The position numbers and the translations under genes are program-made. Of a stretch of DNA of 64,000 nt, positions 1 to 64,000 are shown piece after piece. Origin of the DNA: Lepidodermella squamata (taxonomy: Eukaryota; Animalia; Gastrotricha); contig JBLDXI010000057.1 of assembly GCA_047495785.1 (NCBI GenBank), positions 171,583-235,582 of the forward strand, in the 5' to 3' direction. The notes below the pieces were generated by a model that saw only the letters and a program-made list of their open reading frames with translations, did not search any database and was not told the DNA's origin. How positions within the stretch are numbered: position 1 is the first letter of the stretch; each line of letters starts with the position of its first letter.

Positions 1-496
1 AATCGAATATTTTGTTTACTTTTCCTCCAAGCGCTGATGAATCAGCTGACCATCTGGCGCCCATGGCGTAGCACCCTTTTTCTCGTGTAGTAAGCAGTCT
101 ATCCTAAATTTTATGTCTACGGGTTACCACACGACCAAGGAATTATCCAGAATTATTATGTCTAAGAATTCTTCTTCCAAAATCAAAATCCATTTTCAAA
201 CGTTAAACGGCGCAAAATAATTTATTAATATGCCGTATTTTCGAGATATCCGCATGAGTGAAAGGAAGAAGAGAACATCGGTAGCTGCGAACCGGAAGGA
301 AATCATGCTATTAAATATTGCTGCCATGGCGAGAAAACATTAATGTTATTAAAGCACTTGACTGTTGTTCTCATCATCATGTGTAGCCTATAAAGCGCAA
401 ACATGTGCTCACCGCCCATTTAAACCCGCATTCTCATCAGGACAGCGGCTACAAACACTTTTAACTGCGACAGAAACATGTGCTACTTTTGTCATC

Positions 497-3400
497 ATGA
501 GCTATGAATATCAGCCAGACGAGGATGAAGAATATGAACAGCGATTATTCGAGCAACAAGATCCGGTCATCAGGGAGATATTCAAGAGGCACGAGTTCGC
601 TAAGCGAGAGCGACGTGAGCGGTATTACCGAATTGAACTCGATAAAGTTATGACTCGGGTGTCGAAAATCTGCTCTCAATTCGATAAAAATGGCGCAGAG
701 GAGGGGAAATTCGTCAGAGTGATAGACGACCTGGTAAGACAAGAACATTGATGCTTTACAAATTTAGCTGTTGATATCAACTTTCAGGACGAATTTGAAG
801 CTGAACTGTTAGATCCGGAGAAGAAGAATGCTCACCGACACGAAATGCTGGTTCTGATAATTGGCTACCAAGTCAGCAACAAAGAGCGTTTTGGCTTGAT
901 TAAAAATGTTGGCGATGTAAGTAATTTGTTCAACGGTATAGCAATATCTTCATTGATTTATACTTCGACCAGTTTTTGAGAACAACCACGCAGAATTTGG
1001 TGGAGGAAGATGAGCCTAGCACAGGAGATCAGGTAAATTTGGTCTCGCCAACTTACGACCCGGATCACGGATTTCAAGAATTTGACTCTGCATTTCGACA
1101 AGCGATTCTTAAGGCCGAACAGCTGAAAATTATCTTCGAGCAAACAGTCGATTGCCTCGTCAAATATGCGACCGCAAAAGGAGGAAAGCTGCATAAAAAA
1201 ATAGAAGGAACTCTAAATCAAGCGAAAAATGAGATCAAGATGCTTCAAGACAAGCTAACTGCGGCGCATAATGAATTGGAGGACAGAAAGGACGCCCTGG
1301 TGAAGAACTTACGCGAACTGGAAGCCAAAAGAATAGAGATTGCGAAATATCGGAATGAGCTGGAAGAAGCTCAACGGAATCAAACTCGATTGGCCAACTT
1401 GGTCGAAGTCGTACAGGAAAAAGAGTCTCAAATTGAGCGACTGAATAGCAAGATAATGAACATGCAGTTTGATATCGACGACACTCACCATCAAATGGAA
1501 AACTTGCGGGCGTCAACTGAAGCTGAGATACTTGCATACCAGGATAAGGTCGAAGGGTTGGAAAAGCAGCTGCAGAAGAAGCAAGCCGCCCTTGAGAAGG
1601 CCAAAATGGACATGCAAGATTTACTGGATAAAGTTGTCCGAGAGCTGAACGAGAAAAACGCGGAAGCTCTAGACGCAATGGAAGCAGAGTATGAAGAAAA
1701 GATCGCCGCCATGGAGGTACGCTTTTTGGTTTTGATGATTGTTTGGCGTTTAATCTGATTGTATTTCTCATAGGAATCTCATAGAGCAGAGCTGCAGGAA
1801 ATGAGTAATAAAATTACGAAAATCATTGAAGAAAGTATGCAGCACCGTAACGTAAGTTCGACCAATTATTGAAAAAGGTGCCGATGCTAATTGTTAGATC
1901 TCAGTCTATTACTCCTGAAGATGGCGCGAAGCCAGCAGCTGATAAGCCGATTCTGAAATTGGTAAGGTTGAATAAATAATGCGTTGAACAATTAATATCA
2001 GGTTTGTTCTAGCTATCGGTCGTGACTCAAGAAGTCGCTGAGAAGGCTGAAAAACCTCCAGAAAAGCCTCCTGAAAAACCGAAGAAGAAGAGAAAAGTAC
2101 CATCGATATCCAGCACTGATATCATACGTGAAAACGCAGCTCTTCTTGCGACGGGGGGTGTTAACATTTCAATTTCTGACGACTCGCATTTCAGCACAAC
2201 CTCAGATGCAGACGAACTAAAGGCGAAATTCGCGAGATATAAAGAAAAAGTAAACAGTCAATGACATCAAGTCAAATACAAATTTGTAATATTGTTATTT
2301 TCAGGCTAAGGCGAGGATAAAAGAGCTTGAAGCTCAGCTAGCCGCAGCTGGCGTGGCCGCGAAGCAAGAAGCAGCAGAACTGGCGGCCGCTGAAGCCGCC
2401 GCTGCTGATCTAGTTGCAGCTGATAAAGCCTTGGAGGCAGAGCTTGCAAAAGTTGAAGTTGGAAGTACATCCTCAAGTGTATTTGCGAAGCAAAAGCCGG
2501 CATTGCCTGGTATAATTGAGTCCACTCCAATACCGGATACTGATTTGCTGCCCGTACCCGTCATCGAGCCGAAAGTGGACACAGTGAGCGCATTTTTAAT
2601 ATCGAAACCAGCTCGCTCATTTTCTTATCGTTTCAGATTCCTTCTCTTGGATCCAGCGATGAATTAGGACTAAAAACCTCTTTGACACTCCAACCATCAG
2701 TCTCGGCAGAGCCTCAGGAGTCTAAAGACGATGCAGCAAAAAAACCGGAGCCACCTCCTCGCAGTACTAAATTGAGCCATGCTGTATATAACACGGTATG
2801 ATCTGATGATTTCATAGCATGAGTATGACTTCAGGTTTTTCTCCCAGCTTAAACGACCTGACATCGGTATTAAACTTGCATCTATTGAAATTCTTGAGGA
2901 GCTTAAACGTAGCTATGCCGCTATTATCCAGCTTGGACAAGATACCTTTGATACGATACGCCATCTTGATTCCCGCAGTCTCAAAGGATATGATTTTCAA
3001 AGCAGCTTATGGAAGAGCATTTCTAAAAAATTGGATAGAAAGCTGCCAGGTAACTGGAGGCCAAGCAAAGAAGCTACTTCGTTTGGAATCGGAAGTAACC
3101 TGGCAAGAGTTCTTTCTGACCTCGAATATATGGAGGACGACATTGAACTGGCGGCGCGAATCACAGCTCATGTGAACGCCGTCGTTCAACAAATTCACTT
3201 CGCTTTTGATCGTTTGATCATTTTCTCGGGGAAAGAGCATGTAAGAAGTTATCTCCAAAAGTTGAGCTTAATATTCAAAGTTATATTTAGTCTGAGCATG
3301 AAGATGACAAGAGCTTGGATGTGTAAGTTCTTTTCTGGGTATGAGAATAATGGCTTAAACATTGTTACTTGAACAGTTCGATAAGACTTGAGAAGCAGAA

Positions 3401-4552
3401 GAAAGAGTTCGAACGCACATTAAGTGAAAAGGAACGGAGCATAACAGAGTTGAACGATAGAATCGAGCTGCTCAAGTTTCAGGTCGAACATCTGATGGCG
3501 TCGCAAAAAGCCCATGAATACGCAGTGATGTTCACGCGCCTGGATTTAGATAGAAATTCTCGCATCTTACAGCGAATGCCGGCAAATAAGCGAATCTCAA
3601 CGCAGCAAATCGAAGACGCCATACGGACCATGGAAGAATTTGTCGACATGCCCGTTCAAAGATTAGTGCAACTTATTGCTCAGCGCCGAAGAGAAGAGCT
3701 GCCAAACGCAAGTCCGCGAGCCGTGAAGGCAATTCTAAACGCAGCTGCTAATGACGTGGCGGAAGCTGCAACTGAACTCGGCCCGCTACTCGCAAGTGAT
3801 ATTGAAAAAATGGCTGAAGAGCGCATAAAATTGGCTGAGAATGTCATGGTGAAACTTCAAGAAATTGAACGTGAATCGGGTACATTTCTGATCAAGCCTT
3901 ACTTCAGCTATCCAGGGCAGCAGATACAGGACAGGGAGAAATTCAAAGTCAAAACGAGTCGACCAATGCAGGAATTTGAGCCTGTTTTGGCTGTAAATCA
4001 GCCAAATTCGAAGCAGCCACAGCAGACGACTGAATCTTGCAACACGTCAGCAACTCGCCGGCCTGTCCCGGCAGTTCTTGTTCAGAAGAGACGAAGTGGC
4101 AGTGTGAGCAAAGTTAGCGATATTACGAGCGGAATTAATGGTGAGAAGGTAGCTAAGCAACCGTCGCCTCCTCCACCTCAATGGCGCATGGATGAATCGG
4201 CCCATGTTGGGGATTTAGCGACAAGTATCATATCTCAATCCTCGCGACTTGAACAAATGGATGTGAAGCGTTATGTCGTGGCTCAAAATGCAGTAAGCAC
4301 TACCTTCCCGACAGAGCTGAAGGACAGTGCCCCGCCTGGTATGAAAACGGCTCGTGCATACTTCGGTCTAACTCGGGATCCTGTCATTCGTCTGTCAGGT
4401 CTGTCAGCATGTTGATTGGGCCTAGTTTGCATTACTTTTTTATTTCAGAGAATCCCGTTACATTCGTTTCTGTCACGCCAAATTACGCTACCCCTTCAAT
4501 CACGCCAGCAACTTCTGCATTGCCTCCCATTGCGATTCCAAAATTCTTCTAA
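497..4552 (+). CDS. Multi-exon uncharacterised coiled-coil protein (host gene)
   Basis: ATG at 497. The + ORFs 365-751, 976-1758, 2022-2264, 2353-2667, 3031-3372 and 3369-4415 are linked by roughly 50-nt GT..AG introns (e.g. 734-787). Long E/K/Q/L heptad-rich stretches. The final exon boundary is approximate. Confidence 0.7.
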
Positions 4553-4713
4553 AATTCATCAGAATTACACTTGAATTAAGTCTACCGGCACATCCAATTT
4601 CAAAAGAATCGCACACATTTTGATCAGTCGCTGAAACGAACCATTGATTTATTTTATTCAGGTTACATATTCAACTAACCTCTGATTGAGTCACACAAAA
4701 ATAAATATGGATG

Positions 4714-6439
4714 TTATTTTCCAAAGTAATTAGTAGTTATTTGCTCCGATTTTATGGCAAGATCTTCTTCGCTCTCGGCTGTAAAGAATTCATCCGGCAT
4801 GCGCAAGTAGCCGACCAACGGAACACTGACGGTAGCCAAAAAACATACAGCGAACCCGATCCAATTGACGGCGTACGCAACATACCAGGCGGTTTTGTTT
4901 CGCCGCAACCGACGACCGGCTTCGTATTCATGCTCTTTTGGGTCTGAGATTGCAGAGCGACGCCGCCACAGACGGTATCTCAACCTATTTAACGACCTTC
5001 TTGCTGAATAGATTGATGAGCGACTCGAAGGTCGGCTTTGTAAGATGTCCTGACGAGTGAAACGCTGACCACTTGGTTTCAGTGTCTGCATTGACGAATG
5101 GCTAGATCCAGTTGTTGCTGAAGATGCGTCGGAATCTTTGAAATGAAATTTAGCAGGATACGCAGCTCGTTTTAGAGATTTTAAGCCAGACACCAACATT
5201 TCGCCGATGTTGGGCAGCCCCCAGGGTGCTTTTATATATTCGCCTGGATCCACAATTGAAAGGCAGAGCGTTGTTGTTAGTATTGTAATAGCTGATGTGC
5301 ATAGAATAACAGTGAGGTAAATTGTTAGTAAACAATTAGCTGAGTTGTTAGGCAATTTTTCAGCGACCGTGACCTCAAATATCGCAACAGCCAGTACCGT
5401 TGTGACTGATTGAACAGGCCTGTCAACATAATGAACTGGGACCAAATAGGTCAGTAGGCTAATGACTGCCAGGACGCATGTTGGAATCAACACCGTAACA
5501 ATAAAGAAAACAGATTTCCGCTTAATGACTAGCACGAAGTGAACGCGACTGAATGATGTTCTTTCGCCGCTTTTGTAGAGCGTTGCGTAGCCAACACTCC
5601 TGTCAGCAACGAGCTCCCATACTTCTGCAATTTGAATGAAATATTTAAGTCAGAAGTTGTCATCGCTGTTAGCCTCACCGTTCTCAGCCAGCATGCCCAA
5701 AGAGACTGCATTAGGTCTGTCGTCTGTTCTTGTAATTAGCTTCAGCTCGCGGTCTTGATAAATGACCGATTCAAGAATGATCAAACATTGCTGAACGTCA
5801 AATGGGTAGAACCTGAGGTCGAAGTGGCAGCGCGTTGATGCTCGGCCGGTCGGATGATACCTTTCAATCCAATTTAACGTTCGAGATTCGAGGTACGACT
5901 AATTAGCGATAATTCTAAAGATCTTACCACACGTTTCCATCGTGAAGGACACGGAATGCGAACGAATAATCCTTCAATAGATCAAAGCCGCCAATAGAAT
6001 TGGCAATCTGTAATTGAGGAATCCATAAGACACCAGCTGGAATAACAATCTCGCGGAGGCCACCGAAATCTTGAGGAGCCCAAGCTAGACGAGGATCTTG
6101 CCAATTCTACGTTATCGTAAAAATGACACATGATGAAAATCATGAACAACTCACGAGCTGCAGTCGAATCGTAGAATGCAAAGTTTCAGCGGCTTCATCG
6201 ACTTGTTGAATGCGGACAATGTATAGCCGAGTTTTCACTATGAGAGTGAAGTTTCCCGCGAGTGGTACAGGCTTTGCTAGCTTTGAATAGCCAACTGAAG
6301 TTAACTTTCGAACGAGATCCAGTTCGTATGTTCGTGGCTTGCTGTTGATGGATGCCTCCCAGCTCGCCGGTAATCTCGCGAATGCCAGTTGAGTTATTTG
6401 AGTAAGAGCGATACCAATTAAAATATAATATTGAAACAT
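4714..6439 (-). CDS. Cys-loop ligand-gated ion channel subunit, paralog 1 (nAChR/5-HT3-like, non-alpha)
   Basis: Signal peptide; WQDPRLAW; WIPQLQIAN; Cys-loop CHFDLRFYPFDVQQC at about 5786-5830; M1-M3, cytoplasmic loop and M4 in ORF 4714-5535; short introns. Confidence 0.92.
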
Positions 6440-7373
6440 CGCGCACTTGTCCCTGATTGAAAACTAGAGCGGCAGCAATTTCACTCCGCGCTCATCAACC
6501 CAGTCAGTCCCACAGGGCAAAGCGAGTAGATCTTTCCGCACTTACTTATAAGTCTATTCGCACTGCATGTGAATAAATTCGATAACAACACTTTCTATAC
6601 ATTGCGAGCGAAGAAGTTTTAGGGCGGTACCGGTTTCGAATCGCCAAAATTTATTTCTAACACATATTGTTATGATACCTCACTTCGCAATACGAAACGG
6701 TTTAAGATATAAACAGCAAACCGTTCAATGAATAAACAATTTAGTATAGTTTCGCTTACTTCCCTAGCTTCTTGCTCACAATTCGGAGCTTCAGTATAAA
6801 CAGTAAACAATAAAACAGTATTTTTTCCGATGGGCAGAAATCGAATTACTGATACGCTTTACTTGTAGTCGTACTGTAGGTGTGAAGTCGTACTGTATAG
6901 CTTATAAGATAAACCGTATTTGCCCAGGAAAAATACGACTTCCGAGACCAAAAAACATAATTATCCTGCTACTTTGCTCATTCAATTCAGATAGTAGTAA
7001 GGGTCATAGATAGTATGATTAGGGCGCAAATTTTTTTTCGGTGCAAGTTCGAGGGTTTAATTCTTCAAAAAATGCAGGGTAAGCGGGTAATAAAGAAAGA
7101 GGAAATCAATCACTGCCATTTTCATGTTTTATTGCTCTTCATGCTGCGCTTTCCTTGACTTATGCCGAGAGTTTCATTTCCGCGATTGCTTTATCGCTTA
7201 TAATTGACCGGAGTAATGAGTATTCGGACGCGGCTAAAACAATTAATTGTAAAACCAAGGTATAATATTTATTCCAATTACTATGACTCAACATTATAGG
7301 AAAATGACTCGTCAAAATGTTAAGTAATCGTTTATTCCTCTGAGTTCTCACAACGTTGGGCGTAAGACCTAAG

Positions 7374-10300
7374 TTACATGCGGGTCATGTATATTGGTGG
7401 GATACTGCCGCGTTTGTGTCCAGTCAATAAATCCCCAAAGCCCTCCGTATGAGAGTATCCAAAACCCGTTCCCGAGTCTCGGAATGAATCGCCGCTCAGA
7501 CGAGGTCGAGTTCGCCGGCGCATGGATGTCGTCGATCGCACACTTCCCGAAATCGGTAGAGATACAGTATCTCGAATTGGCGCAGGGTGCATTTCTACGC
7601 TCTGCTGAGTCGTCAATTTTGGTGCCGCTTCCTGCTGTTCCGCTTCCTTTCGCTTCTTGCCACCTCCCAGCAGCAGCCGGAATACTTTGACTATGAAAAT
7701 ATCTCTTTCGCCATTTTCTTTCTCTCTGACTGCGTCTGTCAGCGTTGGCATAATGCAGCGAACAGCGTAGGACAATGCGATGCCAGGTAGAATCGCCATC
7801 GTAATCGCGCTCAAGGAAGCAAGCCACGTTGGGCCAAAATTCAGAGCAGCATATTGGGCGCCTTCGTAATCGTACTGAGCTCCGAATAGCCAGTAAACAA
7901 CTGGGCCGAAAGCAAAAACGCTGATCCAATAGATCAGAAGGGAACCCCATAATGTGATATGGCTCCAAATTGTCCAGTAGGCTGTTTCCTGGGCACAGCG
8001 AATCGTAACCAATGACAGTGTGGTGAATCCTAAGGTGAATGAAAAAGTTCGAAGATCAGCCAACTCAACTGAAGCTGCGGCCCAACGGGATCCACTTGAC
8101 GGAATATTGTACGCCGATGTCCCATAATGAACAAAGAAAACACAGGCAGCTGAGTACAGACTGTCGATGAAAGTCAATGTTAACGAGCGAATGTTGAGCA
8201 TCGAATTAGACAGGCCGACTTCATACAGCAGGGGGAAAGAGAGCAAACCAGTCGAGCTGACATCCTGGTCGCTAGCACCGAGAATAATGCATGGCAAAGC
8301 CGTGTAGATTGTATTGAATAGACCAACAAATAGAGGGTCAAATGCAGTCTAGAAGTCACATGAGCGGTTATAAAACGTAAAGATATAATAATACTATTTA
8401 CTTGAGCAGTACCGCCGCAAAAAAACGCGAAGAAGAAATGCCCCAGTGTGAATGTAAGGTTCTTGTAGAGAAAATAAAGCACAAATGTCGCCATTCGAGC
8501 ATAGCTCCAGCGGCCGTGGACAAGGAGTAATTTGGCAAGAAACCGAAACTGGGCGATAGCATAGTCACTAGATAGTACAGCTTGAAGCCCTTCTCGTCCA
8601 GCTATTCCAACACCGATATTCGCAGCTGTTCGAAGGGAAAATTCATGTAAGTAGGCACTGAGGCAATAAATTTACCTCGAATCATGGGCACATCGTTTGC
8701 TCCGTCTCCAATAGCGCAAGTTCTCGCATGCAGCTGGCGACGAAATAGCTCAACCACTCTCGCCTTAGATAACGGGGTCATCCGGCAGCAAATTACGGTA
8801 GAACACCGCCCGGCAACCTTAACGAATAGATCAGTCAGATTACTTCCACCGACCTCGTTGCCCTCTTCATCGTCTTCTGTGTCTGAAAATACGTCGCTTC
8901 CAGTTGCATTCGTTGGAATAGTCCCCGAGCTGGTTGGGCTTTCTGTGGCTTTCTTCTTATTCAAGTGAGGCAAGATGGAATCCTAAATAAAGTAGAAAAT
9001 GTGCAAAAGCTTCAATTAATAATGCAAATTTTACCAATGCCCCGCCGGTTATTGATAGCCCGAAAACTGGACCCTCGCCATTTTGAGCCTCGCTTTCGCG
9101 TGGTTTCTTATCAGTCGAGAAGAAGCCGTCGAATGTTTCCGCCATGTTCGTGCGAAAACGCTGTAAAGCACTCATGTCACGTCTTGCTACACTGGGGCGA
9201 GGTGGAGCTTTGTACGGCTTGCCTTCCATTTCCTGGTACAACCGTGCCAACATACCTGGAACGCGGTGTTTCGCAGCGTCATCGTCGTTTATCACGGTTA
9301 AATTTGTGTCTGCAGCCAGCAAATTGCAAGAATACCCAATATTGATAGCCGTCTCTTGCTTGTCTCCAGTTAGAACCCACATCCTAATACCAGCATTAAG
9401 AAGCTGCTTAATAGCCAGCGGAACCCCGTCTTGCAGCTTATCCTCGATGGCCGTCGCGCCGATTAGAGTAAAATCACGCTCTATTTCGTTGTAGACCTCT
9501 CGAACCTTTTCGTCTCGTTCACCAATCGCAGACTCGGCTTCTTCGCATCTAGCCTTCCACTGAGCAAACTCATGCTCCTTCAAGATGCGCATTCCAAATA
9601 CCAAAGTACGAAGTCCCTTCTCTGCGAAGTCTCTCAAGTGACCGGTGGTTCTTTCGATCATTTCCTCTTGGTTCGGGGCTGCGAACGGAAACAAAGACGA
9701 ATCGGCACCTTTGCAATACAAAATTATGACCGATTCGTCATCAGGGTCACGAATGATCACGGACATCCGTTTTCGCACGTTATCAAAATCGAGAAGATGC
9801 AACAGCTGAAACTTGATGATGCGAGACGATCTGTTGGTATTTGGAACAGGCTCTGCTATTGTTAAAGATTCAGCATCACGTTCCTGAAGTACGTAGCCGA
9901 ATGACCTTGCCCCTGATATTAAAGCGTTCTCGTCAGGCGACTGAGCTTGGTATATGAATGTTGTAGAGCCATCTGTTGAGTCTGGCCTCGGTACACGACT
10001 TGGTACAACCGTGCTGCATAGTGCCATAAGTCTAAAATAGTGCTGCAGCATTCTCCCGTGAGTTGAAAGCGAGCCTAAATTAATTAGCCGATTAACTACA
10101 TGTTTCTATATCGAAGTTTGAAAATATGTTACCTTGTTGCAAAATTGCTTCGACCAAACGACTGTCGTAAAATACAAAAGATGGATCTGCGTCGGGGGTG
10201 AGGGTCGAAATCAAGTCGAGACGCGGGAAAGTTGCGCCCTCTTCATATGGGTCGACATCAGTACCAGTGGCCTCGTCCAAAACATCACCGTATTTCACGC

Positions 10301-11964
10301 CGTAAATCGAACATTTATTGAGGGTCATTACATTTTGCGTCAATGTGCCAGTTTTGTCGGAAAAGACGTACTGAATCTGGCCGAGTTCCTCGCTCAGGCT
10401 GGTATTTCTCACATCAGCAGCTGTATCAGTCTCCTCGTACCACATGTCCTTGTCCCACATTATGAAGAAACTTTGAGCCAGACGAACGATTTCAACACTA
10501 ACGTAAAGTGATACCGGCACGAATGTATTGAAAAGGATGAAATAGCTCAAAAATTGCATGATCGCACGCACTATGAAAGCTCCGGCTATGTTGCTAGGCA
10601 TGAATGACTCCCAAGGCTGGTAAATTTGAAACCGCATTCCAGTATCACGTTCCCAGGCCAGGCTGTAGAGTGTGCAAATGAAACAGCACACTAACATTGA
10701 TATGAAAATTCCGATGACAGCGCGGTTCAGGAATACGTCGACAGAAGTTGTTTTGAACCGCTTCGCACCTGAGTTTTTCATCAACTTCGTATCCTTGCCG
10801 GTGAAAATGACCAAGCCGTAGACCCACTCTGTTGCTCGCAAGGTGCAACCTCTTAGAAGGATGTTGTCGTTAGTTAGCGCCTTTTTCGAATACATGCTAG
10901 CATCGGGCGCTTTGGAAACAGGCCCATTCCAAAGGACCCCTTCAAATTTCGATAAATTATTGTTTGGAGGTTCGCAGTGTACTTCGCATCGATAGCCAGA
11001 AATTTGCTCGCGGATTAATTGCGAGTTACTAGCAATGCTGGCCGGAAGTACGTCCGTAGCTTGCCGAACTTTCAAATTCGTTTCCCTTAAATATTAAATA
11101 GCTGTGAAATTAATAATATGATAACTGAGCTCGCTTGGTTTTACCCGTCCAATTCAGCAGTCTCAATTAGGCAAAATCCACTTGGCTCACTAGTTAGTAA
11201 TACTACCATGTCCGCCTGATGAGTCATATAAACTGTCAAGATCTCAAGAGGGAGAGGTTAATCATCGCTTACCGTTACAGCTTCGTCTTTTTTCAGCAGT
11301 ACTATATCACCGACTAGGACATTGTGCCAGGCTTTGACAACTTCCTGACCATGTCTGAGCAACGTGACTTTTCGATTGTTGATTTTTTTATCACTGGTGT
11401 GTCTCCTCTGGGAATTAAAAAGAGACATTACATCCACCCAGTCATCGTTAAATTATTATGTTACCAAGTCATCGACTCCATCTTTTATAGCAGTTACCGC
11501 CAATACGAAAAGAAGCGGCAGCAGTGTTGTGACCGGGTTGAGTGATGTGATTTGTGGAATAAACTGTTTAATTAAGGGAAAAATTCATTATAAAATCGGA
11601 GCATTTGTTGGGAAAACAGGGTTACCTGTAGGCCTAGAAGTAGAAGAAAATACAAATTCGCAAACCGATGAAATTGCTCAAACAGATTGAGTGGCAGGAA
11701 TGTGTAGAAAGTATATTTGGAAGTTTTAATTCTGTTATTCTGAGCGTTCAAAAATAATGCGTAAACGAAAATATTTCCGTGAATTATTAAAAAATTACAG
11801 CATATTTTTTGGCGAAATTAGCCTCGGGATCGTTTGATGCCACTATTCTCAGCGTCTCTGCCTCTGGCTCTAAATTTTATATTAAAAATAAATAAATCGC
11901 GCTGGTGCAAAAATGTCAATTTCATACGTTTTCGCTTGAAGAAATTTCGGAACCAAGCCGCCAT
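7374..11964 (-). CDS. P4-type ATPase phospholipid flippase (ATP8/class-1-like), multi-exon
   Basis: Motifs DGET (split by an intron), [52 protein letters not shown] and IGDGANDV, plus C-terminal TM helices. Confidence 0.96.
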
Positions 11965-12692
11965 GGTGAATTTCTTATCTAAATTAAGTTCGCTTGTTTC
12001 TTTGCATCTAACCGAGGTATAGCTGTGAGAACGAGACATTTGAATCACAGCAATTTTTATCACTGGCTCCGTTAATATTTTAGCATAATTGCCTTGCTAA
12101 GCAATATTGTCCGGGCGTTACGCTAAGAAAAGCAGGGAAATGGGCGGCAATAAATCGTAACATTCCTCGAGTGCGTGTTTGTGGGTAAATATACCTTGAG
12201 ATGGATATTGCAGGTATGTAGCAAAAAACGCAAGCGAAGTCACGCTACACGGCACACGGCTAATAACTGTGAGATGAATTATTCCGGCTGTATGTGGGGC
12301 AATGTCACTCGCTAGTGCCGATTTACAATACTACACATCCTACAACCAAGTGCGCGAGAGCCGCCTTATCTTCGACATCCCGCTGCCGCAGCGATAACCG
12401 GTCTCATATTAGTGCCGTAATATTGAAACAAGTCGCCCACGCACATCTGCTGGCACATTTCTTATCGCTGACCAACTGCGGTGAGCTGTCAGCCACTAGG
12501 CGTTTAATCAGAGTGCTTACTCTTGAAATTGCACTGAATCAGCGTCGTGTTCTCAATGGCGGTCACCTTAAAGTGGCAAATCATGTTTTATCAGGTCACA
12601 CCTCGCATGATTCAAAACTTGAAAAATTTTATTCATTGCAAGCGAACTAGTAACAGACAACTAGAAAGTCCGAAAAATTGAGCAGCATTGTT

Positions 12693-14241
12693 TCATAACT
12701 CGGTACCGTTCAGCTCCTGTAATAATAAAAAGTGGTTTTTATTTCAATGAACGGCATTCAAGAAGCATTTACCTTACTTGAGTCTTGCTGGGTGAAGTAT
12801 TGCCGCCTTCAACTGGCAAGACGCCGCTGGCAGTGATAACTGGTGGCTGGACGGGGCGATCGTTCGAGTCAGTCGCAAGGTTATTCATGCGATTGTATAC
12901 TTCGAAGCCTTCCAGCAAACGGCCGTATACGACGTGCTAAGATTTTCGTAAAGAAAATATTTAAAATTCGATATTTAAATATTAAACTTTTTAAAAATTG
13001 TAGGTAATCTTGAAAATGAATTTTCGCATACAGAAAAATAAGCTATCAGAGTTTTGTGCTGTTTTTGTAGTGAAGATTTAATTTTCTATCAAAAAATAAT
13101 CAATTTCCTATTTTATATCAATTTTCATTATTTCTAAATGTTGGCCAAGATTTTTTTATTTTATTTTAATTTATTTCCAGTTCTCACTTTGCCGTCGAGC
13201 CATGGCGTCGGTTCAGCAGTGATCGAAAATTGGCAACCGTTCGTATTAGGGCCGTGATTGACAGTAGACAACAGGTAGCCTATGGATATTTATTTGAATT
13301 TCTTCAAATTTGAGTCGGATTTCGTTTGTTAATTACCTTGGCTGTGTTGTAACGTGAAGGCTTCGTCGTCGAAGTAGCGCGTGCCATAAATCGTAATGAA
13401 TCCGTAGCCATCGCCCGAAATTATATCACCGCCCTGAACAAAATGTAAAAAAAAATATCGAATGATTCACAAGCTGGGAATATAAAATATTGCACGCAAA
13501 CAACCAACTTGAATTTACATTAAAAACTTAGCTCCATACATTTTAAAATCGGATGATTATTCACAAATTTGATTTGGAGAATTTCAGCGAAATTTATTTG
13601 AATTTTTTAAATTAATCGGGAAATTCCAGAAAATTCGGAAAAGGCAGATTTTGGTGAATTAACTGTTATTTCAAATTTGGTGCCGCTTCCAGTCAACTTT
13701 GGCGCCACAATAGGCAATTCGGTTCGGCTGGAAATTAGGAAAAAAAAACAAATTTATTTAAAATTGTAACAATGTCTCTATTTCTAACAAATCCAGTCTA
13801 TTTTCCCAAAGTGTGTTCGCAAATTCCAATTTGTTAAAAGCAACGTATTCGCCTCGCAATTTGTCAGCCCGATTATTATACCTGGCAGATAAAATTCTTG
13901 ATGATTCGATGGAAAATCGAGTTGACGTAGGTGAGTTTTCTGCCAGAGTAAGAATCGCGTTTCTTGCCCTCGGCCATCGTCTTGAAGTTCAGCACAGTCT
14001 TGGGCGCCACCTCGCCGAACAGGCCGATGACCAGCCGGCCGATCGCCTCATTTCCAACTGAAATGTCGAAATATACTTTGTCCGTAATTTTCGCCTTCAT
14101 CGGATCCTAAATTGTGGCGGAGAAAATGAATAAAATTGTAGAAATCGAGCTAAGATTGAATAAAATAAAGCGCACCCTTTCTGGTGGGACATCGGCGATA
14201 ACGGCGGTTGCAAAAATGGCGAGAAGAATTAACCGCGACAT
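12693..14241 (-). CDS. Secretory-pathway cyclophilin-type peptidyl-prolyl isomerase (cyclophilin B-like, divergent)
   Basis: Signal peptide [16 protein letters not shown]; ITDKVYFDI; [11 protein letters not shown]; [14 protein letters not shown]; NGCQFSIT; WLDGKHVVYG; predicted C-terminus GTEL. Confidence 0.9.
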
Positions 14242-15033
14242 ATCTGTGTAATAATTTTCCTCTAAATGTTCAGTGCAGAGTCGAAAAATGAAAAATTGTG
14301 CTATGCGACGTGCTGTCAAGTGGCAACAGTCTGGCACGTGAGTGCGTCAATAGGTCAACGGCGTAACAACGAGGCATTACGTGCGCTAACATGGCGCAGA
14401 TCCGACTATGTTTACTCAGTAGCAGGGGCGGTTACTCAATGCTGTCAAGTGAGAAAATTCTAGAACATGGAATTTTATTCAGCGAAAAAATCGTTTCTAT
14501 TACTGGTAATATTTCACGGTTCATAGAGCAGCTACAGAAATTGATTGGCCGGAAATGGGTTTGAAAAATGTAGCGATTTTTTTTATAAAAAACAAGAAAT
14601 TTAATATGTCATTAGATTTCATGAATTTTCATATATTTTCTCATTGAAGAAATATTAAAAATATTAGGATGAACCGCTATATATTTTTTTCTACGCGCCA
14701 CAAGCTGTGATTTTATTTAAGCATGCTGTCAAATAAATCCCAAATTATTCATGTCAAATATGTGTTGAGAAATAAAAGAAATGTTAATGAAGTTATTTCA
14801 ATAATTCTCAGCGACATCACGCTCAAGGCTGGAACTCGACCGGCTTTGTGCGCTGATTTGTAGGAAATATTTCAAAAAGACATGATCAGAAAGAGTGTCA
14901 TTTTTAGAGAGGTCATTTTTATTGAAAAAAATAACAATAAAAGTAATTTTATCATTCTCAAATAAGTATAAAAATATTGAATAATTGGCTTTACGCTGTT
15001 TCAAGGTTGATTCATTTACATCCGCCGGAAGAA

Positions 15034-18000
15034 TCAGTGGCCGTAATACTTCCACGCCATCATAGTCTCCTTGTTTTGATACGTCTCTTTGAAGAGCGCC
15101 TCTTCATCCTCGGCATGATCGTCGCTGGCGTAAAGCCGCGACAAAACAAACAACGGAAGTGTTATTGTCGCAGTGAGGCACAAAGCAAACGACAACCAAT
15201 TGACCGCATACGCCGTCATCCAAATGCGCCGGCTTGTCACCAGGTGCATTTCCGGCTGGTATATGTGCTTAGGAATGACGGTCGAGTATGTCGCTAGAGC
15301 CGGCATCGACAGCCGGTTACTCGCGGCGCGACTCGCCCGCCTCTTCAACAGTGACCGGGTCGGGGCGAGTGAGACGGGCGGCATCGCAACGTCATCGCCG
15401 CCGCAATCATCGTCTTGGCCATTTTCATGACACAGCGCTGAGCCGTTGTTGTTATTAGCGTTATTCTGCGGCGTTATTTGATCTACTACAACCGCCTCGA
15501 GAGTTTGGTCATTTTTCGGAAAATTAACCGACTGTTTTCGACGACGCCACGGCAGCAACGACCACAGCCACGAGGCCAAATTAGGTATGCCCCACGGTGG
15601 TGAAATGAACTCGCCCGGGTCGATCAATGCTAGGCAAATTGTGGTGGATAAAAGAGTTGCTCCAGACGAACACAAAATAATAGTTAAATAGATGGTGAGC
15701 AAGCAGTTGGCAGAATTGTTAGGCAAATTTTCAGCGATCATCGATTGGAAAATTGCGATGGCTAAAATTGTCGTGACACTCTGCACTGGGCGGTCGATGT
15801 AGTGCACAGGTATGAGATAGGTGAACAGGGTGATGAGCGCGAGCAGGAAAGTCGGGATGATGACGGTGACGACGTAGAACATGGGCCGGCGCTTCATAAC
15901 CAGCCAGAAGTGCACGCGGCTGAAGACCGTCGACTGGCCGCTGCGAAAACGCGTCGCCATGCCGCCGACTCGTTCGTGCAGCAACTCCCACACCTCTGAG
16001 AACGAAAACGAATAAATAAATTCGATCAATAAACAGTTCGAATTGGAAAAAATCAGAAAAATTCCTCCTAAAATTCAATTCTTTTGATGCAAATTCATAA
16101 AAAGACGTAGGTAAAATATGATGTTTTCCAATTTTTTTGTAGGAAGTTTCACATGTAATATGACCGATTTTGCAGAAAATTCAGCGAAAGCTTCACGCCA
16201 TGCGGGTTTCGCATTTTTCTTCAACAAGTGCCATTACTCATTTAACAATTTTTTCAAAAAATGCCCTAGCTAATTAATCAAATTGAAAAATGTTTAATCG
16301 ATTTTAACCATCCGAGCAAGCAACTTTTCCGTAAGTTTCCCCGAAAAAAACGAATTGCTTAATTATTCGGTATTTACGGTAACTAGTAGCTTAGTTATCG
16401 TCATCATTAATGTAGAAAGCCTCACTTTGATTTCTCACCTCTCACCTCTAACATGGCCTAAAACCGAGATGAACAAAGACGCTAACGATGCCTGGGGCTT
16501 GGGGGATTGTCGAAATTAAATTTAATTTTGGCATATTTTGGAGACTAAAAAATGAGAAAAATAGCCGCGTTCAGAGCAGCTTAGATTTTTGCGTTAATCG
16601 GCAATCAGTTTATATTTTATATGACCGGCTAATTTAAATTTTTTGTCATTTTTAGCTAAATATCATCGAAGTTGATGCCAATCTGGACAATTATTTTCAT
16701 AAAAAGCTAGAAAAAATATTAATACATCCGACGCCCTGAAACCCCATATTGCTGATCAAACAGCTGTTACATGATTTTTGACGTGAATTTTTTAGCTACC
16801 TTTGAAAAATCAACAATTCAGTTATTGGTTGGAGTCTAAAATCTGTCAGCAATTTTTTGAAGTCTCTACTGGTCTTTCAGGCCTGCTGCCAATCATGCGA
16901 GTATTTAGGATAACGGATTGCTGAAAATCAGCGGAACAGCTTAAAACCCTATACTTCTCCGACAATCATGCTGTCACCCGCATTTAGTGGGAACCTGGTA
17001 AGAAAATTCCATAATTTACCGTTCTCAGCTAACATTCCCAGCGAAACGGCGGCGTTGCGGCCCTCGGCCCTCACGATGAGTTTCAGTTCCCGTTCCTGGT
17101 AGATGCATGATTCCAGAATTATCAAGCACCGCTGCGTATCAAACTGGAAGCGAATTTGAGCGCTTAAATAGCTGGATGAATCATCTCGAGCTCAACTTAC
17201 TGGAAAGAAAGTTAGGTCGAATTTGCATCGCGTCTCCGCCTTGCCAGTCGGGTGATACTGTCAACATCCAAAATTGATAGTTATTGGAGAAAAATGGCGA
17301 AATATATGAATAGCTAACCCAAACATTTCCGTCACTTTGAACTCGAAATGCTGAAACGTCGTCGCGTAGAATGTCACTCATTCCGGACACGGCATTAGCG
17401 ATCTGCAAATCCGGCACCCACAGGTAACCGGCTGGTATCACGACGTCCTTCATACCGCCGAAATCTCGCGGTTGCCAAGACAGCGCCGGGTCACGCCAGT
17501 TCTGATAATAATAATTACAATTAAAACATGCCACCATATCAATATAATCACTAATGATCCGTTCATAAAATAGTCATATCAATTGGCTAAAATTTGAAGT
17601 GTCGACTTAAATAAGATTAAAAGGGCCTTAATTTAGCGGAGCAAAATTTTGAATAATTGATTCCATCTAACAGGCCTTTTTTAATTTTCGGGAAACTCCG
17701 AATTATTCCGTATAAATGTTCAATAAATTTCCATAATTGTTTTGGTAATTACAAAAATTGTCAGAAAAATCTTACATCGATATGTTGATTTTTTACAAAA
17801 AATAAAACTGGAACATTCGTAATGTGCCCATGCCGTGTTTCTTGTATACAATTTATACATTTTATACGAATTATTCGCTTAATTTGTTAGAAAATTTTTG
17901 GGTTTAAATATAGCTGAATCCCTAAATAATAGAAAAAAATAACGAAATTACCATTTTCGAGGAGTAAGGAATTTTTTTTTGGTTTCGAAAGAAATTATTA

Positions 18001-18342
18001 CGAGCGATCGGAATTTAGAATCAGGCTTACCAACTGCACTCGTATAGTTGAGTGCATGCGTTCCTCAGCTTCGTTGAGCTCTTGAATGCGAATTAAATAC
18101 AGCCGAGCCTTGATGATTAGACTTTCGTTAGGCTTCAAAGCCGGCTTCACTAATTTGCTGTAATTTTTTCCGACCAGTCGTTTGATCAGCTCGAGCTCGG
18201 TTTGTGAAGGAGCGCCCGGAGACGCTTTTTTGACAGAGAACCCATCGGGTAAGGTGCCACCGGCGACTTTAGCGCCATGGGCAAAGCAGAATCTTGTCGT
18301 CTCAATTACAGTCCAAATTACTGTAATAATACTTGTTTTCAT
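15034..18342 (-). CDS. Cys-loop ligand-gated ion channel subunit, paralog 2
   Basis: Exons in ORFs 17998-18342, 17181-17537 and 15034-16029; Cys-loop CKFDLTFFPFDTQRC across an intron; four TM helices highly similar to paralogs 1 and 3. Confidence 0.92.
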
Positions 18343-18878
18343 AATAAACGCTTAAAATAAAAGAATATGGCTTAGGTCACAATATATTTTCTAGAAAATT
18401 AATTGAAATCATTGATGATTTTGTGAGTTATTCTGATTGCGAATAAGGGCATCAACTATTTTATTACTGTAATATAAGGCGTCGTATTCAGGTGCTAGAT
18501 TGCTACAACAGAGCGTAAATATTAATAATGTTTATTTTAGAGCTTCCTCCTCCTGCCAAAGGTTTTTTACGCGCTCTACACACGCTTTCTGAGATGGGAA
18601 GGAACACTGAAAAGAGGGGCACATGCTTACTTATATGGTGCCCACTGGTGTTTGATTTAACGAAAATCGAAACAATTGACACGAAAAAATTATGCAATTA
18701 CGCAGGTTTTAATCAGATATCAGACCACCGCGGGGGTCACCGCAGAAATAAATATCGACTATAAAAGTGATCTTATGCTAAAATGAAACTGTAAACCCAG
18801 AATTACTCGACTACGGCTAAATATCTGCTATTTTGGAAATTCTATGTTGGAGACTAAATATCTGCGTGAAAATGAAAT

Positions 18879-19267
18879 GGGTCTTCCTGTTACCGGAACC
18901 AAATTTACAGTGAGCGGAACCAAATTTGCTGTATCGGAACCAAATTTGCTGTTAGCGGAACCAAATTTTAGAATTTTCTAGTGGCCTGAAATCGCTTTTC
19001 GGATATTTATTGCATGTCAAAATTGGCCCCAATAATTCTAGAAAATTCACAAGTGAATTCGGCGCAACATTCTCTATAACACGCAGTGTTCAATTCAGAA
19101 TTCATGCTTAGCCTAAAATTCTTAGAAATATTCAAAAAATGACTCTTGGCATATTTCGAGTTTGGTTCCGCAAAAAGCAAATTTGGTTCCGCTACAGCAA
19201 ATTTGGTTCCGATACAGCAAATTTGGTTCCGCTCACTGTAAATTTGGTTCCGCTAAAAGATATTCCC
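18879..19267. mobile_element. Mutator/Foldback-like MITE
   Basis: GGG...CCC termini; inverted arms each made of 4-5 tandem CGGAACCAAATTT units; 9-bp target-site duplication AAATGAAAT at 18870-18878 and 19268-19276; non-coding. Confidence 0.85.
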
Positions 19268-20219
19268 AAATGAAATGTCTGTTCGGCTTTCTTAAACGGG
19301 AGAGGCGAAGTGAACTGAAGTTTAGCCAACTCACCACCCATCACCTCCATGTTGGCTTATATTTGCAATATTTGCCGTTCTAAGAGGAAAGCTGCGACTG
19401 AAAATGGTTAACCCAAGAACTCGAATCGAGGTCTCTCGTTATTCGTCGTCGATATTGAGTGCATTTTTTTCCCCAAAAATTTGTTGTCTCATTGTAAATT
19501 GCAAATTTCGTATAAATACAAGCCTATAAGATAAACAGCAGTGAATTTGCTTACTAAATCGAAAGCTCTCCTAAAGCTGTTTCCCGCCGCTTCATGGTAG
19601 TGCTTCATCGACTATAATTCTAATGTTTTCAATGGCATTTTTCGCTTCGGTTTGCGGATATTAATTGTTTACCGATAAAGAGAGCAGCGTTTGATCCGTC
19701 ACGGCCACTAAAAAAATAAACAAAGATTGATGGTTTCGCCGCACTTTACGCAGCAGAACTATTGAGGGTTTTACATATATCGAAATGAGTGAAAACTATT
19801 GAAAAATTTCAGGTTATTACTATGAGCTCAGCAGCGCACCAATAATCGTTATTTACAACATGAGCCACTCTCAACTTACTAATTCGCTATACGATGCAGG
19901 GTGGATACGTATGAAGTAGTGAATGCCGTCAATATCGGATATTATCGCCGATTAAAGTACCAGCTACCTGATGCAATGTACCATCATCGCCGCAGCAGTC
20001 CACTTATTCTGAAATCAGGCGGGAATTTTATTTCAGCTGTACTGCGCGGCGTAGAAGCTCGCACCTCAGCGCTCAATTACGCACGGTAAATGGGCGATAA
20101 TAATAAAGTAGCGAATGGAATAAGTACAAAATTCAAGCGGTCGTAAATTGATCTCGATATAATTCGCCATTCGAGTCGAAAAGTGAAAGGGTGATAATTA
20201 CTTATTCAAAGTTATCAAC

Positions 20220-20669
20220 ATGAATTCAGCGAAATTAGAGAAATTCATCGGCGGGTTTTTATATGACATTGGGATGCTAAAAAGCTGGAACGTTGTTCCC
20301 AATTCGCCCATTGTGGCCATCATAGTGAATAGAAATGTAGTACACGCGAAACAATTAGTTACGAAAACTACGAGCACAAGTTTTGAGCTTACTTCAGACT
20401 TTGGAGATTCGATTCAAGGATTTTCGTCCGAAATATCGCTAGATAGTATGCACATGCGAGTGATAATTTTGCCACTTCGCCTGCCAAAAGCCAAAAGCGG
20501 ATGTGACCGATTAGGCGACACTCAATTATCATTGACCGAATCGCTATTATTGGATAGGAATCTTGACTATTCATTAAAGTATACATCATATGCCAAATGC
20601 CAGTTACTCATTGAAATAGCTCCTCGATATCGTATAAGATTGGAGAACACGATATTGGAGCGTTTATAG
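20220..20669 (+). CDS. Unassigned 149-aa ORF, possibly an exon or relic of an extracellular protein gene
   Basis: Open frame in the intergenic space between channel paralogs. Only a weak resemblance (CQLLIEIAPRYRIRL) to CUB-type strands. Confidence 0.25.
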   Translation: MNSAKLEKFIGGFLYDIGMLKSWNVVPNSPIVAIIVNRNVVHAKQLVTKTTSTSFELTSDFGDSIQGFSSEISLDSMHMRVIILPLRLPKAKSGCDRLGDTQLSLTESLLLDRNLDYSLKYTSYAKCQLLIEIAPRYRIRLENTILERL

Positions 20670-21351
20670 GCTAAAGCGAATCGATGCAGAGAGCGTGAAC
20701 GATTCAGGATTATGTGGACAGTTAGTATGTATTGCGCGAAGGGTAAACATCGATCGGAAAACGTGATATCTGCCTTTTTAAGCTCTATTTTTTTTACTTT
20801 CTCCGTGTTCTATCCACCCAGTACACTGATCTTCCGGTTCTCCAGTTCTTTCGAAGTCTCTCTTCAACTACCTAAATCAATGGAATGATTTTACAGAATT
20901 ATCAACCGTCTTACCCTTGTGGATTAAATGTTCAATCGGCGATTGGCAATCGACTTCTGTTACCTGCCAGTTGCCAGGTATCAATGATTGGCCGGCAACT
21001 CCAACAAAAATGTCATTCATGGCTCTTGTACCTGATGTAGATGTGATTTCGTAGACAATTTTGGAAATATAATTGTCTCAAATAAAAAAAAATCTCTCGG
21101 AAGTTGATCCGGCGCTGATATTTTCACACCACTGGCCTTTGCCAAGATATTGTTATTGTCTAGAAAATTATACTGTTGACTCATACAAAGTCAGGTACAA
21201 ATAGACGAATAATATCGAAGGATGTTGTGCATCGCTTGCGAACAAAAGTTTTCTTCCACAACAACATACATTGATTTATTAATTAAAAACTACCGTCATG
21301 ACAGTTCATCGAAGCTGAAATACGGAAACAAAAAATAGTGAGCGGTGCGTT

Positions 21352-23712
21352 TCAATTCCCGTAGTATTTAGCTGCATATGGCAACTTGTCGCCGTGATTG
21401 TTGCTAACATAGACGTATTCCTCTCCCAAAGGAACGTTACCACCTTCGCGAAGTCGCTTAAATAAGGCGAAGAGTGGAAGGCCGACTGTTGCGACAAGGC
21501 AAGCGCTGAAACTCACCCAGTTCACGGCATAGGCGGCCATCCAGATGCGGCGCTGCATGCGATATCGCACGATTACCTTGTTCGATACTGACTTCCGATG
21601 AGCCCCTTGGCTGAGAAGACCGGGCTCAACCTCACTGGGCTCGCCCAAACTGATAGCCGGGACACTAGATGCTCGCCGATAAGCCAAGTCGCATTGAGGC
21701 ATGAGATGCCTAGCTTCAAGAATATCGCCATTACCACCCGAGTCATTCACAGGGGGAGAGTCTACCACTACGGATAAGAACTCGCCTTGATTCGAATTGT
21801 TGTTGTTTTGCTCTATCTCAACAGATGATCGCTTAAATCGCCTATGAAAAAGCCGCCATATTGATTTTGCCACATTTGGAATTCCCCAGGGCGGAGCGAT
21901 GAATTCACCTGGATCAATGAGTGCGACGCAGATGATGGTCGAAAGCAAGGTCGCACCCGAGGAACAAAGAATGACAGTTAGATAAATGGTGAGCAAGCAA
22001 TTGGCTGAATTGTTAGGCAAATTTTCTGCGATCGTCGATTGGAAGATGGCGATGGCTAAAATAGTGGTAACGCTCTGCACTGGACGGTCAATGTAATGAA
22101 CGGGAATGAGGTAAGTGAATAGAGTGATCAACGCAAGCAAAAACGTTGGAATGATGACTGTTATAATGTAGAAAGTCGGCCGACGTGTCATGCCGAACCA
22201 AAAAGTGACACGACTAAAAACCGTTGACTCTCCACTTCTATATCTTCCAGCCTGGCCGCCGACATTCTGTGGTAAGAGCTCCCAAACCTCTGAAGCAGCG
22301 AACATTTGAATAAAGTCTGAATAAAGTAAAAGTGACTTTGAGACGTACCGTTTTCAGCGAGCATCCCCAGGGAGACTGCAGAATTATGGTCTTCTGAACG
22401 AATGACTATTTTCATTTCGCTTTCTTGATAAATGCATGATTCAAGAATGATCAAACAGCGTTGGGAATCAAACTGATGAAAAAGTAATGGTTAAGATCAA
22501 GTTAAGTTATTCAATGAAAACCAACGGGAAAATATGTCAAATCGAACTTGCATCGCGTTTCAGCTTTACCAGTGGGATGAAACCAGACATTGCCATCACT
22601 TTGTACTCGAAAGGAAGCACTCGCTTCCTCACGAAGCATTTCATTCATGCCGCCAGCTAGTGAATTAGCAATTTGAAGGTCTGGAATCCACAAGAAGCCG
22701 GCTGGTATTACTACATCTTTGATATTTTTAAAGTCCTTCGGATTCCAGGTCAGCGTTGGGTCTTTCCAGTTCTGCGATGGATAAATGAATAATATGAATC
22801 TGTGATCTGATCTCAGGTAAGCCTAGAATGTTTAGCAAGGGCAAGGTAACATTTTTAGGCTAACTACCAATTAACATTGATCACTCCTAACTAGTGGGGG
22901 GTTGATCAGCATTTTTAGAGGAACGCGAGGAAAAAGTAGCATTTATTCGTGATTACTCCAAATTTAAACCTAGCCTCCATGGGCTCCTAGGACCTCAACA
23001 GTTACGGTATGAAGTTTTCATCCACCAAAAAGTAAGTGAATTCATAGCAAACTGATTTATTCGAAACTATAATTTGAACTGAAATTAATCCTTTTTTTAT
23101 GAACCTAGCGGCAATTTATAGAAACCATGTCAGCTTGGTTTCTTGTTTTACTTTTTCTTGTCTTGGAAATTTCGCAAAATTGGTTTCGGGATATCCGATG
23201 TATAACACATATTACTGAGCGAAATACCGCCTGTGCGAATTAAGATTAGTGATATATATAAATAGATCCCCTATGAAGCTTATGGGTAATTTGGACAACT
23301 AAGTTTTATCCTAAGCTATAAACGATCACTTCTAGAGAGGATAATGTTTTACTGGATAGCTTACCAGCTGTAGCCGTATTGTAGAATGCATCCTCTCTTC
23401 GGCTTCGTTCAACTCTTGAATCCTGATTAGATAGAGGCGCGCTTTTATGACTATCGTGTCGTTTGGCCGGAGAAGTGGTCGAATCAGTTTGGTGTAATTT
23501 CGATTCAAAAGGTGCGACACAAGGTCGGCCTCGGGCGAACGAGGCGGTGCTTTTTGCTGAGCTGCGCTGTATCCCGGATGCCAGGAAGGCAAATCGGCTT
23601 TGAGGAGGGCCTGACTGCCGCATGAAGCGCCGGCAAGAAATTGCAATATTATTGACAAGAAACAAACAGCAGTATATTTTTCTATCTTCAATTCCTTCAA
23701 ATTATTGTCCAT
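21352..23712 (-). CDS. Cys-loop ligand-gated ion channel subunit, paralog 3
   Basis: Exons in ORFs 23332-23712, 22511-22693, 22188-22454 and 21352-22305; Cys-loop CKFDLTYFPFDSQRC; four TM helices. Confidence 0.92.
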
Positions 23713-24390
23713 GTGACTCTACTAGTATGAAAAAATCAATGTGTCACATTATGACAAGCGGTATAACATCATGTGAGTGATGTTTGCCTGCGGCCATTAG
23801 CTGAGTATGGGCGATAGCTGCTTAATTCTGCGAAACCACTTTCGAGGGCATCAGCCAAGGCGGGCAAGCGATCTTTATCGTCATCGGCTAGCGCGGTAGT
23901 GGTTCCGTTCCCAATCGATGCGCGCGCGGTGCTTGGCATAAAAAACTATCACTAAAAACAAAGTGCGCCGATATCGCACACGAATAGGAGCTAAGAGCTG
24001 GTGGTATGCGGCAATGGCGTTAATTGTTTTTGGCATTAGCCTGCGGGTAAAGGACAGACAGAGAGATCGCACTAGGACACGAGTCTAACATTTATATCTG
24101 CATGATTTCTGATATTATAAGTCAAATAGATATTTATATACGATTTGGATTCTTGCGAGGTGTTTCACGCTTAACTAGTTAACTGATGAAGAGATTTTAA
24201 AGGGCCGTTATTTTTCTCAGGAGCTAATGCATGAAATTGTCAGCGAGGTGAAAGAGGAATCGAACATTTGCTTACGATCCTTTGTTGTTCATCGCAAATA
24301 AAAAGCAGAAAACGTGTAGGTAGTCTAGTTTATTCGATCCAATGATCCGATCTGGCAATCTTTCAGCTCACAGAGAATTCAGTCAAGGCT

Positions 24391-25735
24391 TTAGTCATTT
24401 GCTACTACTAGTTCATTATTAAACTTGACGTGTTCAATCGCACCAACTCCATTTTTGAGGCGATAGATATAGTAGCTGTATGTGATTGGGGAAATAATAT
24501 ATTATCGATGAATAATACTGAAATGTACCCTTCGACTGCAGCAGCGATAAGCACTAGCGCCAGTAATGCGCCCAAAACACCGCCAACAACCGCAACTTTG
24601 TCGTCGCCATCAGTTCTGTCAGGGGTTGTTTGCCGGTGTGTATTTGGCGTCGTCGTAAGTTCTTCAATGCCACCACATTGATCGTCATCGATAGTGATAG
24701 CATCCATCGCCTCATTGTTACATAGGCTGCCACAACACGAACAAAGTTTAGCCTTGTCACCGTTGTCTTCTGTCGAAATGACACTCTGCCCGCATTGATG
24801 CCCGTCTTGCGTGTTCACAGCGCCCCATTTGTAACCGATTACGCCATTTTCTCGCCGCGAAATTTTCTGAGTATGAAATCACGTGCTTAATAACTACACA
24901 TCATTTTCCTAATAATTACAAAGCCTACAGCGTAAGTAGATTGTGATCCATGTAATCTTTTGGTAAGATCTTCAATACTTCGGATTTATTTCTGACCTAG
25001 CACCAAGTTGAATCCCAGCAGGCGCAGTTAGAAATAAAATCAGAAGAAATTTCATCTTGCAAAAGGATTTGATGTATCCACATAATGGGCGACTTTGTTT
25101 GTTTGTTTGTATTATAGGGTTTCAACTTACAAAGCAGCTCTGACTTGCTGTTATTGGAACCGTCACGATGACGTCGGCCTTGCTAATCTCTGGATCCGGG
25201 TGAACTTTATTTGAGTTGGAAAAGCACTCGCTTGTGAAAATTGGCAGCGTATTACACTTGTTGTCAAGAGCCTCGTTATTGCAGAAATCTTCGCAACACA
25301 TGCATGTTGCATAGTAACTGCGCATTGTGTCGTTTTCACCTAGAATGTGTCCGAGACTTGCCTCGCTGAAGTCGTTGCATTGAAAATAGTCTACTACAGG
25401 CCACCGTCCGTGCATGCACATCCAATAGTAAATAACTTCAGCCTCCTGTGAGCCGTCTGGGCGCGAACGCACTTCATAACCCAACTCTTTCTGATGCATG
25501 TAAGGCATGTAGTAATTCAATAAACTTGACGAGAAATAAAATCTGGACATACGACGCATTTCGCTGTTGGCTCTTTGCATGTAACAATCTGCATTTTATC
25601 AGTTCCAGGAAATGCACCGTTTTTACTTGTGCCCTCGTAACATTGGATGCAACTAACTGGCTGTGCAATTTTTAGAATAGCCAGAGCTAAAATTCCGACT
25701 GATGGCAGATAGCAAGCACGACCAGTCATGATCAT
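24391..25735 (-). CDS. Type I membrane protein with two Ly6/uPAR (three-finger)-like domains
   Basis: Signal peptide followed by IQCYEG; two C-x-CC-x3-CN domain ends (CMCCEDFCNNE and CSCCGSLCNNE); Thr-rich stalk; TM helix VAVVGGVLGALLALVLIAAAV; short tail ending at the stop at 24391. Confidence 0.75.
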
Positions 25736-26081
25736 AAAGACACTTGATACGTTTCTGGCGAAATGACAAAATAAGTAACAGCTTTTTAGGAGAAATTACG
25801 TAGCGACAATGCAAACTTAATTGCTCCGCTTATCAAATCAAAGCTACTATTGAGCTCGCGGGAATGATAAAGATCGCGTAGTATAAAAATTTACGAGTAG
25901 GGTATATCTCATCGTGCTGTTCCAGCGCACGTAAACATAATGACCCGTTTGCTTTTATCACGCCGCATCTCCTGGCATTTACTCACCTTTTATGTAACTA
26001 GATCATGATAAAATGAACTTTCGTGCATTCCCAACTTACTATCATGACGCAAAGGTGTCTGGCACAGGATAATACGCTCAG

Positions 26082-26105
26082 GGGTTAGGGTTAGGGTTAG
26101 GGTTA
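26082..26105 (+). repeat. Telomeric tract (GGGTTA)4, proximal boundary of the telomere-added region
   Basis: Read directly. No intact host gene is recognisable distal to it. Confidence 0.9.
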
Positions 26106-29088
26106 TTGGTAATAGTTTAATACAGACGAGCTGCAAACCGGGGCCTCTCGTTTTACCGAGAGTCAAACCGGGCCCTACCATTACTCCATCTGTTCCGTGA
26201 TTTCCGTGATCAGCGGACCCTATTTTACATATTCGTTGCGATTTATCGAAACTTTTTCGTTGACCATACATGCTTTTCGACCATATTTTCTTGATAATAC
26301 TATTTCCATGCGATTAATCGGCAATTGACGAAGATCCGAGAGATTATGAATTATTTTGAAATGCCAAAATTGAAAATCTCAATTTCGAAATAGATAATTT
26401 AAATTCGCTCCTAATCCTTTATTGTCGACAGCCGTCATGAGCCGACTCGATATTTGTCATCAGCCGACTTTACTTATTAATTTTTCACCAATTGGCTAAG
26501 AAGAATCCGACAAGTTGAGGTAAAATTTGAAAGGTCAGCCGCGACCAGATCGAGCTCAATATAGGTAATTTTCGATCGATCTGGAACCTTTTCCCTTCAC
26601 CGTACATGGTTTTCAACCACGTAATCGTCATCAGCGGACCTGATAGCACGATTCCCGTTTATCTTATTTTTCTTTCAAAGGTCCCGTCGCAATCCATCGA
26701 TTCAGATAATCAGCTAGTGCGATTCGTACTGCTTTCTCCTTATTCCTTACCATCAGCATCTGCGATGATCACAAAAGGCTTTTATTGAATTTGATAATCA
26801 CAAGAATTTTAATTTTACTCACCCCCGCCGATTCCTGTAATATTCATTTTACTTGACATCACCTTCCGGGCCTTGATCAATCCAGGTAAAGACATCCTAT
26901 TTCCACTCAACTTCTTTGCGATCGGATACGCTGATCGTGTTGGCACCGCTCTGACGGCTTGTTCTTCCACGACACTTGCAAAAACATACTTGGATAAAAG
27001 TTTTCCGACAAATTGTTCACAAATTACGCAATACAGGCGTCGGTCTTGAGCTTGCTATTCTTTTCAGCTTGTTGGCCATCTAACGACTTGTGCACACAGT
27101 AAGTATTTTTCTCGAGAATATTGTATGAGCTATAACGATTTTTTATCAGTTACGGCGCGCCATGTACTACCGCTACTCCAAGCAGGCATCAATCTACGTC
27201 TGCTTTCGGCAGAATCAATAGAAATCAGGCGAAAGCTGCTGAAGCGAATGCTGCTCATGACATGCAATGCGCTGCCTGATTCAATTCCTCGCCAACTTAT
27301 GAAATTTTTTTATAAGACTTCATTAAACAACTAAAAAAGGAATGATTATCTTCGTTAGGAGTGAACGAATTCTAATATAAATAAACAGTAGTTTTAATTA
27401 AATTACAAAAATCAGGCAAATGATTTTTAATTTAATAAAATTCAAGGACGACCGCGCAAGTTTTTTCCGCGCGCGCGCGCGCCATTTTCAGTTTGTTGGG
27501 TTTAGGTCTCGAGCAACGCGTGAGGCGTGAGTTAGAAACGAAAGACCTGCATGTACGCAGTAAGCTCTTTACTTATCTTGAAACAAGTCATTTGCGTAGG
27601 AGTGTTTCACTCTCACAGTACCAATCTATGCAAATAGCATCCTGACTGCGAGATTCTGTCTTTGTCAAGTTGCAAGATCTAATGCATCTAATGCCATTAC
27701 TGCGTGACATATCAGCTCATCAGGAGATCGTTCTACTAACTTCTCAACTTCTCTTCTCATCTTTAGATCTAGAGCTACCGCCAGCAAGCGAATGCCAGAT
27801 AAACTACTACTGCTCTTGAGTACCATCCTTTGATTACTAAAATTGAGTTCTCAGTGTGAACCTCTCTCAAGAACTTCTCTTCTCAATCTTAGATGACTCT
27901 AACTAAGATCTCCGTGGAGGATGCTTACGTATGAACGTATGAATATATTAGTAACGCCCCATTAGAGCCAAGTTATATCTTATCCTCAAAGAATAAACCT
28001 CAGTCCGGTGGTCCACTGAGATCATAACTCTATAACTCATATAGTGAATAAACCAATATGTGATATCTGAGACGCTTGGATGCTTCGAGCTTATTAAGAG
28101 TGGACCATTTAAGCAGTATCTACCTATAACCGAGGTCATTATTATATCCTTGAATGACCTTCTGAGTTCCTTCTGGATATCAAGTAACAATTTCACTTGG
28201 CAGGTTCAATGAAGCACCTCCTTCGATTCAATCGTAACTCTACTTACTCATCTCTAATCTCTAATCTCTAAGCAATGAACTGGCCTATGCAGTAGAATAG
28301 CAATTTCCTGCATTGCTAAATATTGTTGAGATAGTTTAGATTTTAGATTACCTAATGTTCTGATGTTCACCTTACTAAGAACTGAACGCTGAACTCAAAA
28401 TGGGCGCGTCTTGATAAGTCTTTATAAGACTCCCGTTCTTCATACTCATTTAATTAGTATGAATTATTTTCCTCAAATCGTCTGTTCTTTTCAATTATCC
28501 ATGGTCTAGATATTCTTGGAGTTTACCTTGCTTAACTTCTTCTGTGCATACTTGAGCCTCCGAGCCCAAAATTCATGTAATGATTTTCAACTTTGATTAG
28601 ACTTTCTTATGGTAAAAAAAATGATGGAGCCGAGAGACGTTCTCTCGAAATTTAAGTAAAGTATCTTCGTTAATCAATGATACTGTGACTTTACCCGAGA
28701 AGATAAGAAAAGCTCAATACGAAGAATGATGACCGTGAGGTAACTTAATAAGAAAGAGTTTGGCAGTACAAGAAATGGCCTAATTTTTAGGGGCGATACG
28801 TTTAATACGTGCCAGGCGAAGCCAGGCGTGCTGAAGATCGACTGCTAAACGGAAAAGCTTGCGCGGAATCAATCAAAATTTGAGAACTGCCAAAACGCCG
28901 TGTTTTAAAGTCTTTTTTCTAACGAAGGGCGATGGTGCCGCTGAATATGACTTATTTCCCTATGGGTTGTGGCTTAATTGTGGACTCTTTAATGTCTGCA
29001 TGTCATTAATTTGGGATAAATAAAATGAAAACCCTCTTGAAGATTGAGTAATTTTTATTTAATTTTCGAAATGGTGTTAATGATACGA

Positions 29089-29118
29089 GGCGCGCAGAGC
29101 GCGCCCGTCTTTTCTAGT
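29089..29118 (+). mobile_element. Helitron-like 3' terminus
   Basis: GC-rich hairpin GGCGCGC-AGA-GCGCGCC followed 8 nt later by CTAG|T. Further ATATCTAGTTACTA ends occur at about 29260 and 29296. The 5' end was not identified. Confidence 0.5.
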
Positions 29119-30129
29119 TACTGCAATAAATAGTGATGTATCCCTCTAGCCAGGGCGATAACAATGATGCAAAAAATAATTGGCGCGTGGCTCTATTTAA
29201 ATCGCGTGCATCATATGTTTGAGTCGCATGATTTGTAAACACATAAGGTACCCGAGGTGATATCTAGTTACTAAAAATAGCTGAGGTCAGGGCGATATCT
29301 AGTTACTAAAAATAGGTCATATTAAGAAGATGGTCGCAACATTGAAGAAATGGTTTTACTGTAAAAAATCGCTCTGAGATATCGTCCTGGTGAGCTAATA
29401 AGAAACTTCAACGAAAATAAAGGGAATAAATGTGAGGGGGACTATGGGTTCCCCGGATGGGCAGATAGAATTGGGTAAACACGATAAAGTAATTAAAAGT
29501 TGGACCTTAGGATTTCAAGATAGGACCTAATTAATTAAACCTCAGGGTGATAACTTTTTAGGTTTTCAGACAGGATTCTCCGTATAATGAGATGGTGATA
29601 ACTTTTTCATTTTTTAGTCAGGAATCGCATGTTTCTGTGACTTTGACTTTGCCAAAATAAGTGAAGATAACTTTTTCAATTTTAAGCCGGAAAACTCATT
29701 CTTTCACTTGCCGTAGTGTCTGTATGTATGTTTGATTTCACATTATACGAATAAGATAGTTTTGCTACGGCAGCTACGGCAGCGCTACGGTGAGTGCTAT
29801 TAGGTAGCAGTACGGTACGCAAGCTCGTGCTACGGTGCTACGGTGAGTCCTAACAGCGCGCAAGCACACCCCAATATTAAATTCATGCGCGTTAAAAGCG
29901 GGGCAATCGGCTCTGATATTGATAAAAACATATTATAATAAATTGGAAATGATAATATATACACCTATACTGAAGTTAATTAATTCATATCCCTGTGTCT
30001 TATAGGCAATGTTACTAAGAAATATGTAACGCAGACCACCAATAAATCGGCATCTCTCTCTAAAAACTAAAAAAATTAATAGTGGCCTTCATCGCCCGCG
30101 TGACTATATTCCGCGCGCCGGCTTCATCA

Positions 30130-30171
30130 GGGTTAGGGTTAGGGTTAGGGTTAGGGTTAGGGTTAGGGTTA
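30130..30171 (+). repeat. Telomeric tract (GGGTTA)7
   Basis: Read directly. It merges into the internal telomere-like tract of family A. Confidence 0.97.
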
Positions 30172-31121
30172 GTAGGGTTAGTACTACGGTCCTCCGGTTC
30201 AATATATTGCAAATTTTCAAGCAAAACTTTCCACCCCGTGACCAAGTTGTCACGGAGGTTCGTGCTGGTCATTGAGGCGCAGGCTTGACGCCACGCGTTG
30301 ACGAATTCTTCACGCGGTTCGCCGAGGTTGATGCCGCGGGCCTTGCGGATGACCGTAACCGAGCTGCCTTGACTGCAGACGCTGTTGAAGGCGCGAGCGG
30401 TGTAGAGCGGTAGCGAGTCGGGGTCGCAGTAACGGAACGCTTGCGACGCGTCCTTGTAGGCAAAGTAGGCTGCACCTGCGTGAGCCCAGCCGGAGCGGAG
30501 GCGAAGCGAGGTGACGGTGGCGGCGGCGAAACTGTCGCGTTCTGCAACGACTTTCGGGTCGACGAGCGAGTCTGTGGGAAAGAATTTGTTCATGCCATTA
30601 ATAAAATTTCTTTCATGTGGCGTGTAGCCGCCGCTGTTAACAGCAGTGCTAATGCGCGCCCGAATAATAAAATGATTAATAAATGATGCAAGCTTGGCCT
30701 GATATCGCTCGAGGATATCGTGACGGTGCTGTTGCTCGAGCCGTTGACGACGGTTAGAGGGCGGTGGTGACGCGTTCCTTGGAGCACGATTGCTCGGAGC
30801 GGGCGGACGCTGCTCTCGCCATGAGCGGTCGCGATAGCGGTCTTCTCGGTCTTGAGGACGGTCTTCGCGGTAGTAATGGCGGTCGTCGCGGTAGCGATGA
30901 CGGTCTTCGCCACGGTGACGGTGTTGTTGTCGATGTTGATCGTCTTGTTCGCGGTAACGCGATTGAGACGGCGTCGGTGGTTGACGACGGCGACCGGCTG
31001 TTGATGTCGAATTGTGGTAGACATAACGGAAGCCGCCAATGTAAGCGCGCTTCGCCGGATCGTTGTTGGCCGTGGTGAACCCGTTGTAATTATTTGCAAC
31101 AAAGCGATTGTGATTTGACAT
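30160..31121 (-). pseudogene. 3'-truncated copy of family A ORF1 running into telomeric repeats
   Basis: Matches the first ~320 aa of ORF 33826-35931, then reads (NP)n from CCCTAA repeats. Confidence 0.9.
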
Positions 31122-31143
31122 TTATCAAGATTTATTTATACTT

Positions 31144-31177
31144 TCAACTAACGCGTTTCAAATTTCATCAGAGTTGA
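31144..31177 (-). ncRNA. Minimal type I hammerhead ribozyme (family A, copy 1)
   Basis: UCAACU-CUGAUGA-AAUUU-GAAA-CGCG-UU/AGUUGA: 6-bp stem I, intact core, vestigial stem II, palindromic stem III (AACGCGUU). Confidence 0.85.
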
Positions 31178-32153
31178 GTGTGAAAACAGAACGATTCGTC
31201 GTTGTATTTAACATAGCGAAGCTGCGCCTACTTGGTCCAGGTAAGATCGTGTTAGGCGCAGCCTCTTAGCGCAACAGCTGTACATTAATTAACAATAATC
31301 TGTGTGTAACGAGGCGTTGACTAGGTGTGGCGCGGCAGATGGCGAAAACAGGTGTGCGCCGAGGTGCTGTAATCCCTAATCCCTAATCCCTCGCAGGTGC
31401 TCGGGTGATCACGAGCGGATTAACAGAAGGGAGCGAGAACCGATAATCATTAAGCTGTAGTTAAGTCCTGATGACTGCCGGCGTTGAGAACTAGTCGGAA
31501 AGAGGTTTGACGGACGTAACAAATCGATAGCGAAGAAAAAATCCGGCGTGACCATGGGGCGCAAAAGTAGGCAATTTATCAAAAACTTGTAGAAGTGCAA
31601 CAGTTGCAGCCGAGGTGTGTTTCTAGATGTAAGAGACCACGGAGAGCTCAAAAATCGAGGTCCCAGACTCACACGAGCTGGCGTTTGGAAGTAAACATCA
31701 AAATACAAAAATATTTTCGGTTTTTCCCGGATTTCGTGAAAACTAAGTCGAAAATCAAAATTCGAAGATCGGAGCAAAAAACTACATCATATGACACATC
31801 CAAATATGTTAATCATTAAAACGTGGTCATACTTTCATATTAGTGAGCTCGCAGTTTTTGCCGTTTTACGCGAAAACGGTGAGGATTGGCGATCAAACAA
31901 CAGTAACGTGACCCATATGTTTAGAACAGACCACGCGGAATCGATTGGAACTATTTCCCGGGAGAGTAGGTGTCACGGTTAACGAGATAATCGACTTTTA
32001 CGAAAATAAATTTTGGTAAAGTGAGCGGAAGGGCGCGTAAGAGCGCACAAAATTAATTTCAGTGACTATTCACACGTTTCGCAACATTACAACATTATTA
32101 CAGATCAATTGAGCGAAAGATTTTTGAGACGAAAAACTTTGAGCCAAAGCACG

Positions 32154-33893
32154 CTAACAGTCTTTAGTGCGGCAGAGCTGCTTGACCAGCGACGGGCCGA
32201 GGTGTGTGACGACGCGATGCCGGTGCCGTTTGGCGACGTCGAGTAGTGGCTGCAGACCGCGAACGAACTTGGTTTCGTGCTCCGGCCGCCAGTCACGATC
32301 GACCGGTCGCGAGTCAGCACGGTGTCGTAGAAACGGCCAGTCGAGGCCGGCGCAGCCGTCGACAACGCTGCGGCAGATTGCGAAGACGTCCGCGTCGTGA
32401 TAGCCGTACTTGCTGGCGGAGGCGGCGAGACTGAACACGGCCGAGGCCAGGTCCTGTGTGTTGTTACAAATTCGAACAAAATTAAGTAAACGACCAGAAA
32501 TAGCTGCACGTAAGGTGGAAAGAGGGTGATTAGAATCTGCGTGCAATAAAGGCAGCGCATTCATAGGCTTAAAGTAAACCCCTGTTCGAATTGAACCGTC
32601 TTCAAACTTCTGCATTCGCACGTCGAGCACGTTTGCACAGTCGTTGCTGATGTCGATTTCCAGTTTGATGCGAGGGTGCAGCGCGCTGTAGCCATTGCCC
32701 AGGTTGACGGCGGCTTCGTGGCTGGTAGCGACCGCGAAAATGTCGTCTCGGTAGCGTTTAAACAGTAGGAGGCCCTCGGAGCGGGCGACGAGGTCGCGTT
32801 CGAGAACGAAGAGAAAGGCGTCGGCGACGACGGGCGCGGTGTTTGACCCCATCGGGATGCCGTGCACTTGCCGATAACGAGCGCCTGCAAACAGAAAAAT
32901 ATTGAATTTAAGCGTGATTTTTAATATTTCGACAACAAGATGGCGTTCTGCTTGAGACCCGATACTGTTCTCGCGCAGTAGTAGCTCGATGGCGGCGATG
33001 CCTTCGTCGATCGGGACGTTGGTGTAGAGGTCGCTGACGTCGGCGGTGAAGAATGTAGCGTCGAGACCGCTTGTGTCGATTGACCGTACCGCTGATAACA
33101 GGTCGATAGTAGAGATCGCACACGTCGTCATGAAGTAATTCAGCGGTTTACAGAAGGCGGCGGCGACCTTGTCTGCGGCTGCGAGCGCGGTACCTAGGCA
33201 GTCGACGATCGGGCGAATCTTCGGTAGACCATCGACGTCGTTCGGTTTATGCATTTTCGGTAAGAAGTAGATGTACCGGTCACGCGTTGGCACGAGGTCG
33301 AGACCGCGGAGCAGCTTGCGTTGCGCCGCGGTACCTGAGGCGTTGATTCGCTCGACCAGAGACTTCATTGCTTCCAGCCCGGCGGTTGACTCGTCTTCAG
33401 TGGCGTTGACGTAGTTGGCGGTTGACAGATGCTTCGTTGCCATTTGGTTGTAGTCTTCTTTCTTGAGATAGACCATGGCCGAGCCCTTGTCCGACTTCTT
33501 AAAGACGCCGTTGTCGCGGAGCGCCTTGAGTCGTCGCAGCTGCGGGTCGTCGTTGAGCGGGCCGATTGTGAGCGTTCGGGCAGGCTGAGCGTGACGGATG
33601 ACCACTTGGCCGTTGATGCCTATGATAGGCCCTACGAAGCGTTTCGAGAACGGTACCGCTGGGACCGAGACGTCGTAGCGGTGATCGGCCCGCGGTTGGA
33701 CGGTTGCACCTAGAAGATCTGACATAGTTTTTAGTGAGGCAAATTTTTCTTTTTTAGTAAAATTTATAATTTTAAGGCCCCGCTCGAGTGCCTGTTTCTC
33801 GGCGGGCGCCAAACTTCCTGTCAGATCAATGACTGACGGTAGGGAACAGCGGTGAAGGCTGAACGCCGTACCATTCTGGACAAGGCACGACAT
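32154..33893 (-). CDS. Family A Penelope-like reverse transcriptase without GIY-YIG endonuclease
   Basis: YFLPKMHKP, IRPIV, TADVSDLYTNVP, QVHGIPMGS, RYRDDIF, and thumb GVYFKP..SNHP. The ORF stops shortly after the thumb. Confidence 0.93.
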   Translation of the reverse strand: MSCLVQNGTAFSLHRCSLPSVIDLTGSLAPAEKQALERGLKIINFTKKEKFASLKTMSDLLGATVQPRADHRYDVSVPAVPFSKRFVGPIIGINGQVVIRHAQPARTLTIGPLNDDPQLRRLKALRDNGVFKKSDKGSAMVYLKKEDYNQMATKHLSTANYVNATEDESTAGLEAMKSLVERINASGTAAQRKLLRGLDLVPTRDRYIYFLPKMHKPNDVDGLPKIRPIVDCLGTALAAADKVAAAFCKPLNYFMTTCAISTIDLLSAVRSIDTSGLDATFFTADVSDLYTNVPIDEGIAAIELLLRENSIGSQAERHLVVEILKITLKFNIFLFAGARYRQVHGIPMGSNTAPVVADAFLFVLERDLVARSEGLLLFKRYRDDIFAVATSHEAAVNLGNGYSALHPRIKLEIDISNDCANVLDVRMQKFEDGSIRTGVYFKPMNALPLLHADSNHPLSTLRAAISGRLLNFVRICNNTQDLASAVFSLAASASKYGYHDADVFAICRSVVDGCAGLDWPFLRHRADSRPVDRDWRPEHETKFVRGLQPLLDVAKRHRHRVVTHLGPSLVKQLCRTKDC

Positions 33894-35931
33894 GCCCGTC
33901 AGCCCTAGCGACGTTATAAAACGTGATCGCGGCTTCTCGATGCCTCCCTTCCTTGTCGCCGTGCTTTAAGGCGATGTGTTCGCATAGTGCGTTGATCGAA
34001 CCACGGTGAGGTCTGTGAAGACACACGGTGCCGTTCTTCTTTTTCTTGCCGCAGTACCAGAAGTGTTCTAATTCGTTCCATTCGACGCCGATTTCCGGGT
34101 CTTCTTTCTTCGTTTTCTGCCACCATTCGCGTCGGTACAAGGCCGTGATGACTCCGCGTTTTTGAGCGAACGTTTTCGGCGAGACTTGTTGCGCGTTGGT
34201 GTTTGAGCGTTTCGACTGACCGGGCGCGTTGTTGTAAACTTTCGATGCGGACGCGGCGTTTTCACCGTACATCTTCTTCGCGGGTACGGCCTTGGGCTTC
34301 GCTTTCGGAGCGACGGTCGAGATTGCTTGTTGTTTCGCGGTGGGCGGACGAGCTGTAGGCGACGGCTCCTTCTCTTCTTCTTGACGCCTCCGCTTCGACG
34401 ACACTGAAGGCGGAGGCGCGACCGGGTGGGTCACGCGTTGAGAGTTCGGCGTGAGCCCGAAGAAATCCGACGCGACCATGATAACATTTTCTCTAGGAAA
34501 AAGTGGGTTATTATTAATTAAAGCTTCGGCCGCTGTAGCGGCAGCCAGAAGCGCTGTGTCGCTCGCGGTATCGATGACAGGTGACGAGATCTTCCTCGGT
34601 GCGGCGGGCTGAACCGATTGTTCAGAGGCGCGTGTTGTGGTCGGAGTGATCGAATCGGTGTTGTTGTTGTTCGATTCGACGACGATGACGGGTGAGGCGT
34701 TGCGTGCGCTGGCCACGGCTGGCGGTGAGGTGGTAGGCGTGCGCGTTGTCGGAGCCTTGGCGACTGGCGCGGCGATAGGTTCGCTGTTCTTGACGATGGG
34801 TGAGGCGACGGCGGCGGCTGCTGGAGGCGCGGCCTTCGGTGTGACGTCGACGACGGAGATGCCTTCGCCGGTTTCTTCTTCGATCACTTGCATCGGAGAC
34901 GCGGGCTGTGCCGCGGGCGGTGCTTGAACCTCTGTACCCCTGGGAGGTACGCGGACCTGAGAAAGAAAAGGGTTAGGGTTAGTAGGGTTAGTACTACGGT
35001 CCTCCGGTTCAATATATTGCAAATTTTCAAGCAAAACTTTCCACCCCGTGACCAAGTTGTCACGGAGGTTCGTGCTGGTCATTGAGGCGCAGGCTTGACG
35101 CCACGCGTTGACGAATTCTTCACGCGGTTCGCCGAGGTTGATGCCGCGGGCCTTGCGGATGACCGTAACCGAGCTGCCTTGACTGCAGACGCTGTTGAAG
35201 GCGCGAGCGGTGTAGAGCGGTAGCGAGTCGGGGTCGCAGTAACGGAACGCTTGCGACGCGTCCTTGTAGGCAAAGTAGGCTGCACCTGCGTGAGCCCAGC
35301 CGGAGCGGAGGCGAAGCGAGGTGACGGTGGCGGCGGCGAAACTGTCGCGTTCTGCAACGACTTTCGGGTCGACGAGCGAGTCTGTGGGAAAGAATTTGTT
35401 CATGCCATTAATAAAATTTCTTTCATGTGGCGTGTAGCCGCCGCTGTTAACAGCAGTGCTAATGCGCGCCCGAATAATAAAATGATTAATAAATGATGCA
35501 AGCTTGGCCTGATATCGCTCGAGGATATCGTGACGGTGCTGTTGCTCGAGCCGTTGACGACGGTTAGAGGGCGGTGGTGACGCGTTCCTTGGAGCACGAT
35601 TGCTCGGAGCGGGCGGACGCTGCTCTCGCCATGAGCGGTCGCGATAGCGGTCTTCTCGGTCTTGAGGACGGTCTTCGCGGTAGTAATGGCGGTCGTCGCG
35701 GTAGCGATGACGGTCTTCGCCACGGTGACGGTGTTGTTGTCGATGTTGATCGTCTTGTTCGCGGTAACGCGATTGAGACGGCGTCGGTGGTTGACGACGG
35801 CGACCGGCTGTTGATGTCGAATTGTGGTAGACATAACGGAAGCCGCCAATGTAAGCGCGCTTCGCCGGATCGTTGTTGGCCGTGGTGAACCCGTTGTAAT
35901 TATTTGCAACAAAGCGATTGTGATTTGACAT
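33826..35931 (-). CDS. Family A ORF1 (701 aa): R/D-rich N-terminus, helical domain, P/A/T-rich linker, C-terminal C2H2-like zinc finger
   Basis: Continuous ORF containing YCGKKKKNGTVC...LCEHIALKH; overlaps the RT ORF in the +1 frame. Confidence 0.85.
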   Translation of the reverse strand: MSNHNRFVANNYNGFTTANNDPAKRAYIGGFRYVYHNSTSTAGRRRQPPTPSQSRYREQDDQHRQQHRHRGEDRHRYRDDRHYYREDRPQDREDRYRDRSWREQRPPAPSNRAPRNASPPPSNRRQRLEQQHRHDILERYQAKLASFINHFIIRARISTAVNSGGYTPHERNFINGMNKFFPTDSLVDPKVVAERDSFAAATVTSLRLRSGWAHAGAAYFAYKDASQAFRYCDPDSLPLYTARAFNSVCSQGSSVTVIRKARGINLGEPREEFVNAWRQACASMTSTNLRDNLVTGWKVLLENLQYIEPEDRSTNPTNPNPFLSQVRVPPRGTEVQAPPAAQPASPMQVIEEETGEGISVVDVTPKAAPPAAAAVASPIVKNSEPIAAPVAKAPTTRTPTTSPPAVASARNASPVIVVESNNNNTDSITPTTTRASEQSVQPAAPRKISSPVIDTASDTALLAAATAAEALINNNPLFPRENVIMVASDFFGLTPNSQRVTHPVAPPPSVSSKRRRQEEEKEPSPTARPPTAKQQAISTVAPKAKPKAVPAKKMYGENAASASKVYNNAPGQSKRSNTNAQQVSPKTFAQKRGVITALYRREWWQKTKKEDPEIGVEWNELEHFWYCGKKKKNGTVCLHRPHRGSINALCEHIALKHGDKEGRHREAAITFYNVARADGHVVPCPEWYGVQPSPLFPTVSH

Positions 35932-35953
35932 TTATCAAGATTTATTTATACTT

Positions 35954-35987
35954 TCAACTAACGCGTTTCAAATTTCATCAGAGTTGA
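35954..35987 (-). ncRNA. Minimal type I hammerhead ribozyme (family A, copy 2)
   Basis: Same sequence as 31144-31177; ends 22 nt upstream of the ORF1 ATG. Confidence 0.85.
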
Positions 35988-36198
35988 GTGTGAAAACAGA
36001 ACGATTCGTCGTTGTATTTAACATAGCGAAGCTGCGCCTACTTGGTCCAGGTAAGATCGTGTTAGGCGCAGCCTCTTAGCGCAACAGCTGTACATTAATT
36101 AACAATAATCTGTGTGTAACGAGGCGTTGACTAGGTGTGGCGCGGCAGATGGCGAAAACAGGTGTGCGCCGAGGTGCTGTAATCCCTAATCCCTAATC

Positions 36199-36219
36199 GG
36201 GTTAGGGTTAGGGTTAGGG

Positions 36220-36260
<41 letters not shown>

Positions 36261-36285
36261 GGTTAGGGTTAGGGTTGGGTTAGGT
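36199..36285 (+). repeat. Telomeric tract capping A and priming B
   Basis: About 14 TTAGGG units with a few variants. Confidence 0.97.
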
Positions 36286-36289
36286 TAAT

Positions 36290-36331
36290 TACCAGACGGG
36301 AAGCCTAAGCAACCCCGGCATAGAAGCTCTA
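36290..36331 (-). other. Conserved structured element adjacent to the telomere-priming tract (B1)
   Basis: TACCAGACRGGWAGCCTAAGCAACCCCGGCA..RGCTCTA is shared by B, C and D (also at 42463, 47187, 53076, 60594, 62387) while the flanks diverge. Confidence 0.75.
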
Positions 36332-36575
36332 GCAATCCCTTTCACTCTTTTGACGGTAATAAAAACGTTTTGCGTACCTGTCAATCCGTTGATTAGCACC
36401 AGTTGAGATTATTTCAAACAATTTCAATAATTTCCTAAGAAAGAGATTAAATATAATTGAATGTTTGAACATGAATAAGTGTTCTCAAGTCGAGGGTCAC
36501 TGTAGAACCATAAATCCAGGTTCAATCAAAGGAGACCTTGAATGAACCGGGATCATAAATGTAGAATTGAAAATG

Positions 36576-37130
36576 TGGTAGAACCATGTCTTAAGGTTAA
36601 ACCAGAAGGAAGAAGAAGACCTTGGTTGAACCAAAACCATAAAGTTGAGGTTGCAAATACGGGTAGAACCATAACTTAAGGTTGAACCGAAAAGGAAACC
36701 TTAATTGAACCAAAACTATGAAGTTGAGGTTGCAGATATGGGTAGAACCGTAATTTTAAGGTTAAACCGAAAAGGAAACCTTAACTGAACCAGAACTATA
36801 TAGTTAAGGTTGCAAATATGGGTAGAACCATAACTTAAGGTTAAACCGAGAAGGAAACCTTAATTGAACCAAAACTATATAGTTAAGGTTGCAAATATGG
36901 GTAGAACCATAACTTAAGGTTAAACCGAGAAGGAAACCTTAATTGAACCAAAACCATAAAGTTGAGGTTGTAAATATGGGTAAAACCATAATTTAAGGTT
37001 AAACCGAAAAGGAAACCTTAAACTGAACCAGAACTATAAAGTTGAGGTTGCAAATATGGGTAGAACCATAACTTAAGGTTAAACCGAGAAGGAAACCTTA
37101 ATTGAACCAAAACTGTGAAGTTAAGGTTAC
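36576..37130. repeat. About 80-bp tandem repeat (~7 units) in the family B UTR; second copy at about 42749-43303
   Basis: Repeated unit GGTAGAACCATAACTTAAGGTTAAACCGAAAAGGAAACCTTAATTGAACC... Confidence 0.9.
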
Positions 37131-37177
37131 CGTTCCGTTTTTCAAAGGAGAAAAAGGAGAAAAAACCGTAACAATAC

Positions 37178-37319
37178 GCCACCCATGAAGGGGAGCAAAG
37201 AATCAAAGGCCACCCGTATAGGGGAGCGGAAGGAGGCACGCCACCCGTAAAGGGGAGCAACAAAGCAATAGCCACCCATGAAGGGGAGCAATAATTAAAA
37301 GCCACCCGTAAAGGGGAGC
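37178..37319 (-). repeat. Short-hairpin array (GCCACCC-N4-GGGGAGC type) x5, family B
   Basis: About 31-nt periodicity; copy in B2 at +6173. Confidence 0.85.
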
Positions 37320-37420
37320 ATACGGAGAAAGAGCTCAACGTAAAGGTGAGCAAACTGGAAACAACGCCCAGCCGGGTTACCAGACAGTATTGGTAAGAAC
37401 AGGAGGTCAAAAGCACGCAA

Positions 37421-37474
37421 CGCCCATATTAGTCAGACCGGTTTCGCCTGTGGGCAGCAGGCTCGTCAGTGACT
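37421..37474 (-). ncRNA. Type I hammerhead ribozyme with putative loop-II pseudoknot (B1)
   Basis: AGUCA-CUGACGA-GCCUG(CUGCCCA)CAGGC-GAAA-CCGG-UC/UGACU..UGGGCG. Confidence 0.93.
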
Positions 37475-37526
37475 TTGTTGCGAAAATTAAATTTTGCGAA
37501 ATGACGAAAAGTCAGATCTTAAAGCC

Positions 37527-37582
37527 TTTATAAAGGGCTGTTATCTGGACGCCATTTTGAATTTTCAAAATTTGGCGCGAAA
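37527..37582 (-). promoter_or_regulatory. Putative Pol II promoter (E2F-like site, YY1-like site, TATA) upstream of the hammerhead, B1
   Basis: On the - strand: TTTCGCGCCAAA, AAAATGGCG, TTTATAAA. The same order and similar spacing occur in C and D. Confidence 0.6.
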
Positions 37583-38190
37583 GTTTGAGATTTATTTTCC
37601 CAAAATAATGTTATTTCCTGATTGGTAATCATGTGAGGGGTATAACTGGAGTGTTTCACGTAAAAAATGTTCAATTAATTGCCGCATGTTTTTCAAGGTC
37701 GTTGCCATTTGTGGTATCTAGTAAGTTTGCCTAACATGTTTGGTATCAGGTGACCGGTTACGGTTGTGGGTCCAAGTCCAGGAAAACCAAAACCTTGGTT
37801 TTTTGGGTTCTGTTATGGTTTTTATACATTTAAGGTTCATAGGTTTTTGGTGCAGTAACCCAAACTTTAACGTTAAGGTTATGGTTGACGTTATGGTGTT
37901 TTTCAGAATTATGGTTCTAGTTCCGTATCACACCAATTCCCAGTTTACGGTTCGATTTCTCATCTGTAATGTGTCACCAGGGTTGGGTTGCAACCATAAT
38001 TTTCGGTTTTTTTCGGTTGTTGGAGTTGTATGCCGTTTTGCAGGTTCGGTTTTTATGGTTTCACAAGTCGATTTTTTACAAAAGCGATCCACATTTTATT
38101 TCAGAGTTCCTTACCAGGTGGTTTAGAGAAAAACAAAAACACACCATAGCATCGTTACAAACATATTCACTGGAGGTAAGGTTGAGTCAC

Positions 38191-39269
38191 TTAAACTTTT
38201 TTGAGGAAATGGTTGATCAATTCCTCACGGCGTTTGAGCAGCGCCGTTACTTGGTCCATCAGAAGTGGGTGCGTTTCACGGAAATGCGTTGTCAAGCCAT
38301 CACGACGACCGGACCAGGGGGGCGAGCAACCCCTAACGAGGCAGGTCAGTTTCTTTTCACCCGTTTTATCGAAAAGCAATCGATCTTTCCAATCTGGGTC
38401 GTTCTTCAAATGAGCGAAGGCTTTAAGCTCGGCTAGATAGCGCGCCGAGCCTCCGGTAGGGCGTTTCGCAGAGCCCGGGGTGGTTTGAGAGGTCCCCGGC
38501 ACCGATGCCGGTGTTGTCAATGGCCGTTCTATCGAAGTAACAAAAGTAATTTGTGGAAAAGGTGAGAGAACCAGTCACTTACTTGATTTGAGGGCATCGA
38601 GGAATGTATTCTTGCATTCCAACTGTCTTTTCCGCGGTAGTGGCGTGATAATCGGCATACGTTCGACGAGAACCGCTGCCACCATCGGCTGTGTTTGTTC
38701 AGCCATACCGTTGGTTGTTTCGCCCGATGGTTCTTCATCCGCGGTGTCCTTATCGCTCTCGAGCGTAGTCGTAATTTCGACTACCGCAGATTGTTCAGCT
38801 TCGTCTTCCTCGCTGGATGTTTCGAACCCTCCAACATCGTCCGCTTCGCTGATCGTACGTGCTCCAAGGAGGTCGTTGAAGGCACGTTCGGACATGAGGT
38901 CCGCGACATCAGTGTCGGCCAAGTGACCGGCACCTGAAGTTCCAGCCAGATCCATCGGTGTTGCAGGTCGGTTAACCTCCGGTTCCAAAACCGGTGGCGG
39001 AGCAGCAGTGTCCTCAACTCGGCTGGCCGCGGGGGGTCCGCTTTCAACCAGTTGCGTAGCTGTAGACGGGCCAGCGCTGTCATCAAACTGACTAGATGAA
39101 GCCGCATCTATTCCGACGGCAGTTGTTCTGTGTTGGCATGGCAATGGCGGAGGGCGACTAGGGCGGCCAATGGTGACATTTTGAGGTAAGGGACCGCGCC
39201 ATTGATCCGTTCCAGCCCAACGTTTTGGGTCCGTGACCAAGCCTAGGCCAAAGTCCCAGTTGGGCCAAT
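38191..39269 (-). CDS. Family B downstream exons (38583-39269, 38191-38528): acidic disordered region plus C2H2 zinc finger
   Basis: Intron 38529-38582 (GTAAGT..AG) joins the two ORFs in frame; CLVRGC-x13-HFRETH. There is no ATG of its own; the region begins at a TTTTAG acceptor. Confidence 0.82.
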
Positions 39270-39448
39270 CTAAAATTAACTCACGAGTAAAGTGTTTGGG
39301 GAAATGATATGTTGCTGTTTCAATTTATTTACAACCAAAACTTAGGTCACGAGTCATAGTCAAAAGTGTCAATTATCACTTGTATTGTCTTGGAATCCGT
39401 TTGTTGTTGTTGTAGTTGTTGTAGATTAGCCTGTAAACGAACTTATAA

Positions 39449-42341
39449 TTAACCTATAAATTCAGACTTAGTGTATCTTTTTCTGTTGTTTTTGTTTAGT
39501 TTCAGAGCCAGTCGTCCTTTCTGACGAATTAGCGCGTAAGCAGGTTCCAGTGTTTTTACGTATGTTACTACGTTCACCGTTTCATACTTCTGCTTTTTGC
39601 TTTTGGCTTTGATAAATGGCCAAGGGGTGCCTTTCAGTTTCCTCAAGGTATTTTTGATTGTGCTAATTATGAGTGCCCAGGGGTAATCCCTTTTGAGGAG
39701 GCTGTAGCAGAGGGAAAGAGTGGCCGTGGCCCAATCTTCGAAGTTTGAGCAGATTCTGCTATATCGGAGAATTTGGGACTCAATGATGCCTGAAAAAATG
39801 TGGTCAGGGTGCTCCGAGCCATGACATAGAAGTGCCATGTTATCGGTCGGTTTAAAGTAAACCCCTGTTTCGATTTTACCATTTTTCTTATACAGAAAAA
39901 TGTCCAAGTATTGAGCAGACTTATCTGAGATATTCACCTCAAGTTTAATGTTTGGGTGAAGGGTCTTATAGTCCTCCAAGAAGGCTGATGAGCGGTGATT
40001 GTCGAGGAAGATAGTAATTAGATCATCGAGGTATCTACACCCCAGTGGTGGGGAGTAAATTACCCAAAGGTTTCTTTCCTTTATGAAAAGCCAATTGTTA
40101 GCCACCCAGGGGGATAGGTGACCCCCCATAGCTAGTCCTTGTATTTGACGATACCATTTATTGTTGAACTTCACCGTGCTAGAGCTAAGGACGAGGAATA
40201 TAGCTCGGCAGACGAGCCGTCTCTCGTCGTATTCGAGGACTTCAAATTCCCTAAGGTAGGCCGCGATTCCATCTACAGCCTCGTGGAGGGGAATTTGGTT
40301 GTACATGTCGGTAATGTCCGCTGTGGTGATGACTGCATTTCGCAAGTCCTTTCCACTAGCGTTCAAATCCCTGATCTTTTGTAGGACCTCCACGCTACTA
40401 TGTACAACCGTGGTGAGGGTGTGCCTAGCTTGCCGGAGATTCCTGTAGAGGGTTTTATCGGCTTGCGAAGTATAGGTGTTGGTGCCATCGGTAATTGGGC
40501 GGACTTTGAGTAAATTTTCGTTGTCTGGGGGCTTGTGTAATTTTGGTAAGAAGTAGATGTATTTTGTGCGTATCCTGTCTATCTTTTTGAAAAGGCCTTT
40601 CCAGTTTTTCAAAGTATTTGGTGATAGGATGACCCAAGATGATCTTAGCCTGTGTAGGGCGTTTCTGTATTCCGCTAAGCCATCATCGTTGACTTCGCGA
40701 AAAGTTTGGGCATTCTGGAGAAATTTTTCCCCCATGCGACAGTAGGTTATTTTGTTGATTGCAATGACTACATTTCCCTTGTCGCTTTTCGTTACCCAGG
40801 TTCCCTCGGGGACTGTAAGTTCCTCGTTGTCAACTTTAGATAATTCACGCTCAAAAGAATAGAATAGATCACGGCGGGATTTTCGAGTCAAGTTGATTTT
40901 CAATTCCACAAATTTCTTTTCAACATCAAGTAACGTTTTTCTCATGTCTTTCCTATTGACTTTTACGAATTGGAGTCCTTTGGAGAGGGCTTCCTTGAGA
41001 TTGGTTGGCAGTTTCTCTGTTAGATCTATAACCCCTCGTTTTTCCCATTTTTTATTCTCTGCAGAAAGCGAAAGGGCTGGTTGAGAGGAAGTATGAATTG
41101 GTAGCCTATTGGAGAGTGAACTCTCTGATCCAAAAATAGATGATGAAAGGCCCGGGAGATCTTCAAGTATAAGCAGATCCTGGAGGTGACAGTCTATCAG
41201 ATGCCTCCAAAGTTTCCTTTTATTAGTTATATTGGTTGAATGTTCGTTACAGGTGGTGGTAATTATTCCATTGTTCTCAGAGGATGAGATACTACGATTC
41301 GGGTGACCCGGTTCGAATTTAGATGTAAAGAACCATAAAGAGGGTTTGGAAAATAGTGCGTTGATGAGAGTTTTGGTGTTGCATGTTTCTCCAAAAAGGT
41401 TTTCCTCGTGTAGAGTTTCCCAAGTGATTGGTTTGATAATATTAGGAACAGAAATTCTCCTACCTGAACTGACTGTAATGCCAGGGGCAGTCAGGGGTGC
41501 AGTCGGTGTTCCGCCAGTACTGAGCTCAACAGACAACTTTTCATCAATCAAGTGAAGAATGGTTTGAAAGCGTGCGGGTGGATCCGATGGCAGCGTCGTC
41601 CAATCTTGAGCAAGCATTGCCTTTGCGGCACGGCAAATTGCAGCTGCATCCAAGGTTTTGCCTTGTGTTTGCGGTGCGGTGATTAGAGGGAACGGTTTCC
41701 AGTTGAGAAGTATATCGGTTTGAAATGTGAGACTTGAACGATCTGCGGAGCGCCATGAAGACAGTATGGCATCATCGATTGAGCCACGGATGGAGGTCGA
41801 CGCTGATTCATAAATCGGCTTCAAGTCCAGCCACTTTTCAGCAGTGGAAGCCATGGACGCGACGATTTTCAAGCGTTCCTGTTCCGCCACGGCACGAATA
41901 GACACTTCAATTGTATCGTTCACCAGTCCTGGCCACTTTATGAACGCGTGGCACATCATGGCCTCCGCAAGCTAAGGATAAGACAGAATATTAGGTTATT
42001 TTCGATATTAAGGGGGTTAAGTGACTTACTTGTCGAACCACTGTGTTACCGGGGCTGAGGCCCGCAGACTTGGCTTTGTACCCGGCCATCATATTAAAGG
42101 TGGTGATGGCCATTGGCCAAAACGAGTTCAGGACATTAAGTGCTTGTTCGATAAGATCACCACCAGTGCGATTTGACGGTTGCCAGGAACTAAAAGCGGC
42201 ATGGAGAACGTTGGCGACGTCGTTGTTTTGGTCGACCCTAGGTTCATCTGCTTTGTTTCCCCCGTTATGAAATCGTTTAACGGGACCGCCGCGACCGTGA
42301 CCATTGTTGTTCCGATTACGATGGTTATTTGGCATACTCAT
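39449..42341 (-). CDS. Family B RT polyprotein (944 aa after removing intron 41972-42029), no endonuclease
   Basis: YFLPKLHKP, VRPITDG, TADITDMYNQIP, QIQGLAMGG, RYLDDL, GVYFKPTDN..SEHP. The spliced junction VVRQ/LAEAMMC aligns with uninterrupted family C AVRDIAKIVC. Confidence 0.93.
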
Positions 42342-43593
42342 TTCTAGGAAGAGAATGTAAAATATTAGGATGGCTTAGAGGTGTGTGATGAGGGACCGTC
42401 TCAGAGTTAGGGGATCGCCGTACTCACGACACGAGCCAGTGTTAGGGTTGGGTTAGGTTAATTACCAGACGGGAAGCCTAAGCAACCCCGGCATAGAAGC
42501 TCTAGCAATCCCTTTCACTCTTTTGACGGTAATAAAAACGTTTTGCGTACCTGTCAATCCGTTGATTAGCACCAGTTGAGATTATTTCAAACAATTTCAA
42601 TAATTTCCTAAGAAAGAGATTAAATATAATTGAATGTTTGAACATGAATAAGTGTTCTCAAGTCGAGGGTCACTGTAGAACCATAAATCCAGGTTCAATC
42701 AAAGGAGACCTTGAATGAACCGGGATCATAAATGTAGAATTGAAAATGTGGTAGAACCATGTCTTAAGGTTAAACCAGAAGGAAGAAGAAGACCTTGGTT
42801 GAACCAAAACCATAAAGTTGAGGTTGCAAATACGGGTAGAACCATAACTTAAGGTTGAACCGAAAAGGAAACCTTAATTGAACCAAAACTATGAAGTTGA
42901 GGTTGCAGATATGGGTAGAACCGTAATTTTAAGGTTAAACCGAAAAGGAAACCTTAACTGAACCAGAACTATATAGTTAAGGTTGCAAATATGGGTAGAA
43001 CCATAACTTAAGGTTAAACCGAGAAGGAAACCTTAATTGAACCAAAACTATATAGTTAAGGTTGCAAATATGGGTAGAACCATAACTTAAGGTTAAACCG
43101 AGAAGGAAACCTTAATTGAACCAAAACCATAAAGTTGAGGTTGTAAATATGGGTAAAACCATAATTTAAGGTTAAACCGAAAAGGAAACCTTAAACTGAA
43201 CCAGAACTATAAAGTTGAGGTTGCAAATATGGGTAGAACCATAACTTAAGGTTAAACCGAGAAGGAAACCTTAATTGAACCAAAACTGTGAAGTTAAGGT
43301 TACCGTTCCGTTTTTCAAAGGAGAAAAAGGAGAAAAAACCGTAACAATACGCCACCCATGAAGGGGAGCAAAGAATCAAAGGCCACCCGTATAGGGGAGC
43401 GGAAGGAGGCACGCCACCCGTAAAGGGGAGCAACAAAGCAATAGCCACCCATGAAGGGGAGCAATAATTAAAAGCCACCCGTAAAGGGGAGCATACGGAG
43501 AAAGAGCTCAACGTAAAGGTGAGCAAACTGGAAACAACGCCCAGCCGGGTTACCAGACAGTATTGGTGAGAACAGGAGGTCAAAAGCACGCAA

Positions 43594-43647
43594 CGCCCAT
43601 ATTAGTCAGACCGGTTTCGCCTGTGGGCAGCAGGCTCGTCAGTGACT
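43594..43647 (-). ncRNA. Hammerhead ribozyme (B2)
   Basis: Same sequence as 37421-37474. Confidence 0.93.
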
Positions 43648-44363
43648 TTGTTGCGAAAATTAAATTTTGCGAAATGACGAAAAGTCAGATCTTAAAGCCT
43701 TTATAAAGGGCTGTTATCTGGACGCCATTTTGAATTTTCAAAATTTGGCGCGAAAGTTTGAGATTTATTTTCCCAAAATAATGTTATTTCCTGATTGGTA
43801 ATCATGTGAGGGGTATAACTGGAGTGTTTCACGTAAAAAATGTTCAATTAATTGCCGCATGTTTTTCAAGGTCGTTGCCATTTGTGGTATCTAGTAAGTT
43901 TGCCTAACATGTTTGGTATCAGGTGACCGGTTACGGTTGTGGGTCCAAGTCCAGGAAAACCAAAACCTTGGTTTTTTGGGTTCTGTTATGGTTTTTATAC
44001 ATTTAAGGTTCATAGGTTTTTGGTGCAGTAACCCAAACTTTAACGTTAAGGTTATGGTTGACGTTATGGTGTTTTTCAGAATTATGGTTCTAGTTCCGTA
44101 TCACACCAATTCCCAGTTTACGGTTCGATTTCTCATCTGTAATGTGTCACCAGGGTTGGGTTGCAACCATAATTTTCGGTTTTTTTCGGTTGTTGGAGTT
44201 GTATGCCGTTTTGCAGGTTCGGTTTTTATGGTTTCACAAGTCGATTTTTTACAAAAGCGATCCACATTTTATTTCAGAGTTCCTTACCAGGTGGTTTAGA
44301 GAAAAACAAAAACACACCATAACATCGTTACAAACATACTCACTGGAGGTAAGGTTGAGTCAC

Positions 44364-45442
44364 TTAAACTTTTTTGAGGAAATGGTTGATCAATTCCTCA
44401 CGGCGTTTGAGCAGCGCCGTTACTTGGTCCATCAGAAGTGGGTGCGTTTCACGGAAATGCGTTGTCAAGCCATCACGACGACCGGACCAGGGGGGCGAGC
44501 AACCCCTAACGAGGCAGGTCAGTTTCTTTTCACCCGTTTTATCGAAAAGCAATCGATCTTTCCAATCTGGGTCGTTCTTCAAATGAGCGAAGGCTTTAAG
44601 CTCGGCTAGATAGCGCGCCGAGCCTCCGGTAGGGCGTTTCGCAGAGCCCGGGGTGGTTTGAGAGGTCCCCGGCACCGATGCCGGTGTTGTCAATGGCCGT
44701 TCTATCGAAGTAACAAAAGTAATTTGTGGAAAAGGTGAGAGAACCAGTCACTTACTTGATTTGAGGGCATCGAGGAATGTATTCTTGCATTCCAACTGTC
44801 TTTTCCGCGGTAGTGGCGTGATAATCGGCATACGTTCGACGAGAACCGCTGCCACCATCGGCTGTGTTTGTTCAGCCATACCGTTGGTTGTTTCGCCCGA
44901 TGGTTCTTCATCCGCGGTGTCCTTATCGCTCTCGAGCGTAGTCGTAATTTCGACTACCGCAGATTGTTCAGCTTCGTCTTCCTCGCTGGATGTTTCGAAC
45001 CCTCCAACATCGTCCGCTTCGCTGATCGTACGTGCTCCAAGGAGGTCGTTGAAGGCACGTTCGGACATGAGGTCCGCGACATCAGTGTCGGCCAAGTGAC
45101 CGGCACCTGAAGTTCCAGCCAGATCCATCGGTGTTGCAGGTCGGTTAACCTCCGGTTCCAAAACCGGTGGCGGAGCAGCAGTGTCCTCAACTCGGCTGGC
45201 CGCGGGGGGTCCGCTTTCAACCAGTTGCGTAGCTGTAGACGGGCCAGCGCTGTCATCAAACTGACTAGATGAAGCCGCATCTATTCCGACGGCAGTTGTT
45301 CTGTGTTGGCATGGCAATGGCGGAGGGCGACTAGGGCGGCCAATGGTGACATTTTGAGGTAAGGGACCGCGCCATTGATCCGTTCCAGCCCAACGTTTTG
45401 GGTCCGTGACCAAGCCTAGGCCAAAGTCCCAGTTGGGCCAAT
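44364..45442 (-). CDS. Family B downstream ZnF exons, copy in B2 (orphaned from their upstream exons)
   Basis: Duplicate of 38191-39269 at +6173. Confidence 0.7.
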
Positions 45443-45621
45443 CTAAAATTAACTCACGAGTAAAGTGTTTGGGGAAATGATATGTTGCTGTTTCAATTTA
45501 TTTACAACCAAAACTTAGGTCACGAGTCATAGTCAAAAGTGTCAATTATCACTTGTATTGTCTTGGAATCCGTTTGTTGTTGTTGTAGTTGTTGTAGATT
45601 AGCCTGTAAACGAACTTATAA

Positions 45622-47060
45622 TTAACCTATAAATTCAGACTTAGTGTATCTTTTTCTGTTGTTTTTGTTTAGTTTCAGAGCCAGTCGTCCTTTCTGACGA
45701 ATTAGCGCGTAAGCAGGTTCCAGTGTTTTTACGTATGTTACTACGTTCACCGTTTCATACTTCTGCTTTTTGCTTTTGGCTTTGATAAATGGCCAAGGGG
45801 TGCCTTTCAGTTTCCTCAAGGTATTTTTGATTGTGCTAATTATGAGTGCCCAGGGGTAATCCCTTTTGAGGAGGCTGTAGCAGAGGGAAAGAGTGGCCGT
45901 GGCCCAATCTTCGAAGTTTGAGCAGATTCTGCTATATCGGAGAATTTGGGACTCAATGATGCCTGAAAAAATGTGGTCAGGGTGCTCCGAGCCATGACAT
46001 AGAAGTGCCATGTTATCGGTCGGTTTAAAGTAAACCCCTGTTTCGATTTTACCATTTTTCTTATACAGAAAAATGTCCAAGTATTGAGCAGACTTATCTG
46101 AGATATTCACCTCAAGTTTAATGTTTGGGTGAAGGGTCTTATAGTCCTCCAAGAAGGCTGATGAGCGGTGATTGTCGAGGAAGATAGTAATTAGATCATC
46201 GAGGTATCTACACCCCAGTGGTGGGGAGTAAATTACCCAAAGGTTTCTTTCCTTTATGAAAAGCCAATTGTTAGCCACCCAGGGGGATAGGTGACCCCCC
46301 ATAGCTAGTCCTTGTATTTGACGATACCATTTATTGTTGAACTTCACCGTGCTAGAGCTAAGGACGAGGAATATAGCTCGGCAGACGAGCCGTCTCTCGT
46401 CGTATTCGAGGACTTCAAATTCCCTAAGGTAGGCCGCGATTCCATCTACAGCCTCGTGGAGGGGAATTTGGTTGTACATGTCGGTAATGTCCGCTGTGGT
46501 GATGACTGCATTTCGCAAGTCCTTTCCACTAGCGTTCAAATCCCTGATCTTTTGTAGGACCTCCACGCTACTATGTACAACCGTGGTGAGGGTGTGCCTA
46601 GCTTGCCGGAGATTCCTGTAGAGGGTTTTATCGGCTTGCGAAGTATAGGTGTTGGTGCCATCGGTAATTGGGCGGACTTTGAGTAAATTTTCGTTGTCTG
46701 GGGGCTTGTGTAATTTTGGTAAGAAGTAGATGTATTTTGTGCGTATCCTGTCTATCTTTTTGAAAAGGCCTTTCCAGTTTTTCAAAGTATTTGGTGATAG
46801 GATGACCCAAGATGATCTTAGCCTGTGTAGGGCGTTTCTGTATTCCGCTAAGCCATCATCGTTGACTTCGCGAAAAGTTTGGGCATTCTGGAGAAATTTT
46901 TCCCCCATGCGACAGTAGGTTATTTTGTTGATTGCAATGACTACATTTCCCTTGTCGCTTTTCGTTACCCAGGTTCCCTCGGGGACTGTAAGTTCCTCGT
47001 TGTCAACTTTAGATAATTCACGCTCAAAAGAATAGAATAGATCACGGCGGGATTTTCGAG
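45622..47060 (-). pseudogene. 5'-truncated family B RT (B2)
   Basis: Matches the C-terminal half of the B1 RT; broken at 47060 by telomeric repeats. Confidence 0.9.
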
Positions 47061-47092
47061 GGTTAGGGTTAGGGTTAGGGTTAGGGTTAGGG

Positions 47093-47133
<41 letters not shown>

Positions 47134-47182
47134 GGTTAGGGTTAGGGTTAGGGTTAGGGTTAGGGTTAGGGTTAGGTTAGGG
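47060..47182 (+). repeat. Telomeric tract capping B and priming C
   Basis: About 20 TTAGGG units. Confidence 0.97.
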
Positions 47183-47714
47183 AAAATACCAGACAGGTAG
47201 CCTAAGCAACCCCGGCAAAGAGGCTCTAATGCAGTTCAACCCGAATGAATTTTTTAAAAATAAACGTGAGCTTACCATGTTCGTTGCTTCTTCCGTGAGA
47301 GTAAAGGCCGATAATACCCAAAGATTTTAACAGAATCTAAAATACAGAAACATACAAATTGTTAGTTACAAGTTAAGGTTACCAGAACCTTAAATAATTT
47401 GCTTTTCAATAGATTGTCAACGTGGACACTAACCATAAGTGATTATAGGTATGTCTCGAAAAGGATAGGGTGTGAACCTTAAGTGGTTTACCCTATACCG
47501 GCTATTCCGTATTTAAACATCTCAAAGTTGAGGTCGAGGCCGAATAGGATTTATGGTTCGCAACCATATCCGGTTACATAGTTCAATCCGACCATAAGCA
47601 TATGAACCTTAACTTAGGTTAAGCTTTAGAGACTACTTCCTTAGTTCAGGGCTCTTGCTGAACCCTAAGTTATTTAGGGTCAGGATACCTTAAGTCAACC
47701 TGAGCAGCCCAGGT

Positions 47715-47948
47715 GCCACCCCAGTTGCGGGAAGCGTGTTTCCAAATGCCACCCATTAGAGGGAAGCCAACCGATTCTGCCACCCGTTGGAGGGAAGCTA
47801 CAAATATGATGCCACCCGTTAAAGGGAAGCCACGAATGTAATGCCACCCGTTGAAGGGAAGCCGAAAAGGTTACGCCACCCTCGTAAGGGAAGCCGACAA
47901 CAAAATGCCACCCATTAGAGGGAAGCTAAGCCACCCGTGGAGGGAAGC
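47715..47948 (-). repeat. Short-hairpin array (GCCACCC-N5/7-GGGAAGC) x8, family C
   Basis: About 32-nt periodicity; copy in C2 at +5889. Confidence 0.87.
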
Positions 47949-48017
47949 ACCCGATAAATTAGTTGCGGAGCGGTATGCGGTGTAATAACCTAATGTAATA
48001 CGAGAGATAGTAAGCAA

Positions 48018-48070
48018 CGCCCATAGTGCCAGACCGGTTTCGCCTGTGGGCGGCAGGCTCGTCAGTGACT
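48018..48070 (-). ncRNA. Hammerhead ribozyme (C1)
   Basis: GUCA-CUGACGA-GCCUG(CCGCCCA)CAGGC-GAAA-CCGG-UC/UGGC..UGGGCG. Confidence 0.92.
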
Positions 48071-48124
48071 CTAGTTGCTTAAAACAAAATCCGCTCAAAT
48101 GATGAAAATGTTCGAAAATAAGGC

Positions 48125-48190
48125 TTTTTATACTGCGGTCCCTTCCGCCATTTTGGAAAAAATCGTGGCACGTGGGTTTTGGCGCGAAAA
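48125..48190 (-). promoter_or_regulatory. Putative promoter (E2F-like, E-box, YY1-like, TATA), C1
   Basis: On the - strand: TTTTCGCGCCAAA, CACGTG, AAAATGGCGG, TATAAAAA. Confidence 0.62.
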
Positions 48191-48804
48191 TTTTTCTAGA
48201 AACTGATGTTATTTCCATAACCCAGTGCTAGTGGTTAGCTTATTTCCAACGGTTGAAACGTTTTGGAATTTATTAGCCGCAGGTGATTTCAAGGTCGTTT
48301 AGCCGCAGGTGATAGACTTAGAGTTAAGGTTTCATACTTATGGTTCGAGTTAAGGTTTCATACTTATGGTTCGCCTAGTCTTAGTGTTGGCGGTCTTCTG
48401 ACCACAAGTTAAATAACCGGCCGAATAGTCGTTTTAGGGTTGTCCTCGATAAGATAAGGTTCTTTTCAGTTCCGCTATTTGTTCAAGTCCCAAAACCTTA
48501 AGTTCTGGTTTCACACCGTAAGGTGGATTTAAGGTTACAGATATTCGTTAGTTTATTTCCACCTTCCTGAAGTGGATTTAAGGTTAGGGTCCTGTAGTTC
48601 GATTTCAATTTCCACGTTGATTCAGGTTGCCCAACCTTAAGTTGTTACTTAAGGTTACGGTTTCTGATTATCTTCGGACCCATTTGTTTCTGTTTCATTC
48701 TGCCTGGAGTTAAGGTTCACACGGTTGTAAAAGTCGTGAATTAGTTCAACAATGTGTTTTATTTCAGAAACTTCATCACTCACACTCACTTGACACAAAT
48801 CACC

Positions 48805-49982
48805 TCAAAAGTCACCCTTCTTCAGGATCTCAGCGCGGAGACGAAGACGTTCTTCATCCAGTGCTTGGGCCTGGACTAGCTGGTCTTTCTCGTGGTTCTT
48901 CAAGAAGTGTCCAAGTAGACCGTCCGACCTAGTGCAAGTGAACTTGCAGGATCCAATTCGGCAGAGGATGATCGATCCAGGCTTTTTGCCCGGGACCCGG
49001 GGAGCTTGCTCCACCCGTTCCCAGACAAGGGCGCCCTCGTAGTTCTCGCGCAGTTTTTCCCATGCAAGACTTTCGGCGACAGATCTAGCGGAACCTCCCG
49101 CAAGTCTCCGACCAGAAGTCGTGGGTCCACGGGCTGGAGTGCTGGCGATAGAGAATGAACAACCACCGGTCGATGACGACGAGCGTTCTGTGACAAGGTA
49201 AAGTTGAAGTTAAGGTTGCAATCTCCTTTAAAGAAATATCTTACCTTCCAAAGACGGAAGTGGTCGCTTGCGATTCGCCCTGTTGACTGTAGGCTCCGAT
49301 GTCGAAGCCATGGACACATTGTAGCGGGGTGCTGGCGATGAGGCTGCCGAACTCGTGGCGCTGCTGAATTCCAGTGGGGTTGAGGTTGCGCCTCCTCTCA
49401 GAGGTCGTCCGAACATATCGATATCTATGAAAAGATCGCGATCGAGGCGGACAACACAATCCTTAGTCGACAATCTCGGGTCTGGAGTTCCCAGGGTCGC
49501 ATCCGGCTGAAGTGTTGATTCCGAGGATGAGCTTTCACTATCTGAGCGTGAAAGCGCATCACGTGTCTCTTCGGGCAGCTCGTCCGCTGACATTTCAATA
49601 GCATCCTCGGTAGCCGATCTCACCGGAGAATCGGTTATCACGATGACGCCGCCCTGCTCCCGTTCCGGTGCTGCGTTGCTGGTAGCGGTTCCACCGTTAT
49701 CCTGGTCAGGCTTGGGATCTGCGTTGACTTGCTCGGTATCGTCGTCCAGCAGGTCAAGGGCTTCCTGGAGGGTAGCCGAGTCCGCGGCAGAGAAGCTACC
49801 CAAGCCGCTGAAAGTAGAAGCGCAAATTTCGGGACCATTGCTCGTCGATGGCAGCTCGAGCCTGTGACCAATGGTGACGGGCGAGGGGCACGGAGCCCTC
49901 CAGGCCGACTCAGGAGCCCAGCGACCGGTATCGTAGGTTGTCCCGAAGTTGAAGAATCTCCAACTCGGTGAAGCCGTGTCAG
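48805..49982 (-). CDS. Family C downstream exons (49245-49982, 48805-49187): disordered region plus C2H2 zinc finger
   Basis: Intron 49188-49244 (GTAAGA..CAG) restores the frame; GGSAR and the zinc finger CRIGSC-x12-HFLKNH align with family B; begins at a polypyrimidine TTTCCAG acceptor. Confidence 0.82.
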
Positions 49983-50151
49983 CTGGAAATGTTGTTATAG
50001 GGTTACGGGTATAAAGAAAAGGGTAAAAAGGCAAGTAAATTTGCACCAACTGTTTTATTTCTCACAAATGTTAGTATCATGGTGGATCATCGTCAAATGT
50101 CATTGTTCAGGGCCATAGTTGCGTTGAATGATGTCTTGTGTTGTTGTTTCT

Positions 50152-52986
50152 TTAGCTCTGACCTAGAAATTCAGATTTAGTGAAACGTTTACGATTATTT
50201 TTATTAAGACGAAGGGCCATTTTTCCTTTCCTTCGGATCAGGCTGTATGCGGGTTGAAGTGCTTTAGCATAGTGTAAAACGTGCATTGTCTCGTAATTTT
50301 TCTTTTTCTGCCGGTTGTTGTTGATAAAGGGCCACGTCTTTCCCTCCAATTTTGACAAAGTGCTTTTTGTGACTTTTGAGAGTAGAGTCCAAGAGTACCC
50401 CCGTTTAACCAAGCTGTTGAAAAGGGAGAGCGTTGCATACGCCCAGTCTGAGAACGTTGAGGCAATTCTGCTGAAGCGTAGAATTTGGGATTCAATGACA
50501 CCACTGAAAATGTGCTCTGGGTGCTCTGATCCATAACTGAGCAAGGCGAGGTTATCAGTAGGTTTGAAGTAGACGCCCGTCTCTAGCCTACCCTGTTTTT
50601 TATAGATAACCATATCCAAGTATTGGCCACTAGTCTGGGAAGAGGACACTTCAAGTTTGATATTTGGGTGCAGTTTTTTGTAATCTTCTTCAAAAGATGA
50701 TGATCTTTGGTTGCTGAGAAAAATCGTGAGGAGGTCATCGAGGTAACGGCAACCGAGGGGTGGTGAATAGATAAGCCAGAGTTTTCTTTCCAAGATGAAT
50801 AACCAGTTATTAGCCACCCATGGGGAGAGATGGCCCCCCATTGCCAACCCTTGGATCTGTTGGTACCATTTGTTGTTAAATTTCACCCTGCTGGAGCATA
50901 GTACGAGGTAAATAGCTTTGCATACTAATCTTCGTTCTTCAGGCTCGAAAACTTCATATTCCCGCAGATAAATTGCCACACCGTCCACCGCCTCCTTTAG
51001 GGGTATCTGGTTGTACATATCGCTGATGTCAGCAGTCATGATGACCGCTTCATCCAAGTTCCGACCACTTTCATTCAGTTCCCTGATTTTCTGTAAGACC
51101 TCTGTGCTGCTATGCACAACAGTTGTGAGGGTATGCCTAGCCCTGCGCAGTTTTTTGTAGAGTGTTTTGTCGGCTTGGGAGGTGTAGGTATTAGTACCAT
51201 CTGTGATGGGTCGAACCTTAAGTAGCCCTTCCTCGTCCGGGGCCTTATGGAGTTTCGGGAGAAAGTAAATAAATTTCGAGCGAAGTTTTTGTTGTCTTAC
51301 AAAGATCCCTTTCCATTTCCTCAGTGTGCCAGGGGAAATTTGTAGCCATGATGATTTTAATTGAGACAAAGCCTCTCGATATCCCGCGAAGCCGTCATCC
51401 TCAACAACTCGAAAATTAGTTGCGTTGTTCAAAAATTTTTCACCCATACGACAATAGGTGCTCTTGTCTAGAGCTAAAGTGACGTTACCTTTGTCACTTT
51501 TAGTGATCCAAACGTTCGGTCCTAGTTCTGGGGTTTTATTCTCAAGGCGCGTCATTTCTATGGCGGTCCCGGCGTGTAATTCCCTTCGGGATCTCCTGCT
51601 CAGCTGAATGCCCAGTTCCTTAAATTTTTCCTCCACTTCCTGGAGGGATTTTTGAAGATCTTTTTTGGTCAGTTTGACAAATTGAAATCCCTTCGCTAGG
51701 GTTGCCTTAACCTCTTCAGATAAACTATTAGTAAGGTCAACAACACCTTTTTTCTCCCAGATCTTGTTTTCCTCGGAAAGATTGAGGGCTGGTTGCCTAG
51801 AGCTGTGAATCGGTAGGTTACCCGGGACGATACAGTTTTCACCGTACAAGGATTTAGTGAATGAAGGGAAATCCTCCATGACGAAGAGGTCGTATATGTG
51901 GCAATCTACAAGGTGTTTCCATAACTTCCCGGGTGCAGAGAAAGTGGAGCGGTGTTTACTACAAGAGACAGTGAACCCGTCTGAATTTTCTGAAGTCAGG
52001 CAATTGCTGGGGTGCCCCGGTTCCCAACGGGCTGAGAAATGCCACACCGAGGGTTCCGTGAAAAGCTGTTTTATAACAACTCCAACCCTACACAAAGTTT
52101 TATTACCCATCAAGTTATCCAAGTATCCCCAAGTAATGTCCTTGATTCCGCTAGGAGTAAAAACAATTTTCCTACCTGAGGCTCCAGAGGCTCCTGCCTG
52201 TGGAGCAGTCGGCAGCCCGCCATTGGTGAGCTCCAAGCCCAGTTTTTCATCAACCAGATGTACCAATGTGCGCAATCTGACTGCTTTGTCGCCTCCAACT
52301 CCATTCCAATCATGGGCAATGACGGCCTGCGTTGCACGGCAGATCCCGGACTTGTCGAGCGTTTTACCAGCATTGCGGGGTGCGGCAATGAGAGGGAACG
52401 GCTGCCAAGTCACTGTGAAGTCCGCGCTGATACCAAGCCCTTCTTTATCGGCGGCCCTGTAAGTCGCCGCGAGAGCGTCATCCAGCGCTGCCTTGACCGG
52501 AGGTGTCGCAGACTCGTAGATCTCCTTGAGACTTAACCATTTCTCAGCTGCTCTGGCGAGGTTAACCGTAATTTTTAATCGTAGCTTCTCTCCCACCAGT
52601 TTCAGCGACAGGTCGACCGCCTCATTGGCCAGTGGTTCGTAATCCAAGATGTCGTTGTCGCAAACGATCTTCGCGATGTCGCGAACTGCCGGGTCAGACA
52701 GAGGAGATAGACTCAAAACTTTGGTCTTGTAGCCATCCATTTCCTTGAACACGCGGAACGTTTGACGCCAAAAATCATTGAATAGTTGCGTAGCGCGTTC
52801 AGTCGAGTCGCCGCCGGTTCGGTTCGTCGGGTTGAAGGCCGATAGAAAGGCCGTAAAGCGATCATTCGAACTCGAGGACCGCCCATCATCCGAGCGACGA
52901 TCGCCGTGCTGACCATCGAAACGCTTCCGATTGTACTTGCCGTTGCCGTTACCGTTGCCGAATCGATTGTTGTGGTTACCAGGCAT
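50152..52986 (-). CDS. Family C RT polyprotein (944 aa), no endonuclease
   Basis: Intact ORF with YFLPKLHK, TADISDMYNQIP, GLAMGG, RYLDDL, GVYFKPTDN..SEHP. Confidence 0.95.
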   Translation of the reverse strand: MPGNHNNRFGNGNGNGKYNRKRFDGQHGDRRSDDGRSSSSNDRFTAFLSAFNPTNRTGGDSTERATQLFNDFWRQTFRVFKEMDGYKTKVLSLSPLSDPAVRDIAKIVCDNDILDYEPLANEAVDLSLKLVGEKLRLKITVNLARAAEKWLSLKEIYESATPPVKAALDDALAATYRAADKEGLGISADFTVTWQPFPLIAAPRNAGKTLDKSGICRATQAVIAHDWNGVGGDKAVRLRTLVHLVDEKLGLELTNGGLPTAPQAGASGASGRKIVFTPSGIKDITWGYLDNLMGNKTLCRVGVVIKQLFTEPSVWHFSARWEPGHPSNCLTSENSDGFTVSCSKHRSTFSAPGKLWKHLVDCHIYDLFVMEDFPSFTKSLYGENCIVPGNLPIHSSRQPALNLSEENKIWEKKGVVDLTNSLSEEVKATLAKGFQFVKLTKKDLQKSLQEVEEKFKELGIQLSRRSRRELHAGTAIEMTRLENKTPELGPNVWITKSDKGNVTLALDKSTYCRMGEKFLNNATNFRVVEDDGFAGYREALSQLKSSWLQISPGTLRKWKGIFVRQQKLRSKFIYFLPKLHKAPDEEGLLKVRPITDGTNTYTSQADKTLYKKLRRARHTLTTVVHSSTEVLQKIRELNESGRNLDEAVIMTADISDMYNQIPLKEAVDGVAIYLREYEVFEPEERRLVCKAIYLVLCSSRVKFNNKWYQQIQGLAMGGHLSPWVANNWLFILERKLWLIYSPPLGCRYLDDLLTIFLSNQRSSSFEEDYKKLHPNIKLEVSSSQTSGQYLDMVIYKKQGRLETGVYFKPTDNLALLSYGSEHPEHIFSGVIESQILRFSRIASTFSDWAYATLSLFNSLVKRGYSWTLLSKVTKSTLSKLEGKTWPFINNNRQKKKNYETMHVLHYAKALQPAYSLIRRKGKMALRLNKNNRKRFTKSEFLGQS

Positions 52987-53906
52987 CTAAGAGAATATTA
53001 AACAAATTCATTAGTGAGCTGAACTAACATCGCACGTACGGCACAAGCAAATTGTTAGGGTTAGTTTAGGGAAAATACCAGACAGGTAGCCTAAGCAACC
53101 CCGGCAAAGAGGCTCTAATGCAGTTCAACCCGAATGAATTTTTTAAAAATAAACGTGAGCTTACCATGTTCGTTGCTTCTTCCGTGAGAGTAAAGGCCGA
53201 TAATACCCAAAGATTTTAACAGAATCTAAAATACAGAAACATACAAATTGTTAGTTACAAGTTAAGGTTACCAGAACCTTAAATAATTTGCTTTTCAATA
53301 GATTGTCAACGTGGACACTAACCATAAGTGATTATAGGTATGTCTCGAAAAGGATAGGGTGTGAACCTTAAGTGGTTTACCCTATACCGGCTATTCCGTA
53401 TTTAAACATCTCAAAGTTGAGGTCGAGGCCGAATAGGATTTATGGTTCGCAACCATATCCGGTTACATAGTTCAATCCGACCATAAGCATATGAACCTTA
53501 ACTTAGGTTAAGCTTTAGAGACTACTTCCTTAGTTCAGGGCTCTTGCTGAACCCTAAGTTATTTAGGGTCAGGATACCTTAAGTCAACCTGAGCAGCCCA
53601 GGTGCCACCCCAGTTGCGGGAAGCGTGTTTCCAAATGCCACCCATTAGAGGGAAGCCAACCGATTCTGCCACCCGTTGGAGGGAAGCTACAAATATGATG
53701 CCACCCGTTAAAGGGAAGCCACGAATGTAATGCCACCCGTTGAAGGGAAGCCGAAAAGGTTACGCCACCCTCGTAAGGGAAGCCGACAACAAAATGCCAC
53801 CCATTAGAGGGAAGCTAAGCCACCCGTGGAGGGAAGCACCCGATAAATTAGTTGCGGAGCGGTATGCGGTGTAATAACCTAATGTAATACGAGAGATAGT
53901 AAGCAA

Positions 53907-53959
53907 CGCCCATAGTGCCAGACCGGTTTCGCCTGTGGGCGGCAGGCTCGTCAGTGACT
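53907..53959 (-). ncRNA. Hammerhead ribozyme (C2)
   Basis: Same sequence as in C1. Confidence 0.92.
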
Positions 53960-54693
53960 CTAGTTGCTTAAAACAAAATCCGCTCAAATGATGAAAATGT
54001 TCGAAAATAAGGCTTTTTATACTGCGGTCCCTTCCGCCATTTTGGAAAAAATCGTGGCACGTGGGTTTTGGCGCGAAAATTTTTCTAGAAACTGATGTTA
54101 TTTCCATAACCCAGTGCTAGTGGTTAGCTTATTTCCAACGGTTGAAACGTTTTGGAATTTATTAGCCGCAGGTGATTTCAAGGTCGTTTAGCCGCAGGTG
54201 ATAGACTTAGAGTTAAGGTTTCATACTTATGGTTCGAGTTAAGGTTTCATACTTATGGTTCGCCTAGTCTTAGTGTTGGCGGTCTTCTGACCACAAGTTA
54301 AATAACCGGCCGAATAGTCGTTTTAGGGTTGTCCTCGATAAGATAAGGTTCTTTTCAGTTCCGCTATTTGTTCAAGTCCCAAAACCTTAAGTTCTGGTTT
54401 CACACCGTAAGGTGGATTTAAGGTTACAGATATTCGTTAGTTTATTTCCACCTTCCTGAAGTGGATTTAAGGTTAGGGTCCTGTAGTTCGATTTCAATTT
54501 CCACGTTGATTCAGGTTGCCCAACCTTAAGTTGTTACTTAAGGTTACGGTTTCTGATTATCTTCGGACCCATTTGTTTCTGTTTCATTCTGCCTGGAGTT
54601 AAGGTTCACACGGTTGTAAAAGTCGTGAATTAGTTCAACAATGTGTTTTATTTCAGAAACTTCATCACTCACACTCACTTGACACAAATCACC

Positions 54694-55871
54694 TCAAAAG
54701 TCACCCTTCTTCAGGATCTCAGCGCGGAGACGAAGACGTTCTTCATCCAGTGCTTGGGCCTGGACTAGCTGGTCTTTCTCGTGGTTCTTCAAGAAGTGTC
54801 CAAGTAGACCGTCCGACCTAGTGCAAGTGAACTTGCAGGATCCAATTCGGCAGAGGATGATCGATCCAGGCTTTTTGCCCGGGACCCGGGGAGCTTGCTC
54901 CACCCGTTCCCAGACAAGGGCGCCCTCGTAGTTCTCGCGCAGTTTTTCCCATGCAAGACTTTCGGCGACAGATCTAGCGGAACCTCCCGCAAGTCTCCGA
55001 CCAGAAGTCGTGGGTCCACGGGCTGGAGTGCTGGCGATAGAGAATGAACAACCACCGGTCGATGACGACGAGCGTTCTGTGACAAGGTAAAGTTGAAGTT
55101 AAGGTTGCAATCTCCTTTAAAGAAATATCTTACCTTCCAAAGACGGAAGTGGTCGCTTGCGATTCGCCCTGTTGACTGTAGGCTCCGATGTCGAAGCCAT
55201 GGACACATTGTAGCGGGGTGCTGGCGATGAGGCTGCCGAACTCGTGGCGCTGCTGAATTCCAGTGGGGTTGAGGTTGCGCCTCCTCTCAGAGGTCGTCCG
55301 AACATATCGATATCTATGAAAAGATCGCGATCGAGGCGGACAACACAATCCTTAGTCGACAATCTCGGGTCTGGAGTTCCCAGGGTCGCATCCGGCTGAA
55401 GTGTTGATTCCGAGGATGAGCTTTCACTATCTGAGCGTGAAAGCGCATCACGTGTCTCTTCGGGCAGCTCGTCCGCTGACATTTCAATAGCATCCTCGGT
55501 AGCCGATCTCACCGGAGAATCGGTTATCACGATGACGCCGCCCTGCTCCCGTTCCGGTGCTGCGTTGCTGGTAGCGGTTCCACCGTTATCCTGGTCAGGC
55601 TTGGGATCTGCGTTGACTTGCTCGGTATCGTCGTCCAGCAGGTCAAGGGCTTCCTGGAGGGTAGCCGAGTCCGCGGCAGAGAAGCTACCCAAGCCGCTGA
55701 AAGTAGAAGCGCAAATTTCGGGACCATTGCTCGTCGATGGCAGCTCGAGCCTGTGACCAATGGTGACGGGCGAGGGGCACGGAGCCCTCCAGGCCGACTC
55801 AGGAGCCCAGCGACCGGTATCGTAGGTTGTCCCGAAGTTGAAGAATCTCCAACTCGGTGAAGCCGTGTCAG
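54694..55871 (-). CDS. Family C downstream ZnF exons, copy in C2
   Basis: Duplicate of 48805-49982 at +5889. Confidence 0.75.
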
Positions 55872-56040
55872 CTGGAAATGTTGTTATAGGGTTACGGGTA
55901 TAAAGAAAAGGGTAAAAAGGCAAGTAAATTTGCACCAACTGTTTTATTTCTCACAAATGTTAGTATCATGGTGGATCATCGTCAAATGTCATTGTTCAGG
56001 GCCATAGTTGCGTTGAATGATGTCTTGTGTTGTTGTTTCT

Positions 56041-58718
56041 TTAGCTCTGACCTAGAAATTCAGATTTAGTGAAACGTTTACGATTATTTTTATTAAGACG
56101 AAGGGCCATTTTTCCTTTCCTTCGGATCAGGCTGTATGCGGGTTGAAGTGCTTTAGCATAGTGTAAAACGTGCATTGTCTCGTAATTTTTCTTTTTCTGC
56201 CGGTTGTTGTTGATAAAGGGCCACGTCTTTCCCTCCAATTTTGACAAAGTGCTTTTTGTGACTTTTGAGAGTAGAGTCCAAGAGTACCCCCGTTTAACCA
56301 AGCTGTTGAAAAGGGAGAGCGTTGCATACGCCCAGTCTGAGAACGTTGAGGCAATTCTGCTGAAGCGTAGAATTTGGGATTCAATGACACCACTGAAAAT
56401 GTGCTCTGGGTGCTCTGATCCATAACTGAGCAAGGCGAGGTTATCAGTAGGTTTGAAGTAGACGCCCGTCTCTAGCCTACCCTGTTTTTTATAGATAACC
56501 ATATCCAAGTATTGGCCACTAGTCTGGGAAGAGGACACTTCAAGTTTGATATTTGGGTGCAGTTTTTTGTAATCTTCTTCAAAAGATGATGATCTTTGGT
56601 TGCTGAGAAAAATCGTGAGGAGGTCATCGAGGTAACGGCAACCGAGGGGTGGTGAATAGATAAGCCAGAGTTTTCTTTCCAAGATGAATAACCAGTTATT
56701 AGCCACCCATGGGGAGAGATGGCCCCCCATTGCCAACCCTTGGATCTGTTGGTACCATTTGTTGTTAAATTTCACCCTGCTGGAGCATAGTACGAGGTAA
56801 ATAGCTTTGCATACTAATCTTCGTTCTTCAGGCTCGAAAACTTCATATTCCCGCAGATAAATTGCCACACCGTCCACCGCCTCCTTTAGGGGTATCTGGT
56901 TGTACATATCGCTGATGTCAGCAGTCATGATGACCGCTTCATCCAAGTTCCGACCACTTTCATTCAGTTCCCTGATTTTCTGTAAGACCTCTGTGCTGCT
57001 ATGCACAACAGTTGTGAGGGTATGCCTAGCCCTGCGCAGTTTTTTGTAGAGTGTTTTGTCGGCTTGGGAGGTGTAGGTATTAGTACCATCTGTGATGGGT
57101 CGAACCTTAAGTAGCCCTTCCTCGTCCGGGGCCTTATGGAGTTTCGGGAGAAAGTAAATAAATTTCGAGCGAAGTTTTTGTTGTCTTACAAAGATCCCTT
57201 TCCATTTCCTCAGTGTGCCAGGGGAAATTTGTAGCCATGATGATTTTAATTGAGACAAAGCCTCTCGATATCCCGCGAAGCCGTCATCCTCAACAACTCG
57301 AAAATTAGTTGCGTTGTTCAAAAATTTTTCACCCATACGACAATAGGTGCTCTTGTCTAGAGCTAAAGTGACGTTACCTTTGTCACTTTTAGTGATCCAA
57401 ACGTTCGGTCCTAGTTCTGGGGTTTTATTCTCAAGGCGCGTCATTTCTATGGCGGTCCCGGCGTGTAATTCCCTTCGGGATCTCCTGCTCAGCTGAATGC
57501 CCAGTTCCTTAAATTTTTCCTCCACTTCCTGGAGGGATTTTTGAAGATCTTTTTTGGTCAGTTTGACAAATTGAAATCCCTTCGCTAGGGTTGCCTTAAC
57601 CTCTTCAGATAAACTATTAGTAAGGTCAACAACACCTTTTTTCTCCCAGATCTTGTTTTCCTCGGAAAGATTGAGGGCTGGTTGCCTAGAGCTGTGAATC
57701 GGTAGGTTACCCGGGACGATACAGTTTTCACCGTACAAGGATTTAGTGAATGAAGGGAAATCCTCCATGACGAAGAGGTCGTATATGTGGCAATCTACAA
57801 GGTGTTTCCATAACTTCCCGGGTGCAGAGAAAGTGGAGCGGTGTTTACTACAAGAGACAGTGAACCCGTCTGAATTTTCTGAAGTCAGGCAATTGCTGGG
57901 GTGCCCCGGTTCCCAACGGGCTGAGAAATGCCACACCGAGGGTTCCGTGAAAAGCTGTTTTATAACAACTCCAACCCTACACAAAGTTTTATTACCCATC
58001 AAGTTATCCAAGTATCCCCAAGTAATGTCCTTGATTCCGCTAGGAGTAAAAACAATTTTCCTACCTGAGGCTCCAGAGGCTCCTGCCTGTGGAGCAGTCG
58101 GCAGCCCGCCATTGGTGAGCTCCAAGCCCAGTTTTTCATCAACCAGATGTACCAATGTGCGCAATCTGACTGCTTTGTCGCCTCCAACTCCATTCCAATC
58201 ATGGGCAATGACGGCCTGCGTTGCACGGCAGATCCCGGACTTGTCGAGCGTTTTACCAGCATTGCGGGGTGCGGCAATGAGAGGGAACGGCTGCCAAGTC
58301 ACTGTGAAGTCCGCGCTGATACCAAGCCCTTCTTTATCGGCGGCCCTGTAAGTCGCCGCGAGAGCGTCATCCAGCGCTGCCTTGACCGGAGGTGTCGCAG
58401 ACTCGTAGATCTCCTTGAGACTTAACCATTTCTCAGCTGCTCTGGCGAGGTTAACCGTAATTTTTAATCGTAGCTTCTCTCCCACCAGTTTCAGCGACAG
58501 GTCGACCGCCTCATTGGCCAGTGGTTCGTAATCCAAGATGTCGTTGTCGCAAACGATCTTCGCGATGTCGCGAACTGCCGGGTCAGACAGAGGAGATAGA
58601 CTCAAAACTTTGGTCTTGTAGCCATCCATTTCCTTGAACACGCGGAACGTTTGACGCCAAAAATCATTGAATAGTTGCGTAGCGCGTTCAGTCGAGTCGC
58701 CGCCGGTTCGGTTCGTCG
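56041..58718 (-). pseudogene. Family C RT ORF in C2 lacking its first ~52 codons
   Basis: Matches C1 up to 58718, where the inversion junction removes the ATG. Confidence 0.85.
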
Positions 58719-58721
58719 TCC

Positions 58722-60390
58722 ACGAGCTGCCCGAAGAGACACGTGATGCGCTTTCACGCTCAGATAGTGAAAGCTCATCCTCGGAATCAACACTTCAGCC
58801 GGATGCGACCCTGGGAACTCCAGACCCGAGATTGTCGACTAAGGATTGTGTTGTCCGCCTCGATCGCGATCTTTTCATAGATATCGATATGTTCGGACGA
58901 CCTCTGAGAGGAGGCGCAACCTCAACCCCACTGGAATTCAGCAGCGCCACGAGTTCGGCAGCCTCATCGCCAGCACCCCGCTACAATGTGTCCATGGCTT
59001 CGACATCGGAGCCTACAGTCAACAGGGCGAATCGCAAGCGACCACTTCCGTCTTTGGAAGGTAAGATATTTCTTTAAAGGAGATTGCAACCTTAACTTCA
59101 ACTTTACCTTGTCACAGAACGCTCGTCGTCATCGACCGGTGGTTGTTCATTCTCTATCGCCAGCACTCCAGCCCGTGGACCCACGACTTCTGGTCGGAGA
59201 CTTGCGGGAGGTTCCGCTAGATCTGTCGCCGAAAGTCTTGCATGGGAAAAACTGCGCGAGAACTACGAGGGCGCCCTTGTCTGGGAACGGGTGGAGCAAG
59301 CTCCCCGGGTCCCGGGCAAAAAGCCTGGATCGATCATCCTCTGCCGAATTGGATCCTGCAAGTTCACTTGCACTAGGTCGGACGGTCTACTTGGACACTT
59401 CTTGAAGAACCACGAGAAAGACCAGCTAGTCCAGGCCCAAGCACTGGATGAAGAACGTCTTCGTCTCCGCGCTGAGATCCTGAAGAAGGGTGACTTTTGA
59501 GGTGATTTGTGTCAAGTGAGTGTGAGTGATGAAGTTTCTGAAATAAAACACATTGTTGAACTAATTCACGACTTTTACAACCGTGTGAACCTTAACTCCA
59601 GGCAGAATGAAACAGAAACAAATGGGTCCGAAGATAATCAGAAACCGTAACCTTAAGTAACAACTTAAGGTTGGGCAACCTGAATCAACGTGGAAATTGA
59701 AATCGAACTACAGGACCCTAACCTTAAATCCACTTCAGGAAGGTGGAAATAAACTAACGAATATCTGTAACCTTAAATCCACCTTACGGTGTGAAACCAG
59801 AACTTAAGGTTTTGGGACTTGAACAAATAGCGGAACTGAAAAGAACCTTATCTTATCGAGGACAACCCTAAAACGACTATTCGGCCGGTTATTTAACTTG
59901 TGGTCAGAAGACCGCCAACACTAAGACTAGGCGAACCATAAGTATGAAACCTTAACTCGAACCATAAGTATGAAACCTTAACTCTAAGTCTATCACCTGC
60001 GGCTAAACGACCTTGAAATCACCTGCGGCTAATAAATTCCAAAACGTTTCAACCGTTGGAAATAAGCTAACCACTAGCACTGGGTTATGGAAATAACATC
60101 AGTTTCTAGAAAAATTTTCGCGCCAAAACCCACGTGCCACGATTTTTTCCAAAATGGCGGAAGGGACCGCAGTATAAAAAGCCTTATTTTCGAACATTTT
60201 CATCATTTGAGCGGATTTTGTTTTAAGCAACTAGAGTCACTGACGAGCCTGCCGCCCACAGGCGAAACCGGTCTGGCACTATGGGCGTTGCTTACTATCT
60301 CTCGTATTACATTAGGTTATTACACCGCATACCGCTCCGCAACTAATTTATCGGGTGCTTCCCTCCACGGGTGGCTTAGCTTCCCTCTAA
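58722..60390 (+). mobile_element. Inverted fragment of family C (reverse complement of about 47915-49583)
   Basis: The same ORFs appear on the opposite strand; includes the ZnF exon, promoter block and hammerhead; capped by telomeric repeats. Confidence 0.93.
60235..60287 (+). ncRNA. Hammerhead ribozyme in the inverted C fragment
   Basis: AGTCACTGACGAGCCTGCCGCCCACAGGCGAAACCGGTCTGGCACTATGGGCG. Confidence 0.92.
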
Positions 60391-60582
60391 GGGTTTGGGT
60401 TAGAGTTAGGGTTAGGGTTGGGTTAGGGTTAGGGTTAGGGTTAGGGTTAGGGTTAGGGTTAGGGTTAGGGTTAGGGTTAGGGTTAGGGTTAGGGTTAGGG
60501 TTAGGGTTAGGGTTAGGGTTAGGGTTAGGGTTAGGGTTAGGGTTAGGGTTAGGGTTAGGGTTAGGGTTAGGGTTAGGGTTAG
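60391..60582 (+). repeat. Telomeric tract (about 32 units, first few variant)
   Basis: GGGTTTGGGTTAGAGTTAGGG... followed by regular TTAGGG. Confidence 0.97.
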
Positions 60583-61129
60583 TTTAGGGAAAATACCAGA
60601 CAGGTAGCCTAAGCAACCCCGGCAAGGAGGCTCTAGTGCAGCCCAGCTCAAATAAAATACCGTAATCCTTGATCGAGGCTTAGAGGAGGTTCAGTATTGG
60701 TTGAACTGTGGTATCAACAGTTCCGTAGAGTAGACAAGGGTCTTTCAATGTATGTAAACAGATCATCTCCAGGTTGAGGTTCCCGAACCCTAAGTGGTTC
60801 AAGCTCAGACAAAAATGGCGTGTGCACCATAACTCAGTCAGAGGAACGCCTGTTCAGGATCAGCGCTCCTTTCGTTGGGAAATCGTCACCCGAGAGCACG
60901 CCAGGAAGAGCGACACCCGAACCTTAAGTAACCCTGTAGCATTTCACAGATTACTCCCGGTCCATCCTGCAACCTAAGCCAAGGATGACATTCCAGAAGC
61001 TCAAGTTATTCCAAAAGGTGAACCCTAACTGATGTTGGGCTCGATTTGTGATCTCCCTGTGTCTGAGATCACGATGACCCCCAAGTTATTTAGGGTTGGA
61101 AGGCTTGAAGTCATCCTGCAAGCTGAGAT

Positions 61130-61276
61130 GCCACCCTAGTAGCGGGAAGCGTAATTCCAGATGCCACCCATTGGAGGGAAGCCAACAACGCAATGCCACC
61201 CATTAGAGGGAAGCCAATATCACAATGCCACCCTTGCGGGAAGCCTTTTTCGCCTTGCCACCCGTAAAGGGAAGCA
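61130..61276 (-). repeat. Short-hairpin array x5, family D
   Basis: GCCACCC-N4/7-GGGAAGC; copy at +1793. Confidence 0.85.
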
Positions 61277-61370
61277 CTTGGTAATGTGGTGGAAAAGAGC
61301 AGTACTCGACAATTGCGATTGTCGCATATTCCTAGGAAAAGTAGGAAATAAAGTTATTGATGTCAAGCAA

Positions 61371-61423
61371 CGCCCATAGTGTCAGACCGGTTTCGCCTGT
61401 GGGCAGCAGGCTCATCAGTGACT
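61371..61423 (-). ncRNA. Hammerhead ribozyme (D1)
   Basis: GUCA-CUGAUGA-GCCUG(CUGCCCA)CAGGC-GAAA-CCGG-UC/UGAC..UGGGCG. Confidence 0.93.
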
Positions 61424-61478
61424 CTAGTTGCTTAGACCAAAATCCGCTCGAATGAAGAAAACGCTCCGAAATACGGCC

Positions 61479-61539
61479 TTATATACCGCGATCTCTTCCG
61501 CTATTACAACATACGTGCCACGTGGCTTTGGCGCGAAAA
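61479..61539 (-). promoter_or_regulatory. Putative promoter (E2F-like, E-box, TATA), D1
   Basis: On the - strand: TTTTCGCGCCAAA, CACGTG, TATATAA. Confidence 0.58.
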
Positions 61540-63163
61540 CCCTTTCTGCCATCTGATACAATTCTCGTAATATACGGTTAGAGGTTAGCTTATTTCCAAG
61601 AGTTGACATGCTTTGGAATTAATTAGCCGCAGGTGACAGACTTAGAGTTAAGGTTCCCTACTTGGGGTATTACAAAACCAGGTTTGGCGCTTTAGGGTTA
61701 AGGTTAAGGTTCGCTGTTCTCTGATCATGCTTTTATTAACACAACTTATCTAGTTAGTTAAGGTCATCTCGTTTAGCATTTGGAGAAATTCGATCTGTTG
61801 TTGTTCATCATATCCCTTGAAGTGTCTTATCTCTGTCGCGTGATGAGACATCTAATCTTCGAACTCTAAGGTTCATACACATAGATGACAGGTCAAGAGG
61901 CCCTACCTTTGCTACAACAAGCTTGTAAAATATCTTGTTACCGATACGGGGAAGCTGAAACAGCCGTTGAGTATGGAGTGAATCCATACCAGTCACAATT
62001 CCCTGTGCGTACACAGTCATTACTTCGTTCATGATCGTAATGAGTTTTAAGGTCACACTATGGGTTGTTCCCGGGATTTTGATATCAACAAACCATAAAT
62101 GCAACGCAAACTCAGGCCACTACTTATCCACATATGGATTACATGAGAGAATTGATGACTGCCACTGACTAGCTAGTGTCCTAATTGTTCATCCCATATC
62201 GATCGATATAAATAGGGTAAATACAACCCGAAGAGGCTCCATGTCATCGAAGTAAACCGAGTATGATTGAGTTCTGATGGAGGATTGTTAACGAAACGAC
62301 CATTAAGTTGGTCAGGTATAATAAATGAGCCAAACTGACACCGCACGTACGGCACAAGCAAATTGTTAGGGTTAGTTTAGGGAAAATACCAGACAGGTAG
62401 CCTAAGCAACCCCGGCAAGGAGGCTCTAGTGCAGCCCAGCTCAAATAAAATACCGTAATCCTTGATCGAGGCTTAGAGGAGGTTCAGTATTGGTTGAACT
62501 GTGGTATCAACAGTTCCGTAGAGTAGACAAGGGTCTTTCAATGTATGTAAACAGATCATCTCCAGGTTGAGGTTCCCGAACCCTAAGTGGTTCAAGCTCA
62601 GACAAAAATGGCGTGTGCACCATAACTCAGTCAGAGGAACGCCTGTTCAGGATCAGCGCTCCTTTCGTTGGGAAATCGTCACCCGAGAGCACGCCAGGAA
62701 GAGCGACACCCGAACCTTAAGTAACCCTGTAGCATTTCACAGATTACTCCCGGTCCATCCTGCAACCTAAGCCAAGGATGACATTCCAGAAGCTCAAGTT
62801 ATTCCAAAAGGTGAACCCTAACTGATGTTGGGCTCGATTTGTGATCTCCCTGTGTCTGAGATCACGATGACCCCCAAGTTATTTAGGGTTGGAAGGCTTG
62901 AAGTCATCCTGCAAGCTGAGATGCCACCCTAGTAGCGGGAAGCGTAATTCCAGATGCCACCCATTGGAGGGAAGCCAACAACGCAATGCCACCCATTAGA
63001 GGGAAGCCAATATCACAATGCCACCCTTGCGGGAAGCCTTTTTCGCCTTGCCACCCGTAAAGGGAAGCACTTGGTAATGTGGTGGAAAAGAGCAGTACTC
63101 GACAATTGCGATTGTCGCATATTCCTAGGAAAAGTAGGAAATAAAGTTATTGATGTCAAGCAA

Positions 63164-63216
63164 CGCCCATAGTGTCAGACCGGTTTCGCCTGTGGGCAGC
63201 AGGCTCATCAGTGACT
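63164..63216 (-). ncRNA. Hammerhead ribozyme (D2)
   Basis: Same sequence as in D1. Confidence 0.93.
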
Positions 63217-64000
63217 CTAGTTGCTTAGACCAAAATCCGCTCGAATGAAGAAAACGCTCCGAAATACGGCCTTATATACCGCGATCTCTTCCGCTATTAC
63301 AACATACGTGCCACGTGGCTTTGGCGCGAAAACCCTTTCTGCCATCTGATACAATTCTCGTAATATACGGTTAGAGGTTAGCTTATTTCCAAGAGTTGAC
63401 ATGCTTTGGAATTAATTAGCCGCAGGTGACAGACTTAGAGTTAAGGTTCCCTACTTGGGGTATTACAAAACCAGGTTTGGCGCTTTAGGGTTAAGGTTAA
63501 GGTTCGCTGTTCTCTGATCATGCTTTTATTAACACAACTTATCTAGTTAGTTAAGGTCATCTCGTTTAGCATTTGGAGAAATTCGATCTGTTGTTGTTCA
63601 TCATATCCCTTGAAGTGTCTTATCTCTGTCGCGTGATGAGACATCTAATCTTCGAACTCTAAGGTTCATACACATAGATGACAGGTCAAGAGGCCCTACC
63701 TTTGCTACAACAAGCTTGTAAAATATCTTGTTACCGATACGGGGAAGCTGAAACAGCCGTTGAGTATGGAGTGAATCCATACCAGTCACAATTCCCTGTG
63801 CGTACACAGTCATTACTTCGTTCATGATCGTAATGAGTTTTAAGGTCACACTATGGGTTGTTCCCGGGATTTTGATATCAACAAACCATAAATGCAACGC
63901 AAACTCAGGCCACTACTTATCCACATATGGATTACATGAGAGAATTGATGACTGCCACTGACTAGCTAGTGTCCTAATTGTTCATCCCACTCTCACGAGA

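Follow-up and report, generated by a model that had tools for sequence, protein, structure and literature searches.

The end of this contig raises the question of how a tandemly repeated unit, devoid of a reverse transcriptase (RT), came to be placed on telomere repeats, and of which enzyme copied it. The stretch analyzed here, referred to as the window, comprises 64,000 nucleotides from the gastrotrich Lepidodermella squamata. From its Cys-loop ion-channel and P4-ATPase genes the host can be recognized only as an animal, and a protein-atlas search with one host gene pointed to no particular phylum; the contig does not resemble human DNA. The unit, indicated as D, had been taken by an earlier, sequence-only reading for a 1.8-kb element, lacking an RT and mobilized in trans by the products of family C, found in the same window. 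The features of the locus are collected in Table 1.

Table 1. Features of the D array and of its surroundings; positions refer to the window and are given on the plus strand.
Feature	Position	Strand	Description
Family C, presumed helper	47165..58718	-	two 5,889-bp units in tandem, of which the second is truncated at sense position 225
Telomere tract	60394..60578	+	TTAGGG repeats, degenerate then perfect; D array primed on it
D unit, copy 1	60572..62364	-	1,793 bp; minus is the sense strand; 3' end towards telomere tract
3' block	60572..60641	-	telomere-complementary tract and conserved stem-loop region; 3' half of junction domain
Variable 3' region	60642..61074	-	cannot be aligned with C, except for ACTTARGGTTC motifs
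Motif array	61120..61277	-	five GCTTCCC-N4-7-GGGTGGC, spaced by about 31 nt
Hammerhead, minimal type I	61355..61434	-	CUGAUGAG, stem II, CGAAAC, palindromic ACCGGU helix III
Block upstream of hammerhead	61435..61636	-	79% to C, 80% to D2; putative internal promoter
Non-coding module, 0.65 kb	61637..62282	-	common to RT-less D2 at 72-76%; absent from A, B, C, F
5' leader	62326..62364	-	90% to C 5' end; 5' half of junction domain
D unit, copy 2	62365..63989	-	1,625 bp, without a difference from copy 1; ends at contig end
Sequencing adapter, untrimmed	63990..64000	.	contig end; outside D, non-genomic

The size of the unit and the absence of an RT were both confirmed: D is a 1,793-bp tandem unit, where neither an RT nor a conserved ORF is present. 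The two copies are identical at 1625 of 1625 bases; 1.9 tandem copies are visible, a figure to be taken as a lower bound, since the array is interrupted by the contig end. Across the assembly, 181 instances of a 16-mer from the adapter found there were counted, the majority of them at the ends of contigs. On the opposite side, the TTAGGG tract beneath D, about 185 bp long, was added to a broken, inverted copy of C, ending at 60393, and passes into the 3' block of D at 60572-60578. The fusion of copy 1 to TTAGGG lies inside its own short telomere-like tract and agrees, in strand and in manner, with that of the RT-encoding families; the sense strand of D is opposite to the telomere G strand, as it is in families A, B and C.

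The longest ORF in D does not exceed 98 aa, and none is kept in its relatives; no match to the proteins of families A, B and C was found by tblastn or tblastx. When the D-specific stretches were compared by tblastx with all fetched chromosome ends, they matched, in every frame, only a second RT-less family, D2, and D3, a truncated, inverted D2 copy at the end of contig C46: the similarity is therefore at the nucleotide level, and not coding. As it does not encode a Penelope/telomerase-like RT without endonuclease, D is to be regarded as a derivative or passenger of endonuclease-free Penelope-like elements (PLEs), rather than as a strict member of the group.

Family C, in turn, features an intact ORF of 944 aa with an RT domain (50152-52986), whose closest protein clusters come from rotifers and basidiomycetes. 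Up to the truncation of the second unit, its tandem units differ by one mismatch, located inside the telomere-like tract. D was compared with the window by BLAST and by block-wise alignment, its coordinates being counted along the plus strand, and five of its parts turned out to be C-like: the 3' 70 nt (D 1-70; 96-97%, E 1e-26 to 2e-28), the motif array (D 504-704; 74%, 83% in the best local alignment), the hammerhead along with the 200-nt block upstream of it (D 794-1092; 80.5%, E 2e-66) and the 5' 39 nt (D 1755-1793; 90%). No C match was found, by either method, for D 71-503 and D 1093-1754. The spacers have diverged, as had been noticed from the sequence: D 71-503 aligns with C only at short motifs, the three or four ACTTARGGTTC motifs of the variable 3' region, whose order is the same in C and D. 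The sense RNA of D also carries UUAGGG-like motifs. The terminal sequences of D are closer to C than to the other families: identity of the 3' block is 96-97% to C, 85% to B and 81% to D2, while the 5' leader, 90% identical to C, has no match to B or D2. The motif arms, too, are of the C type.

The motif array had been described as a retained array of hairpins. Five two-arm motifs are indeed conserved, their arms featuring C-type sequence confined to the sense strand, but the array does not fold better than shuffled sequences (z -0.37 sense, -0.52 antisense; the sense strand is more stable by 13 kcal/mol). In the absence of a fold-energy signal, the GCTTCCC/GGGTGGC elements are termed here conserved two-arm motifs, rather than proven hairpins. 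The hammerhead, also reported as retained, is complete: every core nucleotide and stem II are present, cleavage is predicted after the C at 61385, and the sequence is 96% identical to that of C (94-96% among B, C, D and D2). Its Rfam score in a relaxed search, 21.6 bits (E 0.35), is below threshold, and no Rfam match was found in the whole window at gathering thresholds. A snoRNA match in the relaxed scan was dismissed as chance-level. From the cut site to the 3' end of D, at 60572, the distance is 813 nt; next to the telomere-complementary tract there is not the hammerhead, but another conserved region with a stem-loop. A TATA-like box (61479-61486) and a CACGTG motif are found in the block that precedes the hammerhead. 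Promoter motifs had been described as retained; the TATA-like box is present in C and D, but absent from D2.

A leader or priming block shared by C and D had also been proposed. A string of 77 nt is identical in the two families (53031-53107 in C, 62342-62418 in D), but it represents the junction between two units, and not a single block: the last 24 nt of one 5' end, in antisense reading, are followed by the telomere-like tract and by the 3' end of the next unit. The tract is whole in D, while one base differs in the first C copy, indicating that this part was replaced by true repeats; the C and D insertion events were, by all appearances, primed in different registers. The 5' leader of D is predicted to pair with the sequence immediately preceding the 3' block, in a helix which joins the two ends of the unit around the telomere-complementary tract and covaries across lineages. 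Both sides are changed in 8 of 10 pairs, and 90% of cells are paired, compared to 30–42% for sliding partners; the covariation score amounts to 0.333, and to 0.172 in shuffled data (0 of 500 shuffles reach 0.333), all these values being derived from three independent lineages only, with a structure predicted from the same sequences. Between D and C, the helix features one double compensatory change and four wobble-preserving changes. When the junction domain was turned into a covariance model and the whole genome was searched with it, no lineage was added to the aligned ones.

In place of the coding region of C, D had been said to carry about 0.7 kb of unrelated sequence. This module is unrelated to C, but shares 72-76% identity, with frequent indels, with members of D2 located on contigs C20 and C46; the D/D2 consensus fold contains 11 compensatory pairs, from two lineages only. 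At least four telomere-attached insertions of D2 are present, at three other contig ends, and its copies (two on C20, one each on C46 and C21) are 98.6-100% identical; D2 has evidently been mobile recently. D2 matches family B in the 5' leader, in the 3' block, in TGCTCCCC-type motifs and in 79-nt repeats, and contains an antisense LINE RT fragment. The ends of a third RT-less family, E, are common to the autonomous family F; one E array consists of 8 copies of 1,605 bp at 100% identity. Three pairs (D/C, D2/B, E/F) are found in one genome, each agreeing in the two ends and in the type of motif. The module and the block preceding the hammerhead are common to D and D2, whose ends, however, are of C type and B type, respectively. 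The several telomere-attached D2 insertions and the D2/B and E/F pairs lend support to the broader idea of trans-mobilization. Independent insertions at several chromosome ends are thus a feature of the sister family D2, while exact D was found at one locus only in this assembly.

The sequence-only reading had named a single-locus deletion derivative as the finding that would speak against it. The single locus is a fact, but an origin of D from the adjacent C by mere internal deletion was rejected: the homologous interior is 17-26% different and the non-C module has kin elsewhere, in D2, so that D is not a recent deletion product of its neighbor. Alternatively, D might be defunct and of local origin: a rearranged retroelement fragment, having landed here once, would have been doubled by DNA recombination, leaving a subtelomeric satellite with no ongoing trans-mobilization. 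The single locus, the identity of the two copies and an array visible for 1.9 copies, up to the contig end, fit this description. Still, it is considered unlikely: besides the divergence from the adjacent C and the restriction of the module kin to D2, the ends of D are 90-97% kept despite a drifted interior, the differences from C in the end-pairing helix keep the pairing, and D and C have one and the same templated sequence at the tandem junction; D2 and E, moreover, are RT-less units repeatedly placed on telomeres.

Rather more improbable is the mobilization of D by an RT other than that of C, either a B- or F-type Penelope-like enzyme or a LINE, the C-type ends being a recent recombinational acquisition without functional meaning. 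Exchange of modules is clear from the comparison of D and D2, where shared interior sequences are combined with different ends, and the LINE RT fragment in D2 may point in the same direction. Yet each of the three RT-less families agrees with a single autonomous family in its two ends as well as in the type of its motifs, D does not show LINE-type insertion features, and its junction is of the telomere-primed type. The pairwise match of ends and motifs is what would be predicted from partner-specific recognition. As for the array being a non-coding RNA or capping locus, used by the host for telomere protection, its position at a chromosome end, the UUAGGG-like motifs in the sense RNA and the conservation of the module could be quoted in favor, but a single locus of identical, young copies, a module merely 72-76% conserved with frequent indels, and the finding of no selection signal outside the ends of D itself make it very improbable.

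D is probably, then, a non-autonomous, non-coding member of the endonuclease-free, telomere-attached PLE community which builds the chromosome ends of this animal. Most likely, a C-type RT copied it in trans, as suggested by the end sequences and RNA motifs of C that it carries. The tandem array would be transcribed into RNA, with transcription possibly starting in the conserved block that precedes the hammerhead, and the 5'-3' helix would enclose the telomere-complementary tract in a structured domain, to be bound, along with the motif array, by C-encoded proteins supplied in trans. The G-rich 3' overhang of the chromosome would then anneal to the tract and prime reverse transcription. Initiation would take place inside the RNA, on a template which, given the identical C and D junctions and the identical tandem copies, is probably longer than one unit or circular, and a single event would deposit n full units plus a partial one. 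The tandem copies of D could stem from one such event or from duplication at the DNA level. Internal initiation by the RT and multi-copy RNA have been reported for an endonuclease-containing PLE (PMC11167929). From what D retains, we infer the minimal cis-acting set, the case for the promoter part being weak.

A possible, although rather doubtful, extension of this scheme is that the template of these elements is a junction-spanning RNA, either multi-unit or hammerhead-circularized, whose helix would enclose an internal telomere-complementary tract, as in a telomerase RNA. The RT would start on the 3' overhang inside this domain and might circle the template; D, D2 and E would be free-standing templates, swapping junction domains in order to borrow RTs.

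Athena, Coprina and Terminons resemble D in their head-to-tail attachment to telomere repeats, via a short 3' reverse-complement telomere tract, and in their hammerhead, of the minimal type I; copies truncated at the 5' end, on which new repeats form a cap, are also common to them and to the elements described here. According to a review, however, Terminon units always contain an RT (PMC5537684), which D lacks. In Athena and Terminons, furthermore, the hammerhead adjoins the telomere-complementary tract (PMC6431247), while in D it lies 813 nt from the 3' end. The TTAGGG telomeres of the host are a further difference from these systems. Animal non-LTR retrozymes, for which a passenger relationship to Penelope-like elements has been proposed, consist of tandem repeats which have no coding capacity and contain a single type I hammerhead in each unit (PMC7229834, PMC7761336, bioRxiv 10.64898/2026.07.22.740005). 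The same composition is found in D, but known animal retrozyme units and circular RNAs measure about 170-400 nt (PMC7229834), so that D, at 1,793 nt, is 4-10 times larger. Known animal retrozymes are also dispersed, whereas D is telomere-primed and, unlike them, has both ends and the motif array in common with a named partner. The term "retrozyme", which implies a circular RNA arising from hammerhead cleavage, would apply to D as a resemblance only.

Among non-autonomous elements, those of the Chlamys PLEs (e.g. MRC1) belong to an endonuclease-containing clade of green algae and insert within chromosomes, while D is telomere-primed and has its 5' end, too, in common with its partner. Drosophila HeT-A is telomere-specific and without pol, the RT being presumably supplied by a partner, TART or TAHRE (PMC5537684). 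As with D, template and enzyme come from separate genetic units; HeT-A, however, is a non-LTR element of the jockey clade, which encodes Gag and replaces telomerase repeats, whereas D codes for nothing and coexists with TTAGGG. In SINE/LINE pairs, the non-coding parasite bears the recognition sequence of its partner at the 3' end. In D the 5' end is also common to the partner, and pairs with the 3' region; priming, moreover, occurs at a chromosome end, rather than at a nick.

No retroelements are more closely related to telomerase than endonuclease-free Penelope-like elements. Within this group, D may be seen as a natural deletion map of cis-acting signals: paired ends around the tract, a two-arm motif in repeated form, and the block with the hammerhead. 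With three pairs of passenger and partner, whose ends match pairwise, the specificity of recognition can be tested directly, and the constant tandem junction suggests that the RT starts inside the RNA, as in the endonuclease-containing relative. D would tie animal "retrozymes" to a defined helper, and D and C parallel the division of labor between HeT-A and TART at fly telomeres. Were the free-standing-template reading true, these elements would represent an extant intermediate form, halfway from a retroelement to telomerase, where enzyme and template are split.

D, an RT-less repeat found at the chromosome end, is solidly established as non-autonomous and as tied to C, one of the three RT-encoding families of the window (A, B, C). 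Its longest ORF does not exceed 98 aa, most indels relative to its relatives are not multiples of three, and a tblastx search with D returned nucleotide-level kin only. The sequence-only reading had described D as a telomere-targeted retrozyme parasitising C, mobilised in trans and retaining the minimal cis-acting set: as a whole, this interpretation is partly supported. BLAST and alignment confirm the blocks shared with C, the retained hammerhead among them, while several descriptions had to be corrected. What had been called a hairpin array is composed of five conserved two-arm motifs (GCTTCCC-N4-7-GGGTGGC), at a spacing of about 31 nt and confined to the sense strand, with variable loops and spacers; the whole array shows no better folding than shuffled sequence. 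As for the promoter motifs, a TATA-like box (TATATA at 61480-61485, about 95 nt upstream of the predicted hammerhead cut, after 61385) is retained in C, in D and in a C-like element of contig C20, but not in D2, a second RT-less family. The region replacing the coding sequence, described as unrelated, does lack matches in A, B, C and the autonomous family F, but is 76% identical to a module of D2.

Features of D, of the neighbouring inverted C copy and of D2. Locations without contig name refer to the window; sense (minus strand) coordinates count from the element 5' end. Results for the D parts are from BLAST and alignment.
Feature	Location	Description
D unit, copy 1	60572-62364	1,793 bp
D unit, copy 2	62365-63989	identical to copy 1 at 1,625/1,625 comparable positions
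D 5' leader	sense 1-39	90% to C
D module	sense 83-728	no match to A, B, C or F
D block upstream of hammerhead	sense 729-930	79% to C
D hammerhead	sense 931-1010	96% to C
D motif array	sense 1088-1245	83% to C
D variable region	sense 1246-1723	essentially unalignable to C save for 3-4 ACTTARGGTTC motifs, order kept
D 3' block	sense 1724-1793	96-97% to C
Inverted C copy	58722-60393	sense 3471-5142 of C; 99.9% identical to C
D2 copy	C20:12736-15935	3.2-kb element
D2 copy	C20, adjoining the 3.2-kb element	312-nt 3' fragment
D2 copy	end of C46	fold-back
D2 copy	C21	5'-truncated

An origin of D by deletion from the adjacent C copies is rejected: the homologous interior differs by 17-26% (3-10% at the ends), and the 0.65-kb module, absent from C, has relatives elsewhere in the genome, namely D2. 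D itself is present at a single locus. The D2 copies are 98.6-100% identical to each other and each is attached to a telomeric tract of its own, whether short or long, which indicates at least four independent telomere-attached insertions. No Penelope-type RT is found in D2. In the 3.2-kb copy, a 339-aa fragment of a LINE-type RT, with a FADD motif, lies in antisense (C20:14176-15195, minus strand); the copy on C21 is devoid of this 1.26-kb LINE stretch, which brings D2 to about 1.9 kb, near the size of D.

Besides the module, D and D2 have in common the block upstream of the hammerhead (80%), which in D2 resembles C and D, not B (B unit at 36265-42437). The 5' leader, the 3' block, the TGCTCCCC-type motif arms and the 79-nt repeats are instead of family-B type in D2 and of family-C type in D. 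Such a combination of B-type and C/D-type parts suggests that co-resident elements have exchanged modules, possibly through template switching. Another RT-less family, E, features a 1,605-bp unit, of which eight tandem copies, 100% identical, stand at the end of C32 (C32:4488086-4500925); its 5' and 3' ends match those of F, a 6.2-kb family on C13. Three passenger/helper pairs (D-C, D2-B, E-F), each matching at both ends, are found in one genome. Among the comparative arguments for recognition in trans, this pairwise matching is the strongest. Mobilisation of D in trans is the best explanation, and we consider it rather likely.

The window is the terminal 64 kb of contig C57, in an animal genome of 121 Mb, and is not regarded as human; host genes, including Cys-loop ion channels and a P4-ATPase, occupy its first 26 kb. 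From about 30 kb onward, five TTAGGG tracts are found on the plus strand, and the gaps between them are filled by retroelements, with ORFs and hammerheads all on the minus strand. The proteins of A, B and C give weak RVT_1 matches. For the C protein, the nearest protein clusters are from rotifers and basidiomycetes, a similarity in keeping with Athena and Coprina, Penelope-like elements that lack an endonuclease and attach to telomeres (PMC8557442). For each element, the G strand runs into its antisense, beginning at the element 3' end, as expected from priming on a G-rich overhang. The second C unit stops at sense position 225, where it is joined to the inverted C copy; the latter is broken within its own motif array, and the break is healed by about 185 bp of telomere repeats. 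In the proposed order of events, A and B would have come first, followed by two C units; the second of these would have been truncated and joined to the inverted copy, which, once broken and healed, would have offered the telomere tract that primed D. As with C (58718-60393), the array of E on C32 terminates in a similar fold-back, and so does the D2 copy on C46.

Arrays show the same layout in every family: a telomere-like tract, full units with a constant short junction, and a truncated unit, closed off either by new telomere repeats or by a fold-back. Tandem units within an array are identical or nearly identical. C and D share one and the same junction, which is therefore templated, not due to telomerase addition between separate events; separate events have the appearance of the long telomere tracts between different families. 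The first D copy retains the entire telomere-like tract; in the first C copy one base differs inside it (47176, versus 53065 in the tandem copy), indicating that true repeats took the place of the outer part. The D and C events were primed in different registers; the base difference is consistent with priming of the first C copy one repeat further in than in D. From array layout, near-identical units, shared junction and differing registers together, it seems that each array stems from a single reverse-transcription event, which would have started within its RNA template, the latter either circular or exceeding one unit in length. For an endonuclease-containing Penelope-like element, multi-copy transcripts and internal initiation have been shown, and in vitro hammerhead cleavage is dispensable (PMC11167929). 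The D copies counted are a minimum, since a read end interrupts the array: positions 63990-64000, the final 11 bases of the window, are the start of the 16-mer CTCTCACGAGATGTGT, an untrimmed, non-genomic sequencing adapter. Its 181 occurrences in the assembly are mostly at contig starts and ends, which are thus read ends; internal copies may mark chimeric joins.

The 77-nt block described as a leader/priming block has indeed the same sequence at C-C and D-D tandem junctions, but is composite, with a 17-nt telomere-like tract lying between the 5' end of one unit and the 3' block of the one that follows. Seven tandem junctions (C, D, B, the C-like element on C20, D2, E, F) were aligned. In the RNAalifold prediction, a stretch of about 11 nt immediately preceding the 3' block pairs with about 12 nt in the 5' leader of the next unit, and the resulting helix encloses the telomere-complementary tract; in 8 of its 10 pairs both sides change at some point in the set, and 90% of cells are paired. 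The covariation score of the whole predicted structure is 0.333 (0.172 ± 0.025 in shuffles, 0 of 500 reaching 0.333), and 94.8% of cells are paired (30-42% with partners slid by 1-3 columns), for three truly independent lineages and a structure predicted from the same sequences. Between D and C, the helix features one double compensatory change (C-G vs U-A) and four wobble-preserving changes. A model search of the genome for the junction domain found no lineages beyond the aligned ones. The predicted helix could form equally well as a panhandle in a linear RNA of unit length or across the junction of an RNA that is circular or contains several units. In the 3' block, an invariant GGGGUUG is also predicted to pair with UAACCCU of the telomere-complementary tract (60590-60625 and equivalents in C and B; alignment columns 28-34 with 68-74), with no covariation there; this pairing would mask the priming site.

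The kind of element to which D belongs is already known: Penelope-like elements that are attached to telomeres and free of endonuclease, non-autonomous derivatives within the Chlamys clade (PMC8557442) and the division of labour between HeT-A and TART (PMC5537684) have been described, and it has been proposed that animal retrozymes travel as passengers of Penelope-like elements (PMC7761336, PMC7229834, bioRxiv 10.64898/2026.07.22.740005). In Athena/Terminon the hammerhead adjoins the telomere-complementary tract (PMC6431247), while in D it sits 813 nt from the 3' end. Here it may or may not serve, as in retrozymes, to process RNA of unit length that is then circularised. The present analysis adds the pairing of D with C, D2 with B and E with F, along with the junction helix. 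New are an RT-less, telomere-primed passenger with partner-specific ends, one module common to passengers using different partners, and a covarying 5'-3' helix that encloses the priming tract.
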